NCBI GenBank assembly: GCA_000004695.1
Contig: CM000152.2
Span: forward strand, 992,001 to 1,056,000
Direction of reading: 5' to 3'
Source of the DNA: Dictyostelium discoideum
Lineage: Eukaryota
Length of the DNA stretch: 64,000 nucleotides
Part shown: in pieces, positions 1 through 64,000 of the stretch
Position numbering within the stretch: position 1 is the stretch's first letter
Layout of the letters: each line of letters begins with the position of its first letter
Made by a program: the position numbers and the translations under genes
Notes under the pieces: generated by a model
Told to the model about the DNA's origin: nothing
The model's input: only the letters and a program-made list of their open reading frames with translations
Databases searched by the model: none

Positions 1-173
1 AATCAAATAATTTTCGATTTCTTTAAATTGGTTTTCTCTATCTTTTAATGGGAGATCAATACTACTATCAATTGATTTAGTTTCAACCATATTTTGCATT
101 AATTTATGTAACTCTTCTAAATCTATAAGTTTTATTAGAGGATTTAAATAATTATTAGTATTTCTAATTAGAA

Positions 174-425
174 TTAATTTTTAATGATGTTAAATGAAAT
201 ACTTTGAGCTGGCTTTCTTTTTATGAAAAAATTGAATTTAGTTTCTGTAGGTGGAATTGGAGCTTCAATATGTGTTATGGTAGGTAATAAACTAAGCTTG
301 TGATGAGGGTGATCTATTATGCATTTTTCGCATAATAAAATCTTACACTGTTTACAATATAAAAGTATATCATTTTCTATAAATTGACAATTATGTTTAT
401 ATGTACTTATATCATCATTTAACAT
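174..425 (-). CDS. ORF or exon encoding a B-box-like zinc-finger motif; full gene structure unresolved
   Basis: 83-aa ORF carrying C-x2-C-x7-C-x2-C-x4-H-x2-H spacing (CKQCKILLCEKCIIDHPHH), a pattern typical of B-box/RING-like Zn binding. Flanked by poly-A/T. No confident upstream exons found. Confidence 0.3.
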   Translation of the reverse strand: MLNDDISTYKHNCQFIENDILLYCKQCKILLCEKCIIDHPHHKLSLLPTITHIEAPIPPTETKFNFFIKRKPAQSISFNIIKN

Positions 426-1474
426 TTTATTTGAAAAAAAAAAAAAAAAGAGTGTACTATAAAATAAAAAAATGGGTGTGATATAAAATTTATAGTTTTT
501 CTGAATAAAAGAAAAAAAAAAAAAAAAAAAATAGTAAATTTTATGTCTTTTTTTTTTTTTTTTTTTTTACTTTTTTTGGGTTTTTTTTTTTTTTTTTTTT
601 TTTTGGAGGGGAATTATTTTTGAAAAACCAGTTTTAAATGATAATAAAACTATTTATTCATCAAATCTTTCTATAAATCCAAATTAAAACTTTTTTAGTT
701 TGTTCTTTAAAATCTAATGGTACTTCCATAACAGTTCTAGATATACCAACAAATCTTCTTCTCTTTCTAAAATTAATCCAATCACCTAATAAAATTCCCT
801 CCAAATTTACAAATTCACCATATGGAAATGAAAATGTTATTAAAACAAGTCATAATTTAATGGACGATTTGGATTATCTTTTAAAATTAATAATGTGGAT
901 TTATTCTTTTCAATTGGATGTCATCATAACTCTATGATAATTATTTTCTTTTGTTTTAATTAATTTATTTCCAAATATTGGTAGTTGGTTTGATTAAAAA
1001 ATAAGAATCAAATTCATAATGTAAACCATATAAAAATGACCAAATATTAAATAAACAAAATAATTTCTTTCAACAACACCAATTAATTCTACCATTTTCA
1101 TTTTCATTTTCATTTTGAATTGTTGATGTTAAATTTTGTATTGGTGGTGTTGAATACATAATATTTGTTTGTTTTAGTTTTGATTTTAAAGGTGGTGAAT
1201 GTTTTTAAATAAAAAATGTTTTGTTGTTTCATTTAATTGATGTTTCTTCTTAAGATGTACCACCAGTTTGGTTGGAATATGAATAAAAAAAGGTTTTCTA
1301 ATATTAGAAAATCGATTTAAAGTTTTATTATTTTCCCAATTATTATTATTAATAGTATTTTTAATATATATAAATGTTATGAAAAACATTATCAATTTCA
1401 TATAAAAATACAAGTTTATTTATTATTTGTAACAAATCATCATCTCCATATTTGTGTTTAAATATATGAACAAA

Positions 1475-1510
<36 letters not shown>

Positions 1511-1619
1511 ATTTACTAATTTTTAAGTAAAATACAGTTTATACTATTTGTTATTTGTTATTTATTAATTGAGCATTTTCTAAAATTACTCGAGAGTTTT
1601 TAAAATATAAATAAATATT

Positions 1620-2899
1620 TTATAAAGAAATGTTTTCTAATCCTTTATAGAGATTTAAATCTGGTGAAATAAAATCACCTATATCATGTGCGCCAAATGA
1701 TACTCTATGCCATAACTTTCCAAAAAATAAATGGATGTTATTGGAATGGTAAATGATAAGTTTACCTTTAAAATCTTCAAGATGAGATGGATTTACTTTG
1801 AGATTAGTGATTATTATTGGTAAAATATATGCTTCCTTGTAATGCTTTTCTAAATTAATACAATTTTCATAAATGTTTTCTATAGCTTCTTTACCAAGAT
1901 AGGAACCACATGATGAAAATTTAGTATTAATAACAACCATTTTATACTTTTTACCAATATGATCATTTGGCAATTCGAAACAAATTCTTATATCGAAGTT
2001 TGTATTTCCACTAGCTAATAAATTAACCGGTTTGATGTTATTCGAAGAAATATATACGGTGTTAGCTTCAGTTTTTGCTGAGCCAAATTTTATTGCCTTT
2101 TGTGAATCTGAGATTTCAAATTTATCGTTGGATCTAAATACATTCTGAAAATGTTAATAAAATTTTCAATACTATAAAAAAGTATAATAAAATATGTTTC
2201 TGATATCTTACCTATATAACCATTTGGAGGTATGTTGATATAATATAACATTACCTATCTTTACTTCGATAAGTGCTAATTCATGACTAATGTCATTATC
2301 CAATGGAAAAAATTTGAAATTGTATTATTGCTACTTTCGACAAAGGTGTTGATTTTGTTGAGGATAAGAATTGCTGTATTTTCTTCAAATGGAGTAGATT
2401 TAGTATAATCGATTAAAGGGAATTTTGTTAATTTTTCTAAATGTGATATTTTTAATTTTTGTGCAATTTTATAAAGACCAAAAATTGGTACAAATATGAC
2501 ATTTCCTTCAACCGCTTCGTCATATTGAAGGAATAAGTGGCCAGTGTACGACCAATATTCTATGGTTTTGTCGCATACTATGGTGCTCCAACTTACTGGT
2601 ATCCTGCAAATAGAGAGATATAAAATAGTTTCCCAGAATTTATTATCTACTATTTTAACAGATTGAACTTTTTTAACCAACTCTATTCCAAGACCACTGA
2701 TGAAAGATGGAATGTCTATATCGTCTTTTTCAATGTTTTTCATTAATTCTAAATCCAATAACCACTCAAGGTATCTTGGAATTACACCAAGATCTCTAAT
2801 AAATATGATAAATAATTTATCTTCTAATATTGTGGTGGTTGGTTTATTCTGGAGTATTGGTATTAAATCTATGCTTGATAATTTATTTACAAGATTCAT
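1620..2899 (-). CDS. Hypothetical protein, probably two exons (about 2288..2899 and 1620..2144); no family recognised
   Basis: ATG at 2899 opens a 207-aa ORF. Downstream, an in-frame ORF reaches acceptor cattttcag|AAT at 2144/2145 and continues to the stop at 1620 (ORF track shows only the TTG-started part). The second ORF has no ATG near its 5' end, so the two are joined. The only in-phase donor is the weak GTCATG at 2287, which leaves the junction uncertain. Confidence 0.4.
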
Positions 2900-3254
2900 A
2901 GCTTAATGGTGTTAAAGTAATTGATTTATAAGTCCACTGTGAGAGATGAATTTCTTGTTGTAAAATTGTTAGGATCTAGCGATTTTTTTTTTTTTTTATT
3001 TTTTTTTTTTATTTTTTTTTCTTTATTTATTTATTATTTTTAATTTTTTTTTTTTATTATCATTATTATTTTTATTTTTATTATTATTATTATGGTATAA
3101 TGATTTAACAAATTTTTTTATTTTTTATTTTTATTTTTTTTTATTATATATTAATATTTATATTATTTTTATTATTTTTTTTTTTTATTTTTTATTTTTT
3201 ATTTTTTTTTAATTTCAAAATTTTTTTAAAAAACGAATAAATGAAAATTATAAT

Positions 3255-4064
3255 ATGATAACCTCATATGTATTCTCGAGAATTATAATAAAAGGAAATA
3301 CAAGTAAAATTGTAAATTCTTTTTTATTTTCAAATAAATGTAATAATAATAATAATAATAGTTTTTTGAATAATGAAAATAAAAGTAATAGTTTTATTGG
3401 AAAATTTCTTTATCAGACGAAATCATTTTACACAACAAATAAAGACGATAATGAAAAAGTAAAAAGTAAAATAAAGAAATCAAAAAAATTAAATAACATA
3501 AATGGTACTAGTATAAAAGATGAAGAAAAAAAGAAATTAAAAGGTGCTAAAATAAAAAATCAATTTGAATCTCAATTTACTGATCCAACCATTTTCAATG
3601 AATGTAGTAATAATAATAATAATGATGATGACAATGATGAAGCAGGATATCAATTTATTACAGTTCCAACTAAATTTAAAGAGTATAATAGCAATGAAGA
3701 AGAAAATGGTGGAATAAAAGAAGATGAAGGAAAAGAAGAAGAAGATGATGAAAAAGAAGTTACTGATATTAAAGATTTAAAGAAACCTATTCCACCAACA
3801 AATTTATGTTGTGGTAGTGGTTGTGGTTCATCTTGTGTTTGGGAAGTTTATTTCAATGAAATGGATGAATATAATAAAAAATTAAAAAAAATAGATCCAA
3901 ATGCAAAAGAGTTACCACCCGATACTTCTGATGATAATGAAGATCCTATGCAATATTTCTTAAAGATGGAAAGATATAATTCAATGCTACAAAATAAGAG
4001 AGAAGAAAAACAAGAAAAAGAAAGAGAAAAAGAAAGAGAAAAAGAAAGAGGAAAAAATAATTAA
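3255..4064 (+). CDS. OXLD1-like protein (oxidoreductase-like N-terminal domain), Asn/Lys/Glu-rich
   Basis: Motif PPTNLCCGSGCGSSCVWEVYFNEM matches the conserved CC-x-SGC-x-x-CVW core of the 'oxidoreductase-like, N-terminal' domain (human OXLD1). Single exon, 269 aa, with a C-terminal (KERE)n repeat. Confidence 0.55.
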   Translation: MITSYVFSRIIIKGNTSKIVNSFLFSNKCNNNNNNSFLNNENKSNSFIGKFLYQTKSFYTTNKDDNEKVKSKIKKSKKLNNINGTSIKDEEKKKLKGAKIKNQFESQFTDPTIFNECSNNNNNDDDNDEAGYQFITVPTKFKEYNSNEEENGGIKEDEGKEEEDDEKEVTDIKDLKKPIPPTNLCCGSGCGSSCVWEVYFNEMDEYNKKLKKIDPNAKELPPDTSDDNEDPMQYFLKMERYNSMLQNKREEKQEKEREKEREKERGKNN

Positions 4065-4508
4065 TAAAGATGACAAATAAAACTAAATATAATATAAACC
4101 CCCATATAAATTAAATTGTGTAAAACATCACCACTATTTTTTATTTTATTTTATTTTTTATTTTTATTTTTAAATTTATCCAAAAATCTTTAATTACTTG
4201 GTATAAATCATTTTTATCCAAAAGTATTGAAATTGTAATTTTTTTTTTTTTCTTTTTTTTTTTATAATATTATGTACTTTATTCTAAAAACACCATTTAA
4301 ATACTAATTTAGTAATGAAATAGCGTCATGTGTTTCTTAAAACAAAAAATAAAAATAAAAAATAAATTAAAATTAAAAAATTAAAAAATTTAATTTTTTT
4401 TCATTTTGGTATTTTTTTTTTTTTTTTTTTTACAATTGTCAAATCTCTTTTTTTTTTTTTATAAACTATAATTTTAACAAATCAAATTAATTAAATAGAT
4501 CAAATAAA

Positions 4509-5466
4509 ATGACAGTGGATGTAAAAAAAGTAATAAATCATAAGATTAAACCAATCGAATATAATCTTACAAGAAAAGATGTTGCATTGTATGCAATTAG
4601 TTTAGGATGTGGTAAAAAACATTTAAAATTTGTTTATGAAGGTTCAGATAATTTCTCTGCTTTACCAACATTGGGTGTTATATTTCCTGGCCAAATGATT
4701 GTTGTAAGTTATTACTATTATTTATTATTTATTATTATTTATTATTTATTATTTATTAATTATTAATTATAAATTAAAAATAGGATGTAATTTCAGAAGG
4801 TATTGATGGAATAGAATTTGATCCAATGATGTTATTACATGGTGAACAAGAATTAGAGATTTTAAATGAGATACCAGTTGAAGGAGTATTTGTAACAGAA
4901 TCAAAGATTACCAATCTCTATGATAAAGGTAAAGGAGCATTATTGATATTACAATGTATTACCTCTGAAAAGTCAAGTGGTAAACCAATATTCAAGAATA
5001 TATTTTCATTCTTTATTAGAGGTATTGGTGGTTTTGGTGGTGATCGTGGTCCAAATGAAAAACCAATTCAAATTCCAAAAGATAGAGCACCAGATGCAAT
5101 CAGTAAACAAGCCACCTCTGAAGATCAAGCTGTCATTTATCGTTTGGCTGGTGGTGATTTAAATCCATTACATATCGATCCAGAAATGAGTAAAATCGGT
5201 GGTTTTGAAGTACCAATTTTACATGGTCTTTGTACTTATGGTATTGCTTCAAGAGGTGTTTTAGAACACTTTTGTGATAATGATCCAAGTAGATTAAAAT
5301 CAATTAAAACTAGATTCACTAAACATGTTTATCCTGGTGAAACTATTGAAACTGAAATGTGGAAAATCAATCCAACAACAATCTTATTCCAATCTAAAAC
5401 AAATAGAGATGGTAGTTATGTTTTAAGTTCTGGTGTTGCTATAATTGAACCAATTAAAAAAGGTTC

Positions 5467-5473
<7 letters not shown>
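4509..5473 (+). CDS. mfeB: (R)-specific enoyl-CoA hydratase 2, MaoC-like hot-dog fold (hydratase domain of peroxisomal multifunctional enzyme 2). Exons 4509..4703 and 4784..5473, 294 aa
   Basis: Exon 1 ends ...PGQMIV before the GTAAGT donor at 4704. The acceptor is aaaaatag|GAT at 4783/4784, phase 0. The product contains LPTLGVIFPGQ ... LHGEQELEIL ... YRLAGGDLNPLHIDPEMSKIGGFEVPILHGLCTYGIASRGV, the hallmark hydratase-2 (MaoC) signature. The predicted length of 294 aa fits a stand-alone hydratase-2. Confidence 0.8.
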
Positions 5474-5509
<36 letters not shown>

Positions 5510-5977
5510 AAAAAATAATAATAATAATAATAAAATTTTAAAGTGTAATAATAATTAATAATTAATAATTATAATTATTGATATGTATAAACTCTTTTTT
5601 ATTTTTTTTTTTATTTTTTATTTTTTTTTTTTTTCATACAGATATTAATATCTTAAAATCAAACACATAAAAAAAAAAAAAAAAAAATGAAAAATTAACT
5701 ATTTTCGACAATTAATAATTAAATCTGGCCTCTTTTTTTTTAAAAAATATTAGCCCCCAATTGAAATTGTCAAATTTAATTAATAATATTTTGATATTCC
5801 ATTTATAGGAATGTAATAACAATTAATTTTAAATTTGTTAAAAATGATGATTGGAAAAATAAGAAATAAAAAAAACTATAAAAAAAAAACTATAAAAACA
5901 AAGAAAAAAAAAAAAAAATATTCATTCATTCATTAAATAATAAAAGAAAAAAAAAAAAAAAAAAAAAGATAATTAAA

Positions 5978-6583
5978 ATGAAATTAATATTTTTGGTTTT
6001 AGGTTTAATTTTAACCTTAGGTTTAGCATCTGCTCATCATAGAAATAGACATTCTCATGGTAATTATGATAATAATAATTATAATAATTATCATAATGGT
6101 GGTGAAATTGAAGTTCAAGAAGTTGCTGTTGAAAGTCAAATTGTTGTTGAAGATTATTCATATCATCCATATCAATGCGGTCCATACAATAGATGTAAAT
6201 TAGGTGAAGTTTGTCAAAGAATTGGTGACCATTGTCAATGTTTACCAATTCCATCATACAAGGATATTTGTTTATCTGTAAAGCAAATTGGTGTATGGCA
6301 AGATGGTCAGCGTGGAGGTAAAACCTATTCACAATGGGATATCACAATTGAAAATCATAGTAATAAAAATATTAGAGAAATTTTCATTGGGACTGATTAT
6401 ACTTTTAGATTACGTGATAATTCTTTAAATTCTCTTTGGAATATGGTTATGTTACCAAAAGGAATACTTGCTTTACCATCCGTTCAAAACTCAATTAATG
6501 CTCATGCATCTTATACTTTTGGTTTTATTATTGACGGTCCTCAATCACCAAATCTTCATATTTTAAGTGTATTATTCCAATAA
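5978..6583 (+). CDS. Secreted protein: signal peptide, Cys-rich N-module, and a ~110-aa C-terminal beta-sandwich-like domain (possible CBM49-like carbohydrate-binding domain). Paralog of 46088..46630
   Basis: N-terminal MKLIFLVLGLILTLGLASA signal peptide. Motif YHPYQCGPYNRCKLGEVCQRIGDHCQC, then WQDGQRGGKTYSQWDITIENHSNKNIREIFIGTD...LWNMVMLPKGILALP...SYTFGFII. About 60% identical to the ORF at 46088..46630. Confidence 0.7.
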   Translation: MKLIFLVLGLILTLGLASAHHRNRHSHGNYDNNNYNNYHNGGEIEVQEVAVESQIVVEDYSYHPYQCGPYNRCKLGEVCQRIGDHCQCLPIPSYKDICLSVKQIGVWQDGQRGGKTYSQWDITIENHSNKNIREIFIGTDYTFRLRDNSLNSLWNMVMLPKGILALPSVQNSINAHASYTFGFIIDGPQSPNLHILSVLFQ

Positions 6584-7217
6584 TTAAAAAATTAAAATAA
6601 TAATAATTCAATTTTTGTTATTTTTTAAAAAAAAAAAAAAAAAATTTTAAATTTATTTAAATAAATTATATATTTCTTTATCCCTGTTTTCAAAATTTTT
6701 AAATTTTTTTTTAATTAACCTTTTTTTTTATTCGTTTAAATTTAAATTTACAACACATTAAAAAACTTGGATATTTCTTTTTTTAATATATTTTTATAGA
6801 GATATTTACAATTATTTTTATCTGGATTATATATCTGCTCACTTCATATCTAATTTGGAAAGAAAATTTTAATTTGTAATAATTTACATCTACTAAAAAT
6901 TTGTATACATATATTTTATAATTTCAACACAAACCCCATAATAATTTGAATTTCGGGGTAATTTTTTTATTTTTTATCAAAAAGTGTGAAATTTGGGGTA
7001 TGAATTGAAAATTAAATTTAATTTATAACTTTTAAATTAAATTAAATTAAATTAATAACCTATAAAAAAAAAATAAAATAAAAAAAAAGAGTATAAATAA
7101 AAATAATTCCGATTTTTTAAAATTAAAAAAAAAAAAAAAAAAAAAAGTTTTATTATTAAAAAAAATAAAAGTTGTTTAGAAAAGTAAAAAAAAAAATATC
7201 ATCAAAAAATTTAAAAA

Positions 7218-7415
7218 ATGAAATCAATTCTCTCAATTTTATTTGCATTATTATTAATTGTTGCTGTTTCAATGGGTAATAATTTAGAAAATGAAGAATT
7301 TTACAACATGGAAATTGCTGATGCTGTTTATCCACTATGTAAAAACGGAAAATGTCCAAAAGGTTCTATTTGTATTGACGTCAGAGATACAAAAATATGT
7401 TTCCCAAATCAATAA
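7218..7415 (+). CDS. Small secreted 4-Cys protein (65 aa), member of a tandem pair
   Basis: Signal peptide MKSILSILFALLLIVAVSMG, then C-KNGKC-x5-C-x9-C-FP. Shares the pattern C-x-KGKC...C...(R)D-x-KICFP with the gene at 8143. Confidence 0.55.
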   Translation: MKSILSILFALLLIVAVSMGNNLENEEFYNMEIADAVYPLCKNGKCPKGSICIDVRDTKICFPNQ

Positions 7416-7600
7416 TTTTTAAAAAAAAACTATATTTTTTAATAAAACTAGTTTATTTAAAAAAAAAAAAAAGTTAATAGTTTAAATTTTATTTTATTTT
7501 AATTTATATAAAATGAGAAAATATTTCTTTTAAAATACTCTAATATTTTTTTAATATACAATTAATTAATTATTGTTAGATAAAAAATATTTAATAATTA

Positions 7601-7643
<43 letters not shown>

Positions 7644-7924
7644 TATCACTTTGTTTTTATCATTCCAAAAAAAAAAATTTAATATGGAACCACACAATTG
7701 TAAATACACCACCCAAAAAGAACAGAAATAGTTATTATTTATTTCAATGTGTGAGTATTAAATTTTTGAATATTATTTGTTTTTATTTTTTTTTTTTTTT
7801 TTTTGGTGTGTGATTGTTGAAGTGGTGGTTGTTGTAAATACAAAAAATATTTGTAAAATAAATATTCAATTTATTCGCACTCATATTTCATATTGCGATA
7901 ACTTATTTTTTTTATTTAATAAAA

Positions 7925-7961
<37 letters not shown>

Positions 7962-8142
7962 AATTATAATTTTTTTTTTTTTTATTTTTTTTTTTTTTTT
8001 TATATATAATTTTTTTTTTTTTTTATAAATTATTGATATATATAATTAATACATTTATCATTTATAATTTTTTTTTTTGTTTATTTGTTTATTTTTTATT
8101 TTAACCACATTATATTATTATAATAATTATTTAAAAGAAAAA

Positions 8143-8757
8143 ATGAGAATTTTATATTCTTTGATTGCAATTTTATTAATAATTTCAGTTTCAATGGGAA
8201 ATGTTCAAGAAACTGAAGGAATTTATTCAAAATGTGTCAAGGGTAAATGTAAAACAAATGAAGTGTGTATTGGTCTAAGAGATGATAAGATTTGTTTCCC
8301 AAAGAGTTCAGTTGAAGCTCAACGTCATTTGGAAGCCAATAAAAAAGCTGAATCTAAACCAGCTTCTAAACCAGCAGGTAAACCAGTTTCAAGAGCTGCA
8401 AAACCATCTCAAAAAACAGCTGCCCAAAAACAAGCTGCCGCTAAACAAGCTGCTGCCAAAAAAGCTGCCGCCAAACATGATGCTGCCAAACACGATGCTG
8501 CCAAACACGATGCCGTTAAACAAGGTGCTGCTAAACAAGGTGCTGCTAAACAAAGTGGAAAAAATGCAGCCAAACCACATCAAGAAGTAAAACCAGTTCC
8601 AAGAGCTGCAAAGCCAGCTGTCCATAAACCAGCACAAAAAGTAACTAAACCAGAACCAAAACAAGCCAAACCAGTACCAAGACAAGCCAAACCTTTACCA
8701 AAACAAGCTGTAAAACCACAACAAAAAGTTAATCAAAAGGCTTCTCAAAAACACTAA
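8143..8757 (+). CDS. Small secreted 4-Cys domain protein with a long Lys/Ala/Pro/Gln-rich repetitive basic tail (205 aa)
   Basis: True ATG at 8143 (MRILYSLIAILLIISVSMG), in frame with the track ORF. Cys module CVKGKCKTNEVCIGLRDDKICFP. The tail consists of AAKQ/AAKHD/KPxxK repeats. Confidence 0.6.
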   Translation: MRILYSLIAILLIISVSMGNVQETEGIYSKCVKGKCKTNEVCIGLRDDKICFPKSSVEAQRHLEANKKAESKPASKPAGKPVSRAAKPSQKTAAQKQAAAKQAAAKKAAAKHDAAKHDAAKHDAVKQGAAKQGAAKQSGKNAAKPHQEVKPVPRAAKPAVHKPAQKVTKPEPKQAKPVPRQAKPLPKQAVKPQQKVNQKASQKH

Positions 8758-8911
8758 ATATTTAACATTAAGTTAATACTTCTATTTGAAAACATATTAA
8801 TAAATAAAAAAAAAAAAATAAAAAAAAAAAAATAGATTATTACATTTTAAATATATACACTAAAAATTTTATTTTTATTTTTATTTTTAATAATAATATG
8901 ATAAATTGAAT

Positions 8912-9707
8912 TTAATCATATAAATCGGAATCATTTTGATCACTTGAATAATCAATGATATCACCATCATTATCATAACCAATATCATAACCAGAACAAG
9001 TACCAACAGTGTAATCAGAATCACCACTAAATAAACCACCGCTAGTTGATAATGATAATTTTGCAGTTACAGCATTATTTAAATTTGTTATTGAGGATGA
9101 AGATGTTGATAAATCTAATTTACCATTATTTTGATTTTGATTTTGATTTTGATTTTGAATTTGGTTTTGATTTTGTTGTAATGGTACTAAGAATTTTGGT
9201 ATATTTGCAATTGGTAAATTTTGAATTATTGTTAAGATTTGATCAAACGAGGGTCTATTATTTGGATTTTGATCCCAACAAATTTGAATTAAATTTGACC
9301 ATCTATGATCAATAGTTTGAGGTAATGGAGGTCTTTCAGCATTTGCAATTTTAAAAGAGGCAGCTATTTGTTCATAATCATGAAATGGTACTCTTCTAGT
9401 GAACATTTCATATAGAATCATACCAAAACCAAATACATCAACTTTTTCACTATACTTTTGACCTTTGGTCACCTCTGGTGATCTAAATCTTGGATTACCA
9501 ATTGATGTCATAGTTTTATCACCAATATCATTCTTAAATCTTGATATACCAAAATCTGCAATCTTTGCAATACCATTTCTATCAATTAATATATTTTGTG
9601 ATGTTAAATCTCTATGAATAATTTGTGGTTTCAAACTATGTAAATAGTTCATACCATTTGCAATATTTAATGATAATGTATTAATTGATGGTAATGATTG
9701 AATTATA

Positions 9708-9740
<33 letters not shown>

Positions 9741-10312
9741 GCACCAGCACCACCAATTGGTATAGTATTTAAAATTGTATACAAACTACCATTATCACAA
9801 AATTCTAATACTAATAATAATTCTTTTTCTTCTATACAAGTTGCATATAATTTTACAAAACTTGAGAAATTTGATAATTTAACCATCAAGACTGCTTCCA
9901 ATATAAATTTATCTCTAATCCATTGATAGGATTTACCAGATTCCAAGATTTTTTCAATTTTTACTCTTTTAACAGCAACATTTTTATTTCTCCATTCCAC
10001 TAAATATACATCACCAAATGCTCCAGCACCAATCTTTCTAGCGGTTTTAAAATTAAATTCCTCTTTACCAACTATATAACCTTCATATTTTAATAACTCA
10101 ATTGCGATTGTAAAATGATTATTTAAAACTAATAAATCAATTGGTGTATTATTCTCTTTATCTGGTATTTGAATTGATTGTTGTTGTGTATTACCACCAT
10201 TTGAAATTCTTAATCCACCAACACTACTACTATTTGAATTTGTAAGATTATTAGAATTATTTTGTATTGTTGTTGCTGTCGTTGTTGTTATTGCTGTGGT
10301 TGTTGTTGTTGT

Positions 10313-10349
<37 letters not shown>

Positions 10350-11057
10350 GAAGGTAATAATGTGGTAGAATTCATTTTTGAATATAGTTCTAAAAAATAT
10401 CTAATTAAATCAATATTACCATTAACACAAGCATTATGAATTGGGTATCTACCATTCAAATTATCAATTGATAATCTTGCACCAGAATTTAATAAAATTT
10501 TAGCCAATGATAAATTACCACTTAATGAAGCTAAATTCAGTGGTGTATTATTACTTTGATCCAATGCATTAATTGTTGAATCATCTATTAAACATTTTAC
10601 AACATCTACATGACCATTTAAAGAATGATAATGAATTGGTAACATTCCTTTATAATCCATATCATGAATATTACAACCCAATTGTAATAATAGTAATGTC
10701 ATCTCTCTAGTAGTTGAATAAAATAATGCTGATCTATTGGTAATTGGTAATTTACAATTTACATTGGTAATATTATACACGTTTGGTAAAATTGATAATA
10801 AAAATCTAACTAAACTACCACCACCAATAACTTTTACAATTGCAAAATAAATTGGATAAACTTTTAATATATTCTCATTAAATGGTGGCACCATTGTTGT
10901 TGTTGTTGTTGTTGTTGTTGACGTTGAAAATTGTAAACATTTATTCAAATTTATTAATTCATTTTGTGTTGGAATTTGTTGATTGAATTGTATATTATAA
11001 CTATTATTTGCTAATAATCTATTACTATTACTAATATTACTAATATTATTATTATTG

Positions 11058-11100
<43 letters not shown>

Positions 11101-11325
11101 AATTTATATTTGATAGAATAAAATTTAATAAAAATAATAAAATTTGATCTTGTGAATAAATGATTGAAAAACAAATGATTCTATCTAAGGTTGATAATTT
11201 TTCACCTCTTAAAATTGTTATAAATAAATCATTATTATCTAAATATCTATGTAAATTAAATTTACATTGAATTAAAAAATTTAATCTTTCTGATATTACA
11301 CTAAAATTATTTTTAATTAATTTAA

Positions 11326-11392
<67 letters not shown>

Positions 11393-11638
11393 ATTATTAT
11401 TATTATTAATTATATTAATCCAATTTGGATTTAATTTCACTTTAATTGATAATAATTTAAATATTTTAATATAAAGAAAAAGATAATTTTTATTTATTGT
11501 TGAATAAAAGTAATCATCCTTTATAATGTTTATATGAAATTCTCTATTTATTAATGATAATGAATAAATGTCATTATCATTTATATAATTATTTAAATAA
11601 AGTATTGCTAAACTTTCTATAATTTTATTATTTGACAT
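8912..11638 (-). CDS. Ankyrin-repeat-containing TKL-family protein kinase (908 aa, single exon)
   Basis: Kinase subdomains IGAGAFGDVYLVEWRNKNVAVK (Gly loop and VAVK), HRDLTSQNILID (catalytic loop), IADFGISRF (DFG), and SPE...DVFGFGMILYE. N-terminal ankyrin repeats (LPIHYHSLNGHVDVVKCLI, TPLNLASLSGNLSLAKILLNSGA, YPIHNACVNGNIDLIRYFL). Poly-Asn/Thr tracts. Confidence 0.85.
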
Positions 11639-11764
11639 TATTATTATTATTATTATTACATGTAATATAATTCCTTCCGATTGAAATAATGAAAAAATTA
11701 AAAAAATAAAAAAATAAAAAAAAAATAAAAAAAAAATAAAATTTTTTTTTTTTTTTTTTTTTTT

Positions 11765-11996
11765 TTAATCAAAAATAAATTAAATTGAAAATATTATCAA
11801 CGTTAGATCACAAAACTGTTAAAACTCACATCAACTAATTTTAAAATATAGCTCAACAAATTAAATACTTAAGATAATTTTTTTTTTTTTGGTTTTTTTA
11901 ATCAAAAAATAAATTAAATTAAAAATATTATCAACATTAGATCACAAAACTGCCAAAACTCACATCAACTAATTTTAAACATAGCTCAACAAATAA
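11765..11996. repeat. Two copies of a ~100-bp imperfect direct repeat (about 90% identical, ~133-bp period) in the divergent intergenic region
   Basis: Copy 1 is ~11765-11862 (ttaatcaaaaataaattaaattgaaaatattatcaacgttagatcacaaaactgttaaaactcacatcaactaattttaaaatatagctcaacaaatt). Copy 2 is ~11898-11996 (ttaatcaaaaaataaattaaattaaaaatattatcaacattagatcacaaaactgccaaaactcacatcaactaattttaaacatagctcaacaaata). Each is preceded by a poly-T run. Confidence 0.85.
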
Positions 11997-12447
11997 TATT
12001 CTTTGTAATATTTTTTTTTATAATTAAAAAAAAAAAAAAAGAAAAAAAAAAAAAAAAAAAGAAAAAAAGGGAAAGAAAATTAGAAATTTAGAAATTTTAG
12101 GGTTGTACATAAAAATACCAGATTGTACAATTTCTGATTTTTTGTAAATTTAATGTAAAAAAAAACAAATTTATAAATAAGCCACACGATTTTTGATTAC
12201 AACCATTTGATTACAATAAAATTAAAGATTTTTTTTGATATTTTGAAAAGAAAAAAAAATAAAATTTAAAAAAAATAAAATAATTTTTAATGATTTCTTT
12301 TTTTTTTTTATTTTTTTTATTTTTTTTTTTTTTATTTTTAGAACAACCTAGATTTTTTTTTTTTTTTTCACACTACTTTTTTTTTTTTTTTTTAAATATA
12401 GAAATAATAATAAACAAATTTATTTTTTTAAAAAAAAAAAAAAGAAA

Positions 12448-14232
12448 ATGATTATAAAATTAAATAAATTTATTACATTATTAATTTTATTAATAATAAT
12501 TAATTGTAATTTTCAAATTGTAAAAGCTGATGCTGAATCAAAAGCATTAGATATTATTAATAGATATCGTGACATTGGAAGATATACATTTTTTACAACT
12601 GATGGTCATGTAAGTTTTCTTGTCATAATCATAATATTGACACACTCACACAATTATTATAACCATAGTGGTTTTCAATTTATTAACTATAAATATTAAA
12701 ACTACAACAAATAATTATAGTTAGAACATTATCCAGAAGGATTTTGTGGTGGTATACAAGATCTTAACGATTGTAAATGGGATGAATATATTGAAGCAGT
12801 AGTTTTATTATCAGGTATTGCATTGGTAATTGGACTTATAACATTAGTATTTGGTATAATATTTTGGATATTCAGATGTATTTGTTTTGGAGGTTGTAAT
12901 GCTACCCATGGTTTCTTTTGTCCAAAAACAAGATATGATCCAGATATTGGTGAAGGTTACAAAAGTGGTAGTGTTTTCATTTTGAAAATAGTGACATTGG
13001 TTATGGTAGCAGGCTGTGTTGCAGTTTTCATTACAGCTCTTAAAGGTAACTCATCAACCACATCTGGTATTAATAATCTTAGTGATACAATTTTCAATAA
13101 GACCTCTTACATATTAGATGAATTGGTTGGAATTAGTATTGAATTAAATCAAACTAAATATGAACAATTTGGAGAAAGAGTTGAAATCCAAAATCAATTA
13201 AATCAAATCATAGATTATGGTAATGACATTGAAAGTAAAGGTGAAACCGTTAGTGATAATGCAAAGGATGTAAATACAATTAGAAATAAGATCATTGTTA
13301 TTGGTTTAGTTTTTTGTGTTATCAATGCTGGTACAATTGGTGTTGCTGCTCTATTCGGTCTTCCAGCTATGGCACGTTCCGCAGCAATGAGTTTGGTTTT
13401 CTTAATTCCATTTATGTGGATTGTTTTCTCTGTTCATTATCCAATCAATAGTGTAGTTGCCGATATTTGCATGAGCTACAATAATAACACTGGAAGTATC
13501 GAGCAACAGTTGGCCAATTATACAAATCCTATCGTTTCAGAAATTTTTGGAACCTGTCAAGATTCCAATAACTTTAATTCATCTGCATTGAAAAATTTAG
13601 ATACAACAGTGGTTAATCTCATTCAAAATGCTACCTCCTCAACCTGTGATAAAATTAATGACGCTTGTCAAGTAACATTCCCACGTTATCCAAACGATGA
13701 TCCAGCTGCAATTCCATATAATCAAAATGTTTTAGATTGTCCACCAAGTGTCACCTGTGGTAATAGTACAATTGGTATTTACATTTACAATTCAACCGTT
13801 CATAATTTCCAATATAAATGTAAGAATAGTGCCAACTGTGGTGATACTTCAACTTGTGATACATCGAATCCACTCAATCTCATGACATGTGGTTGGGTTA
13901 ATGTTACCTCTGTAAATGAATGTTCTCAAGGTAATTGTATATATAATAGCAATACTCAAGTCACTGATGCTGCCAAAGATATAGTTAATTTCTATGATAT
14001 TTTAACCTCGCTCATCAATATTTGGACTCAACAATTCTCTCCATTATTCAAATGTTCATCCATCTTGTCTTTTATTGATGATGTTCAAAATATTGTTTGT
14101 GTTGATGAAGTAAATGCTTTAGATCTTATCGTTGCTCCAACAGCTGTATTTGCTATTTTATTAACTGGACTTGGAATAACTGGTGTCCTTGGGTCTAAAA
14201 GATTTGACTCAAAAATGAGAGCTAAAAAATAA
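12448..14232 (+). CDS. Multi-pass membrane glycoprotein with Cys-rich extracellular loops. Exons 12448..12609 and 12721..14232, about 558 aa
   Basis: Exon 1 (signal peptide MIIKLNKFITLLILLIIINCNFQIVKA...TDGH) ends before GTAAGT at 12610. The acceptor ataattatag|TTA is at 12720/12721, phase 0. There are predicted hydrophobic segments at ~WIFRCICFGGC, ILKIVTLVMVAGCVAVFITAL, IIVIGLVFCVINAGTIGVAALFGL/LVFLIPFMWIVF and LIVAPTAVFAILLTGLGITGVLG. Many N-x-S/T sites and a Cys-rich ~220-aa loop. No family recognised. Confidence 0.55.
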
Positions 14233-14467
14233 TTTATTTAATAACATATTTATAAATGTAACTTCCGACAAAAAAATAAAAAAATAAAAAAATAAAAATA
14301 AAAATAAAAGTTACTTTTGATCAATCAAAATTATCGCTCACCACTTTGACTTTTATTTTTTGATTTAACAAGATTGGAAGACCAAAAAGAAAAAAAAAAA
14401 AAAAAAAAAAAAAAAAGAAAACATTTTATATATAACATTTATTTTTATTTTTTTTTTTTTTAATTTA

Positions 14468-15144
14468 TTAAAAGGTTTCACTTGGTTTATACATTTTTGA
14501 AACTTGAATTATACCAGTCTTATACTCAGGATTTTTGAGGGTATCTTTTAATAATTTTTGACAACTTGGAAGGAAAGAGATGATACGATAAAAGGTAGTA
14601 ATATTTATTAATAAACGTTGATCAATTTGAATGCCTTCAGTATTTTCTGTGAGTTTCTTATAGATCATGTGGAATTTAATGAAACATGAACGTTCTACAA
14701 AGAAATTTAATAAGGACTTGACATCTTTTTCACTGTATTTAGTATCGATTGACAAAGTGCCAGGTGCACGAAGTGCATTTTTTCTAGTTTCATAACTAAC
14801 CAAACTAAATAATTTACTTAGGTAATGTAGTGCATTTGTTAAAACTACATTACCAGCATTCAAACTGATTATATCCATTAATGCATTTAAATATTTACTC
14901 TTCTCCAAGTATTCAATATGACCATGATGGAATCTTATCATTTGAAAGAATAATCTCCAAACATTACGATTGAATTCAACATTCTTACCATCTCTACATG
15001 CTGGAATTAAAAATTTATTATAAAGATTACCTTCTTTTTTAATTGAATCGAAAATTTCTGATTGTTTTAATAATTGTCTTAATGCAATTAACATATCTAA
15101 AAATAATAAATGATAATAATAAAAATTTTAATTAATAATTTGTA

Positions 15145-15223
<79 letters not shown>

Positions 15224-18200
15224 GGTTTTTTTTTTTTTTTTTTTTTTTACTTACTTGTTTTAATTATTGAACAATATCTATTATTATCAAGTGAAGAATT
15301 TTGTAAAAAACCTATAATTTCAAATAATAAAGTTGGAGAAATAGCAACACCAGTTTCAACATCGTTTTGTTTCTTTGGATCAACTTTACCACCACTTTTA
15401 ATGCTATCACTATTTTTGAAAAGATTAAATTTAGCTAAAACCTTACAGAGTGAAGCGAATACTTTTGAAACGATTTGTGTACTTTGAGTGAAATTTTTAC
15501 ATTTTACAATTGCATTACAAAGTTGGAAAAAGATTGAATCATTCAATATAAATTTGTAGATTGGTTTTGGAATTGGTGTACTATTGATATTCTCTAAAAC
15601 TCCAACACAGAAATTAAATGTTAACTCAGAGATGAGACTAATGGAAGGTATTGCTAATTTTGGACCTTCTTTCATTGTGGTTAGATCTGTTAAATGTTGA
15701 GATTCATTCTTTTTAATACTTTCAGCATATGAAGCCATTAAAAACTCCTTCCAAGGATCTTCTTGAAGAATTTGATATAATCTTTTAGCTGCGAATCTTG
15801 AATGTGAGAATTTACTTGCTGATAAATCACGGATATGTGTCAAGAGTTCACCTTTTAACAATGATTGAACCGTTGGTGATTCAGACATTTTAATTAATTG
15901 AATCAATACAAAGAGGAAACAATTGCTAACCAAAATTGATTTTCTACCCAATGCTTTAAATATTTTATATAAAAACTCTCTATCATTTTGAAATTGAATA
16001 CCAATTCTTTCGGCTGCATCTTTTCTTGAGGAATTTACAAAACCAAGAATACCAACATTGTTTGAAAAGAAATTTAAACGCTCTTGAATTATACCTAAAT
16101 AATAATATACAAATACCAATCTGACCACTTCTTGTGTTGAACCTTTAAAGATGGATGGTGTTAACATTTCATTCAAATGGGTTGGATAAGTGAATAGATC
16201 CAATGGTACAGCATCAAAGAAGGAAATGGCACGTGCCAATCTATAGAGGGATTGTAAATCTTTTGAAAAGAGAATATTTTCAATGACCATTGTACCCTTT
16301 AATTCAGAGGTTAACACCAATAATACCAATGATGATATTTTTCCAAGTGCTAATTTCTCATTGGTTAGATCCAAAAATTTAAGTAACTCTGGGAAACTAT
16401 CGGTATTGATCAATGAAAGGAATGTATTACTACTAACACTTGGTGTATTTGGATGTGTACTAATACTACCACCTGAATGACTTCTTGGTGATGAACCACG
16501 CTCCACTACTGCTGCCAATTGTGATTGTGTTCTTGGTGATTCCAATGAACTTGAATTGGTTGGTGAAATTTTACCACCACCACCTGGTGAACCAATGAAA
16601 CTAAATGAACCTGTTGAACCTTGACGATTTGGTGGTGAACTTAACAATGATGAGCCACTTGGAATATGTGGTGACGATGGTGGTTGACCACCTCCAATAC
16701 TACTACTACCAGGACGAACTATATTTGGTGAAGTACCTGATGAAGTGGAAATACCACCACCGCTGGCACCCCCACTACCACCCCCACTACCACCACCAGC
16801 ATTGATGAAAACTGATGGTACAATTGCTGGTAACATTGGTATGGCTGGTGCATATAATCTTAGATCCACTTGATCGAATGTCTCTTGAAATTTATCTAAA
16901 AAGTGGGCAGAGTTATTAACCAATGACCAAACACCATTTTGTAAGTCAAATCCTGGTGCTGCAACCAACTGTTCAATATCTAATTTCTTCTCTTGTAGCT
17001 CCATTGGTGTGTAACCGCCTTCACTCCAACTATTTAATGCATCCAAACGAAAACTAAATTGTAATCTCTGTTCATAGGTTTGAAGTATCTTTGTATATTG
17101 ACGTCTATCTTCTTTGGTACCAACATTGGTGGTATTGTTAATGGAATGCATTGCAATATAGTTTGCTGTCTCTTTATCTTTATCTTTTTCACTTTTTCCA
17201 CTTGATCCACTTGTACCACTCATATTTAAACCACTTCCACTGCCACTACCAGAACCACTACCACCACTGCCACCACCAGAACCACCTTGTTGTTGGCCAC
17301 CAGTTGCTGATGATAAACTATGAGCGGTTGGCATTTCAAGCATACCTAAAAAGTATTGAAGATTCATATCTGGTGCTAATAGTTTATTGAAATTAATTGG
17401 TAATTCTGGTATTGGGAAAGAATGTTCAACACGTTTACCATCTGCCTCACTATTAATATCGAGACGACGTAATGCTTTCAAAGATAATGGTGGTAAGATC
17501 GAGGATTTCTTTGATACTGATTCTCTCCAACCACTTTGAATGTTTGGCATTAAAAAGTGATTTGCCCAAAGACCACCTCTAAACCAAGTGGAGGTTTGAC
17601 GTTGAATCGTTAACTTCTTTCTATACCAACGATCAATGGTTTCTGTAATCTTTAATTTTTCATCGGAATCTAAAGTTTTCCAAACTTGTGATGGTGGTAA
17701 CTCTTGATCGATTGAGAACAAATGATCGTACTCTGTATGCTTCAAATTGGATTGTGATAAAATTCTATTGAATATCATTGTTTCCTCTGTTATAATTGGA
17801 CGAATGATTGGACGAAGTGTCCAATTGGATTGATTCTTTGCCATTTCAAAATCCATTTCCAACATATGTCTTGCTGATCCACCCAACTGATGATTACCAC
17901 CAACACCATCTACCCCGCTTCCACCACTACCACCACCACTACCATCATCTGTTGATAATTCTGAATTCTTTGGTAATTGAATGAATTGACCTGGATGAGG
18001 TGGAAGGATTGAAGTTTTAGTGATAACTTCATGTGCCCAATTCTTCATGGCATATTCATACTCTTCATAGGTTGAGAATAAATCTGGATGTGGTTCAGTT
18101 AGAATCAATTGAGAATCCCATGGGTCCTTTTGAAGGAACCAACTCTCATGATCCATACCAAAACCTGAACCTGATCTACCCATTTTACCATACATTGAAC

Positions 18201-19515
18201 TATCCAATGATTGTGAATCTGCTAGACGACTTTGTAACATGGAATGTTTGGGTGAAAGTGAATTGGAACGTTGATTTCTCTGATCGAAATATGTAATACT
18301 ATTGGTTCTACTTCTTGTACCATTTGCTACAAATCCTGCCAATGATCCTGTACTTGGACTACCATCCATTGGACTTGATCCATCCAATTGTGTACCTTCA
18401 AATGATCCTGTACTTGTATCACTATTTGAACGTTCACGTAAATTTATACCAGAGTTTGGATGATTTAATGTTACACCATGGTTGGTGCCTTGTGAGGAGG
18501 CATTATCTTTATTTGAGGTATTATCATGATTATCACCGCCGCCACCAACTGATAATGAACTTCCATTGTTACCTCTTAATGTTGGAGAATGTGAAAAGGA
18601 CTCACCATCATCATTAACTGAGGAATTAGTTTCCTTAATATCAGAATCTGTTAATTTTCTTTCAATGTCATAAGAGATGGAATCATCATTTGATGCTTCT
18701 GAATTCTTTCTAAATAATTGTTCGTGAATTACCTTTGGTCTTGGGTAAGTTCTACCAATTGAATGTGGTAATTGAATTATACCAAGATTTTGTTCGACTT
18801 GTCTCTTCCATTCAACCAATGATTCTTCATAATCCATATAATCATCAAATGCCATTGACTCTGGAAATGATGTATATATTTGATCGGTTGAATTAAAATT
18901 TAAATATGGTGTTAAATCGCTTATAGAATTATTCTTTTTAATTTGTTTACTATTATTATTATTATTTGGTGGTGGTGGTGTTGTAGATGTTGTAGTTGGT
19001 GGTGATGGTGATGATGAAGATGATGAAGAGGATGATAATGATGGTGATAAACCAGTTTGTGGTAATGGTTCATCAATTCCAATGATTTTAATTGGTATAT
19101 AATATTTATTATATAATGTTCCATTTGCTCCTAAAAATAGTGGTGTTTTATATTCCTCTGATTCTATATTAATATTAATTGGTTTCTTTATATTCTCTAT
19201 AATATCTGGTCCTGAATATTCCTCACCACCTAAAATATCATTAAAATAATTATTATTTTATTTTATTTTATTTTATTAATAATTTATTTATTTTTTTTTT
19301 TTTTTTTTTTTTTTTTTACTATGGTAATAAATAATTTGCTATGGGAAAATTAATTGATGATGATAATTACTTAAGAATCTAAATGCGTGTGGTTGTCCAG
19401 GTGTACCTTGTGGTTCTAAATTTAAAGCAGCTCTTCTAAAACTTTTAGCTTTAGAAAAGGTACCTCTTCTATTTGTACTTGGTGTTGTACTAAGCGAAGG
19501 ATCTAATGATGACAT
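14468..19515 (-). CDS. Large (~1580 aa) protein, function unknown, 3 exons: 19371..19515, 15255..19229, 14468..15096. N-half Ser/Gly/Asn-rich and disordered; C-half alpha-helical
   Basis: ATG at 19515 (MSSLDPSLSTTPSTNRRGTFSKAKSF...). Donor A|GTAATT at 19370, acceptor ttttag|GT at 19230/19229, in frame with the long ORF (MAFDDYMDYEE...). Donor ACA A|GTAAGT at 19254-19253 (corrected by hand). Acceptor tttttag|AT ATG at 15097/15096, phase 1, giving ...SIIKT-N-MLIALRQLL... Intron 2 (15097..15254) contains an (ATT)~29 microsatellite. No conserved family recognised from the sequence alone. Confidence 0.55.
15146..15232. repeat. (ATT)n microsatellite, about 29 units, inside intron 2 of the 14468..19515 gene
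   Basis: Direct reading of attattatt... from ~15146 to 15232. Confidence 0.9.
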
Positions 19516-19536
19516 GTTATTTTATTTTTTTTATTC

Positions 19537-19570
<34 letters not shown>

Positions 19571-19731
19571 TTTTGACTACTATTTACTATTACAAATTTT
19601 TGTGATTATATGTTATTGATTATTTATTTTAATGTTATATGGTGCAATGGTATAATCTTTTTTTTTTTTTTTAAAAAAAAAAAAATTTTATTTTATTTTA
19701 CAAATTAATATTATTATTATTATTATTATTA

Positions 19732-19782
<51 letters not shown>

Positions 19783-20295
19783 ATTTTCTATATAAATATA
19801 TATATATATATGTCTTTTATTATTATTATTATTATTATTTTTATTTTTATTTTCTTATTACTATTATTTTTATTGTGCTATAAAACCTAGTGATATTTAT
19901 TTTTAAAAATTTTAGTGGTGAAAAAAAAAAAAAAAAATAATTAATAAAAAAAAAAAAAAAAAAAAAAAAAATATTTTTTTTTTTTTTTTTTTTTTTTATT
20001 TTTTTCATTTTTTAAAAAATTAAAAAAAAAAAATTAAAAAAAAAATTTGGCAAGAGTTTTGTTTTGTTTGTTTTGTTTTTTTTTTTTGGGTAAATCTGTA
20101 TTTATATACAAATATTCAAAATTATATATCTAAATTTGATTTGATTTATTAATTTATTTGTTTTTGATTTTTTGATTATTTTATTATTATTTTTCAAATA
20201 AAAAAAATAATATTTTATAAAAACTAAAAAAAAAAAAAAATAAAAATAAAAAAAAAAAAAATAAATATTAAAAAAAAAAAATTGCGATGATAAAT

Positions 20296-20450
<155 letters not shown>

Positions 20451-20937
20451 CTTTTGAACATTGAGAACTAAAAAAATTGTTTAAAAAATTATTTACTTTT
20501 ATTTTATTTTTTTTTTATAGTTAATTTTTTTTTTTTTTTTTTTTTTTTTTATTATTTCTTTTAATTTAAACAAATTATAATAAATACTATTTGTTTAAAT
20601 AAGGAAAAGTTTTTTTAAAATAAATTTTTTTTTTTCTTTTTTAAATAATCCTATTTTTAGAAATATAAAAAAAAAATAATTATTTTTAATAGCCCAATTT
20701 TTACTATTTCCCGCCATTTTTTTTTTTTTTTCCAACTTTTTTTTTCAATTTTTTTATTTTTTTTTATTTTATTTTTTACTTTAAAAAATAGTTTTTTATT
20801 TTATTATTTCTTATTTTTAATATCTTTTTTCATGTACACATAAAAATATATATATAATTAAGTTTATCTATATAACACATATAAAATATTTATATTAAAA
20901 AAAAAAAAAAAAAAAAACAAAAAAAACCAACTCAGAA

Positions 20938-21826
20938 ATGGTCAGAAAGGGTCGTAATAATAGTAATGATGATGATGACGATAGTACTATAGGTAGACAG
21001 TCAAAGAATAATGGACTTGATAATATATTAGATTTTGGAATCTCTAAAATACCACAAGAAACATTAAATTCAATTTGGAGAGGTGATGAATTACCAAGAG
21101 ATGGAAGGGAAATTGCTAATCATATTGCCAATAGTATAAAGAATGAACAATTAGAATCAGTTTTAAAATATTTAAGAATGATATCAAACAATATACCAGA
21201 ATTAGATATTTCAACTATAAGTTATTCATCACAACAAAAAAAACATTCACAACAAAAGAAACAATCAAAAAAGAAACAAAATGTAAATAATAATAATAAA
21301 AATAAAAATAAAAAGAAATCTTCAAAAAAGAAAAAAAATGAAAGTGAAGATGAAGAGGATGAAGAAAATGAAGAAGAAAAAGAAAAAGAAAAAGAAGAAG
21401 AGGAAGAAAAAGAAGAGGAAGAGGAAATTTTTGAAAAAATGGAAGAAGATACGGAAGTACAAACATCTAATCAATTTATTGAATTTTTAGAATTAAATGA
21501 AATATCAGTTCAAAATTTATCAGCAATATTATATTGGTTAATAACAAGTACTGGTGTAAAGAATCAAGAGGTTAAATTTAATGCTGCTTCCATTTATTCT
21601 CGTATGATTGTTTTAGCAAGAAAATCATTTCATCCATTCATTTTCAGATCAGTAATGAAATTATTTTCAATAAAAAAACCAGAAGTAAAGACACCATTTT
21701 CAAATAAAGAGAAAAAAGATTCTTCTAAATCGCAATCATCACAATCACAAGAAGATAATGAAGAGGACGAGGAACAACAAGAAGAAGAAGAAGATAATGA
21801 TGAAAATGATGATGGTGAAAAGGAAA

Positions 21827-21885
<59 letters not shown>

Positions 21886-24800
21886 GAATTAAATCAAAAA
21901 ATTTGGTTAAAAAAAGTTTGTATATTATTAGAAGATATAGATTGGTTATTTTATAGATTTTCATTGGCAACATTTAGTGAACCATTAACCAATTCAATTG
22001 AATCGATTGCAAATCTTGCACGTAGTCAAAACTTTAAAAAGGTTAAATCTAAAGGTCTGAGAGTTAATAACCAATTGGAGCACGATGAAAAGAATGTAAT
22101 TGATTCAGCATTCAAGATATTGGCTAATTTAACCCAAGAGAATAGACATGGACCATTACAAATTGTATTACCAATCGTTTTGAAAGAATTTATCAATACT
22201 CTCACATTAAATCCTGGTAAAATCATACCACCAACCGTCCCAAAACAATTAATTATGGATCGTGATTTCGTTTTAACATTCATTCATAATACTTTATTAC
22301 CAAATTCAAACACTCATGAACATATTCATATTTTAATTCAACATATTTGTATGAGGGTAATGGATCGTTCAGAATATAGAAATCATACAGTTGATTCAAT
22401 CACTAAAATATTTTCAAGTCTTTCTTCTCATCAAAGATTTATAAATAGTTTCTTTTTAGCTTATTCTAAAAATACAAAAGTAAGTATTTTTTTTTTTTAA
22501 AAAAAAAAAAAAAGTGTAAAATTATTATTATTATTATTATTATCATTTTTATTAACAATAAAATATTGTTTTTTACACAATTGTTAGAGTCATTTTAGAT
22601 CATTTTCAGTTGAAGTATCACTTTCATTATTACAAAATTTTAAATCAATTAAAGAAAATTTCCAAGTTGAGGAAGAGTTATTAATTCAACAACTTTTAGG
22701 TATACTTGTAAATAGATCATCTGATAAAGTTTCGGTTGTTCGTTCAAAAGCACTTTCTTGTCTTTCAATATTATTTGAAAATATAGAAACTTTGGATTTA
22801 ATCAAAAATCATTTAAAAAATGTATTTGATCTTGATCATTATGAAAATAAAAATGAAAATGATGCTGATAATGTTCAAAAGAAAATGATAGATTCTGATG
22901 ATGAAGATGAAAAATCAAATAATAAAAATAACAATAATAATAATGATAATAATGGAAAGAAGAAACCATCATTATTATCATTCCTTTCAAAGAGATCAGA
23001 AGATGAAAAGAGTGCAGTTAGAAAATCAGCATTACAAGTATTAGAAGTTATATCTTTACAAAATGGTGCAACAAAACCAATTTTAAATATTTTATTAAAG
23101 AAAACAAATGATTCATCACCATTAGTACGTAAACAAGTTATTTCAACACTCACTCTATTATTAAAATCATATCCAAATGATATGGCAATCATTGATACTT
23201 GGAGAAAAGCTGTAATACCATTAATCACTGATAGAGAACAAACTATTATGGATAAATCTTTAGATTCTATTAATGAAATTTTATTTGGTTCAATTTTAAA
23301 TCCTCAAAAGTAAGTTTTCTTTTTTTTTTTTTTAATTTTATTTCCAAACTAATTTAATAGTTTTATTAACTTTTTTAATTAAATTTATTTATTTTAAAAG
23401 TAATAATTTTATTTGGAAATTATTAAATGATATTTCAATTGAGATGAAACCATATTTACACAAGATTTGTGGATTAATGTCATCAAGAAAAATGATAACA
23501 CCACAATTGATAAAGAGTGTTCAATCAATTATTAAAGCATCAAAGGATGAAAATATTTCAGGTGGTTGGACATTATTTTCAGAGATTTCATATTGTTGTC
23601 CTGATAAATTGGATCAAGCATTAGTAATTGGTGCTTGGAATAGATTAAAAGTACAAGTTGAAGATCATTCATTATCCAATGAAGAACATGCGGAAAAAGT
23701 ATCATTATTATGCTCAGTTTTAACGGTTATTGAAACTTTATGTACTAGTATCTTACCATTGGATAAATCCAATGCATTATTCAATGAAATCTATTCAATG
23801 GTTATTAAATTTTCATATGATCCAACCATTACTCAATTATTCATAATCATTTTAGTAAAATTAACAACCAGAATTTGTAAGTCTGATGGTTTATCAAAAG
23901 TTAATAGTGTAATTGCTGATTGGACCAATAATATTTTAAAGATTTGTGATGAAAGGTTATCAAAATATGCACTTCCAAATTTATTATCAACTACAACAAT
24001 CAAAGCAACCTCAAGCGATGAAGAGAATCTTAATAAAAATGATGATATTGGTGGCGTAGCACAATCAAAAAAGAATGAAAAACAACAACAAGAAGATAGA
24101 ATTGCATTATATTTATTTACAATTGGTGAAATTATTCAAATACCACAATCAATAATACCAGGTAGATTAAGAATTGTGGTACAAGCATTGATTGCACCAA
24201 GATTAATGGGTGATGAAGGTGAAATTATTCCAGTATCAATTCGTGCTCATGCATTTATTACTTTGGGTAAACTATGTTTAGGTGATGATAAAATGGCAAA
24301 GAAATGTATTGCAACCTTTGCAAAGGAACTCGAGATATCCGAATCTCCAATCATTAGAAACAATGTTATGGTGGTAATGTGTGATCTTTGTATTAGATAC
24401 ACTCAATTAGTCGATAACTATATACCAAATATTGCAATGTGTTTAAGGGATCCAAGCGAATTGGTTAGAAGACAAACATTGGTATTATTGACACGTTTAC
24501 TTCAAGAGGATTATGTAAAATGGAGAGGTTCTTTATTCTTTCGTTTTGTTGAGGCATTGGTTGATCCATCACCAATCGTTAAACAATTTGCAAACTATTG
24601 CTTAATGAATGTATTACAAGTTAAATATGGCACAATTCAAGGTGGATCAAGTGGTGGTGCTGGAGGTGCTGGTGGTGCTGGTGGTGCTGGTGGTGCTGCA
24701 AATTCAAATAAAGATCATCATGGAAATGTATTTTTTACTCATTTCCTCGAGACTATTTTCGTATTGAACAACTGTAAAGCTCATCCAAACTATAATCAAT

Positions 24801-25689
24801 TATCAGCAAATCCATCATTTTCATTGGCAAATATTCGTAATGCTGCCAATGGTAATGCAGCTCAATTTTCACATCATGGTCAAGAGAATTTCGAAAAGAG
24901 AATGTCAATCTATACAACTTTTCTTACAAATATGAAAGATGAACATAGATTCCTTACAATGAATAGATTGGTAAAAGATATCCTATTGGAAGTCTCTGAA
25001 GAAAGATTTGATATTGAACAATGCTATGGTGTAGTCTATGATACTCTCTCAATTTTAGCTTCAAAAGATATTAAACTTCAATCAATCAATGCTTTAAGAT
25101 CTGCAATTGAAAATGCTGATGGTGAAGAAATGTCAGAGAAACAAGTACAAACCGAAGAGGCAAAAGGTAAATTATTAACACTTGTTCAAAAGAAAGCAAT
25201 CATTGAAAGTATCATTCCAATTTTGGTTGAACTTAAAGCCTTATTCGAGAAGAAAAGATCAAATTTAACTCGTTTGGTAGTTGCATTCTTTAGAGAGTTA
25301 TTTAAAGATTATAAAAAAGAATTATCGGAATTTCTTGCTGCCAATAGACAATTGGAGAAGGAAATTGAATATGATATTAAAAATTTTAATAAGAAACAAG
25401 TTCAATCACCAATGAAACCAAATCAACCACCACCACAATCATCTGTACAATCTGGTCAAACACCAATGAAACCACGTCGTAGTCTTGGTGGTATAAATGG
25501 TGCAAATGGTTCCCCCTCAGTTGGTACACCAACTAAACCTGATATGTCCAATTTCTTGGTACCACAAGTTCGTACTCCTAAACCACCTGGCACAAATAGA
25601 CGTTTATCAATTGCTACAACTACTCCAACATTGAAACCATTTAATCAACCATTAGGTAGACTTTCTGTAACTCCAATGAAACCTTCACC

Positions 25690-25730
<41 letters not shown>

Positions 25731-26512
25731 CAACAAATTCAGAAGAACCAACTACACCATTCAAACAAGGAAGTAATAATTTATTTGGTTCAAATTTAGG
25801 TGGTAATAATAATAATAATAATCCAATAGTTAATAGTACACCAATTAGATCAGCTATGAGACATAGTATTGGTGGAATTCCTTCATCAGCATTAAAACCA
25901 AATCATTCAACCCCATCATCAGTTAGATTCAATGATATTGAACCAATTCCACCACCAAAATTCACTACTATTCCATCTTCAATTCCTATTAGAATTCCAA
26001 TGGAAGTTAAAAATTCTTTAGGTGCCGATATTGTACTTCCAAATCCTGACAAACCTCCAACTATTCAAAAATGGAATATAAATATTGGAAATGATGATGA
26101 TGCTGATAAAAAAATGAAAGATGTTGAAGAAGAAGAAGAAGAAGAGGAAGAAGAAGAAAAAGAAGAAAAAGAAAAAAAATCAGAGGATGAAGAAATTGTA
26201 CAAAAAAAAAGAGGTAGAAAGCCACAACCAACATCAAAAACACAAAAAACTAGAACTTCCTTAAAAGAAAAAACTGTAAATAAGAAATCACAAGACCAAT
26301 CAGAAAAAGAAAATGAAGAGGAAAAAGAAGTTATATTACCTAAAAGAAATAAAAAAACTTCTTCAACCTCCACCACAATGACCACTAGAAGTAGAAGGCA
26401 ACCAATCGAGCAAGAAGAACAAGAGGAAGAAGAAATTGTACAAGTTAAAAAAAGGGGTAAAACATCAAAATCAAAGATTACTCCAACTACAACCACAAAA
26501 AAAAGAAAATAA
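20938..26512 (+). CDS. Condensin complex non-SMC subunit of the Cnd1/NCAPD2-D3 family (about 1791 aa). Exons 20938..22479, 22588..23309 and 23401..26512
   Basis: C-terminal exon contains [84 protein letters not shown], the Cnd1 C-terminal domain signature. HEAT-like repeats (VRSKALSCLSILFEN, VRKSALQVLEV, VRKQVISTLTLLLKSY) lie in the middle exon. Donors GTAAGT at 22480 and 23310. Acceptors ttgttag|AGT (22587/22588, phase 0) and ttaaaag|T (23400/23401, phase 2). Acidic inserts and a basic Lys/Arg-rich C-tail are typical of NCAPD proteins. Confidence 0.75.
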
Positions 26513-26743
26513 ATAATTTATACAAGTAAACTATTTTAATTCATTCTTATTTTTTATTTTTTATTTTTTATTTTTTTTACCTATGGTTTGAAATAAAACA
26601 CAAATAATAATAAAAAAAATCCTTACTATAATTTTCTAATTTGAATAAACATCATTGATTCTTTTTTTTATTTCGCACATAAAACTTTAATGATATTTAA
26701 TAAAATAAAAAGTAATGTTTCATATAGGTTGATTATTATTATT

Positions 26744-26778
<35 letters not shown>

Positions 26779-26782
<4 letters not shown>

Positions 26783-27363
26783 TAATAATAGGTTGTTGAT
26801 GTTTTAGCTTGTAATATATCAGTAGCTTTATATGTAACGCCATCATTAACAGTTGTTGAACTTCTACCAGAACCTGTACCAGTATCATTGTCGCCTGTAC
26901 TATAACATCCTGTTTCTTGAAGGTTTTTTTTTAACTCTGATGATTTATAGGTTACTCCATCATTTACTGTTGTATCGCCATCATTATATCCTGTTCCTGA
27001 TGATGTACCACAACCTGATGATGTACCACTTGAACTACTACCACTACCACCACTGCCACCACTACCACCACTGCCACCACTGCCACCACTGCCACCACTA
27101 CCGTTAACACTTGATGAGTGTGCTAATTTATCTGGCATTCCAGCATCTTTTGAATATGTATATGATTCAACTTCAACATTTATTGCCTTTTTTAATAAAA
27201 TAATTTCAATTTTAATATTTGTTATTTTTTTTTTTTTTTTTTCCCAAGATTTTTTCAATGAAAAAAAAAAACAAAAAATAGAATTATATATAAAAACTAA
27301 TTTATAACTTACCCATGATAATGAAATTAATAAACAAAAGATTAAAACTAATTTTAATAACAT
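26779..27363 (-). CDS. Small secreted Gly/Ser-rich protein with duplicated TTVNDGVTYK motif. Probably 2 exons, 27313..27363 and 26779..27186
   Basis: ATG at 27363, MLLKLVLIFCLLISLSW, then GTAAGT donor at 27312. Candidate acceptor ttattaaaaaag|GCA at 27187/27186. The 126-nt intron is in-frame and stop-free, so the ORF tool read through it. The product has a (GSG)n linker and two copies of TTVNDGVTYK(S/A). Confidence 0.45.
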
Positions 27364-27788
27364 TTTTTTTTTTTTTTTTATATTTATATGATTTTTTCTA
27401 TTTTTATATTTTTTTTATATTTTCTAAAAGAGTGATTGAAAAAAAAATAGTTTCTTTTTTTTTTTTTTTTTTTTTTTTGGGTGTTTGAATAAATTTTTAT
27501 GTTTTTTTAAAGGATATTAATAAAATTTTTAAAAAAATAAAAAAAAGGATATTTTCTTTGTTCTGGATTAAAAGAATCATTCTGAAAAAAAAAAAAAAAA
27601 AAAAAATTAAAATATCTTTGATATTTTAAGAATTTTATTAATCGAATTTTAATAAAAAATATCTTGATTGTGTCATATTTAAAATTAAGAATATACGAAT
27701 TTTGAAACAACAAATTTTTTTTTTTTATTTTTTATGTTTAATTTTTGATTGAAATTTATTAAAAGTATAATTTGATTCGATTATTTTC

Positions 27789-27833
<45 letters not shown>

Positions 27834-27967
27834 ATAATAATAAAAATTCCTTGTTAATAGAAATTTTTTTTTTTTTATATTTTTTTATGTTCAATTATAG
27901 TTTTTTTTTTTTTTTTTTTTTTTTTTTTGAGGTTTAAAATACAATTAATTAATTTTTTTATTATTTT

Positions 27968-29228
27968 TTATTCATCTTTTTTTAAATCGATAATTCTTTT
28001 AAGTAGATCAGCAGTTCTTATAAACTCTGAATCTTTTGATAATGCTGATGAACATTTTCTTAACTTTTCAAAAAATTCTTTTGAAGTATCACTAAAGCTA
28101 AGTAATGAATGAGTTTCGACAGAATCAAATCTTAAAAGGAAAGCATTGCTATCTTTAATATTTTGCATTGCTTCAATGTAGAGTTGTTGAGAAGATTTTG
28201 AATTTTTGTTTAATTTGATAGTATCCAAAAAATCAGTTATCCAATTACTCTTTAAATAATGTGGTACTGAGAAAATTCCTTTAGTTTCAACTCCATCTTC
28301 CATATTGTCAAGTAGTTTTTCCAAACGATCGTTAATCTCTTTATTATTCTCTGTTAATCCTTGCACATCCTTATCAGTACAACCAATTGAAATGATAACA
28401 AGATAATCATTTGGATAAATGATTCTTGCCTCATGATAAGCAATCTCCATTGGATTATTATATTTAAAACCACCATCTAAATATTCCTCATCACCTTGCT
28501 TATGTTTTTGAAAAGCTGCTGGAATACTTGACGTAGCTCTAATTGCATCAGCTAATGAAAGTGCTTCTTCACCAATTGTATAAAGTCTCTCTATTTCTTC
28601 ACCTTTAATAAAATGATTATTATTATTATTATTATTACCAGCAATTGTTGTTGTTTCATCAAATTTATAATTTGAAATGATTACTGGTGTTAAGATATCA
28701 TTTTTTTCACCAGTCTTTTTTAATGATACAACAAAGAATTTCTTTTCATTTAACTCTGTAATTTGGGTATCAGCTCCATCTGGTGATGATGGAAACCAAC
28801 TATTTGCAATATTTATGAGTTCATCTGAATTGAACATTTCTCCTCTTGTAAAAACACCTTTAACTTCGTCCCAAAGGGAACCGAAAATTTTCTTTGATTC
28901 TTTTCCTTCATACATGTTCAATAATTCTGAATTTGAAATCTCTTTACTCTTTGCAATTGATAAAATACCTCCAGTACTTGTACCACCAAATAAATCTACA
29001 TGTTTTGTAAAATCACTTCCTGATAATTTAACAAAATGTTCTATTACCTTTTTTTTTTTTTTTTTTTTTTATATAAATATTAAAATAAGAATTTGGGTTT
29101 TAAGGTGGTTATTTTTATTTTTTTTATTTTTTTTTTTTATTTATTACCTCGATTGTATATAATCCTTTTGTGCCACCACCGTCTAAACTAAGGATGATTC
29201 TGATATTTTCTTTTTTATTATCTCCCAT
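27968..29228 (-). CDS. Patatin-like phospholipase (about 386 aa). Exons 29148..29228 and 27968..29047
   Basis: Exon 1: MGDNKKENIRIILSLDGGGTKGLYTIE (oxyanion-hole motif D-G-G-G-x-K/R-G), donor GTAATA at 29147. Exon 2 contains the GTSTGG nucleophile-serine motif (DLFGGTSTGGILS) and the DGG(F) Asp dyad motif (EEYLDGGFKYNNP). The acceptor follows a poly-A tract (aaag|GTA at 29048/29047), which is unusual, so the junction is tentative. Confidence 0.7.
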
Positions 29229-29661
29229 TTTTTTTTATTTTTGTAGGTGTTGTGCGTGATTGGTCAGTGACTGAATGGTGAAAAAGAGAAAAAATTATAA
29301 AATAAAAAATAAAAAGATCACAAAAAAAAAAAAAATTATAAAATAAAAAAAAAATTATAAAATAAAAAGATCATAAAAAAAAAAAAAAATTAAAAAAAAA
29401 TAAAATAAAAAAAAAAAAAATAAAAACATTGAGAAATTAAATGATCAGGCGATTCATTCCTTGAATTTTAATAATTTTTTTTTTTTTTTTTTTTTTATTT
29501 ATTTTTTTTTTTTTTTTAAAAAAATTATTTATTACATTATTTTTTATTATTATTTATTTATTATTTATTGTTTTTAAAAGAAAATTGTTTTTTGTTTTTT
29601 GTTTTTTTTTTTTTTTCATCTTACCAGAATTTCTAATATTTGAAACAATCAAAAGTTAAAT

Positions 29662-29694
<33 letters not shown>

Positions 29695-29713
29695 TTAAAA
29701 AAAATAAAATTTT

Positions 29714-29766
<53 letters not shown>

Positions 29767-29919
29767 TTTCAAAAATTTAAAAAATCACTTTTTTTTTTTT
29801 TTTTTTTTTTTTTTGTTTTGTTTCAATAATAATAAAAATAGTAATAATAGTAAAATAATAGTAAAATAATAGTGATAAATTATAAAATAAATTTAATTTT
29901 TATTTTAAAATTACTAGAG

Positions 29920-29980
<61 letters not shown>

Positions 29981-30105
29981 CAAAAAAAAAAAAAAAAAAA
30001 AAAAAAATACCTTCACAAACATCAAAAAAAATAAATTTTATATTGTATAAGATATATACGTATATCAGTATATATTGTATACAAATAAATTCTATCTTAT
30101 AATAT

Positions 30106-33121
<3,016 letters not shown>

Positions 33122-33238
33122 TTAAATCATACAAAAATATTCATCCATTCATTCATTCATTCATCCGCTCGCTCAGATTCATTAACAACTAATCAATCAC
33201 TCACTTGCTCATCACTCGAAAGCTTTTCTTTTTACACA

Positions 33239-33269
<31 letters not shown>

Positions 33270-33608
33270 GAAAACATCACAATTGTCCATATACGCTACC
33301 CCCTCATCCACAATCCAATTCAAATTAAAAATTTTTAATTTATATAATTTATTAAAACGGAATTATTGAATTATTATTTAATTTTAAATTGTTTAAACCA
33401 AAAAAAAAAAAAAGAAAAAAGAAAAAAAAAAAATATGTACTATCTATCTATATATCTCTCTCTTTTATTTTACTATCATCAATAAATAAATAAATAATAA
33501 TTAAAAAAAAAAAAAAAAAAAAAAAAATTAAAAAAAAAAAAAATTAAATATTATAAAAATTAAATATTATAAAAATTTACAGTTATAAAAGTTATTAAAT
33601 AGTTTATT

Positions 33609-34276
33609 TTAATTAATTTCTTTATTTTGATTACGAATATGATGATCTTTATCAAAACTGATATGAGATAAAAACATTCCCCAAAATATACTAATGATTG
33701 AACTATATAATACACGTAAATTAGGTGGTACTAATGAGAAATTAATTATTTGAGCAGCTGGCCATATAAGCCAATTAATTTTAACAGCATAAAATAATTC
33801 TTTTGTGAAATTCTCTAAATTCTTTAATTCACCTTTATTATTTATGAAATTGGTAACTGTCATAAAACCACCAATTGCAACTGGTGCGAAAAGTAATTGA
33901 TCGATTAACATCTTTTTAATTATAACTGATCTTCCTTCACCTTTGACCATAATATCTAATGATCTATACCAATAATGTAACATTGGTCCAGAATAAAATA
34001 TACCTACTGTTGACATTGTTGCAACTCTTTTATAATCTAATTTAAATTGGCTCTTTTCATCTTTAAATTTATGTTCTAATCTTTGTGCTAATATATCACC
34101 TGTTCCCATTAAAAATCCAGTTGATAATGATTTTGCTAAAATTTAAAAAAAGTGTTTAGTTAATTTTTTTTTTTTTTTTTTTTTTTTTTTTCCCCTTAAA
34201 AAATTAATTAAAAAACCATACTAACTAAAGGATGATTATCCAATAATCCCAAATATAATCCCCAAAGTTTTCTCAT
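33609..34276 (-). CDS. Mpv17/PMP22-family peroxisomal/mitochondrial membrane protein (about 193 aa). Exons 34222..34276 and 33609..34135
   Basis: Exon 1: MRKLWGLYLGLLDNHPLV, then A|GTATGG donor at 34221. Acceptor aattttag|CA at 34136/34135. The joined product ...HPLVTKSLSTGFLMGTGDILAQ... plus the C-terminal WPAAQIINFSLVPPNLRVLYSSIISIFWGMFLS match the Mpv17/PMP22 consensus. Confidence 0.75.
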
Positions 34277-34838
34277 TTTTATGTTTAATTTAATAAAAAA
34301 AAAAAAAAAAAAAAAAGATCACGAGTATCAAATTAATTTTGATTTTTTTTTTTTTTTTTTTTTAATTAAAAAAAAAAATAAAAAATGAAAATCAAAAAAA
34401 AAAAAAAAAAGATAAATCAAAACTAAAAAATGAAAAATAAAAAAAAAAATAAAATGTGATAAAACAAAAAAAAAAAAAAAATTTTTAACACAAGATAAAA
34501 TTAGAAATATTTTATTTTTCATTTCTGTTAAAATTCTAAATAATCTTGTGATATATGAAATTATTTAATTTTTTCTTTTTTTTTTTTTATAATTTTAAAT
34601 TAATTGATTAAAAAAAAAGTTAAAAAAAAAAAAAAAATAAAATAAAAATTGAATTTTTTTTGAGTATCACGACTACACCGGGCAATTATTTTTTTCATCA
34701 ATTTTTTTTTTTAGTTTTTTTTTTTTTCAATTTTTTTTATTTTTTTTTCGTCTCAGTCAAAATTTTTTTTTTCTCGCGACTATTATTTTTTTTCTTTTTT
34801 TTTGGTAGTTATAACTCATACACATACATATTTCCACT

Positions 34839-35169
34839 ATGTCTGAAATCAAAACTGAAGGTACATTGGAAAAAAAAAAAAAAAAAAAATAATAAAAAAA
34901 TTATATTTATTTTTTGTATAAACTCTCTTTCAAATAAATAAAAAAATAAACAAACAAACAGAATGAATAAATAAATAAATAATAATAATAATAAAAAAGA
35001 TGATCACAAAAAAAAAAAAAAAAAAAACCGAGAAAATAATAATAATAAAAAAAAAATAAAAAATAACAAAATAACAAAATTTAGAAATGAAACAGTAAAG
35101 AAAATAGAGATAATAATAGGATAAAAACAGTTTATAAATAAATTACAGATTTACAACCAAATCAGATGA

Positions 35170-35206
<37 letters not shown>

Positions 35207-35765
35207 GATTTATGACTAAAAAAAAAAAAAGAGATAGATATTTCAGAGAACAGATAAGAAAAATAACAACTTTATTTGATAAAATTGGACAAAAATGCAA
35301 CAAAACTATCGAATTTTTTTCATCCAAATTTTATTTGTTTTTGATAGGGGGAGAGAGTTTATGCAAAAAATAATAAATATAATATTGCGCACGCTGAAAA
35401 AAAAGATATTAACTTTTTTTTTTTTTTTTTTTTATTATTAATTAGAACTCGCTTGCATCTACTCCGGTCTTTTATTACAAGATGACGGTATTGAAATCAC
35501 CGCTGATAAAATCAAAACCTTATTAGAAGCTGCCAACATCACTGTTGCTTCTCACTGGCCAGGTCTCTATGCTCGTTCATTAGCCAAAGTTAACATTCCA
35601 GAATTATTATTAAATGCTGGTTCCTCAGGTGCCGCCGGTGCTGCCCCAGTTGCCGCTGCCACCAGCGCTGCTGCCCCAGCCGCCGCCGCCAAGAAAGAAA
35701 CTAAAAAGGAAGAAGTTAAAAAGGAAGAATCCGATGACGATATGGGTATGGGTTTATTCGACTAA
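34839..35765 (+). CDS. rplp1: 60S acidic ribosomal protein P1 (113 aa). Exons 34839..34860 and 35446..35765
   Basis: MSEIKTE, then G|GTACAT donor at 34861. Acceptor ttaattag|AA at 35445/35446. The product [46 protein letters not shown]...[15 protein letters not shown] is the diagnostic P-protein acidic C-terminus with a P1-type N-domain. The intron is 585 nt. Confidence 0.85.
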
Positions 35766-36304
35766 AAGAACCAACTAAAGCAAACTAATTTTCGAATGCT
35801 TATAGGAAGTTTCCTAGTTTAAAAAAAAATAAAAAAAAAATTAAAAAATATATAAAAAAAAAGTGTATTTTATTATTACTATTAAAATATTAAAAATTTA
35901 AAAAAAGAGAGGAGGTAAATAAATTAAGAATTTATATTGACAAACCTCAACATCACCGATATGAAAGAAGTTACTTAATTTTTTTTATTAAACAAAATTA
36001 TCAAAAAAATTATAAATTAATAATTTTTGTTTGTTTATTTTTTTCCATTTCCACCAATTTCCAATTTTTAATTTATAAATAGATAAATCCTGTCCAATTT
36101 AAAACGCATCACAAACTTAAATGTAACATTTTTTTTCCAATTTTTTAAATAATAGATTTATAAATAATTAAAAAATTAAAATTATTTTAAAGATAAACAC
36201 GTTCAAGATTAAAATACAGTATTTTATTTTTTAATTTATTCTTTTTTTTTTTTTTAAATAAATAAATAGTTTAATTTTTCATTTTTTTTTTATAAATAAA
36301 TAGT

Positions 36305-39300
36305 CTAATTTTTCATTTTTTTTAATTTTAAAGGTTTAATATTTCTAAGGTGATATTTATATTTTTTTGCCAAGAAAATGGAAATTGTAATTAAAATTGC
36401 ACAACCAACACATCCTAAAACAATTCCAATGATGGCACCAGTTGATAATTTATTTTCACTATTTTCTTTACAAATTGAATTTGCTGAATCACTATCTAAA
36501 AGAATACCAAAATCAGGGTCTAATTGAATTAAATTTTTATAATATGGTATTGATATTGCAATTAGAGATTCTGATGAATAGTATGTAGTACTATCATCAT
36601 CATCACTTTGACCATTTAGAATAATATTATTAATAGAATTTAAATTACCATCAACTATTGCTCTTTTAATAAATCTACCATATAAACTATTATCATTGAC
36701 TTTTAATTGTACATAATTTGAATTATCATTAACAGTTTCACCAAAATCTTTAGATGAGCATGAATTATAATCAATTTCATTTGAAATTGCTTTTGCTTGA
36801 ATAATTAATTGTAATGTATTTAATTGATTTTCAAATGGATATGTTGTAATGTTTATATTATATTTCAATGATGATGGGTTCATTATTAAATTTTGATTTG
36901 CAAATGTAATATTTGTTGTACTATTAAACCATTCTGTAATTACAGTTGTTGTACAATTTAGTTTTGTATTATTATTAAAAGAGGTTTCTAAATTTACTAT
37001 ATACTGATATCGATTATCTTTTAATTTTGTTTGAATCCATTTATCAAATTTATAAGTTTTAATTACATTATTTTTAAAATCTAATTCTCTTAATGATACA
37101 ATTGAAACTAGTGCAGTGAATGATAAATTATCGTCACTTCCATTTGAAGGTTTGGTTATATTTATTGATGGTTTAGTTTCATTTAATTTTGGTGGTGGTA
37201 CAATTACAACCTTTGATTGACATGATAAGCCAACCCATGGTGAATAACAAATACAACCAGTTGATGAGCAATAACCTTGTTTTGAACCACCACATTGGGG
37301 ATTACCTTTACATACTTGAGGACTATTTGTTGGAAGTGGAGTTTGAGTTTCCACTGGTGGTGGTGGTATGAATAAAATTGGGTTAATTAAATATTCATTT
37401 GATATAACACCTTCATATGAAATGATTTTAATAATAAATGGATATTCAGTTTCTTTAATTGCTATTGTAAATGCTCTTGAATATGTTGAAATTGAATCAA
37501 TTGCCTCGAATATATTACTATTAAATCCACCATTTAAATAATTTATATAAACTGTTTGATTTTGGTTAAAACCAATTCCATATAACCAAATTTTACCACC
37601 ATATGAATATACATCATCATGTGAAGTAATGATTGGATTATTTAATGAAAATGTTGTATTTAAATAGTGTTTATTATTTCCTACCAATAATAAATCAGAT
37701 GTTGGATAACCAGCAAAGTAACCATTTTTATATCGTAAACCATAAATTGAAATAAATATTGGACCAGGGTACCCAAAACCAATAGGAATTTCAGTTTCAC
37801 ATATATATCTAATACCACCTGCTATTATTTGATAAGTTGGTGCATCACATTCAATTAAATCTAATGTTGGACTTGTTAAATAAAAAATTGGAGTTAAATT
37901 ATAGTTGAAATTATTTTCATCTGTTAAATTAAATGTAGCACTTATTGTCACTGATCTATCTGTTAATTTACCAACATCAATAGTTTGAGTTGAAAGTTTT
38001 AAATCTATTATCACTGGTTTACCAGTTACTGTTGGATAACTTGAAGAACATGTAATTGGTAAACGTGTAACATTAATACCATCATTGTAAAAATTAATAA
38101 ATGGATTTGAAATTGATTTTTGGTTCTCTGAATAGATATTATAAATTGATGGTATTTTATTGGCATCTAATAAAGTAACATGGATAATTACAAATTCTTG
38201 TGAAATACATGTTTCATCAACTGGAATATCAATTTTATAAGTACCATTCCATTTATCACCATATAGTAAATCATTTAATGTTAAATTAAAATTATAAATT
38301 GAATTATCATTTGAACCCATTACTTTAATAAACCCACTTTCAAATCCATTATAATCATCTAAAATTCTAAATGTCCAACCAACAAAATCAGACCCACTTA
38401 TATTATCAATATTATTTTTTTTTATAATTAAACTTATTAACGGACCTTGATTATCTAAATATGTTTCATTTACTCTAAGTTGTGCTGAACTTGATAATAA
38501 ACTATTATAAATCTTTCCGGTTAATGAAAAAAATATAACATATGGTATTTCACCAAAAATATTATTTGATGGTATTATAAATTTGCATTCAAATGATTCA
38601 ATATCATCATTATAATTAATTGGATATCTAATATTTTCATTAATTGAAATTGAAACTGGATCTAATAACATTAATGACATTGGTACATCTCTTTTTAATG
38701 TATTTGATTTAATATACATAATATTATACCCAGTATTATTTAAAAGATTTAAATCATTAATTGAAAATGAAATATCATTAAAATCATTTAAATTAAATTC
38801 TATATATAAAAAAAAAAAAAAAAAAAAAAATTTTAATTTAATAAAGATTTTTTTTTTTTTTTTTTTTTTTTAAAAAATTAAATTAATAAATTAAAAATAA
38901 TACAAACTATATGAAATAAATGGTGAAGTAAATTTTGAAATTGGATTTAATGAAATAATATCAAAATTATTATATTCAACTTTGTTTCTAACTCTATCAA
39001 TTAATTGAATTTTATTAAGTGATCTGGTTGATAAAATTATTTCATAATCACCTTCAAAAAGATTACCACTTACAAATGATTCTAATCCAATTTTTTCGGT
39101 TGAACCAGAGTTTGTAAATGAATTTATTTGAAATAATTCATTTATTGAAACAATGTGAAGTTTTAATAAATACTTTAATGGTGATAATTGTAAAATTGTA
39201 AAATTTGTTAACTTTGGAGGAGTGGTATCACCTTTTTATTTTTTATTTTATTTTTATGATTAGTAAATTTTAGTATTTTTTTTTTTTTTTTTTTCAACAT

Positions 39301-40145
39301 ATTACGTACCTGAAATTATTGGAATCGTTGAGGAAAGAATAGTTGATGAAGTCACTGGTTTACATTGTAATACCATTTGTTCATTTTGAATTGTATTAAC
39401 AAAGCCTGAAACACAAATTTTAAAATTTGAGTTATAACCCGAATAAAATCCAAATGGAAATCCTTTAATTAATTGATTTTCATTTATTGAATAAATAAAT
39501 TCATTCAATTTGTAATTTGCATTAAAAACATTTAATGTAACAACATTATTATCCAATCCATGTACTAAACCTACTAATTCAGTTGGTAAATACTCTGCAA
39601 AGAAAAAATATATATACATATAAATTGTTAGTTTTTTTATATGTAAAGTTTTATTTTGTTTTTTTTTTTGTTTTGTTTTTATTTTTTATTTTTTTTTTCC
39701 TAAAATGTTAAACAATTATTATTATTATTATTATTATTTACATACTATTAATAATTAATGAATCATAATTAATTTGGGAACTATATGGACCAGCTGGTGA
39801 GTTTACTGTAAATTCAGTAGAATTTATACCATTAAATGGCTCATTTTCAATAAAACTACTGATAAAAACCATATCTTGTTTTTTACCACGTATTGGTGTT
39901 CCATAATATGATAGATTCCCATTACTAATAACAAAAAATGGTCTATTTGAATTTGAAAGTACCTCTCCAATTAATAAAGGTCCAAATCCAAATCCAAATT
40001 CATTTATTATTGAACTAATTTCCTTTGGTAAATAAACCACATTTTGAAAATGATTAGGTGGAGCTGGAACTAAAATTTAAAATTTTAAAAAAAAGTTAAA
40101 AAATATATTTAACATTTGAAAAAAAAATAAAAAAAAAAATAATAA

Positions 40146-40217
<72 letters not shown>

Positions 40218-40520
40218 TTACCATCATTATAAAAAGATTTTGTTTTAAAATAATTTCCACCAAAAGAATCAAAAATTTCAATTGACCATTCCCCTTTTAA
40301 ATGATCTGGTATATAGTATGGACTCCATTTGATTAAATAAAGATCAGAATTCTCTATTGATTCAATGATTCCAACAGTTTCATCAGTTAAAAAAGTTTTA
40401 GGTTTTACTCCATCAAATCCTTCAATTTTTAAAAATGAATGAAAATTTTCAAAATCATTATATCCTGGTCCATTACCAATAATTTCAGGTTTTGTTTTAT
40501 TAAAATCAATTTCTGGAAAT

Positions 40521-40582
<62 letters not shown>

Positions 40583-41049
40583 CACACAAACACATATGTC
40601 AAAAATTTTATTTTTTTTTTTCAAAGATATTATATTATATCTAAATAAATCTAATAATTACTATTACATGATAAATCTATGTTGAAAGATGTAAGTCCAT
40701 TTGCTGAATTAACATCTATTGAGAATTGAAAAGCATCAAATGATATTGATGTTGATAATATGAATTGATTTCCATTTAAACTGGTAATTTTAATTGAAGA
40801 AGTAGTTATTAAAGAACCTGGAGGAATTTCACCATTTGAATTTTCAAGTAATACCTTTAATTTGACATCGCAACTACTATCTTTTGATGATGTTGGATAC
40901 CATGAAAATTGATTCAATGGTTCAATTGCAGTTAATGATACTTCTTGTGGTCCACTAACATACTTTATTTGGCAATGAACAAAATTTTCAACATTACCTA
41001 AAATAAAAAATAATAATAAACATAAAAATATATAAACCCTTGAAAACAT
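36305..41049 (-). CDS. Large secreted/single-pass transmembrane glycoprotein with an EGF-like Cys cluster, multi-exon (at least 6 blocks). Possibly Tgr (tiger)-family-like adhesion protein. Exon boundaries approximate
   Basis: Signal peptide ORF at 40651..41049 (MFSRVYIFLCLLLFFILGNVENF...). Successive minus-strand ORF blocks at 40109..40624, 39738..40040, 39302..39619, ~38900..39240 and 36305..38719 are separated by AT-rich introns, one carrying an (AAT)~26 repeat at 40137..40218. The last exon has the EGF-like CKGNPQCGGSKQGYCSSTGCICYSPWVGLSCQ, many N-glycosylation sites, a C-terminal TM segment (GAIIGIVLGCVGCAILITISIFLA) and a short basic tail. Confidence 0.45.
40137..40218. repeat. (AAT)n microsatellite, about 26 units, intronic in the 36305..41049 gene
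   Basis: Direct reading of ataataataataat... across 40137-40218. Confidence 0.85.
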
Positions 41050-41062
41050 TTTTTTTATTAAA

Positions 41063-41094
<32 letters not shown>

Positions 41095-41169
41095 GGAATA
41101 TTAAAAAAAAAAAAAAAAAAAAAAATAAAAAGTAAAAAATAATAAGTATAAAATCACATCAAATCCAAA

Positions 41170-41204
<35 letters not shown>

Positions 41205-41807
41205 GTTGTGTATAAAAAAAATAAAAATAAAAAGAAAAAAAAAAAAAATAAAAATCGATAAAATATCTTTTTTTTTTTTTTTTTTTTTTTGAATTGAAAA
41301 GATTAAAAGATATTTTACGATTTTTATAAAATTATTGTAAAGAAGATTTAGATTTGGTAGGTGTTTGAATGAATTTATGATAAAAAAAAAAAAAATTAAA
41401 AAAAATAAAAAATAAAAGGGATTTCTGTCTAGTGATGGGGAAATTTTATGTTATTTAAATAATTTGATTTTGATTTGAACTTGAAAGTGTATTTTTTTTT
41501 TTATTTTTTATTTTTTATTTTTTTTTTTATTTATTTTGGATTATTTAAATATATTTATTAAATTATTTTTATTATTAGTATTTAATAATTTTAATATTTT
41601 TTCCAAATTTGGATTTAATTAATATTTTTTTTTTTTTTTACTTTTTTTGATTTTATAAATTATTAATTATTTTAAAATAAAGAATAGACCTACTAAAAAG
41701 AAATTAAATGATTTTTTAAAATACCATTTTATAATTTTAAATAATTTTATCCCTATCAAATATAATTAATTATAAAATCTTATCACGATCATCTAGATTT
41801 TATTTGG

Positions 41808-41841
<34 letters not shown>

Positions 41842-42524
41842 ATTTCCATAAAAAAAAATAATAAAATAGAAAAAGAATAAAAAATTTAACAAAGAAAAAA
41901 AAAAAAAAAAAAAAATAGAAAAATAATATAAATTAGGATTAACATATCTTTTAAAAATTTTAATAGTACCATTTTGATTTTGTCAATTTATTACTCTTTT
42001 ACTTTTAATTTATTCCACACTTTTGGAATTAACATATCTTTTTTTTTCCTTAAAAATTAAAAAAAAAAAAAAAAAATCCAAGTATTTGGAAATTAATAAA
42101 ATTGAAAATTATCATTATAAAAAAACAATTTAAATTTTAAATTATTTATATATTTATTTATTTTCGTTTTTATTTAATTATTTATTTATTTATTTCATTG
42201 ATAATTTTTTAATTTTAATTATTTCTAAAAATATTAATATTTTTCATTATAAATATTTATTTTTAATACCATCACATTTTGGAAAAAAAAAAAAAAAATA
42301 AAAAAAAAAAAAATAAAAAAAAATAAAAAAAAATAAATTTTTTTTTTTTAAAAAAATTAAAAAAATTAAAAAAAAAATAAAAAAAAAAAAAAAAAAAGCA
42401 CCAAAATAAAAAAAAAAAAAAAAAATTGCAATAATTAAAACCAACAATAGCAATAATAATTATAATAATAATAAATAATAATAATAATAATAACAATAAA
42501 ATAGTAACACCAATAAATAATAAT

Positions 42525-42564
<40 letters not shown>

Positions 42565-42706
42565 TAAAAAATATAATAATAATAATAGTAATAATAGTAA
42601 TAATAATAATAAAATAATAATAATAGAAATAATTTCAATTTAAAAAATAAATAAAATAAAAAAAGGAAAAAATAAAAAAAAAAATAAATTTTTTTTTTAA
42701 AAAATT

Positions 42707-42756
<50 letters not shown>

Positions 42757-42769
42757 CACACAAAAAGAT

Positions 42770-43876
42770 ATGAATAAAAGCTCATCAGCATCAACAGTTC
42801 CACCTCATTCAACCCCTCATACAGCACATTCAACATCCTCTTCATCTCTACCTCCATTATCATCTACACATCACACAAATACATCATCTACGTCGAATAA
42901 TAATAATAATAGTAATAATAACCACAACCACAACCATCATCACACTACAGCAGCTACAACAACAACATCAACAACAGGTACAGGTACTACAGCAGCAACA
43001 ACATCAACATCAACATCATCAACAATACCAATAAATACAGCAGGAATTCATACGAGTAATAGTAATTTAGCGACAGCAACAAATACACCATCATCATCAC
43101 CACAAGTTTCAACATCAGTAGAAAGAAGATTTTGGATGAACGACAGAGGCTCAAGAAGATCATCAACCTCATTAACACAACAACCATTAACTATGAATAG
43201 ATCATCAAATAAACTACATGCTGCCGTCTCAGCTAGAGATTTAACAAGACTAAAACAAAGATTATCACAACCACGTAAAGCAAAGATCGAATTGGCAGAA
43301 TATGATTCAATGGATCAAACTCCTCTTTGTGCTGCTTTAAGAAATGGTTCACATGATATAGTTAGAGAAATTTTATTTTTCTATCAATCAAATAAGTAAG
43401 TAAAAAAAAAAAAAAAATAACAAAAACAAAAAAAAAAAAAAATTAAATTAAATTAAATAATAATTGTATATACATATTTTTAAATTCTGTTTATTTATAT
43501 TAACTTTTTTTTTTATTTTTTTAAAAAATAAAATAATAAATTTAGAATGGATATTAATGATCAAGATAAAAGTGGTTATACACCATTACATGTTGCAGCA
43601 TCTCATTGTGATGATCAAATTCTAATGTTATTATTAAATTATGAAGGCATCAATGTAAATATAACAAATGAAGATAAAAATTCTGCACTTCATTACTTTT
43701 GTCAAAAGTTTAGATCACCAAATTGTCAAGAACCATTTTCAATATTTTTAAAGAAAGGTGTAAATGTAAATGCACAAAACAAAAATGGTGAAACCCCATT
43801 ACATAAATCAATTTTTAATAATACTGTTCGTTTACTTATGGTAAACATGTTATTAGATGTATGTATTATTACACAA

Positions 43877-43907
<31 letters not shown>

Positions 43908-44038
43908 CTATATATTACAATAATTTATAATCCTCATAATCATTTAAAAAAAGATAATAATATATATAAAAAAAGCATACATATACTAACATATATTCAA
44001 TTTTTTTTTATTTTTAATTTTTCTTTAAAATTGTGTGG

Positions 44039-44083
<45 letters not shown>

Positions 44084-45737
44084 TGTGAAAAAAAAAAAAA
44101 ACCCAAAAAATAATAATAATAATAATTAGGCAGGAGCAGAAGTAAATGTATTAAATTCAAGAGGTGAAAGTCCACTTCATTTTGCAGTTCGTCTTGGTAG
44201 AGAAGATTTAGTATCAGTTTTAGTTAAAGCAGGAGCAGATATTACAATTAAAGGAAATGAAAAGAAAACATGTTATGAGTTATCTTTAACGATTGGGAAT
44301 CAAAGAGTTATAAATTTTTTAAAGAATGTTCAAGATATTTTCAATTGGTTGAAATCAATAGATTTGGAACAATATTGGTTAAATTTTGTAAAGGAAGAGA
44401 TATTTATGGACTTACTATTGGATATTGATGAAAGAACATTGGATTCATTAGGTATCACCTATAGTGGTCATCGTTTAAAAATAATTAGAAATTGTAGAAT
44501 ATTAAGAGATCAACAACTATTGAGTACTGCCAATAGTAATGTTACCACAGGTAGTGGTAGTAGTGGTTCAACAACAACAACCACCACCACTACCACCACC
44601 ACCTCTGGTTGTGGTGGATTAAATGTACCAGAGAATAAAAAGGTAACACAATTATCAATCGAATCATTAAAATCAAATCCACCAAATAGTATGGATTCAA
44701 CTGGTAGTATTAGTTCAGATGATTTGAAAGAGTCATTGACAAATCTTGAACATTGGGTTATTGATCACTCAGAGTTGGAGTATACATTAAAATTGGGTAG
44801 TGGTAGTTCAGGTAAGGTTTATAAAGGTTTATATAAGGGTAAGGAAGTGGCAGTCAAAGTATTGAAATCAATCACCACTCAATCACAATTGGAGGAATTT
44901 AAAAAGGAATTTCAAATTATGGGTTCAATTCGTTCTCAATTTATGGTAACATTTTATGGTGCATGCATTGAACCAAAACTTTGTATGGTCATGGAGTATT
45001 GTAGTCGTGACTCATTGTATCATGTAATGAACACCAAAAAGTATGACATTGGTTGGGACAGATTCTTTCAATTCACCATGCAAATGACATTGGGTGTACA
45101 GTGTCTTCACAATTGGACACCTCAAATTGTACACAGAGACTTTAAGAGTTTAAATCTTTTGGTCAATGAAGATTGGGAATGCAAAGTTTCAGATTTTGGT
45201 CTTAGTCGTTTTAATACCGCCGATAATTTAGAAACACTCAGTAAGATTCGTGGTACCTTTGCCTATTGTTCACCTGAAGTCGCCGTAGGTAATGGTAGTC
45301 TCTACACTACCAAATCTGATATCTACAGTATTGGTATCGTCTTTTGGGAATTAGTAACTCGTGTTATCAATGGTGAATACTCTCGTCCCTACAGTGAATA
45401 TTCTCACATCAAAATGGACTTTCAAATCATGTTAAACTCAAAGGAAGGTTTAAGACCAACCTTACCTCAAAATACTCCACCTGGTCTTGAAGCACTCTAC
45501 AAACAATGTGTAAACCAAGAACAAACCTTAAGACCAAGTTGCGAAGAAATCATTGAAACTTTAAATCGATTGAGACATGAATATATGTCTTCAAAAACTA
45601 CTTGGGATTCTTTAATTAGAAAACTACCATCTTTATCACCACCACCTCAACCAACTACTACAACAACAACTACTACTTCTTCTTCCACTTCAACAAATAA
45701 TATAAATAATAACATAAATAATAACAATAATACTTAA
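42770..45737 (+). CDS. Ankyrin-repeat + SAM-domain + TKL-family protein kinase (about 848 aa). Exons 42770..43395, 43546..43858 and 44130..45737
   Basis: Donor AA|GTAAGT at 43396. Acceptor tttag|A at 43545/43546. Donor GAT|GTATGT at 43859, chosen over GTAAAC at 43841 because it completes an ankyrin repeat (TPLHKSIFNNTVRLLMVNMLLDAGAEVNVLNSRGESPLH). Acceptor aattag|GCA at 44129/44130. SAM-like segment LEQYWLNFVKEEIFMDLLLDIDERTLDSLGITYSGHRLKII. Kinase motifs LGSGSSGKVYKG...VAVKVLK, HRDFKSLNLLVN, VSDFGLSRF, CSPEV. Confidence 0.8.
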
Positions 45738-46087
45738 TGTATTTATATGTCTAATAATAATAATAATAAATAATAAATAATAAAATATACTTTAAAAAAA
45801 ACAAATAAAAAAAAAATAAAAAATAAAAAAAAAATAAAAAAAAATAAAAAAAAGATAAATAAAACAAATAAATAAAGTTAATAATAAATAAAAAAAAAAT
45901 AAAAAAAAAATAAATAAAAAAAAAACATTTAAAAATAAATAATTTGTCTTTTTTTATGATTTATAGAAAGAATTTAATAGTTTTCCTAATTCCAACTTTT
46001 TTTTTTTTTTTCTAATATTAAAGTAATTAAATATTAATTAAAAATAAATTAATAATATAAATAATTATTTATTTATTTTTTTATTAA

Positions 46088-46630
46088 TTAATAAACTATT
46101 TTAAGGATTGGGAGGTTTGGAACAAATGCACCTTCAATAATGAAACCAAATGTATAAGTTGAATGAGCATTAATTGATTGTTGAATTGGTGGTAATGCTA
46201 AAATTCCATTTGGAATACGGACCATGTTCCAAAGAGATGTATCAGAGTTATCACGTAATCTGAATGAGCTGTCAGTACCAATGTTAATTTGTTTGATATT
46301 GTTATTTCCATTATTAACAATTGTAACATCATATTGAGAATAAGTTCTACCACCACGTGATCCATCTTGCCATACACCAATTTGTTTGATAATTAAGTAA
46401 ACTTGATTGGCATTATTTAATTGAACAATTGGTTGACATTGACAAATATCTCCTACCATGTGGCATGTTTCTCCTGATTTACAATTATCATTATATCCAC
46501 ATCTATATGGGTGGTGTGGGTAACGATACAATAATGATTCTGAAATTTCAGATTCTTGAATATTGGCTGATGTCAATGAAATTGATAATAAAATACCTAA
46601 AATTAAAGTTAAAAAAAATATAGTTTTCAT
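46088..46630 (-). CDS. Secreted Cys-rich protein, paralog of 5978..6583 (possible CBM49-like C-terminal domain), 180 aa
   Basis: Signal peptide MKTIFFLTLILGILLSISLTSA. HPYRCGYNDNCKSGETCHMVGDICQC, then IKQIGVWQDGSRGGRTYSQYDVTIVNNGNNNIKQINIGTD...LWNMVRIPNGILALP...TYTFGFII. Confidence 0.7.
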   Translation of the reverse strand: MKTIFFLTLILGILLSISLTSANIQESEISESLLYRYPHHPYRCGYNDNCKSGETCHMVGDICQCQPIVQLNNANQVYLIIKQIGVWQDGSRGGRTYSQYDVTIVNNGNNNIKQINIGTDSSFRLRDNSDTSLWNMVRIPNGILALPPIQQSINAHSTYTFGFIIEGAFVPNLPILKIVY

Positions 46631-46770
46631 TTTTTTTTTTTTGTTTTTTTAATCTTTTTGTTTTTGTTTCTGGAAAAAATAAAAAAAAAATATTGGATAT
46701 TTATAGTTTTTTTTTTTTTTTTTTTTATACTTACTTTATTTAATTTATAATTATATTTTTATATATAATA

Positions 46771-46804
<34 letters not shown>

Positions 46805-47560
46805 ATTATTATTATTATTATTTATTACTTATTTGGTATAATAGATTTATTTTAAAATTAAATTCATATGATCTATCATTCAATTGGTAGTTTTAAAAAA
46901 AAAAAAAAAAACAATATTTGGTAATTTAAGACTTTTTTTTAAAAATTGGAAAGTAGGGGTCCTAAAATACAATAAAATTATTGGTTTTTTTTTTTTTTTT
47001 TTTTCGTTATTAAATTATTTAGGAAATTAAAAAACTAATATTAAATAAAATTACAAGGGTCTTATGACTTTGAAATGTCATTTATTATATTAATAAATTC
47101 TAATAAAAACGTACCAAAATTAATTTTTTTTATTTAGAAAAAGTGTGGTTATAAATACTTCAATTATTATTTTTATTTTTATTTTTTATTTTGGCCTAAT
47201 AGATTTAAAAGCTTTTTTATTTTTTTGGGGATGAATTAGAAATATCTATAACTGACAAGTTAAACTAACCCAAATTTTTTTAACTTTCCAAAAGAGAAGT
47301 GAAAATATTTTCACACCCCAAACAACTTTTTCTTTGGAAATTAATATTTGGGTTTGAAAAAAAAAAAAAGAAAATTTTGGATATTTATTATTTGAAAAAG
47401 AAAAAGAATAATTTAAATATTTATTCAAAAAAAATCAATTTTTCAAAAAAAAAAAAAAACCTTATTGGTTAGATGTTAAAAAAAAATACAATTTTTTTTT
47501 TTTTTCAATTTAAAATTTTTTATTGTTTAAATTAAAAAAGCTTGAAAAAGAACAAGATGT

Positions 47561-48650
47561 TTAAAGACGAGCTTTGTATGAAGCTTTGATGGAAGCAACA
47601 CGAGCTTTCTTTTGTTTGAGGGTTCTCTTGCTGAGGTTCTTGGATTTGATATCTTTGTATGATTTGGTTGATTTGGCAGCTGGGGCTGGGTTGGCTCTGA
47701 TGGCTTTGTGAGCGTTGGCATAGATGGTTTCGATATCTTTTGGAGCAACACCGTTTTTGATGTATTGAGAGAAGATCTTTTTGTAGGCATCTTCGTCTTC
47801 AGTTTGTAATAAGGTCATGTAAGAGGCAACGTGTTTACCAAAGATGTAACCACGGAGAGTTTCAGCGTTTAATTTCTTGCTTTCAGCGTTGTAACCAGCG
47901 AAACGGGTTTCACCGTGTGGGACGTAGATACCACCGTCGACAGCACCTTTGAGGACAGCAAAGACTTTAGCACCAGTTGAGGTACGAGCGAGACCAACAT
48001 CGAGATTAGCTTTGAATGGTCTTGGTTTGTCGTCGACTGGTTTGACGAGGAAAACTTTACCGTCAACTTTTTCAGCACCTTTGTAGAGATCGGCTAATTT
48101 TAATTTGGCTAATAATCTACGAGCTAATAAGAGACCGGTAGCATAACATGAAGCATAGTTGGTGAGACCAACTTTGACACCGAATCTTGGTAATTCGTGA
48201 GCGTAAGCTGCACATAAGACGAAATCACCGACAATCTTAGAGTAGACAACTTGAGCAATAACATCAGTGTTGGTGATACGAGCAACAAGTCTGTATTTTG
48301 GTGAGTTGTACTTGTTCTTATCTTGAGTGATTAATCTGTGTCTTTGTTGATAATCAGTTTTACCTTCACGTCTTCTACGGAATTGGACTTGATATCTGCT
48401 GTAGTAAGCTTTAGTTTTAACGACTTTGACGAAACCCTTTTTTTAAAAAAAAAAAAAAAATATATTAATATTATTTTCATTTGTGTGTGTGGTGTGATTT
48501 ATTAATCAATCAAATTATTATTTTTTTTTTTTTATTTATTTATTTTATTTTATTTTATTTTATTTTATTTTATTTTATTCATTTTTTTTTTTTTTCAAGA
48601 CAAAAATAATTATTTGATTGATCAAAATTTTTTTATAACTTTCGTACCAT
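47561..48650 (-). CDS. rpl5: 60S ribosomal protein L5 (uL18), about 289 aa. Exon 1 is the ATG only (48648..48650); exon 2 is 47561..48427
   Basis: Hand translation of the minus strand from 48427 gives [56 protein letters not shown]...[12 protein letters not shown]...[11 protein letters not shown], unmistakably L5. It lacks an initiator, and caaaATG|GTACGA lies at 48650-48642 on the minus strand. Acceptor aaaaag|GGT at 48428/48427. The GC-rich codon usage is typical of highly expressed ribosomal protein genes in this genome. Confidence 0.85.
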
Positions 48651-49011
48651 TTTGTATATGTATGTGTGCTGAGATTAACTGAAATAAAAAAAAAAATTTT
48701 TTTTTTTTTATGCTGTCAAAAAAAAAAAAAAAAAAAAAAAATTTAAAAAAAAAAAATTTAAAAAAAAAGAAAAAAAAAAAACCGAGTCTGATGAAAATAA
48801 ATGCCCGTGTGTCTTGATTTTTTTTTTTTTTTTTTTTTTTTTGAACTTTTTTATTTTAATTTATTTTAATTTCTGGAAAATTTTTTTACTATTTTCCCAT
48901 TTTTTACCAATCTAATTAAAGAATTAATTTTGTTTATTTTTTGATATATTTTTTTTTATATATTTTTTTTTAAATAATTTATTTTTTATTTTAATTTTTA
49001 TTTTTTTTATT

Positions 49012-50497
49012 TTAATTAGTTTTTTTTGTTGGTCTTGGAGTTGATCTTGGAGTTGGAAGAACAAATCTTAATAAAATAAAAGTAACGAATAAGATGATGA
49101 TTGGAATATAAGAAAAAGTATTCCAAAGATGAATTGAACGTTCAATATTTAAAAAGATGAAAGAAGCACCAAAGAAGGATAACCACCAAACACAACAAAT
49201 TGAACCAACGATATCGTAAACTGTTTTCAATGGAGTTTGGATTGCAACGTCACCATTTTGTTTGACGAAATATGGACGAATCTTACGACGCATATCTTTG
49301 GCAACCTCTGTGAGTAATGTACAGGCGACAAAGAAAATGTAATAACCTGGATAGAAACCATGCCAGAATGCAGAGATGGTATAGGTTGCAAGTGTTGCGA
49401 AAAAGGTTGGTTTGGCACCTGCTGGTGTTAAACGAAGGTAAACGTATCTCTTTAACCAATCGCTAGTACCAATATTCCAATTGTTTGAAACGTCTCTTAC
49501 ATTACTTGCCAACTCAACACTTAATGGATAAACATTGGTAATACGATCCCATTTCATTGTTACACCATCCTTTTCAAATCCATTAAATCCAATACCTGAT
49601 AATACTGCACTACCTTCTGACATATACCATCCGAAATAATATCTAAATCTTGATAATACTACAAAAATATGAAGTTTAATTAACCTTTTTTTTAAAAAAT
49701 AAAAATTAGTATTATAATTTATTATTATTATTATTTTTTTATTTTTTTTTTTTTACTTACTTATATAAAAGTGGTTCATATCTAAATTCATTAGTTGATA
49801 AATAGACAACTGGATATTGACCTGATAAAACTACGAATGGGAACATTAAGAGACCAAGACCTAAAGTTTTGAGAGCAGGTAAGAGGGATGATGGAGCTTT
49901 GCCATTTAATTGTCCAACTTGGAACATTTTACCAGAGGTATAATTGAGATAATCGGTGATTTCCAAGGTTGGACCAGCTAAAAAGGTTGGGAAAAAATAG
50001 ACGAAACCAAAGAATTCCAAGAGGGTTGGTAATTTCTTGATTGATCTTCTTTTTTGATCATCGGATAATTCATTATCTGCTTTTGAACCGTCATGTAAGT
50101 TCCAAGCAAAACTTGTCAACTTTAATGTGAGGATCATTTGTGGACCGGTGAAATCTAATGTCCAACCCATGTAATCTGTGTAGATACGATAGATGTGTGA
50201 GATTGATAAATAACCTAAACAAAATGCAAATACGATCAATTGGGGTTTGTAACGATTTGGAATAACCATTAATAATCCATAGGAAATTAATGAACTGATG
50301 AATGAATGTAACCAACTCCATTCTCCTAATGACCATGTACAATAGAAAACACCTAAACAAATGTTCATTATATGTTTGAGATTAGCATTTGGTAATTTCT
50401 TTAATATTGCTGCAAATGGGTATGACAATAATAAACAAATTACTGTTTTAACTTGATCCACAGGAAATCCTGTAGCTTCTAAATAAGAATCTATCAT
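49012..50497 (-). CDS. MBOAT-family lysophospholipid acyltransferase (about 450 aa). Exon 1 is 49761..50497; exon 2 starts at about 49642 (alternative 49648) and runs to 49012
   Basis: Exon 2 contains the MBOAT signature WNIGTSDWLKRYVYLRL...FWHGFYPGYY (conserved His). Exon 1 ends TAT AA|GTAAGT (donor at 49760, phase 2). Two phase-compatible acceptors exist: atttag|A at 49643/49642 and atcaag|A at 49649/49648. The first AG (ttttgtag) is out of phase. Confidence 0.75.
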
Positions 50498-50565
50498 TTT
50501 ATTATTTTTATTATTATTATTTTATTACTATTTTTCCTATATCCCCTTTTAAAACGATAAATTTT

Positions 50566-50613
<48 letters not shown>

Positions 50614-51258
50614 AATTTAATTTTAAAAAATAAAAAATAATAAAAAAAAAAAAAATTAAAAAAAATAAAAATTAAATTAATATTTTAAAAAAATTAAAAA
50701 AAAAAACTTAAAAGGTTTGTGATCAAAATTGTTGATAATATCTTGTTTTATCGTCTTTTTATAATTTAAGATTCTAATTTCATTTTATATTTATTGTTTT
50801 CCTTTAAAGAGTTACAAAAAAAAAAAAAAAATAAAAAAAAAAGTCAACATCACAAAACATATGAAAATAAGAGTTATTGAAAAAAAAAAAATAAAAAAAA
50901 AAATAAAAACAAAATAAAATAAATAAATAAATAAAATAATAAAAATAATAGAAATAAATAAATAATAAAATTTTAAAATTGGAAATTTTTTTTTTAAAAA
51001 AAGTCTTTTATTTTAAAATAATCTGTTTACTGTTTTGGATCATGGCCAGTCATCACCATAAAATTTTTTTTTTAATTTAATTTTTTAATTTTTTTTTTTT
51101 AATTTCATTTTTTTTTTTTATTTTTATTTTTATTTTTTTTTTTTTTTTATGACTTGAAATAATTATTTTTTTTATTATTTATTTATTTATTTTATAACAA
51201 ACAAACGAAGAAAAAAAAAAAAATATATAGAAATAATAAAATATAAATAAAATAAAAA

Positions 51259-52326
51259 ATGAAAGATAGCGCAATATTAAATCAATTAAAAGTTGTTTTA
51301 CCACCACATATAATGGAAATAATATACTTTAGATATAATCAAATTGATACATATTTAAAACCATATAATTTACCAATTAAAACAGATGTTTTACTATTGG
51401 CTTTATTTACATTAATTTTTATCATTATAATTTCAAAGTGTAATTATAAATTATATATATATATATATAAATCATTTTCAACCTTTTTATTTAATTTTTT
51501 TTTTCATTTTTATTAATTAAAAATCCTATTATACATTTATATTTTTAATAAAAAATACTAGTATTTGGAAGTAGTGGTAATAAAACTAGAAGTGTTGGAG
51601 GTAGAACAAGTAATGATAAAAAAGTTAAGAGAGGAGTTAATATAGCTATATTAGGACTTTCAAATGCAGGTAAAACAGCATTACTTTTAAATTTAACAAA
51701 TGTTGATAAGAAAATTTCAACACACACAAGTATAACAACAAACAATGGTGTATATATCACTGAAAATAAAAAGAAATTACCAATTATCGATGTACCAGGT
51801 AATGGAAAGGCAAAAGCATCATTACCAAAAATTCTTTCAAATTCTGCTTGTATTATTTATGTAATTGATGGTACAACTTTTATTGATAACTCAACCCAGG
51901 AAGCTCAGTATGTAGTAATTTATTTTTATTTAATTTTAACTAAATTATTAATTAATTATTTTAATTATTTATTTATTTAGGTATTTATATGATATTTTAA
52001 CAAATGAATCAGTTTATCAAAAGAAGATACCAGTTTTAGTATTTAATAATAAAATGGATTTAGATTCAACAATTGATACAGAACAAGTTAAAAATATTTT
52101 AGAGAGAGAATTGGATGATTTAAGAAGAACTCGTGGTGCAACACCAATAGTTTTAGGTCAAGAGGAGGATAAAAAAGATATTTATTTGGGTATTGAAGGT
52201 ACACCATTCCAATTTGATCACCTCCCAAATGACGTTCAATTCTCTAATGGTTCCGCTTCACCTTCAAATGGTGAATTAAAAGAGATTGATGATATTAAAA
52301 ATTTCATTCAAACTACAACTCTTTAA
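51259..52326 (+). CDS. Signal recognition particle receptor beta-subunit-like small GTPase (about 290 aa). Exons 51259..51439, 51562..51907 and 51981..52326
   Basis: Exon 1 encodes an N-terminal TM anchor (TDVLLLALFTLIFIIIISK), donor T|GTAATT at 51440. Acceptor actag|TA at 51561/51562. Exon 2 has G1 LGLSNAGKT and G3 DVPG. Donor CA|GTATGT at 51908. Acceptor tttatttag|G at 51980/51981. Exon 3 has G4 NKMD. The Arf-like GTPase-with-TM-anchor architecture fits SR-beta. Confidence 0.65.
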
Positions 52327-53239
52327 TAACCTTTTGGAAAAAAAAAAAAAAAAAAAAAAAATAATAAAAATAAAAATAAAAATAGATTTTTTTTATTACA
52401 TTTTAAATTAGATTCTTCATATTGGCCAATAAATTCATTTTCATTTTCAGTTAGATTATTAAATATTAGATGACACAATTTTATTTGAATTGAAAATTCA
52501 GTTTGTAAATCATTGTGAATCAAATTAATCCAAATGATTTTGTTTTTTTCACTTAATTTAACACACCACCAATAATCTATTTAATATCATTTTTTTTCAA
52601 TTTTTAATGTTGGTAATTTACATTTAAATGATAATGGTAATGGTGATGCAATTTTAATTTATTAAGGTACATGAGAGTGGGTTTATCATCATTAAATATT
52701 TTAAAATTGAAAGATATTAAATCATATATTTTCCCTACAGTTGGAGTCCAAAAGAGAAAGAGGAATATCTTATGAAAATACATATGGTAATTTTATCACC
52801 AGAATTTAATTAAGTAGAAATAGAATTTTTTTTTAAGAAATTGAATTGAGGTTAGCAGAATTGCATTTCAATCAAAAAGGGAGCAGATTTAAAAAAATAC
52901 ATTACTGTTTGACTTAATGGATTATAATATTATAAATGTATAGAAAAATGTCGTAGAATTTAAGATCAAGTGATTGTAAATTTTAATGAATACTCTCATT
53001 TTAAATATAACTGTGGTTACTTTAATGTTATACTATTTTCAATAAAAAAACGAAAACTATCTCAAAGTATCTCTGAGTTAACAAAAGGTATTTGGTGAAC
53101 CAATAATTTTCTAATAATCGAACTATCCAAACTTAATATTGGCTTTGAGATGACTTTAAAGCTTAATCAAAAAAAGATTTTATGTAATAAAAAAATTAAA
53201 AAACGGTTTGGAGCAAAAAAACGAAATTTCATCAAAAAT

Positions 53240-53312
53240 GCCTGGATGGCTCAGTAGGCAGAGCGAGCGGCTGTTAACCGCTAGGTCCATGGTTCGATCC
53301 CATGTCTAGGCG
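53240..53312 (+). tRNA. tRNA-Asn (anticodon GUU), 73 nt including discriminator G, no intron
   Basis: Cloverleaf folded by hand. Acceptor stem GCCTGGA/TCTAGGC (one G-U pair). D-stem GCTC/GAGC. Anticodon stem AGCGG/CCGCT with loop CTGTTAA (U33, GTT, A37). Variable loop AGGTC. T-stem CATGG/CCATG with loop TTCGATC. A box TGGCTCAGTAGG, B box GGTTCGATCCC. Confidence 0.9.
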
Positions 53313-53340
53313 ATAATTTTTCAATCACCAAAATCTAGGC

Positions 53341-53356
53341 CAATGGTTCGAATCTC
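53341..53356 (+). promoter_or_regulatory. Candidate external B box (exB) downstream of the tRNA gene
   Basis: CAATGGTTCGAATCTC contains a second GGTTCGAATC B-box consensus about 54 bp downstream of the internal B box. Dictyostelid tRNA genes commonly carry such an extra B box. Confidence 0.5.
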
Positions 53357-54058
53357 TTTTAAATATTTTTTTCACTTATTGAGGGGTTATACGAGCACTA
53401 TAAACATGTTAAATGACCCATACCACAATTTATTTTTCTACCAAGACAAAATCTTTAAACACTACCAAACTTAAAGAATTCATCTTCAAATCAGCTAGTT
53501 ACAAGAAAGAACAGCTATAAATAATAAAACAAAATATTATAAAACAATTAACCCTCCAATATGAAAAAAGATCACCTATTAAACATACAATACAAGTAAA
53601 ATTCCCCAATGGTGTTATAGGCAATAAACTAAGACCTCACAATACCATTTAGTACAGAAATATATCGCTCTAATATTACACCAAGTATGGATATGGATTT
53701 GTAATAAAATCTACATTGATGATAAAATTCCAAAGAAACATTAGATTATGATAATATTCTCAAGAAATGGCATAAATTTACAACTTTGAATTGCATTAAC
53801 TATCATCAATTAAAAACTCACTCTTAATTTGTAATATAACTAATTAATACAAAAAAAAAAATTTAAGATATTAAAATTTACATTACCAAAGATTACTGTA
53901 TAACAAGATCGGCCTCACCAAATAGAATAATTGTAGATCAATTATCTAAATCTTTAATACCTTTAAAATAATTCCACAAAATAAAAAAAAAAAAAAAAAA
54001 AATAATTATTAAAATCTCAACAAACATTTATTATTGACAAATCCTTTTAGGTTGGGAG

Positions 54059-54095
<37 letters not shown>

Positions 54096-54297
54096 ACACT
54101 ACTTTATTATTTCTGGATTTGTGTGAATAATAAATAGCCATTTTAAAAAAGTTACAAAATTAATTATTTTAAAAAAAAAAAAATCTGTAATACTATTTGT
54201 ACAATTTTATAAATTTTTTATTTTTTATTATTATTATGTGAATAATTTTTTTTTTAAATTCTAAATATTATTTACTTTTTTTTTTTTATTATTATTA

Positions 54298-57200
54298 TTA
54301 TAATGGACAATCATTATTTTCTTGAAGTTTTTCAAATTGTTGAGGATTATTTAAATTTTGTTGTTGCTCTTGATCAAAACACATTAACATTGAAATAAAG
54401 GTTAAAATCATTTTAGGTTTAACTTCAACGAGATCTTCCCAAACTACAAATATACAACAACCTATCTTTCTAGCAACATTAATGATGTATTGAGCATTTA
54501 ATTTCTTTTCTTCAAAAGTTTCACCTTTGGTAATGATAGAATAGTTTACAACACTTTGAATTGAATCTAATAGATCAATCAAAAAGATACCATTACCAAT
54601 GGATTGATCTTTGAAACCAGTGATACAAGTTGATTTACCATGTTTTAAAACCTTTTTATTTGCCCATTGAATAATTTCACCTTCATTAAAGAATGAAGAA
54701 GTTGAGGAGGTGGAGGAAGAACTTAGAGATAAATCACCACTTGAGGAATCCTTCAATAATGATAGACGTAAATTTGTCAATAAAGATAATAAATGATATT
54801 TACAAGCTTGCCAAATCAAAGCCAAAGTTAATTTACGATTACCATCATGAATATCTTTACCACCAATACCAACGAGAGAGAAACGTAATTGTTTTGCAAT
54901 GGATATCCCATAGTTGCAATTCTCCAATGCCATATATGCATTTGAAGGTGAAATATTAACCTCTTTCCAATTGACAGAGCCAGATTTAATTTTATCAAAC
55001 ATTTGTAAAATGACTAAACCATCTTGAAGATCCTGTTGTAAATTATTAACATAGGGTTTAATGTTCAAAGAGTTCATCCACATACAGAAAGCACGTTCTT
55101 CTCTTGTACCTTCAACATCTAAATTTACTTTTTCAACCAAAGCACGTTGTTCTTCGATTACTTTAGTCGAAGATTCCGAAGCTTTTATACCAATACCTTT
55201 CTCTGATTTGAAAATACTTGAAAGGAATAGATAAATTAATTTTTGATTTCTATTTTGAATTGATTCTAAATTTAACCATTGGAATATATTAAAAGTTTGT
55301 TTAGATTGTTCAATGATCCATTTGAATTCATCAGATTCTTTTGATTGTTGGTCCACTGATGATTGTTGTAATAGAGCTGTACCACCATTTGCTGCCAAAT
55401 CTTTCTCTAGCGATATGAATAGTTTAATTAAATTCGAAGGTGACGAAGCCAATTGATCCAATGATAGTTTTGTTTTATCTAAAGCTAAATGATAAATGAA
55501 CCAACGTAACAATAGTTTATTAGTTGATTGAACGATGAAATGTTTCATATCTTCATGAGTTTCTTTTAAAACCAATAGAGTTGGATAAGTGTTTATATTG
55601 ATTGAAGATGTTATTTGAACTTTAACCAATTCATATAATAGATTAACCATTTCTTTTGGATCAGATTTTAGAGTTGTAGGTGAGATAGTTGATGGTATAA
55701 CACAACCGATTGCCTTTGCAGAATTGAAAACCAAATTTAAATTTTGATCGATTTCAATGTTACTAGTTGGTTCAATGTTTAAAACTCTTTCATCGATTGT
55801 ACCATCACGTGCAAAATTAACCAATTTACAAAGTAATACACCATCATAGAATGAATGAATGATATGTTTAGTTGAATCTATTGGGAAAACATGTTTAATA
55901 TGTTTATCTACCAAGAGTTGTTCAATCGTATTGACATAGTTAATCAATGGTTCTTCCTCTTCAATATAATAATCTTTTGATTGAGTTGGTTTAACTACTC
56001 TATTGATTTGTTCTTGAATTTGTCTCTTTTTCTCTTGTTCCAATTCCTCTTGTTTCTTTGCATCCATTTGCATTGATAGCTCTCTCTTTAATACTTGATG
56101 TTTTCTAGTTTTCTCTTCAACTTTAACTTGTAATGCTTGATTTTCACTCTTTAATTGAGTTAATTCAATTTGAATAGAATCAAATTCCTCTTTTTTATCT
56201 AATAACTCTACAATTAATAATTCAGATTTCTCTTTATCTTGTTGATGTTGTGTAGTTAACTCTTGAATTTGTAATTTCAATTGTTCAATAATTTGTTCAA
56301 ATTCAATAGTTTGTAATAATAATCTTTTAATCTCTAAACATTTCTCTTTATAATTTTCACCCATTCTATTAAATTTCAATTGATAACACTCTAATGAATT
56401 ATTAAATGAATCTAATAAATCATTGAATCTATCATTTAAACCATTTGAAAGTAATAATAAATTTGAATCACATTTACTATGAATATCAGTGATTGTTGAA
56501 AATTTCAATTGTAATTCTACTAAACTATCATTTAATTGATCAGTTTGAATTTGTTTATCTTGTAATAATTTATCTTTTTCTTGTAATAATTGTAATCTTT
56601 GTTGTGATTCTAATTCTAATTGATTAAATTGTGACATTAACTTTTCCAGTTCTTTATTTAATTGATCTTGAGTTAATTTAGAATTTGAAAGATCAAAACG
56701 AATAGTTTCAATCTCTTTTTTCAATTGAATTATGATTTGATCTTTTTCAACAATTGAACTTTCAAATTGTTCAACTTTATTAATTGAAGAAGATTCCAAT
56801 GATCTAATGATTGATAATTTCTCTTCGATTGAATCTAATTTCTCTTTGATGATTTTATCTTTATCGTTTGTAACCGATTGAAGCTCATTAATTGAAGTGG
56901 TTTGATTAGTAATGATCTCAACTTTCTCTTGAATAGTTTGGTCACGATCTTTAATCAATTGTTGTTTCTCTTTAATTAGGTCATCTTTTTCTCTAATCAA
57001 TTGATCTTTAGTGGAGGATGTATTCTCCAACTCTATGATATCATTGGATTGACGTTGAATCAATTCCGATTTCTCTTTTATCAATTGATCCTTTTCGATT
57101 ATCGATGATTCAAACTCTAATATCAATTGATCCTTTTCATGTAACTGCTTAGTTTTAACTTTAATTTCTAAATCTTTTTCAATTAATTGATTCTCTTTAA

Positions 57201-58056
57201 CCTCTAATAACTCTTGAATGGAATGAATTGATTCAACATGTTTACCAATGACAAAATCTTTCTCATTAATTGATTGTTGAATAGACTCAATGATTTTATC
57301 TTTTTCATTTGATTTAAATTCACCAACCAATACCAATTGGTCCAACTCTTCAATACGTGTTAAATATTCTTTAATTAACTCTAATCTATCTGATAATAAT
57401 GTTTCCAAATCAACGATTTTAACTTGAAATTCAGATTTAATTTCAAAGATTTCTTTATCCTTATCTTGAATACTCTTTTGTTGTTGAATTGAAAATGATT
57501 GTAACTGTTTCTCCATCTCTTCTTTAATTAATTTAATCTCTTCTTCATGTTTTTGTTGTTTAATTTCTTGATTTTCAAATATATTTGATTGTCTTAATTC
57601 ATCTGCTAAACTACCAATAATTGTACAATTATCATTTGTATTATTATTATTACTATTGTTATTGGTAGTAGTATTATCACTACCATTACCGCCATTAATT
57701 AATTGTTGTTGTAATTGTATATTCTCTAATTGTAATTGATCGATTTGATCCTGTAATATTCTATTATGAGATTGAATTGATGAGAAATTATCTTGAAATT
57801 CTTGATTTAATTTATTCAATTCTTTAATTTTCATTAAAAGTTTCTTCTTTTCTTCTTCTTCTTCACCACTCAATTCTTTAAATCTTTTATTTGAATCATA
57901 TTTTGTATATTTATTAATTGAAATTATACAAATTAACATATATAATGCTGATTTTGAATCACTATTTGTATTAATTGATTCAAATGAATCATTTAAACCT
58001 GATAAAATTGAATTATTATTATTATTATTACCGCTAAAATTTGATTCTTTATTCAA
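54298..58056 (-). CDS. Coiled-coil protein ending in a complete fimbrin/plastin-type actin-binding core (4 calponin-homology domains). Very probably the C-terminal part of a larger gene continuing from 58062..60275
   Basis: C-terminal ~500 aa: EERAFCMWMNSLNIKPYVNNLQQDLQDGLVILQMFDKIKSGSVNWKEVN (fimbrin CH3-like) and KKLNAQYIINVARKIGCCIFVVWEDLVEVKPKMILTFISMLM (fimbrin CH4-like, the EDLVEVKPKM motif), plus two upstream CH-like segments. About 700 aa of heptad-rich coiled coil precede them. The ORF-track start is TTG, and the first ATG lies ~38 codons in. Confidence 0.8.
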   Translation of the reverse strand: MNKESNFSGNNNNNNSILSGLNDSFESINTNSDSKSALYMLICIISINKYTKYDSNKRFKELSGEEEEEKKKLLMKIKELNKLNQEFQDNFSSIQSHNRILQDQIDQLQLENIQLQQQLINGGNGSDNTTTNNNSNNNNTNDNCTIIGSLADELRQSNIFENQEIKQQKHEEEIKLIKEEMEKQLQSFSIQQQKSIQDKDKEIFEIKSEFQVKIVDLETLLSDRLELIKEYLTRIEELDQLVLVGEFKSNEKDKIIESIQQSINEKDFVIGKHVESIHSIQELLEVKENQLIEKDLEIKVKTKQLHEKDQLILEFESSIIEKDQLIKEKSELIQRQSNDIIELENTSSTKDQLIREKDDLIKEKQQLIKDRDQTIQEKVEIITNQTTSINELQSVTNDKDKIIKEKLDSIEEKLSIIRSLESSSINKVEQFESSIVEKDQIIIQLKKEIETIRFDLSNSKLTQDQLNKELEKLMSQFNQLELESQQRLQLLQEKDKLLQDKQIQTDQLNDSLVELQLKFSTITDIHSKCDSNLLLLSNGLNDRFNDLLDSFNNSLECYQLKFNRMGENYKEKCLEIKRLLLQTIEFEQIIEQLKLQIQELTTQHQQDKEKSELLIVELLDKKEEFDSIQIELTQLKSENQALQVKVEEKTRKHQVLKRELSMQMDAKKQEELEQEKKRQIQEQINRVVKPTQSKDYYIEEEEPLINYVNTIEQLLVDKHIKHVFPIDSTKHIIHSFYDGVLLCKLVNFARDGTIDERVLNIEPTSNIEIDQNLNLVFNSAKAIGCVIPSTISPTTLKSDPKEMVNLLYELVKVQITSSININTYPTLLVLKETHEDMKHFIVQSTNKLLLRWFIYHLALDKTKLSLDQLASSPSNLIKLFISLEKDLAANGGTALLQQSSVDQQSKESDEFKWIIEQSKQTFNIFQWLNLESIQNRNQKLIYLFLSSIFKSEKGIGIKASESSTKVIEEQRALVEKVNLDVEGTREERAFCMWMNSLNIKPYVNNLQQDLQDGLVILQMFDKIKSGSVNWKEVNISPSNAYMALENCNYGISIAKQLRFSLVGIGGKDIHDGNRKLTLALIWQACKYHLLSLLTNLRLSLLKDSSSGDLSLSSSSTSSTSSFFNEGEIIQWANKKVLKHGKSTCITGFKDQSIGNGIFLIDLLDSIQSVVNYSIITKGETFEEKKLNAQYIINVARKIGCCIFVVWEDLVEVKPKMILTFISMLMCFDQEQQQNLNNPQQFEKLQENNDCPL

Positions 58057-58061
58057 TTTTT

Positions 58062-58117
58062 CTAATAAATATTTTTTGAATTATTCTTATTATTATTAAT
58101 ATTATTATTATTATAAA

Positions 58118-58157
<40 letters not shown>

Positions 58158-60275
58158 ATTATTAATATCTTGAATTGTGGAATATAAATTATTGGTATTA
58201 TTATTATTATTATTATTACTTGAATAATTTAAAGATATTGAATTTGAATCATTTTCTAAAAATGAAATTAAAGTTGAAATTAAAGAACAATCATCTAAAT
58301 TTATAATTTCAGATTCTAAACGTGATAATAAAGAACGTGCATCAGAGAGTACTCTAAGATTTGTAATTTTTGGAGTTGATGAAATTAATTCTTCATTTCT
58401 AATTAAATCATTATAAGCAGATTTTAAAATTAATTCAGGATTTTTAAGTGATCTTGATTCTGGTGATAATTGAGTTTGTTCAACTTGAATTTGAAGTTGT
58501 TTATTTTTTTGACGTAAAAGTTTGACTTTACTCTTTAATTTTTCAAATTCACTCTCATCGATTTTTGTATCCAATTGATACTTTAGATCATGTACACTCG
58601 TTTGTAATGACTCATTTGCATTCAATAGTCTATCACGATTTTTTATTAATCTACCCTGAGACGATTGCAATCCCTCCACTGCCAATTTCAATTCCTCAAT
58701 CTCCTCTTTCTGTTGTTTAATGGTTTTAGTTTTCATTGGACTATTGAAATCAATGATTGATTTTAATTTACTATTCTTTTCATCCAATTGATTTGATAAT
58801 TCAAATTCTTTGAAAACCAATATCTCATTCTCTTGCTTGGCCGTCGAGACTTGGTTAGAGAGGAACGCATTCTCGTTCTTTAATTTATCAACCTGTTCAT
58901 TGAAAAGTTTTAAACTCTCATTCAAAGCCTCTTGCTCTTGTAGACGTTGTTTCAATGCTTTCATCTCCTCTTCCAAATCTTCATTCTTTTCCAATAATGA
59001 TTGACCAATCTCTGCTGCAACTCTTGTATCTTTTTCTTTCTCTTCCAATAGTTTCTCAGTTTGTTCTAAAATTACCTTATGATCCAATTTAAACATCATA
59101 GTATAGGATTTATTCTTTTGAACATTTAAATTTTTAAATGGTGTAAAATTTTGGAATTCTCTTTTAATTGTACTACCATTATCAATACTACCATTGTTAT
59201 TGCTATTGTTGCTATTCTCAATTTGTTGTGATCTCCTTCTACCAACAATTGATGAAATTGATTTAGTTCTTCTATAATTTGATCTATCAAATCCTTCATC
59301 ATTTTCTTGTTGATTTAATGGTGTCATTGGTGGTGACATACCAGTTGATGATGAAAGTGGTGATCCATTATTATTCTTTGGTGTTGTTGTTGTTGTTGTT
59401 GTTATTGTTGTTGAATTATTAAAATATACAGTACCACCATTAAATTGATTTGATTGTGGTGTTTGTTGTGGGGTTTGTTCAGATGTATGTGATTGTGATG
59501 GCTGTGATTGTGATTGTGGTGGTTGTGGGGTTTGTGGTGTTTGATTCATATACAATTGTTGTTGAGCTGGTGTTAATTTTGTACTTTGTCTATTTGATTT
59601 TTTATTATTATTATTTGTAAATTCAGAAGGTGAAATATTTGAAGGTGGTGATAAACTACCTTGTGGTGAAAATGTTGTACTCTTTCTATGAGGTGATTTA
59701 TTATCTTGTTGCATATGTGAAACTAATTTACTATTTAATTTACCATATTTAAATAATGGTTGAAATTCTTTTTGATTTAATTTCCTCTTCAGTCTAAGAT
59801 AGGATGTCTCCTTTTGATAATGTTCAACTGTTAAATTCTTAATTTCTTCTGCTGTTAAATATTCATTCTCTTCCAATGATAATTCATTAACGAATGAATC
59901 ATATCTTTGATTTCTTTGATTTCTATATGTTTCAATATCTTTATAATATTCATTCATCCATTTTTTCAATATAATTGTATTATTATTATTATTATTATTA
60001 CTATCTATTTTTGATTTTACATTTTTACTATTATTATTAGTATTAGTATTAGTATTGGTATTGGTATTGGTATTGGTATCTTCATCTGATGAAGAGTCAC
60101 TTTCAATTTCATCATCATCAAAATTATCATCAAATATTGTTACACCTGTAAATAATGACATATCAATTTCTTTGACGGCTGTTTGATTGCTTAAATTTGA
60201 TTGATCCATCGCTGTTGTTGTTGTTGCTGATGACGATGTCGTAGTGTTACTAGTCGCCGTTTCTGTTGTCTCCAT
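58062..60275 (-). CDS. Ser/Thr/Asn-rich plus coiled-coil protein (737 aa). Likely the N-terminal portion of the fimbrin-like gene at 54298..58056
   Basis: ATG at 60275 (METTETATSNTTT...). The C-terminal coiled coil is followed by an Asn-rich tail ending ...NKNNSKNIY* at 58062. The next ORF on the same strand begins 6 nt later, offset by one nucleotide. Confidence 0.6.
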
Positions 60276-60757
60276 GAAATCGGTGTTATATTATATGTAT
60301 TTAAAAAAAATAAAAATTCAATTTATAAAAAAAAGATTTTTTTTTTTGTTTTTTTTTTTTTGTTTTTTTTTGTTTTTTTGGTTTTTATAAATATATTTTT
60401 TTTTTTTTTTTTTTTACTTTTTTTGTTGTTACACACCAAACAAGATTTGGAAAAAAAAAAAAAATTAAAAAAAAAAAAAATAAAAAAAAGAAAAAAATTA
60501 AATTTTTTTTTAGGCGGTTGGGGCATAACTGAAAAAAAAAAAAAAATTTTTTTTTTTTTTTTTTTAAATTTTTTTTAAGTGTTTTTTTTTTTTTTTTTTA
60601 AATTTTTTCTTTTTTTTTTTTTTTTCAAGATAAAATTTCCTTTATTATAAAATTTTATAAATCGATTCCCTTAATATTTAATTTCAGCTGATTTTCCTAA
60701 TTTAGCTTTTTTAATATTTTATTTTATTATTTTTTTTTTTTTTTTATTTTCATTTTT

Positions 60758-60792
<35 letters not shown>

Positions 60793-60855
60793 TTATTTTT
60801 TATTCCGCATCACATTAACAAAAATATTTTTATTTGTTTTTTTTTTCTTTAAAAA

Positions 60856-63569
60856 ATGGGACCAAAAAAAAACAATAGGAATAAATCCAAAAATAACACC
60901 AATACCACCAGTGTTAAGCCTAAAGTTGATGAAGAAATTTTATCACAAGATCCAGTTTCAACTGAAGATACACCAACTCTTTTATCACCTCCATCAGAAA
61001 TTACACCAGATGAACCATCTTCAATAGTTGAAGAGAATAAAAAACAAAATAATGATAATAATAATAATGAGAGAAAAGATAATATAGTTGAATCTGTTGA
61101 AGAAAAAGAATTAATTTGTAATAATAATAATAATGAAAATAAAGATGAAAATAATAATAATAAAACTACAACTGCTACTACCACTACCACTACCGCCACT
61201 ACAAATGTAAAATTAGAAAATAATAATAATAATAACAATAATATAAATAATGAAATTAAAGAAATTATTAATGAAGATGATGATGATAATAATAATAATA
61301 ATGAAATAAATAAAGATTGGAAAACATTATATTTTATAACAAGTAAACAAATGAATTTAGAAAGAATTAAAACTGAAACATTAGAAAGTTTAATTATTCA
61401 AAAGGATAAAGAGAATCAACAATTATTGGAACAAGTTACTAGATTAGAAACAGAATTATTAACTGAAAGAAGAAGAATCAATAGAACCGTTGGTACAATT
61501 AGACATGGTACAAGAAAACTTTTAAGTACTGTTAAATTTGATCATAATATTGATATCGCTTCAATCATTGATGATTTAAATAATATTGACTCCTCAATTT
61601 CTGCATCACCCTCATTCGCTGATGACTTAAATTTAACATCTGCTTCAATCCTAAATTCAAATAGTAATAGTTTCTCTGATTTCAGTTCTGATCAATTATT
61701 AAATAAATTGAATAGTTATCATAATTCATCTTCATCTTTAAATAGTAATACTAATAATAATAATAATAATAATAATAATAGTCATCACCATCATCATCAA
61801 AATAATAGTATTGAACGTTCAATTAATTTAAGTAATGGTCCTAGTATTGGTGGTACAATTAGATTATCAACATCAACTAATTCTGTTAATTCAATTAGTG
61901 TTGGTAGTGATTCCGGTAATAATGCAACCACTACTACTGCTACTACTACTGCAACCAATACCAATGCCAATGCTACATCAACAACATCAACATCATTATC
62001 AACAACAACAACAACAACAACTACAACAACAGCAACATCACCAACCATTACAATTAATCCACCACCATTACAAAGGGATTATATTGAATGTATTACAGTT
62101 GTACAATCATTAGTTAGAAGATGGTTAGCAAGAAAGAGATACAAGAAATTAAGAACCAAGAGAGCAATCGTTGAAGAATTATTTGAAACTGAATCAACCT
62201 ATGTCAATCATTTATCAAATCTTTTAAAGATTTTCATCAATCCATTAAAAGCTAAAAAAGGTGATTCAATCTTACCAGCTGATGATTTTGATCAAATCTT
62301 CTCTTCAATTCAAACAATCTATAAAACAAATTCTTACTTTTTAGATCAAGTTGATGAAATATTTAAAAAGTTTAATAAATGGTCATGTTTTGGTGAAAAA
62401 GTTTTAAAATTAGTACGTATATTTAATTTTTAAATAATAATAATAATTTAAAATATTAAATATTAATTTTTATATTTTTTTTTTGACTCTCTCTTACTTA
62501 GGTACCATTATTTAATTGTTATATAGATTATATTATAAACTTTGAATGTTCACAAAAATATTTAAAGAAAGCGTTAAGTAGTAATTCAACATTTGCAAAC
62601 TTTGTTAAACAAGGTAATGCCAAGAAAGAATTGGATGATTTAGATCTTGAAGATTTATTGATTATGCCAGTTCAAAGAATTCCACGTTATATTATGTTAT
62701 TCAAAGAGATTAGAAAGTTTACACCATTATATCATAACGATTTCAGTGGTATCGATAAGACATTGGAAGCATTCAAAGCATTTGCTCAAAAGGTAAACAC
62801 TCAATCTGGTTTCAGAAAAAAGGTTTTACAATTGGAAGATAGAATTTTAAATTATAAAGATGATATCACTTCAAACTCTAGAATCCTTTTAAGAGAGGGT
62901 CCTTTGAAATTTAAAAAATCAAGTGAATATGTATTTTTATTTAATGATATGATTTTAGTTTGTCATCCATCACATTCTAAAAAAAATAAATCAAAATTAT
63001 CATTAGGTACACCAGTAACTACTGTAAATAATAATAATAATAATAATAATAGTAATAATAATAGTAATAATAGTAATAATAATAATAGTAGTAGCAGTAA
63101 TAATAATAATAATAATAATAGTGGTAATGGTAATACACCAACATCAACAACACCAATTATTATATCAACAAATCCACCATCTTCACCACCAACTTTAAGA
63201 GAAACAACATCAAGTATGAATTTACTCGAAAACTCTCATTCATCAACTGTAGTTAATGTTTTAGGTTCAAGTAATGGAAGTAATCAATCATTGAACTCAT
63301 TGGTTGTTAATGAATTCCATAGTAGTAATGTTGATATTAATTTCAAATTCTTACAAAAATATCCATTAGATTCAAGAGTTAAAATCATTCAAGATTTAAC
63401 TGAACCAAAATTCACCGTTTTAGTACCAGACTCTTACAGTATTGACTTTTTCGCAACTACAATTGAAGAAAGACAAGTTTGGGTTTCTGAAATTAATAAA
63501 TTACTTACCGTAATTTCAAATAATTGTTTGGATAAAGCAAATTTAGATCTTATAAATTCTTTACAATAA
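60856..63569 (+). CDS. RhoGEF (Dbl-homology domain) protein with an IQ motif and a C-terminal PH-like region (about 874 aa). Exons 60856..62412 and 62502..63569
   Basis: IQ-like ITVVQSLVRRWLARKRYKKLR, immediately followed by the DH start AIVEELFETESTYVNHLSNLLKIF. Donor TTA|GTACGT at 62413. Acceptor cttacttag|GTA at 62501/62502, phase 0. The DH end LIMPVQRIPRYIMLFKEIRKFTP lies in exon 2. N-terminal Asn/Thr/Asp-rich region with a short coiled coil. Confidence 0.75.
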
Positions 63570-63725
63570 AAAATAGAGAAAAAAAAAAAAAAAAAAAAAA
63601 AAACTATAAATAAACAGATATATAGAAAAATTAGAATTATTTTCTTTTTAAATATATTTTTCCAAATTTACTTTTTTTTTAATACAAAATCAAAAACATA
63701 CTTGTTATTTAAAGTATTTTATAAT

Positions 63726-63766
<41 letters not shown>

Positions 63767-64000
63767 GAGGTGGAGAAAAAAAAAAAAGAATTATCTTTGA
63801 GGTCTTTCTTTTATTTTAAAATCACATTCTATAGAACATAATTAAAAAAAAAAAAAGATTTTTTTTTAAACAAATCATTTTAAATCCTTGAAAATAAAAA
63901 AATATGTATGAAATAATAAAATAATTATTGTTTAAAGAAAATAAAAAAAAAGATCTTTTTATTTATTATAAATTTAAATTATTATGTGAAATATATGACA

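Follow-up and report, generated by a model that had tools for sequence, protein, structure and literature searches.

What do two small, adjacent genes on Dictyostelium discoideum chromosome 3 encode, and what might their products do? We addressed this question within a 64,000-nucleotide stretch of the chromosome, referred to here as the window. The initial annotation had described a head-to-tail gene pair about 700 bp apart, and we found that the two are real amoebozoan paralogues, located where it had placed them and separated by 727 bp:

7218 to 7415, forward strand: ORF1, DDB_G0278695 (Q54XY8 / XP_642414.1), a single exon encoding a 65-aa precursor.
8143 to 8757, forward strand: ORF2, encoding a 204-aa precursor, counted from the first ATG.

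The exact match of ORF1 in the protein collection was DDB_G0278695, and its published transcript length is 198 nt. The frame of ORF2 can be extended upstream to a TTG at 8077 in the open-reading-frame listing, and assembly GCA_054883475.1 calls ORF2 as a 204-aa gene with an identical product. ORF2 is probably DDB_G0278697 by the order of gene ids, because 695 is ORF1, 699 is a 557-aa gene (transcript length 1674), and the kinase gene near ORF2 is presumably DDB_G0278521. In full-text literature searches these gene ids were absent from main texts and present in supplementary tables only. The two proteins share 47% identity over 60 residues (pairwise BLASTP E = 3e-16), and therefore their likeness is not due to chance.

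Six lineages (D. discoideum, two D. cf. discoideum, D. citrinum, D. dimigraforme, and D. firmibasis) retain both ORFs uninterrupted and in synteny. The syntenic slot is bounded by mfeB and/or a CBM49 gene on one side and by a convergent ankyrin-kinase gene on the other. The ORF2 orthologues of the five other lineages are 189-222 aa long, and the tail indels that distinguish the lineages all preserve the reading frame. Values of dN/dS against distant lineages were mostly below 1 (0.15-0.43 for the ORF2 tail; 0.2-0.5 for ORF1 against three distant lineages), and those of the heads exceeded 1 in some close comparisons.

These data bear directly on whether one or both ORFs could be chance frames in AT-rich DNA. 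In favour of this reading, ORF1 has only 65 codons and is uncalled in some assemblies, and ORF2 is missing from large protein collections. However, none of the six lineages has a broken frame, the indels keep both frames open, dN/dS is below 1 at larger distances, the promoter footprints described below are conserved, and published RNA-seq puts ORF1 at 270-790 TPM or normalised units. The initial annotation had named a lack of transcription as grounds for giving up its proposal, and for ORF1 transcription is documented. Conservation and expression together refute the chance-frame reading, whose probability we regard as negligible.

The search for relatives outside these lineages covered large protein collections and metagenomes. 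A full-length ORF2 query against 5.8 billion proteins gave no match, itself included. A four-head profile in a word-indexed protein search recovered DDB_G0278695 only, and so did a profile of the two heads of the window in an exhaustive HMMER search of 1.84 billion representatives. These collections evidently do not hold ORF2-type low-complexity proteins or the annotated 66-aa protein of D. firmibasis, and the absence of matches is therefore weak evidence. Two metagenome scans found no homologue. Their single pattern match is interrupted by in-frame stops and runs antisense to a 745-aa ORF, and was set aside as a chance match. ORF1 appears to be restricted to the D. discoideum-D. firmibasis clade.

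The N-terminal features of the two precursors are as follows:

7218 to 7277, forward strand: predicted signal peptide of ORF1, aa 1-20, MKSILSILFALLLIVAVSMG (AF2 helix 3-20; Kyte-Doolittle; putative cleavage site).
7278 to 7328, forward strand: acidic N-terminal segment of the mature ORF1 peptide, NNLENEEFYNMEIADAV (low pLDDT at residues 25-35).
8143 to 8199, forward strand: predicted signal peptide of ORF2, aa 1-19, MRILYSLIAILLIISVSMG (AF2 helix 2-19; Kyte-Doolittle).

As the initial annotation had claimed for both genes, the N-termini are signal-peptide-like, with hydrophobic cores of mean Kyte-Doolittle 3.05 in ORF1 and 2.67 in ORF2 and with Ser and Gly at -3/-1. Conservation extends to the hydrophobic helix and to the VSMG|N site. 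Both proteins are predicted to be secreted. The mature ORF1 peptide would have a pI of 4.7 and a net charge of -2, with +3 for its head alone, and mature ORF2 would comprise 185 aa with a net charge of +30.

Each predicted mature protein contains a small four-Cys head:

7329 to 7406, forward strand: four-Cys head of ORF1, YPLCKNGKCPKGSICIDVRDTKICFP (invariant residues in 12 sequences; predicted beta-hairpin).
8200 to 8301, forward strand: four-Cys head of ORF2, NVQETEGIYSKCVKGKCKTNEVCIGLRDDKICFP (predicted strands 29-32, 40-43, and 49-53; alignable with the ORF1 head).

The Cys modules themselves are CKNGKCPKGSICIDVRDTKICFP at 7338-7406 in ORF1 and CVKGKCKTNEVCIGLRDDKICFP at 8233-8301 in ORF2, and they were the only two matches when the motif was looked for in the six frames of the whole 64-kb window. 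The Cys motif first proposed is present in both genes; its details needed correction, since the first loop is C-x2-G-K-C (C-K-N-G-K-C in ORF1) and the second is 5 residues long in each gene. Across 12 sequences from the six lineages, the invariant motif is Y-P-x-C-x2-G-K-C-x5-C-I-x2-R-x4-C-F-P. The spacing C-x4-C-x5-C-x8-C, whose conservation had been set beforehand as a test, is kept in all of them.

The ORF1 head was predicted to form a beta-hairpin (50-55/58-63, pLDDT ~85 in AF2). All 12 heads have exactly four Cys, and the sequence stops or changes character 2 residues past C4. The description of the domain as knot-like does not hold, since four Cys form two disulfides at most. The inhibitor cystine knot (knottin), with six Cys and three disulfides, was rejected for the same reason.

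The initial annotation could assign the head to no fold or family. This is correct insofar as no match exceeds a threshold, but sub-threshold matches cover the first two-thirds of EGF-type models. D. citrinum ORF1 matched positions 1-22 of 32 of PF00008 EGF (E = 0.004, 17.7 bits vs a gathering threshold of 21.5), and the ORF1 of another lineage (L004) matched positions 2-23 of 37 of EGF_MSP1_1 (E = 0.006, 17.0 bits vs a threshold of 27). The other 10 of the 12 heads had no EGF-type HMM match, and none reached the EGF gathering threshold. The top Foldseek matches were Dkk1, EGF repeats, and small toxin hairpins, none of them significant, and the head profile had no match among PDB sequences at E <= 10. 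At these sub-threshold scores, the head looks like a truncated EGF-like module with Cys 1-4 only.

EGF-like and follistatin-N modules, such as the CyrA EGFL and the spore-coat FOLN/EGF-like repeats, are small disulfide-bonded beta-hairpins in secreted developmental proteins, as is predicted for the ORF1/2 head, and the spacing C-x4-C-x5-C-x8-C corresponds to EGF Cys 1-4. A true EGF module has six Cys (C1-C3, C2-C4, C5-C6), whereas C5-C6 is missing from all 12 heads; the disulfide pairing of the head and its relation to EGF are putative. Furthermore, the ORF1/2 head is not arrayed in tandem, since one copy follows the signal peptide immediately, and its G-K-C ... R ... C-F-P signature is not in the EGF consensus. 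Modules of the EGF-like/FOLN type are characteristic of those dictyostelid matrix proteins that vary between lineages (PMC4931340; PMC3899956), and the lineage-restricted developmental genes of this group mostly encode secreted or exposed matrix or adhesion proteins (PMC4931340).

Two further genes in the window encode cellulose-binding CBM49 proteins of cup cells with a similar N-terminal Cys module, which the earlier description of the region had omitted:

5978 to 6583, forward strand: DDB_G0278519, the upstream neighbour, with a signal peptide, a Cys module CGPYNRCKLGEVCQRIGDHCQCLP, and a CBM49 domain (E = 6e-11).
46088 to 46630, reverse strand: beiB (DDB_G0278537), a late cup-cell marker and CBM49 paralogue of DDB_G0278519 with a like N-terminal Cys module (exact match; CBM49 E = 7e-12).

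These proteins share the neighbourhood of ORF1 and ORF2 and the arrangement of a signal peptide followed by one small Cys module. In contrast, their own modules contain 5-6 Cys (C-x-C-x-P) with neither the G-K-C nor the C-F-P signature, and Pfam found no CBM49 domain in ORF1 or ORF2. When the ORF1/2 head was compared with the CBM49-protein heads by hhalign, C2-C3-C4-x-P aligned (P = 0.002-0.004, probability 8-14%), and 3 of 300 column shuffles reached the observed score. On this statistically weak alignment, the ORF1/2 head bears a slight resemblance to the modules of DDB_G0278519 and beiB and is possibly related to that of DDB_G0278519. In D. firmibasis and D. dimigraforme, the syntenic slot contains ORF1 and ORF2 without DDB_G0278519, and in P. 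violaceum the homologue of the CBM49 neighbour is found at a non-syntenic locus with no ORF1/2-like gene.

The expression of ORF1 resembles that of its CBM49 neighbours, being cup-specific, Cdl1a-dependent, and highest at 24 h. Its RNA-seq values over 0-24 h were 0, 0, 4.8, 9.6, 13, 67, and 789, and by cell type 625 in cup, 15 in spore, 44 in stalk, and 0.26 in vegetative cells, with assignment to k-means cluster 6 (PMC6198379 supplement 5, Cup sheet). In the cdl1a-null mutant, the log2 fold change was -2.5 for ORF1 (padj 4e-5), -9.0 for DDB_G0278519, and -6.6 for beiB (PMC8808424), and beiB is a published late cup-cell marker (PMC6198379). Expression of ORF1 is thus nearly confined to cup cells at 24 h and depends partly on Cdl1a, and the gene belongs among the late (22-24 h) cup-specific, Cdl1a-dependent genes. 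At the protein level, the mass spectrometry signal of DDB_G0278519 and beiB was confined, in every replicate block, to the intensity column listed last, assumed to be the final developmental stage, and ORF1 was not detected in the same life-cycle proteome (PMC12821622).

A search for a shared promoter element was negative. The ORF1 upstream motif AAAAGTGTGAAA was not found in the beiB or DDB_G0278519 promoters and was not enriched in the window. The products of hssA are Gly/Ser-rich and are not known to have the Cys module. The hssA/2C/7E genes are otherwise similar to ORF1 in being short, lineage-restricted, very late, and cup-cell-specific, and PMC6198379 describes them as the most abundant late cup-cell transcripts, with a size of ~213 bp and two exons for the hssA genes.

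The gene DDB_G0278697, the putative id of ORF2, figures among those up-regulated at 12 h on filters and in none of the lists of cup-, stalk-, or spore-specific genes. If it is ORF2, then ORF2 would be switched on ~10 h before ORF1, and from this onset and from the absence in the cell-type lists the paralogues would not act together in time. We also identified two conserved boxes in the ORF2 promoter, which we infer to be regulatory elements:

7690 to 7718, forward strand: CA-rich conserved box, CCACACAATTGTAAATACACCACCCAAAA, a phylogenetic footprint in six lineages with a putative regulatory role.
7805 to 7841, forward strand: GT-rich conserved box, GGTGTGTGATTGTTGAAGTGGTGGTTGTTGTAAATAC, the most strongly conserved block between the two genes, found in all six lineages, D. 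firmibasis among them.

The resemblance of the head to an EGF module, sub-threshold as it is, raises the question of whether the proteins are extracellular ligands, with a head that is diffusible in ORF1 or matrix-tethered in ORF2 and acts on nearby cells in the manner of the motility-enhancing EGFL1 repeat that the matrix protein CyrA releases. The precedent is a motility peptide, since an 18-residue peptide from the CyrA EGF-like repeat stimulates Dictyostelium cell motility (PMC3899956). ORF1 is small and sharply stage- and cell-type-specific, and a head-only form beside a tethered one would be a common ligand arrangement. However, ORF1 reaches its maximum at 24 h, when morphogenesis is already over, the head has no C5-C6 sub-domain of true EGF ligands, its sequence changes quickly, and no receptor is known. 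A ligand role is thus improbable in our judgment.

ORF2 differs from ORF1 in having a tail, which consists of three parts:

8302 to 8415, forward strand: hinge, with a short conserved helix VEAQRHLEANKKAE, then an SKPA/AKPA linker ending in the conserved GKPVSR(A/S)(A/S)KPSQK (predicted helix 57-70; 12-nt repeats).
8416 to 8553, forward strand: Ala/Lys pentapeptide repeats AAAKQ / DAAKH / GAAKQ, ~9 units, predicted to form a single long helix (15-nt period, 8.4 copies, 85% matches).
8554 to 8754, forward strand: Lys/Pro/Gln-rich C-terminal region of KPVPRQA / KPxPKQA heptads, predicted to be extended (21-nt period, 4 copies; coil predicted 133-204).

The basic, low-complexity tail of about 150 aa noted in the initial annotation was borne out, with 151 aa (24.5% Ala, 21.9% Lys, 11.3% Gln, 10.6% Pro), a net charge of +29, and a pI of 10.7. 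The repeats are also visible at the DNA level, with units of 15 nt (pentapeptide) at 8428-8553, 21 nt at 8626-8708, and 12 nt at 8353-8390. The Ala/Lys helix was predicted at 93-132 with low confidence, and the C-terminal Lys/Pro/Gln region has a net charge of +15 and a pI of 11.1. Between lineages, the type and copy number of the pentapeptides differ. Although repeat types differ and tail lengths range over 136-169 aa, the net charge stays within +29 to +32 in all six lineages. This conservation of charge through repeat turnover makes binding of the tail to polyanions plausible from its sequence. Cellulose, the main matrix polymer, is uncharged, and a polyanionic partner is therefore hypothetical.

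The comparison with histone H1 tails, made in the initial annotation, is apt for composition only. Like H1 tails and Chlamydia HC2 (PF07382), the tail is a Lys/Ala/Pro-rich, repetitive polycation of ~150 residues, extended or helical. HC2 was its only Pfam match (E = 0.05-0.9), at a composition-driven 10-14 bits vs a cut-off of 40. ORF2 differs from H1 in having a conserved signal-like sequence and a disulfide head before the tail, in being Gln-rich, and in having no winged-helix globular domain (PF00538); a Pfam search with the whole protein gave no match, and among PDB sequences the tail had a single match, which was irrelevant. We therefore rejected homology to histone H1, given the signal peptide and the missing globular domain.

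A functional analogy is a separate matter. Sentinel cells of slugs release extracellular DNA traps, and ORF2 could be a secreted, nucleic-acid-binding analogue of linker histones whose tail coats extracellular DNA in such traps. The tail has the composition and charge of H1 C-terminal tails, and the 12 h up-regulation of the putative ORF2 id would coincide with multicellular stages. In its fullest form, the proposal would make ORF2 an independently evolved extracellular histone, a polycation that coats polyanions such as extracellular DNA within the slug or the sorus and arms, for example, sentinel traps that lack nuclear histones, while the head, free in ORF1, docks to a specific partner in the matrix or on the cell surface. 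However, any polyanion binds a polycation, and we give both the analogy and this fuller version only a very slight chance.

The composition of the tail also recalls cross-linking substrates that are fixed covalently into a matrix, like SPRR, involucrin, or the elastin KA/KP domains. Lys and Gln make up 22% and 11% of the tail, and motifs such as AAAKQAAAK and KPVPKQAKP look similar to the elastin KA/KP and SPRR repeats. However, the conserved property is net charge and not the spacing of Lys and Gln, and the tail matches no protein family. We consider a cross-linking role highly unlikely.

The charge of ORF2 could alternatively serve defence. As antimicrobial proteins, the pair would use the hairpin, together with the +30 tail in ORF2, to bind anionic envelopes in the sheath or sorus, damage or agglutinate bacteria and fungi, and protect the spores. 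Host-defence peptides usually show fast change on a fixed Cys scaffold, and the heads show this pattern, with some pairwise dN/dS values above 1; for these, a role in recognition or in an arms race is no worse a fit than a structural role. The family is lineage-restricted, ORF1 is produced by the cup cells around the spore mass, ORF2 is strongly cationic with its charge conserved, and the weak fold matches include small toxin-type hairpins. However, mature ORF1 is net acidic and essentially silent in feeding amoebae (0.26 TPM). Moreover, ORF2 is far larger than typical antimicrobial peptides, its tail of Ala, Lys, Gln, and Pro has no hydrophobic or amphipathic character, and no antimicrobial family was matched in the Pfam or PDB sequence searches. 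We regard a defence role as unlikely.

We favour, with a probability of roughly 45%, the reading that these are lineage-restricted secreted matrix proteins, with ORF2 held to polyanions by charge. The tandem pair would encode secreted developmental proteins of the D. discoideum clade. A signal peptide of ~20 residues would be removed from each precursor, and the mature part would fold into a 26-residue, truncated EGF-like beta-hairpin head with two disulfides. ORF1 would consist of this head plus a short acidic stretch and would be released by cup cells at the very end of fruiting-body formation. ORF2 would carry the same head on a stalk of ~150 residues, comprising the short helix, the KP linker, the Ala/Lys helix of ~40 residues, and the extended Lys/Pro/Gln tail, with a net charge of about +30. 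This tail may tether the protein electrostatically to a polyanionic matrix, for instance to acidic glycans on sheath, spore-coat, or cell-surface glycoproteins, and the head may act as a specific interaction module common to, or derived from, that of the CBM49 neighbours. Both proteins would be located in the matrix, and the locus would then present one head type on different matrix anchors: none, a polycation, or CBM49.

These findings leave current views standing and extend a known class, that of lineage-specific extracellular proteins, by one small undescribed family. ORF1 is among the few genes nearly exclusive to late cup cells, and it shares a 40-kb neighbourhood with DDB_G0278519 and beiB, two of the strongest Cdl1a-dependent cup genes. 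The retention of a tail charge of +29 to +32 despite repeat turnover is a clear instance of selection that acts on a bulk physical property and not on sequence. The locus also suggests a modular scheme, in which one small disulfide head may be combined with different matrix anchors. Since cup cells arose only within group 4 Dictyostelia (PMC6198379, PMC8808424), it is a compact case of young, fast-evolving secreted genes recruited to a new cell type.

We located two open reading frames on the forward strand, at the positions reported in the initial annotation, in a window with a G+C content of 23.8%:

7218-7415, + strand: ORF1, 65 aa, annotated as hypothetical protein DDB_G0278695 (Q54XY8)
8143-8757, + strand: ORF2, 204 aa counted from the first ATG

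The two ORFs are 727 bp apart, and their products share 47% identity over 60 residues, signal-like N-terminus included (pairwise E = 3e-16). Across the 64-kb window, read in all six frames, the cysteine motif C-x2-G-K-C-x5-C-x8-C-F-P matches only twice, once per ORF. Exact matches to D. discoideum AX4 proteins were found for DDB_G0278519, DDB_G0278695, DDB_G0277911 and DDB_G0278537. ORF2 was not found in the large protein collections searched; assembly GCA_054883475.1 calls it as a 204-aa gene with an identical product.

The syntenic loci of five further lineages (two D. cf. discoideum, D. citrinum, D. dimigraforme and D. firmibasis) were retrieved via neighbouring genes. Both genes are intact in all five, in unchanged order and orientation, and a convergent ankyrin-kinase gene comes next there too. 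Orthologue lengths are 63-66 aa for ORF1 and 189-222 aa for ORF2, and the length differences in the C-terminal tail of ORF2 keep the reading frame in every lineage. The NG86 dN/dS was 0.15-0.43 for this tail, 0.2-0.5 for ORF1 against the three more distant lineages, and 0.2-2.5 for the heads (the 26-residue four-Cys modules), a noisier estimate from very few sites. Between the genes, two GT/CA-rich boxes (7690-7718 and 7805-7841), both terminating in TTGTAAATAC, and a third block immediately 5' of the ATG are conserved in six of six lineages, and the rest is unalignable AT-rich DNA. Intact syntenic orthologues, frame-preserving indels, dN/dS and conserved boxes together led us to reject chance ORFs, and these data refute spurious coding with a residual probability close to nil. 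ORF1 and ORF2 are real genes, conserved only among close relatives. The boxes of the ORF2 promoter are presumably similar to the G-box/CA-rich elements known from Dictyostelium promoters of post-aggregative genes. In one D. cf. discoideum locus (L004), an (ATA)n microsatellite has expanded by ~200 bp between the two genes (about 7400-8240), which lengthens the intergenic region to 848 bp.

On either side, the region is bordered by an ankyrin-repeat protein kinase gene:

8912-11638, - strand: kinase gene 1, converging on ORF2 with 154 bp between the stop codons
42770-45737, + strand: kinase gene 2

The poly-Asn/Thr tracts of the first differ in length by lineage, giving products of 892-1079 aa. 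We also observed a 194-aa ORF (26779-27363, - strand) whose N-terminus is hydrophobic and which contains a (GSG)n run plus two TTVNDGVTYK copies; its exact sequence was not found in the protein collection, and its product may likewise be a small, secreted protein of low complexity.

The four-Cys scaffold proved invariant in all 12 ORF1 and ORF2 sequences from the six lineages (ORF1 numbering: Tyr38, Cys41, Gly44-Lys45-Cys46, Cys52-Ile53, Arg56, Cys61-Phe62-Pro63), and the same sequences conserve the signal-like N-terminus with its VSMG|N end. In the AlphaFold2 model of ORF1, a helix at the N-terminus leads into a disordered acidic stretch and then a beta-hairpin (50-55/58-63, pLDDT about 85). 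The ORF2 model, predicted from a single sequence and of lower confidence, has a signal helix, three short head strands, a helix at 57-70 and a coil; the AAAKQ/DAAKH pentads then form a helix of 40 residues, and the KP-rich end is coil.

Neither ORF matched a Pfam family at threshold, in line with the initial annotation, which could assign no known domain. However, scanning the 12 heads singly revealed two sub-threshold EGF-type matches: D. citrinum ORF1 to PF00008 (positions 1-22 of 32; 17.7 bits, cut-off 21.5; E = 0.004) and L004 ORF1 to EGF_MSP1_1 (positions 2-23 of 37; E = 0.006). Since both are sub-threshold, the label we give the head, truncated EGF-like hairpin, refers to resemblance and is not an assignment to the EGF family. 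The knot-like fold proposed at first, a knottin, was rejected because the head has four Cys only. A role as EGF-like signalling peptides, for which CyrA EGFL1 is a precedent (PMC3899956), seems rather improbable.

Head-profile searches of 5.8 billion proteins (word-indexed) and 1.84 billion representatives (exhaustive HMMER) returned DDB_G0278695 alone, and two metagenome scans found no relative. The sole metagenome contig matched by a degenerate head DNA pattern (L008, 22% G+C; 405-463, - strand) was dismissed as chance, with in-frame stops and a position antisense to a 745-aa ORF. ORF2-type proteins and an annotated 66-aa D. firmibasis protein, called in NCBI assemblies, were missed by both large searches. 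As these collections lack known family members, the searches do not establish that species such as D. purpureum are without the family, and negatives for short or low-complexity proteins in them should be read cautiously.

The tail of ORF2 (151 aa) is the basic low-complexity repeat described initially: Ala 24.5%, Lys 21.9%, Gln 11.3% and Pro 10.6%, net charge +29 and pI 10.7, encoded by 12-, 15- and 21-nt tandem repeats. Among the six lineages its length ranges over 136-169 aa, AAAKQ units number 2 to 10, and the DAAKH unit occurs three times in the window and five times in locus L003 but never in L002, L004 or L007, yet the net charge stays at +29 to +32. Charge, not sequence, therefore appears to be the conserved property. 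The histone-H1 likeness noted initially is one of composition only: the tail has a single Pfam match, to the H1-like model HC2 of Chlamydia (10-14 bits, cut-off 40), and the H1 globular domain is absent, so a relationship to H1 was rejected. We regard an extracellular DNA-binding "histone analogue" as highly improbable, and a tail serving as a cross-linking substrate as only slightly less so. The cationic tail, and fast-evolving loops on a fixed scaffold, would suit defence or antimicrobial proteins. However, mature ORF1 is acidic (net charge -2; head alone +3) and ORF2 (mature net charge +30) is large for such a role, which makes this unlikely.

Two neighbouring genes encode proteins with a CBM49 cellulose-binding domain:

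5978-6583, + strand: DDB_G0278519, with signal peptide, small Cys module (CGPYNRCKLGEVCQRIGDHCQCLP) and CBM49
46088-46630, - strand: beiB (DDB_G0278537), a paralogue of the same architecture, with N-terminal Cys module PYRCGYNDNCKSGETCHMVGDICQCQP

In profile-profile comparison the ORF1/ORF2 head aligned to this module over C2-C3-C4-x-P (P 0.002-0.004, probability 8-14%), and 3 of 300 column-shuffled controls reached the observed score; a relationship is suggestive, not proven. The beiB orthologues of D. firmibasis, D. dimigraforme and D. citrinum share one 90%-identity cluster. In D. discoideum, D. cf. discoideum and D. citrinum, DDB_G0278519 separates mfeB from ORF1 (associated coordinates: L006 10962-11596; L007 11560-12126); it is missing from the syntenic slot of D. 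firmibasis and D. dimigraforme, where ORF1 and ORF2 are present. The pair is therefore older at this site than DDB_G0278519, whose uneven presence points either to loss or to a recent gain by insertion or duplication, with beiB as a possible source.

Transcription of ORF1, a check proposed initially, is documented in the k-means table of cell-type-specific genes of Kin et al. 2018 (PMC6198379), on the "Cup" sheet.

Expression of ORF1 (PMC6198379)
0, 4, 8, 12, 16, 20, 24 h: 0, 0, 4.8, 9.6, 13, 67, 789
Prespore 13.9; Prestalk 0.76; Cup 625; Spore 14.6; Stalk 44; Vegetative 0.26

ORF1, DDB_G0278519 (24 h 927, Cup 401) and beiB (24 h 3640, Cup 15,300) all belong to k-means cluster 6, described by the authors as expressed almost exclusively at 24 h; beiB (formerly cupB) is a published late cup-cell marker whose promoter is used as such (PMC6198379). 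In cdl1a-null fruiting bodies, no gene is differentially expressed with higher significance than DDB_G0278519 (log2FC -8.96, padj 1e-50), with beiB at -6.64 and ORF1 at -2.52 (padj 4e-5; wild type 270-405 TPM) (Kin et al. 2022, PMC8808424). In the mass spectrometry data of PMC12821622, the intensity column listed last in each replicate block, assumed to be the final developmental stage, is the only one in which the two CBM49 proteins occur, and ORF1 protein is undetected.

The kinase gene beyond ORF2 is, we assume, DDB_G0278521, and the DDB_G0278699 transcript (1674 nt) fits the 557-aa gene beyond it. Since ORF1 is DDB_G0278695, ORF2 is probably DDB_G0278697. In Rosengarten et al. 2015 (PMC4403905), DDB_G0278697 falls in the column counted as "UP_Hr12_gradual", its row assumed to belong to the filter_UP sheet, and beiB and DDB_G0278519 in "UP_Hr22_gradual". 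The lists of cup-, stalk- and spore-specific genes do not include DDB_G0278697. If ORF2 does have this id, it is a post-aggregative gene whose expression begins before that of ORF1.

Taken together, the initial observation was correct and its interpretation is supported in part. ORF1 is already in published cup-cell gene lists, without comment; we found no description of the family, motif, charge-conserved tail or beiB-type link in the searchable literature. We infer secretion, disulfide pairing, localisation and binding for both proteins, and rate them as lineage-specific, putatively secreted Cys-module matrix proteins of Dictyostelia. The best-supported reading, with a probability of about 0.45, sees in them a young tandem pair whose products are secreted extracellular-matrix proteins with a common two-disulfide EGF-like head. 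ORF1 would be the head alone, a product of late cup cells, and ORF2 the head carried by a polycationic stalk, through which it may be tethered to acidic glycans of the matrix or the cell surface. With its CBM49 neighbours, the locus suggests one head that may have been given alternative anchors.

Follow-up and report, generated by a model that had tools for sequence, protein, structure and literature searches.

A conserved Dictyostelium gene of about 2,000 codons read as two: a predicted coiled-coil–fimbrin protein across a one-base frame offset in the AX4 reference sequence

Canonical fimbrins are proteins of ~600–650 amino acids with N-terminal EF-hands, and HAP1 and TRAK (Milton) are coiled-coil proteins that serve as motor adaptors. 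Sites of programmed −1 frameshifting, for example in retroviral gag-pol and mammalian PEG10, combine a heptamer of the form X_XXY_YYZ with a downstream pseudoknot. RNA-seq has shown that the AX4 reference sequence of Dictyostelium discoideum lacks single bases in some genes: at clcD, an extra base was present in 22 of 23 reads, and curators had compensated such errors with ‘introns’ of less than 5 bp (119 in 102 genes, 38 on chromosome 3; PMC5282741). Here, we describe a locus on the minus strand of a 64,000-nucleotide stretch of this genome (CM000152.2, positions 992,001 to 1,056,000; hereafter the window), in which a one-base offset breaks a conserved coding sequence.

The locus consists of a 737-codon open reading frame (ORF; frame A) and a 1,260-codon open frame (frame B) that lies in −1 relative to it, the two overlapping by 19 nt (Table 1). 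In a genome of ~78% A+T, two frames of this size abutting on one strand cannot be the product of chance. Frame A runs from an ATG at 60275 to the TAG at 58064–58062, and its 3′ end reads ...AAT AAT TCA AAA AAT ATT TAT TAG, which bears out the terminus and TAG-type stop that an earlier note on this DNA had placed at 58062; without the frame offset, translation would not run into this stop. The same note had described the downstream ORF as 1,252 amino acids from 58056. This is indeed the listed start (a TTG), but the frame is truly open from 58080, hence the overlap. Its count of ~38 codons without an ATG was nearly right when taken from TTG 58056, as the first ATG of frame B, at 57939, lies 39 codons past that point, but the distance from the frame opening is 47 codons.

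Table 1. Positions in the window of the sequence features discussed in the text.
Feature	Position	Strand	Remarks
Upstream ORF (frame A)	58062..60275	-	737 codons plus TAG; N-terminal part of the gene; HAP1_N-like coiled-coil block
HAP1_N-like motif, upstream-ORF residues 407–447	58935..59057	-	Profile match; orthologue alignments
Downstream open frame (frame B)	54298..58080	-	1,260 codons plus stop; linker, ~600-aa coiled coil and predicted C-terminal fimbrin core
A6 run	58072..58077	-	Likeliest site of the missing base; A_AAA_AAT heptamer in frame A
Interval of single-base-insertion rescue	58063..58083	-	Exhaustive insertion scan
Candidate GT..AG intron (rival reading), 158 nt	58062..58219	-	caa/GTAATAAT...TTTATTAG/aaa; more probably a poly-Asn-rich coding linker
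Conserved coding sequence LSGLNDSFESINTNSDSKSALY	57940..58005	-	5′ of the annotated ATG; without an ATG of its own; orthologue alignment
Internal Met codon, annotated start of XP_642432.1/Q54XX0	57937..57939	-	Translation of 54301–57939 matches XP_642432.1 exactly
Predicted complete actin-binding core of the fimbrin type (ABD1 and ABD2, with four CH domains in all)	54301..56040	-	Structure-sequence matches

Comparison with other dictyostelids identifies the two reading frames as halves of one conserved, presumptively cytoskeletal Dictyostelium gene of ~2,000 residues. Both halves occur in one protein in six dictyostelid orthologues, and the single-protein relatives measure 1,920 aa in T. lacteum, 1,617 and 1,586 aa in A. 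subglobosum, 1,520 aa in H. pallidum and 1,799 aa for P0005; the upstream ORF aligns to the N-terminal ~620 residues of orthologues of 1,520–1,920 aa. The earlier note had proposed a single gene of ~2,000 aa with a one-base offset at an A-run and had pointed to related dictyostelids as the place to look for an uninterrupted frame. Every relative found has both halves together, and D. purpureum carries a continuous ORF across the point equivalent to the break. Identity to D. purpureum amounts to 60% for the upstream ORF and 49–77% for the downstream ORF, and since both halves are still so well conserved an old pseudogene is ruled out. In the alignment of dictyostelid orthologues, invariant residues flank the break on both sides, and L125, N126, S128, E130, S131, A141, L142 and M144 (pattern LN.S.ES...AL.M) are invariant in all aligned species. 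Because this pattern lies 5′ of the only available ATG, frame B must be entered from upstream. Moreover, the conserved peptide LSGLNDSFES…SKSALY is encoded 5′ of the ATG at which the AX4 annotation starts the downstream gene, which, together with the six orthologues that unite both halves, shows that one gene was wrongly split. When a query spanning the junction was run in a word-indexed search of proteins, the sole match was the D. purpureum protein, and no D. discoideum protein was returned. The gene has a divergent RhoGEF as a neighbour that is conserved between the window and T. lacteum. An ancestral phase-0 intron sat immediately 3′ of the Met codon at 57937–57939 (after ...SALYM in four other species) and a second one between residues 943 and 944 of the downstream ORF, both of which D. 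discoideum has lost.

The product of the ~1,992-codon gene is predicted to begin with a HAP1_N-like coiled coil in its N-terminal part, to continue through a long coiled coil in the centre and to carry the actin-binding core of fimbrin at its C terminus. Within the upstream ORF, the match to the Pfam family HAP1_N (PF04849) has an E-value of 1.7e-7 and covers profile positions 70–110 of 307, with a score of 31.2 bits that falls below the gathering cut-off of 33.9; PF04849 is also listed in the precomputed annotation of P0001, and both P0001 and P0004 match it weakly. No other block of the N-terminal half is as conserved among the dictyostelid orthologues as this motif, to which the short matches P0008–P0014 and all orthologues align. 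In the downstream frame, Pfam recognizes the CH domain (E = 8.8e-40), and the fimbrin core of 1pxy is matched with E = 3.4e-86 over residues 28–555 of the last 580, alongside further core matches to 1rt8 (E = 1.7e-75) and plastin-3 (E = 8e-80). Pfam detected no EF-hand family in the protein at E ≤ 0.01, PDB sequences yielded no match to the N-terminal coiled coil, and a literature search for Q54XX0 found nothing specific.

In silico insertion of one A into the A-run produces a single uninterrupted ORF of 1,992 aa reading ...NNSKKYLLEKLNKESNFSG..., which is the fusion and the junction that the earlier note had predicted, although the run itself lies six positions away from the 58066–58071 stated there. 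An exhaustive scan showed that the frame is restored by any one-base insertion at 58083–58063 and nowhere else. The A6 is the only homopolymer of at least four bases in this interval, and runs of at least six are rare, occurring in 2.7% of 16-nt coding windows. Most probably, the missing base belongs to this run, where A6 is present and A7 is needed. The A7-repaired junction peptide found no match in the protein collection, its query being dominated by poly-Asn words, and the junction with 5–8 bases at the A-run found none in the metagenome scan. Exact look-up in the protein collection returned no entry for the 737-aa ORF, two shorter-start variants and a 686-aa alternative-splice variant, nor for the 1,939-aa and 1,992-aa reconstructions.

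The reading that we favour, at somewhat better than even chances, is one ~1,992-codon gene whose frame is broken by a one-base omission in the AX4 reference sequence, and we infer that this sequence, rather than the living strain, is at fault. The gene would have A7, of which the reference lost one A to leave A6, and the omission would have led annotators to divide the locus into two genes and to place the start of the second at the internal ATG 57939. The start codon of the 1,213-aa model is evidently an artefact, as judged from the alignments. Such an omission belongs to an already documented class of fault and calls for an annotation fix; new biology follows only if A6 is real. As a counter-point to a reference error, the 1,213-aa model is still present in EukProt and UniRef, and the pair was apparently left split by the dictyBase curators, who patched many such errors.

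Were A6 genuine, a real 1-bp deletion in the AX4 lineage, or one that arose very recently in D. discoideum, would truncate the protein after 737 residues and leave the 3′ part intact but untranslated. The sequence anatomy would be identical to that of a reference error, homopolymer slippage is the commonest mutational indel, and cells in axenic culture may not need the gene; a downstream frame that is conserved and intact over 1,260 codons is compatible with such an event if it was very recent, and only then. However, zero decay is visible across 3.8 kb of this frame, and the AX4 cases examined by RNA-seq place the fault in the reference rather than in the organism (PMC5282741), so that we regard a genuine deletion as unlikely, albeit worth serious consideration. 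A genuine A6 might alternatively be read through by programmed −1 frameshifting at an in-register A_AAA_AAT (58078–58071 region), one mRNA then yielding a 737-aa coiled-coil protein and a coiled-coil–fimbrin product of ~1,992 aa; this would make it the first cellular gene of Dictyostelium with a programmed frameshift. The earlier note had considered +1 frameshifting, but the ribosomal event equal to adding an A is −1. Frame A does read TC-A AAA AAT, a canonical X_XXY_YYZ placed three codons before its stop, with frame B in the −1 register. Yet such motifs are frequent in the coding sequence of the window (1.65 per kb for in-frame A_AAA_AAN and 5.1 per kb for any X_XXY_YYZ), the 122 nt downstream fold at −13.7 kcal/mol, a value equalled by 37 of 200 shuffles (z = −0.97), and thus offer no stimulatory structure, and in the orthologues the ORF simply continues through the site, where an A-run is absent. 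No report of a frameshifted cellular gene from Dictyostelium turned up in a literature search, and we consider this mechanism very improbable. The order in which the earlier note had placed these possibilities, with homopolymer sequence error ahead of a recent real frameshift and programmed frameshifting last, is retained. Lower still stands the possibility of two independent tandem genes, an upstream gene and a 1,213-aa ‘actin binding protein’ starting from ATG 57939, which is exactly how XP_642432.1/Q54XX0 is annotated (54301–57939, minus strand) and which finds an echo in the two models of D. purpureum. The split in that species, however, results from read-through into its own intron (...YM followed by VCT and a stop), and all other species have a single protein. 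The gap between stop and ATG spans only 122 nt, is open in frame B and encodes dictyostelid-invariant residues; these comparisons contradict the tandem-gene reading.

A D. discoideum-specific spliceosomal intron is the remaining way to join the frames. According to the earlier note, no GT..AG pair was available between the two ORFs; this is correct for the ORF overlap itself but fails for GT58219...AG58062, which starts inside the upstream ORF and whose removal (158 nt, phase 1) links the two frames and creates no stop. The spliced product would be 1,939 aa (...SLNYS-K-KLNKESNF...), whereas retention would give the 737-aa product. At 158 nt and 93% A+T, with a good acceptor (TTTATTAG), the candidate is near the averages of D. 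discoideum introns (143 nt and 89% A+T; PMC2483917). (AAT)n also occurs inside real introns of the window, GTAATA serves as donor at another intron of the T. lacteum orthologue, and splicing would yield a linker of 33 aa, nearer in length to the orthologous linkers (16–47 aa) than the one under the A7 model (86 aa). Against this, the donor GTAATA departs from the GTAAGT/GTATGT type in having neither the G at +5 nor the T at +6 that are present in 11 of 12 and 12 of 12 well-supported window introns, respectively, no WCTRAY branch motif is present, and the 3′ end is T-poor, with a T content of 0.36 in the last 45 nt compared with a median of ~0.57 in real introns. The candidate also has no run of A or of T of at least 10, a feature of 11 of the 12 real introns; its longest homopolymer is 6, which is true of 90% of exon windows and 13% of non-coding windows. 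Frame A meets no stop anywhere in the 155 nt, its AAT blocks all lie in the Asn phase, and codon log-odds give the 158-nt segment +0.51 bit per codon in this frame, whereas no frame of the 12 real window introns exceeds −0.32. The bridging segment is thus exon-like, with a coding signal in frame A. Introns are absent from the linker in all orthologues, the gene has shed both its ancestral introns in D. discoideum, and intron gains are rare (40 putative gains versus 441 losses; PMC4683709). Overall, an intron here appears doubtful, and somewhat less probable than a real deletion. A poly-Asn coding tract recently turned into a weak, facultatively spliced intron (‘exitron’) may be somewhat likelier than frameshifting. 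Other donors (GT 58288, 58321 and 58336) and acceptors (57999, 57948 and beyond) were rejected, as they would delete orthologue-invariant residues. A resemblance between ‘KKYLLE’, which is translated only under the indel model, and ‘NNLLD’ of D. purpureum was likewise discarded, with 72% of shuffles scoring as well; the linker is too weakly conserved for homology to D. purpureum to show that 58219–58063 is translated.

In practice, the D. discoideum upstream ORF and XP_642432.1/Q54XX0 should be merged into one model of ~1,990 residues, and the same model repair is needed in D. purpureum and H. pallidum. Any knockout, tagging or quantification designed from the annotated ATG of the ‘actin binding protein’ addresses a truncated model. 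Detection of the peptide LNKESNFSGNNNNNNSILSGLNDSFESINTNSDSK would contradict the annotated ATG under any model. Beyond annotation, the apparent union of a HAP1/TRAK-like coiled-coil motif with a complete fimbrin actin-bundling core is conserved across all four dictyostelid groups, and the literature searched contained no description of this architecture.

Set against described systems, the protein has in its C-terminal 530 residues a full-length counterpart of the four-CH core of fimbrin/plastin, a family that includes A. thaliana 1pxy, S. pombe Fim1 1rt8 and D. discoideum FimA, whereas the ~1,400 residues N-terminal to it, with the HAP1_N-like motif and long coiled coils, the lack of an EF-hand and the total of ~1,990 aa set the predicted protein apart from that family. 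A resemblance to HAP1/TRAK is suggested by a 41-residue stretch (aa 407–447) that fits the HAP1_N profile, but the fit stays below threshold and takes in just 40 of the 307 profile positions, and the remaining architecture is unrelated. The −1 sites of gag-pol and PEG10 resemble the break in having a canonical in-register heptamer just before the 0-frame stop and a long −1 frame after it; here, by contrast, downstream structure is lacking, the site is not conserved, and the motif is frequent by chance in A-rich coding sequence. Going by dictyBase numbering, the gene identifier of clcD presumably indicates the same chromosome region as this locus. The AX4 single-base errors (clcD/DDB_G0278639, DDB_G0279477) differ in that their missing base was confirmed by RNA-seq, whereas here we infer it, and in that the present locus was split into two genes and not patched with a 1–3 bp pseudo-intron (PMC5282741). 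Otherwise the cases agree: the genome is the same, a conserved ORF is put out of frame by one base, domains essential to the family architecture survive intact downstream, and the annotation was distorted to accommodate the break.

Frames A and B, the upstream and downstream open stretches, overlap by 19 nt, with frame B lying at -1 (equivalently +2) relative to frame A. By exact look-up, the minus-strand translation of 54301-57939 is identical to a protein annotated as 'actin binding protein' (XP_642432.1, EAL68445.1, Q54XX0). The junction text of an earlier note matches the sequence exactly, but the run of six A's that it placed at 58066-58071 lies at 58072-58077. As that note proposed, one extra A fuses the frames, yielding a single 1992-aa ORF that reads ...NNSKKYLLEKLNKESNFSG... 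An exhaustive insertion scan confined single-base repairs producing one ORF to the stretch from 58083 to 58063, in which the A6 run is the sole homopolymer of at least 4 bases.

The interpretation of the locus as one gene with frames offset by one base is supported by orthologues that carry both halves in one protein. With the upstream ORF as query, an exhaustive profile-free search found relatives (Dictyostelium purpureum P0001, 65% identical to the upstream ORF; T. lacteum P0003, 1920 aa; H. pallidum P0007, 1520 aa; P0005, 1799 aa; and the A. subglobosum proteins below) whose N-terminal ~620 residues all align to the query, and these sequences also carry, at the C-terminus, the CH-domain part of the downstream ORF. 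The frame runs straight across the position of the D. discoideum break in D. purpureum and T. lacteum, which is the uninterrupted state that the earlier note had suggested looking for. Invariant residues flank the break on both sides of the orthologue alignment (CSLI..L..[FY]LE and LN[DE]S.ES...[KQ][SA]AL[YF]M), and the latter block precedes the first ATG of frame B, which is thus reachable from the upstream ORF only. Identity to D. purpureum is 60% in the upstream half and 49-77% in the downstream half. The T. lacteum locus has the same divergently transcribed RhoGEF neighbour as the window, supporting orthology of the locus; in the window, the ORF of this neighbour is broken by an 89-nt GTACGT...CTTAG intron (62413-62501). 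The shared architecture, invariant flanking residues, synteny and conserved halves together indicate that the two-gene reference annotation is wrong, leaving two separate genes with next to no probability, and the conservation of both halves shows that this is no decayed pseudogene. Two paralogues occur in A. subglobosum (P0004, 1617 aa, at L003, DF837616.1; P0006, 1586 aa, at L004, DF837587.1), and one copy was seen in each other species.

Some orthologue models need repair as well. The D. purpureum annotation holds two models 77 bp apart, which we reject as separate genes: the split site in the DNA is a canonical intron (...TAT ATG/GTATGT...ATAG/TTA ATT TGT), into which the 'partial' model runs on (YM-VCT*). 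The H. pallidum model, which has no HAP1_N-like block, runs ...SALYM-RIENDSN where the DNA instead has the conserved intron, GTATGA...AATAG, and then LVCVVSIYKYTRYDK. High-identity mapping is limited to the C-terminal part of this model, which, too, appears mis-predicted.

Coordinates of the split gene, other window features and orthologous loci (window-relative unless a locus is named)
Feature	Coordinates	Strand	Remarks
Upstream ORF (frame A)	ATG 60275 to TAG 58064-58062	-	737 codons; ORF listing
Downstream open frame (frame B)	58080-54298	-	Listed from TTG 58056 as 1252 aa
Candidate intron	GT58219...AG58062	-	158 nt, 93% A+T, phase 1; caa/GTAATAAT...TTTATTAG/aaa; 1939-aa product
Divergent RhoGEF-domain neighbour	60856-63569 (60856-62433 also given)	+	Pfam; extends towards window end
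Ankyrin-repeat protein kinase	8912-11638	-	Pfam; unrelated to split gene
SAM-domain protein kinase	44349-45737	+	Pfam; unrelated to split gene
ComC-like protein with DUF7034 and DUF7035	36305-38719	-	Pfam; unrelated to split gene
D. purpureum locus	L001 10001-15808, GL871036.1		DICPUDRAFT_32303 ('partial', 695 aa) and adjacent 1187-aa CH-domain model, one gene (JGI models)
H. pallidum locus	L005 1501-7124, PN500 GL291009.1		Protein P0007
Intron 1, D. purpureum	L001 12078-12165 (about)		Donor GTATGT; site of the mis-split
Intron 1, T. lacteum	L002 ~3416-3493, LODT01000031.1		Donor GTAATA, non-consensus
Intron 1, A. subglobosum	L003		Donor GTATGT
Intron 1, H. pallidum	L005		Donor GTATGA

Four short ORFs, 60849-61238 (-), 61797-62048 (-), 61835-62113 (+) and 54693-54959 (+), overlap or lie antisense to real genes; they encode low-complexity products (poly-V/L/F, poly-Q/L) and were rejected as genes, being shadows of the repeat-rich coding strand.

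Could an intron bridge the frames instead? The earlier note had excluded this prematurely by considering only the space between the ORFs, as GT58219...AG58062 does join them, yet its verdict against an intron still holds as a matter of likelihood. Full enumeration gave 33 stop-free frame-joining GT..AG combinations, and the conserved residues are kept only when GT58219 is joined to AG58062 or AG58047. In length and composition, the candidate is ordinary for the 17,300 introns of D. discoideum (median 103 nt, mean 143 nt, 89% A+T; PMC2483917), but it departs from 12 well-supported introns inferred within the window. Their donors (GTAAGT in 5, GTATGT in 3, GTACGT in 2, GTTTGT and GTAAAT in 1 each) have G at +5 in 11/12 and T at +6 in all 12, against T and A in the candidate. 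A run of at least 10 A or T occurs in 11 of the 12, whereas the longest homopolymer in the candidate is 6, a maximum not exceeded in 90% of 158-nt exon windows versus 13% of non-coding ones. A stop closes the upstream frame of the window introns after 1-110 nt, but frame A stays open across all 155 nt of the candidate, with every AAT block in Asn phase. By codon log-odds (codon usage versus non-coding), the candidate scores as coding in frame A (+0.51 bit per codon; -0.76 and -6.1 in the other frames), whereas real window introns score from -0.32 to -5.2 in every frame. The candidate lacks a WCTRAY branch motif and its 3' end is T-poor. The (AAT)n content does not discriminate by itself, since real window introns such as 15254-15097 share it. 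Two well-supported introns, 15097-15254 (-) and 40070-40221 (-), consist mostly of pure triplet repeats: one carries (AAT)~28, the other (ATT)~22; triplet microsatellites are common both in this genome's introns and in poly-Asn coding tracts. History weighs against the candidate too. Orthologues share a phase-0 intron directly after ...SALYM (intron 1), absent from the second A. subglobosum paralogue (P0006, L004), and D. purpureum and T. lacteum have another at downstream-ORF residue 943/944 (L001 14857-14938, L002 6445-6518). Both are precisely missing from D. discoideum (57936/57937 and 55251/55252, minus strand), leaving the gene intronless, consistent with a record of 441 precise losses versus 40 putative gains (PMC4683709); it is unlikely that a gene that shed both would have acquired a new lineage-specific, weak-donor intron. 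The use of GTAATA in T. lacteum implies that dictyostelid spliceosomes tolerate this donor, which shows only non-impossibility. Overall, we regard a weak intron here as unlikely.

Ribosomal frameshifting is far less probable still. The direction would be -1 rather than the +1 suggested earlier, an added DNA base being equivalent to a -1 slip, and the frame A site TC-A AAA AAT is a canonical X_XXY_YYZ heptamer in the correct register. However, the 29.7 kb of window coding sequence contains 49 in-frame A_AAA_AAN sites (1.65 per kb) and any X_XXY_YYZ at 5.1 per kb, folding of the 122 nt downstream is no stronger than that of shuffled sequences (z -0.97), and the orthologues lack such an arrangement; a literature search found no Dictyostelium precedent. 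There remain a missing base in the AX4 reference, towards which we lean, and a genuine recent 1-bp deletion, which is credible but rather improbable. The wholly intact 3.8 kb of downstream frame fits an error or a very recent laboratory-strain mutation equally well, and prior experience favours an error: RNA-seq revealed one base missing from the reference at clcD (22/23 reads; Singh et al., PMC5282741) and three wrong sites in DDB_G0279477, and curators have made 119 'introns' of <5 bp in 102 genes (38 on chromosome 3) solely to compensate for reference faults (PMC5282741). Our finding falls among these already documented artefacts of reference and annotation, and its value lies in corrected gene models in D. 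discoideum, D. purpureum and H. pallidum.

A fimbrin core, complete with its four CH domains, makes up the last 580 residues of the repaired protein (1pxy, E 3.4e-86; 1rt8, E 1.7e-75; plastin-3, E 8e-80; Pfam CH, E 8.8e-40). The N-terminal half, for which a PDB sequence search found no relative of solved structure, contains a short block resembling HAP1_N, which at 31.2 bits falls slightly below the Pfam threshold of 33.9, and ~600 residues of repetitive coiled coil separate the two. Judging from sequence, the product may form a long coiled-coil dimer with a module for bundling or binding actin at one end and, at the opposite end, a motif resembling those of motor adaptors. By contrast with canonical fimbrin, which carries an EF-hand headpiece, the D. 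discoideum protein has no EF-hand detectable by Pfam and is thus not a canonical fimbrin.

Follow-up and report, generated by a model that had tools for sequence, protein, structure and literature searches.

A long fimbrin of Dictyostelia: a four-CH actin-cross-linking core on a helical rod, with putative MOB- and dynein-recruiting modules upstream

This locus raises the question of what a fimbrin core is doing at the end of a long helical rod, and where the protein that carries it begins. An open reading frame (ORF) of 1252 codons plus a stop occupies 54298..58056 on the minus strand of the window, by which we mean the entire 64,000-nucleotide stretch of Dictyostelium discoideum AX4 DNA under analysis; the first-pass annotation had delimited it exactly. 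From Met40 onward the ORF is the annotated AX4 protein XP_642432.1/Q54XX0 (1213 aa, "actin binding protein"), whose ATG lies at 57939..57937. The rod-and-core architecture is thus not new by itself. No source examined gives a gene symbol for Q54XX0, and the literature searched yielded no functional study of the gene. Our reading, which we consider likely as a whole, scaffold mechanism included, is that the ORF represents the 3' two-thirds of one Dictyostelia-specific "long fimbrin" gene of ~1,990 aa.

The C-terminal part of the ORF is a complete fimbrin actin-cross-linking core (Table 1). The Arabidopsis fimbrin core 1pxy, 506 residues long, aligns over its positions 8-502 with residues 700-1227 (E=4e-85), which are equally collinear with plastin-3 7r94 (E=4e-77) and S. 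pombe fimbrin 1rt8 (E=3.4e-74). The Pfam CH profile matches the ORF in four stretches (E=8.6e-40), and the four segments were also scanned against it one by one. CH2, the most divergent of them, covers profile positions 3-105 of 109 and falls below the Pfam threshold when scanned alone; it is nonetheless aligned inside the whole-core match to fimbrins. All four motifs from which the core had originally been proposed are present: MWMNSLN (aa 992-998), DLQDGLVILQMFDKI (aa 1009-1023) and VNWKEVN (aa 1028-1034) in CH3, and EDLVEVKPKMILTF (aa 1207-1220) in CH4. The match to fimbrin exceeds chance and generic single-CH similarity by far, and the CH and fimbrin profile searches bear out the proposal of four CH domains. 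The predicted loss of EF-hands is likewise borne out: the Pfam family search, at E<=1, returned no EF-hand family for either this ORF or the one upstream of it, whereas the canonical fimbrins retrieved with the core do carry such families.

Like canonical fimbrins and plastins (Dictyostelium FimA, yeast Sac6/Fim1, plant FIM1-5, human PLS1-3), the long fimbrin has a four-CH core, and its alignment to theirs stays collinear all the way, starting with the first CH1 helix and finishing where CH4 does, at 35-40% identity and with E values to solved cores down to 4e-85. Unlike them, it has a rod of ~630 aa, plus ~740 aa more in the orthologues, in place of the EF-hand headpiece and switch helix, and its CH3-CH4 linker contains a Ser-rich insertion. 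The core is under purifying selection (dN/dS 0.08) and forms a separate dictyostelid clade, with 55-95% identity inside the clade and 36-40% to canonical fimbrins, dictyostelid FimA included; at 36.6%, FimA is no nearer than plant or fungal fimbrins. Chytrid fimbrins of 800-863 aa (Spizellomyces, Boothiomyces, Terramyces) depart from the canonical form too, having extended N-termini and no listed Pfam family of EF-hands, but their extensions are only ~200-300 aa long and their cores group with canonical fimbrins. Dictyostelium fimbrin-like genes are reportedly covered by the CH-domain inventory of Friedberg and Rivero from 2010. The dictyBase entries fimB, fimC and fimD (fimbrin-2, -3 and -4) are described as actin-binding proteins with four CH domains, and with a coiled coil in fimbrin-3 and -4 (PMC5064798); the long-fimbrin gene is very probably one of the three.

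Table 1. Features of the long-fimbrin locus (ORF, 1252-codon ORF; uORF, upstream ORF)
Feature	Position	Strand	Residues	Remarks
Fimbrin actin-cross-linking core, complete	54376..55959	-	ORF aa 700-1227	Aligns collinearly with fimbrin/plastin core structures
CH4	54382..54684	-	ORF aa 1125-1225	Pfam CH E=6.1e-14
Ser-rich insertion, CH3-CH4 linker	54688..54756	-	ORF aa 1101-1123	No counterpart in 1pxy and plastin-3 alignments
CH3, first half of ABD2	54805..55101	-	ORF aa 986-1084	Pfam CH E=3.3e-18
CH2	55207..55524	-	ORF aa 845-950	Pfam CH E=0.021
CH1, first half of ABD1	55618..55875	-	ORF aa 728-813	Pfam CH E=1.6e-9
Alpha-helical rod	55996..57894	-	ORF aa 55-687	Almost proline-free, heptad-periodic
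SLADEL, Spindly-like candidate	57595..57612	-	ORF aa 149-154	Start of helix after first rod break
Conserved coding stretch across annotated ATG	57895..58056	-		ILSGLNDSFES ... SKSALYM/LICIISINKYTKYD
Frame break	58062..58077	-		AX4 TCAAAAAATATTTATTAG; D. firmibasis aaaaataatttattg
Upstream ORF	58062..60275	-	737 aa	N-terminal third of ancestral gene
CC1 region, second coiled-coil segment	58473..58721	-	uORF aa 519-601	
110-residue helix	58752..59081	-	uORF aa 399-508	High confidence
CC1-box AAEIG	59004..59018	-	uORF aa 420-424	Within the 110-residue helix
NYRRTKSISSI, basic Ser-rich motif	59247..59279	-	uORF aa 333-343	Conserved among orthologues
Region homologous to NDR/LATS N-terminal regulatory (MOB-binding) region	59751..59972	-	uORF aa 102-175	
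N-terminal motif MSLFTGVTIFDD	60126..60161	-	uORF aa 39-50	Conserved (sequence comparison)

Relatives of D. discoideum indicate where the protein begins. In 6/6 other dictyostelid sequences the upstream ORF and the rod/core ORF are a single gene of 1586-1977 aa, the upstream part being joined to the rod and core by a poly-Asn linker. Thus, one 5934-nt exon of D. firmibasis encodes 1977 aa and covers both ORFs; in D. purpureum an 89-nt GTATGT..TAG intron links the upstream ORF to the CH-bearing model; and the gene encodes 1920 aa in T. lacteum, 1799 aa in Synstelium polycarpum, and 1617 and 1586 aa in the two paralogues of Acytostelium subglobosum. The suggestion that a further ~740 aa might belong to the same protein therefore holds in all orthologues examined. 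Both halves are under purifying selection, dS being 0.45-0.74 in the MOB-binding-like region, CC1 region, rod and core; dN/dS of the upstream ORF against D. firmibasis is 0.16. Relative to D. firmibasis, AX4 lacks one A near 58070, within the poly-Asn linker. The upstream frame ends there at a TAG (58064..58062), and the two AX4 ORFs lie 5 nt apart in different frames, a circumstance that the first-pass annotation left unmentioned. The missing A separates the two halves and so accounts for the truncated 1213-aa annotation. Since the conserved coding stretch straddles the annotated ATG, that start sits within a longer coding sequence. The missing A may reflect faulty sequencing or a lesion acquired recently, and AX4 may lack a full-length long fimbrin.

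The upstream part had been described as S/T/N-rich and coiled-coil sequence. That is not its sole content, for it also includes a CC1-box and, ahead of it, a MOB-binding region of NDR/LATS type. The best PDB profile match of this region is the N-terminal regulatory region (NTR) of NDR2 (5xqz, E=5.7e-6), with LATS1, Dbf2 and Cbk1 next; 7/8 of its PDB matches are NTRs of these four kinases. Homology extends over ~65 residues, and the likeness reaches the LxxxDF/EF that precedes their kinase domain. Mutation of Y31, R41, R44, T74 or R78 of NDR1 abolishes MOB1 binding (PMC4917820), and the equivalents of these known MOB1-contact residues are conserved in the dictyostelid region (5/5), where dN/dS is 0.064. 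Unlike the NDR, LATS, Dbf2 and Cbk1 kinases, the long fimbrin has no kinase domain behind the NTR, none being found by the Pfam family search; among the sequences and literature examined, we met no other NTR outside an AGC kinase. The N-terminal modules would probably recruit a MOB protein. Farther along, the conserved NYRRTKSISSI is a candidate phosphorylation site.

The second upstream module resembles dynein adaptors. As in BICD2, BICDL1/BICDR1, Spindly, TRAK1/2 and HAP1, the block EKE.D..(V/M/I)AAEIG..LL.KN opens a long, high-confidence helix. Its AAEIG is unchanged in 7/7 orthologues and matches the Ala-Ala, Ile and Gly of the TRAK2 and BICDL1 CC1-boxes, aligning to A129, A130, I132 and G133 of TRAK2, the first three of which are needed for dynein binding (PMC8319186). 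The block is as well conserved as the most conserved stretch of the fimbrin core, and dN/dS of the CC1 region is 0.05. Among non-CH Pfam families, HAP1_N is the one that matches recurrently, each time at profile positions ~64-117 and below the gathering score throughout (best 31.2 vs 33.9); in the PDB, TRAK2 and BICDL1 match the CC1 region weakly (E=0.025-0.15), amid generic coiled-coil hits. Past the CC1-box the coiled coil breaks off after ~88 residues. A candidate Spindly-like motif, S[LMF]ADEL in 6/7 orthologues and deviating in T. lacteum, follows 327-469 residues from the CC1-box, and its LADEL conforms to the published pattern (L, hydrophobic, x, E, hydrophobic; PMC9481740). The long fimbrin shares with CC1-box adaptors a "cargo" domain at the C-terminus and a possible Spindly-like motif beyond an interruption of the coiled coil, with the difference that its "cargo" domain would bind F-actin; it has no Milt/TRAK or BICD C-terminal homology. 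Possibly the N-terminal modules also recruit dynein light intermediate chain and dynactin. By BLAST, fimC and fimD have been reported to resemble TRAK1 and Milton over the HAP1_N coiled coil (PMC5064798), as generic coiled-coil likeness and with no mention of a CC1-box, NTR or frame break.

Between these modules and the core lies the rod, which stands in place of the EF-hands much as first described, although at ~630 rather than ~700 aa. It is proline-free over ~600 consecutive residues, is ~50% charged or Gln and ~29% LIVM, and evolves under constraint (dN/dS 0.14). AlphaFold2 places 585/663 residues in five long helices (aa 55-121, 146-242, 252-453, 464-562 and 568-687). Self-identity peaks at lags 7, 14, 21, 42 and 49, and hydrophobic autocorrelation is 0.13-0.20 at lags 7/14/21. 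The rod is probably a coiled coil, but the classical 3/4-residue hydrophobic spacing is not seen (lags 3 and 4 near 0) and Fourier power at period 3.5 over the entire rod shows no excess over shuffles, so that it may be other than a canonical two-stranded one. The same two observations would also suit a rod that serves as a spacer in monomeric form or folds back into a helical bundle, making the protein a monomeric fimbrin-like bundler on a long arm, as would the single adjacent L-I pair (KDQLIxE) of many heptads, the ad hoc heptad score, which exceeds the 99th percentile of shuffles in just four segments, and the AlphaFold2 model, a monomer run with pTM 0.19. We regard a monomeric rod as unlikely, because its LIVM content exceeds what suits a charged single alpha-helix, the multiples-of-seven periodicity is strong in all Dictyostelium species, and helices of 100-200 residues are seldom stable by themselves. 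A dimerising rod would liken the long fimbrin to cortexillin I/II, alpha-actinin and interaptin, in which such a rod spaces CH-type actin-binding domains (ABDs). Those proteins have one N-terminal ABD (2 CH) per chain; the long fimbrin has two C-terminal ones (4 CH), so that a dimer would have four. Profile comparison with solved structures revealed no relationship to them beyond the CH fold.

A weightier alternative concerns the frame break, which may be a true property of AX4. The strain would then make two separate products. One, of 737 aa, would hold the NTR and CC1-box; the other, of 1213 aa, would hold the rod and fimbrin core and start at an internal Met, with a cryptic promoter lying within the poly-Asn tract, which is AT-rich. 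The stop and frame change are present in the reference sequence, the public annotation is a 1213-aa model, AX4 is a laboratory strain cultured for long, and junction GC content (10.7%, vs 11.7% in intergenic DNA) permits an internal promoter. We take this possibility seriously but lean against it, given the continuous gene in all six other dictyostelid sequences, the mere 5 nt between the ORFs, and the conservation of LLEKLNKES, ILSGLNDSFES and SKSALYM between the break and the annotated ATG; neither half has decayed, and a one-base difference in an A/T run is a usual spot for sequencing error. It is improbable that the gene is a recent AX4 pseudogene in which translation stops at residue 737, leaving the fimbrin part unmade. 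The ancestral frame does have a premature stop, and the exact 737-aa product was not found in the protein collection and so may be unannotated as a protein, although this absence is weak evidence; the 1252-codon ORF, however, stays open in a genome of ~24% GC, and with the low dN/dS of core and rod this implies that any inactivation is very recent. Least credible of all is restoration of the frame at the RNA or translation level. A 158-nt intron from GT 58219 to AG 58062 would excise the poly-Asn tract, restore a stop-free frame and be typical of Dictyostelium introns in size and composition, but its donor is GTAATA, D. firmibasis lacks the acceptor AG (ttattgg) and translates the tract, and excision would cut through NLLEKL, a motif that D. 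purpureum has conserved. Slippage by -1 on A_AAA_AAT (58078..58071), reading into YLLEKLNKES, would use a zero-frame X_XXY_YYZ heptamer with a zero-frame stop two codons on; AAAAAAT nevertheless occurs 391 times in the window, so that the heptamer is not special, and no unusual downstream RNA structure is predicted (z=-1.5; 17/200 shuffles fold equally well).

For the single long-fimbrin gene that we favor, the best reading of the sequence is an actin cross-linker that is independent of Ca2+, is borne on a long rod and probably serves also as a scaffold for MOB and/or dynein. With its ABD1 and ABD2, each chain would bind two actin filaments in the manner of canonical fimbrin, and would do so independently of Ca2+ because EF-hands and switch helix are missing; the dimerising, Ca-independent cross-linker of the first-pass annotation is in this respect a reasonable prediction. 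Through the rod, two chains would probably pair, and the dimer could reach ~85 nm, with its two bundling cores set far apart or else grouped at the end opposite the N-terminal modules. If the split is real, the AX4 protein would be the rod-borne Ca-independent bundler originally described, devoid of N-terminal modules. In the intact long fimbrin, the NTR and CC1-box shift the likely function from plain cross-linker to scaffold: the whole molecule would not be a simple bundler but may tether MOB and dynein partners to F-actin.

Fimbrins are usually described as having a single invariant architecture, which combines EF-hands with four CH domains. According to PMC10533516, no protein outside this family has the four-CH arrangement. 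The product of the minus-strand ORF of 1252 codons (hereafter the downstream ORF) is 100% identical to XP_642432.1 (EAL68445.1, UniProt Q54XX0), annotated as "actin binding protein [Dictyostelium discoideum AX4]"; the annotated protein, 1213 aa in length, corresponds to this ORF from Met40. All four motifs quoted in the first-pass annotation, which had proposed a complete four-CH fimbrin core, were found. The Pfam CH family matches four stretches of the ORF (E=8.6e-40), and the individual domains, when scanned one by one, gave E-values of 1.6e-9 (CH1), 0.021 (CH2), 3.3e-18 (CH3), and 6.1e-14 (CH4); CH2 is thus the weakest match, yet it spans nearly the entire profile. The core is collinear with three solved fimbrin/plastin cores, matching positions 8-502 of 506 in 1pxy in a single stretch (E=4e-85), positions 121-623 in plastin-3 (7r94; E=4e-77), and positions 12-512 in 1rt8 (E=3.4e-74). 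Proteins with two CH domains, such as utrophin and filamin, were matched over one CH domain at an E-value of only ~1e-10, the best reached outside the fimbrins. The near-complete collinear alignments, together with the four CH stretches, therefore argue against both a smaller number of CH domains and a merely generic single-CH similarity. A Ser-rich low-complexity insertion in the CH3-CH4 linker is absent from the plant-fimbrin and plastin-3 alignments; in D. purpureum the linker has no Ser run and is far shorter.

Fimbrin homology begins exactly at the first helix of CH1, which reads YYIEEEEPLINYVN here and YSEEEKYAFVNWIN in plastin-3. The EF-hand headpiece is absent, as had been proposed: no EF-hand family was detected at E<=1 in the ORF, the upstream ORF, or the orthologues, in contrast to the canonical fimbrins among the matches to the core, which carry the EF-hand families PF13499, PF00036, and PF13405.

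The place of the EF-hands is taken by a heptad-periodic helical rod, which is probably a coiled coil, in line with the first-pass annotation, whose structural reading as a whole proved correct. This assignment rests on AlphaFold2 helices, on the absence of proline, and on a period of seven residues in the autocorrelation. Thus, AlphaFold2, run with a three-sequence alignment, predicts five rod helices that together comprise 585 of 663 residues, with pLDDT mostly in the range of 70-85. Proline is absent over ~600 consecutive residues, ~50% of the residues are charged or Gln, and ~29% are Leu, Ile, Val, or Met. Self-identity peaks at lags of 7, 14, 21, 42, and 49 in every Dictyostelium species, and hydrophobic autocorrelation reaches 0.13-0.20 at lags 7, 14, and 21. 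There is no enrichment at lags 3 and 4, and the classical 3/4 spacing is not seen; many heptads have a single adjacent L-I pair (KDQLIxE). Whole-rod Fourier power did not exceed that of shuffled sequences, and this analysis and a custom heptad score were weak or non-significant for a classical coiled coil. Dimerization of the rod, and with it pairing of the chains, is a prediction.

In the central part of the rod, runs of near-identical heptads occur (KDQLIRE KDDLIKE KQQLIKD RDQTIQE), characterized by one pair of neighboring Leu/Ile residues. The counterpart of this part is expanded into very regular repeats in T. lacteum, with a 21-residue period, and in Synstelium polycarpum, with a 14/28-residue period and 40% self-identity. 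Repeat expansion across species suggests that rod length, which varies from 424 to 764 aa, is evolutionarily plastic. Between two coiled-coil regions lies a strongly conserved, unusually hydrophobic block (SKSALYMLICIISINKYTKYD), which shows a weak match to Pfam DUF5904 (E=0.028; 0.29 in D. firmibasis) and is modeled with low AlphaFold2 confidence.

Coordinates of the features of the long fimbrin gene and its surroundings
Feature	Window position (strand)	Protein position	Remark
Divergent ORF	60856-62433 (+)		525 aa
Intergenic DNA	60276-60855		580 bp, ~12% GC
Upstream ORF	58062-60275 (-)		737 aa
NTR-like region	59751-59972	upstream ORF aa 102-175	ILKKWMNEYYKDIETYRNQRNQRYDSF...EHYQKETSYLRLKRKLNQKEFQPLF
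NYRRTKSISSI	59247-59279	upstream ORF aa 333-343	basic, Ser-rich
CC1-box region		upstream ORF aa 393-449	contains EKEKDTRVAAEIGQSLLEKNEDLEEEM
AAEIG (CC1-box)	59004-59018		within 58752-59081
Candidate intron	58219-58062 (-)		GT..AG, 158 nt
Run lacking one A	58062-58077 (-)		tcaaaaaat(a)atttatta
TAG of upstream ORF	58064-58062 (-)		after ...NSKNIY
Downstream ORF	54298-58056 (-)		1252 codons
Hydrophobic block	57895-57957	ORF aa 34-54	SKSALYMLICIISINKYTKYD
Rod helices		16-82, 107-203, 213-414, 425-523, 529-648	annotated-protein numbering
Near-identical heptad runs	~56400-57200	ORF aa ~290-550	
Fimbrin core		ORF aa 700-1227	four CH domains
Four motifs first quoted		ORF aa 992-1220	
Ser-rich insertion	54688-54756	ORF aa 1101-1123	CH3-CH4 linker

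A further suggestion, that the ~740 aa upstream may belong to the same protein, is borne out by the relatives, in which a single gene encodes both parts. The proteins of D. firmibasis, T. lacteum, Acytostelium subglobosum, and S. polycarpum run from a region like the upstream ORF through to four CH domains. The D. firmibasis orthologue (1977 aa) is encoded by a single uninterrupted exon of 5934 nt, and that of T. lacteum has 1920 aa; an exhaustive profile search recovered two full-length paralogues in A. subglobosum (P0126 and P0127; 1617 and 1586 aa) and one orthologue in S. polycarpum (1799 aa). This exhaustive HMMER search replaced a word-indexed search with the whole ORF, which returned 4 matches and was swamped by coiled-coil words; a word-indexed search with the CC1-region alignment yielded nothing at E<=0.001, probably for the same reason. 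In D. purpureum, a single gene (GL871036.1; positions 3836-9643 of the DNA retrieved as L002) is divided between two public partial models, DICPUDRAFT_32303 (695 aa) and DICPUDRAFT_14945 (1187 aa), each of which covers one half. Here the equivalent of the upstream ORF continues to ...SKSALYM and is followed by an 89-nt GTATGT...TAG intron (L002 5912-6000) and then by LICIISINKYTKYD. The conserved segments LLEKLNKES, ILSGLNDSFES, and SKSALYM are present in the window 5' of the annotated ATG and share the reading frame of the downstream ORF, which indicates that the annotated start is internal to a longer coding sequence.

What separates the two ORFs in AX4 is a difference of one nucleotide. The upstream ORF ends at a TAG, and the downstream frame is shifted by one base. 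Alignment of the DNA shows that one A is missing in AX4 relative to D. firmibasis: the latter reads aat tca aaa aat aat tta ttg gaa aaa tta, and AX4 reads aat tca aaa aat a-t tta tta gaa aaa ttg. With the extra A, the junction reads aaaaatAatttatta. The single-base deletion leaves the ORFs of 737 and 1252 aa in different frames, and the public AX4 model consequently starts at an internal Met. An exact look-up of the 737-aa product found no entry, and the look-up of P0001 likewise returned none. Both halves of the gene are under strong purifying selection between D. discoideum and D. firmibasis, with dN/dS lowest in the CC1 region (0.05) and the NTR (0.064) and reaching 0.08 in the core and 0.14 in the rod (dS 0.45-0.74 across these four segments); the value of 1.36 for the 39 codons preceding the ATG was disregarded because the codons are too few and their alignment is of low complexity. 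Purifying selection on both halves implies that the break, unless it is a mistake in the reference, is a lesion of very recent date.

Other ways of reading through the junction were considered. The frame could be restored by splicing, since a phase-compatible GT..AG pair is available; however, the acceptor of this candidate intron is missing in D. firmibasis, and the intron would run through a motif that D. purpureum shares, which leaves it a weak explanation. Programmed -1 slippage at A_AAA_AAT would give the right frame, but 391 copies of this heptamer are present in the window and folding of the RNA beyond it is unexceptional, and this candidate was rejected. As for an internal promoter, base composition provides no test, because the poly-Asn tract at the junction (10.7% GC) is as AT-rich as intergenic DNA (11.7%).

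The upstream ORF contributes two modules to the long form. The first resembles the N-terminal regulatory (MOB-binding) region, or NTR, of NDR/LATS kinases. With a single-sequence query, the sole PDB match was the N-terminal fragment of NDR2 (STK38L) crystallized with MOB (5xqz, E=0.14); with a profile of four orthologues the same entry was matched at E=5.7e-6, and the next six matches were the NTRs of LATS1, Dbf2, and Cbk1. Mutation of Tyr31, Arg41, Arg44, Thr74, or Arg78 of NDR1 abolishes MOB1 binding (PMC4917820). In all orthologues that include the region, the equivalents of these residues are Y, R, R, T or S, and R; Ser replaces Thr74 in two orthologues and is also found in LATS1. In NDR/LATS kinases the NTR is followed by an AGC kinase domain, whereas the long fimbrin carries a kinase-less copy: no protein-kinase family was detected in the upstream ORF or in the full-length orthologues. 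The similarity runs on to the LxxxEF that precedes the NDR kinase domain, which suggests an origin from a truncated NDR kinase gene. In A. subglobosum P0127, the second half of the NTR is degenerate, with LESDNLRRLRS in place of KETSYLRLKRK.

Downstream of the NTR, the segment NYRRTKSISSI is kept in all dictyostelid orthologues within an otherwise variable S/T/Q/P-rich linker. By its sequence it looks like a site for a basophilic kinase.

The second module is a CC1-box, a dynein-adaptor motif that here reads AAEIG. Pfam HAP1_N matches the D. discoideum region at E=1.7e-7 with 31.2 bits, below the gathering score of 33.9, and scores in the orthologues and other profile matches (15.7-29.8 bits) are likewise below it. 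These sub-threshold matches always cover profile positions ~64-117 and were obtained for three of five orthologues or paralogues and for all six unrelated profile matches scanned. When the orthologue profile was compared with the PDB, TRAK2 (9dgv, E=0.025) and BICDL1 (6f1t, E=0.078) were matched exactly at their CC1-boxes, amid generic coiled-coil noise. AAEIG is invariant in all seven orthologues and aligns with A129, A130, I132, and G133 of TRAK2, and also with BICDL1. The CC1-box is defined as AAxxG with an adjacent Ile or Tyr needed for binding of the dynein light intermediate chain (LIC) (PMC8319186, PMC9481740), and mutation of A129, A130, or I132 in TRAK2 impairs dynein binding (PMC8319186). 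Conservation of the CC1-box block (0.78) equals that of the best part of the fimbrin core (0.78-0.81). The exhaustive profile search returned only 25 proteins at E<=1e-3, and every long one is from Dictyostelia; the remaining matches are short fragments or small proteins centered on the CC1-box, among them some from unrelated eukaryotes, e.g., Ancoracysta twista (P0139). One short match, P0145, contains two copies of the motif block.

In the AlphaFold2 model, the CC1-box sits in a 110-residue helix with pLDDT >90; beyond it come a break, a second helix of 83 residues, and then short helices. From the CC1-box onward, two segments of 88 and 83 residues are predicted to be helical and together amount to about 25 nm. 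The dynactin filament is ~37 nm long and is spanned by the extended coiled coil that follows the CC1-box of an adaptor. In TRAKs, ~300 residues in two coiled-coil segments separate the CC1-box from the Spindly motif (PMC8319186), the pattern of which is L, hydrophobic, x, E, hydrophobic (PMC9481740). No conserved Spindly motif was found in the orthologues upstream of the ALYM motif. A candidate, S[LMF]ADEL, is present in six of seven orthologues where the second rod helix begins, past a break rich in Pro and Gly and 327-469 residues beyond the CC1-box, and T. lacteum has QDDEL at this position; the LADEL of D. discoideum fits the Spindly pattern.

The cores of the long form share 55-95% identity with one another and 36-40% with canonical fimbrins of Amoebozoa, fungi, plants, and others, including 36.6% with that of the dictyostelid Heterostelium, which is canonical and has EF-hands; in a neighbor-joining tree they form a separate clade. 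Among the best 120 core matches listed, a list without this protein and its known orthologues, none exceeds 863 aa. Since the sub-sequence searches omitted the protein itself and its known orthologues, the absence of D. discoideum paralogues from the lists is weak evidence. GC content varies from ~10 to 38% across the window. The intergenic DNA that separates the 737-aa ORF, at its 5' end, from the divergent ORF is likely a shared promoter region.

Friedberg and Rivero (2010) is reportedly an inventory of CH-domain proteins that several papers cite. Apart from that inventory, the literature searched for Q54XX0 and fimB/C/D yielded no functional study of the gene, and only PMC5064798 was useful; there, fimC (fimbrin-3) and fimD (fimbrin-4) are dictyBase actin-binding proteins with four CH domains, and the similarity that BLAST showed between them and HAP1_N of TRAK1 and Milton was read as coiled-coil likeness. 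No gene symbol for Q54XX0 was found in the sources searched, and no mention of the CC1-box, the NTR, or the frame break of this protein in the literature searched. Because the gene was already annotated, its bare architecture is not new. What the analysis adds is the probably truncated or split gene model, the conservation across dictyostelids of a protein of ~1,600-2,000 aa, and its two unexpected N-terminal modules.

It is, in our opinion, quite probable that the long fimbrin is the product of one ancestral gene, cross-links actin, and carries further modules for partner binding at its N-terminus. By analogy with fimbrin, each chain would bind two filaments through ABD1 and ABD2 independently of calcium, and chains would pair through the rod; the NTR may recruit a MOB protein, and the CC1-box may recruit dynein LIC. 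A bolder and rather unlikely extension is that the full-length protein is an actin-anchored dynein/MOB scaffold, a dictyostelid invention that physically couples three systems. In such a scaffold, the fimbrin core would fix the protein to cortical F-actin, the CC1-box coiled coil and downstream SLADEL would recruit dynein via LIC and dynactin, and the kinase-less NDR-type NTR would capture a MOB protein. The protein would then tether dynein to actin, as a candidate anchor of cortical dynein or a linker between actin and microtubules, with control of the MOB/Hippo type, and its NTR would be the first "decoy" of this kind outside a kinase.

Truncation or splitting probably affects the AX4 model (1213 aa) and both partial D. 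purpureum models, and knock-outs, tags, or proteomic searches designed from these models would give a false picture of the protein. The dictyostelid clade has re-used the bundling core on a long rod, presumably free of calcium control, and a genetically tractable model organism is among its members. Should the N-terminal motifs be functional, the long fimbrin would link F-actin to dynein and/or MOB signaling and would be a testable candidate for attaching microtubule motors or Hippo-type modules to the actin cortex of amoebae.
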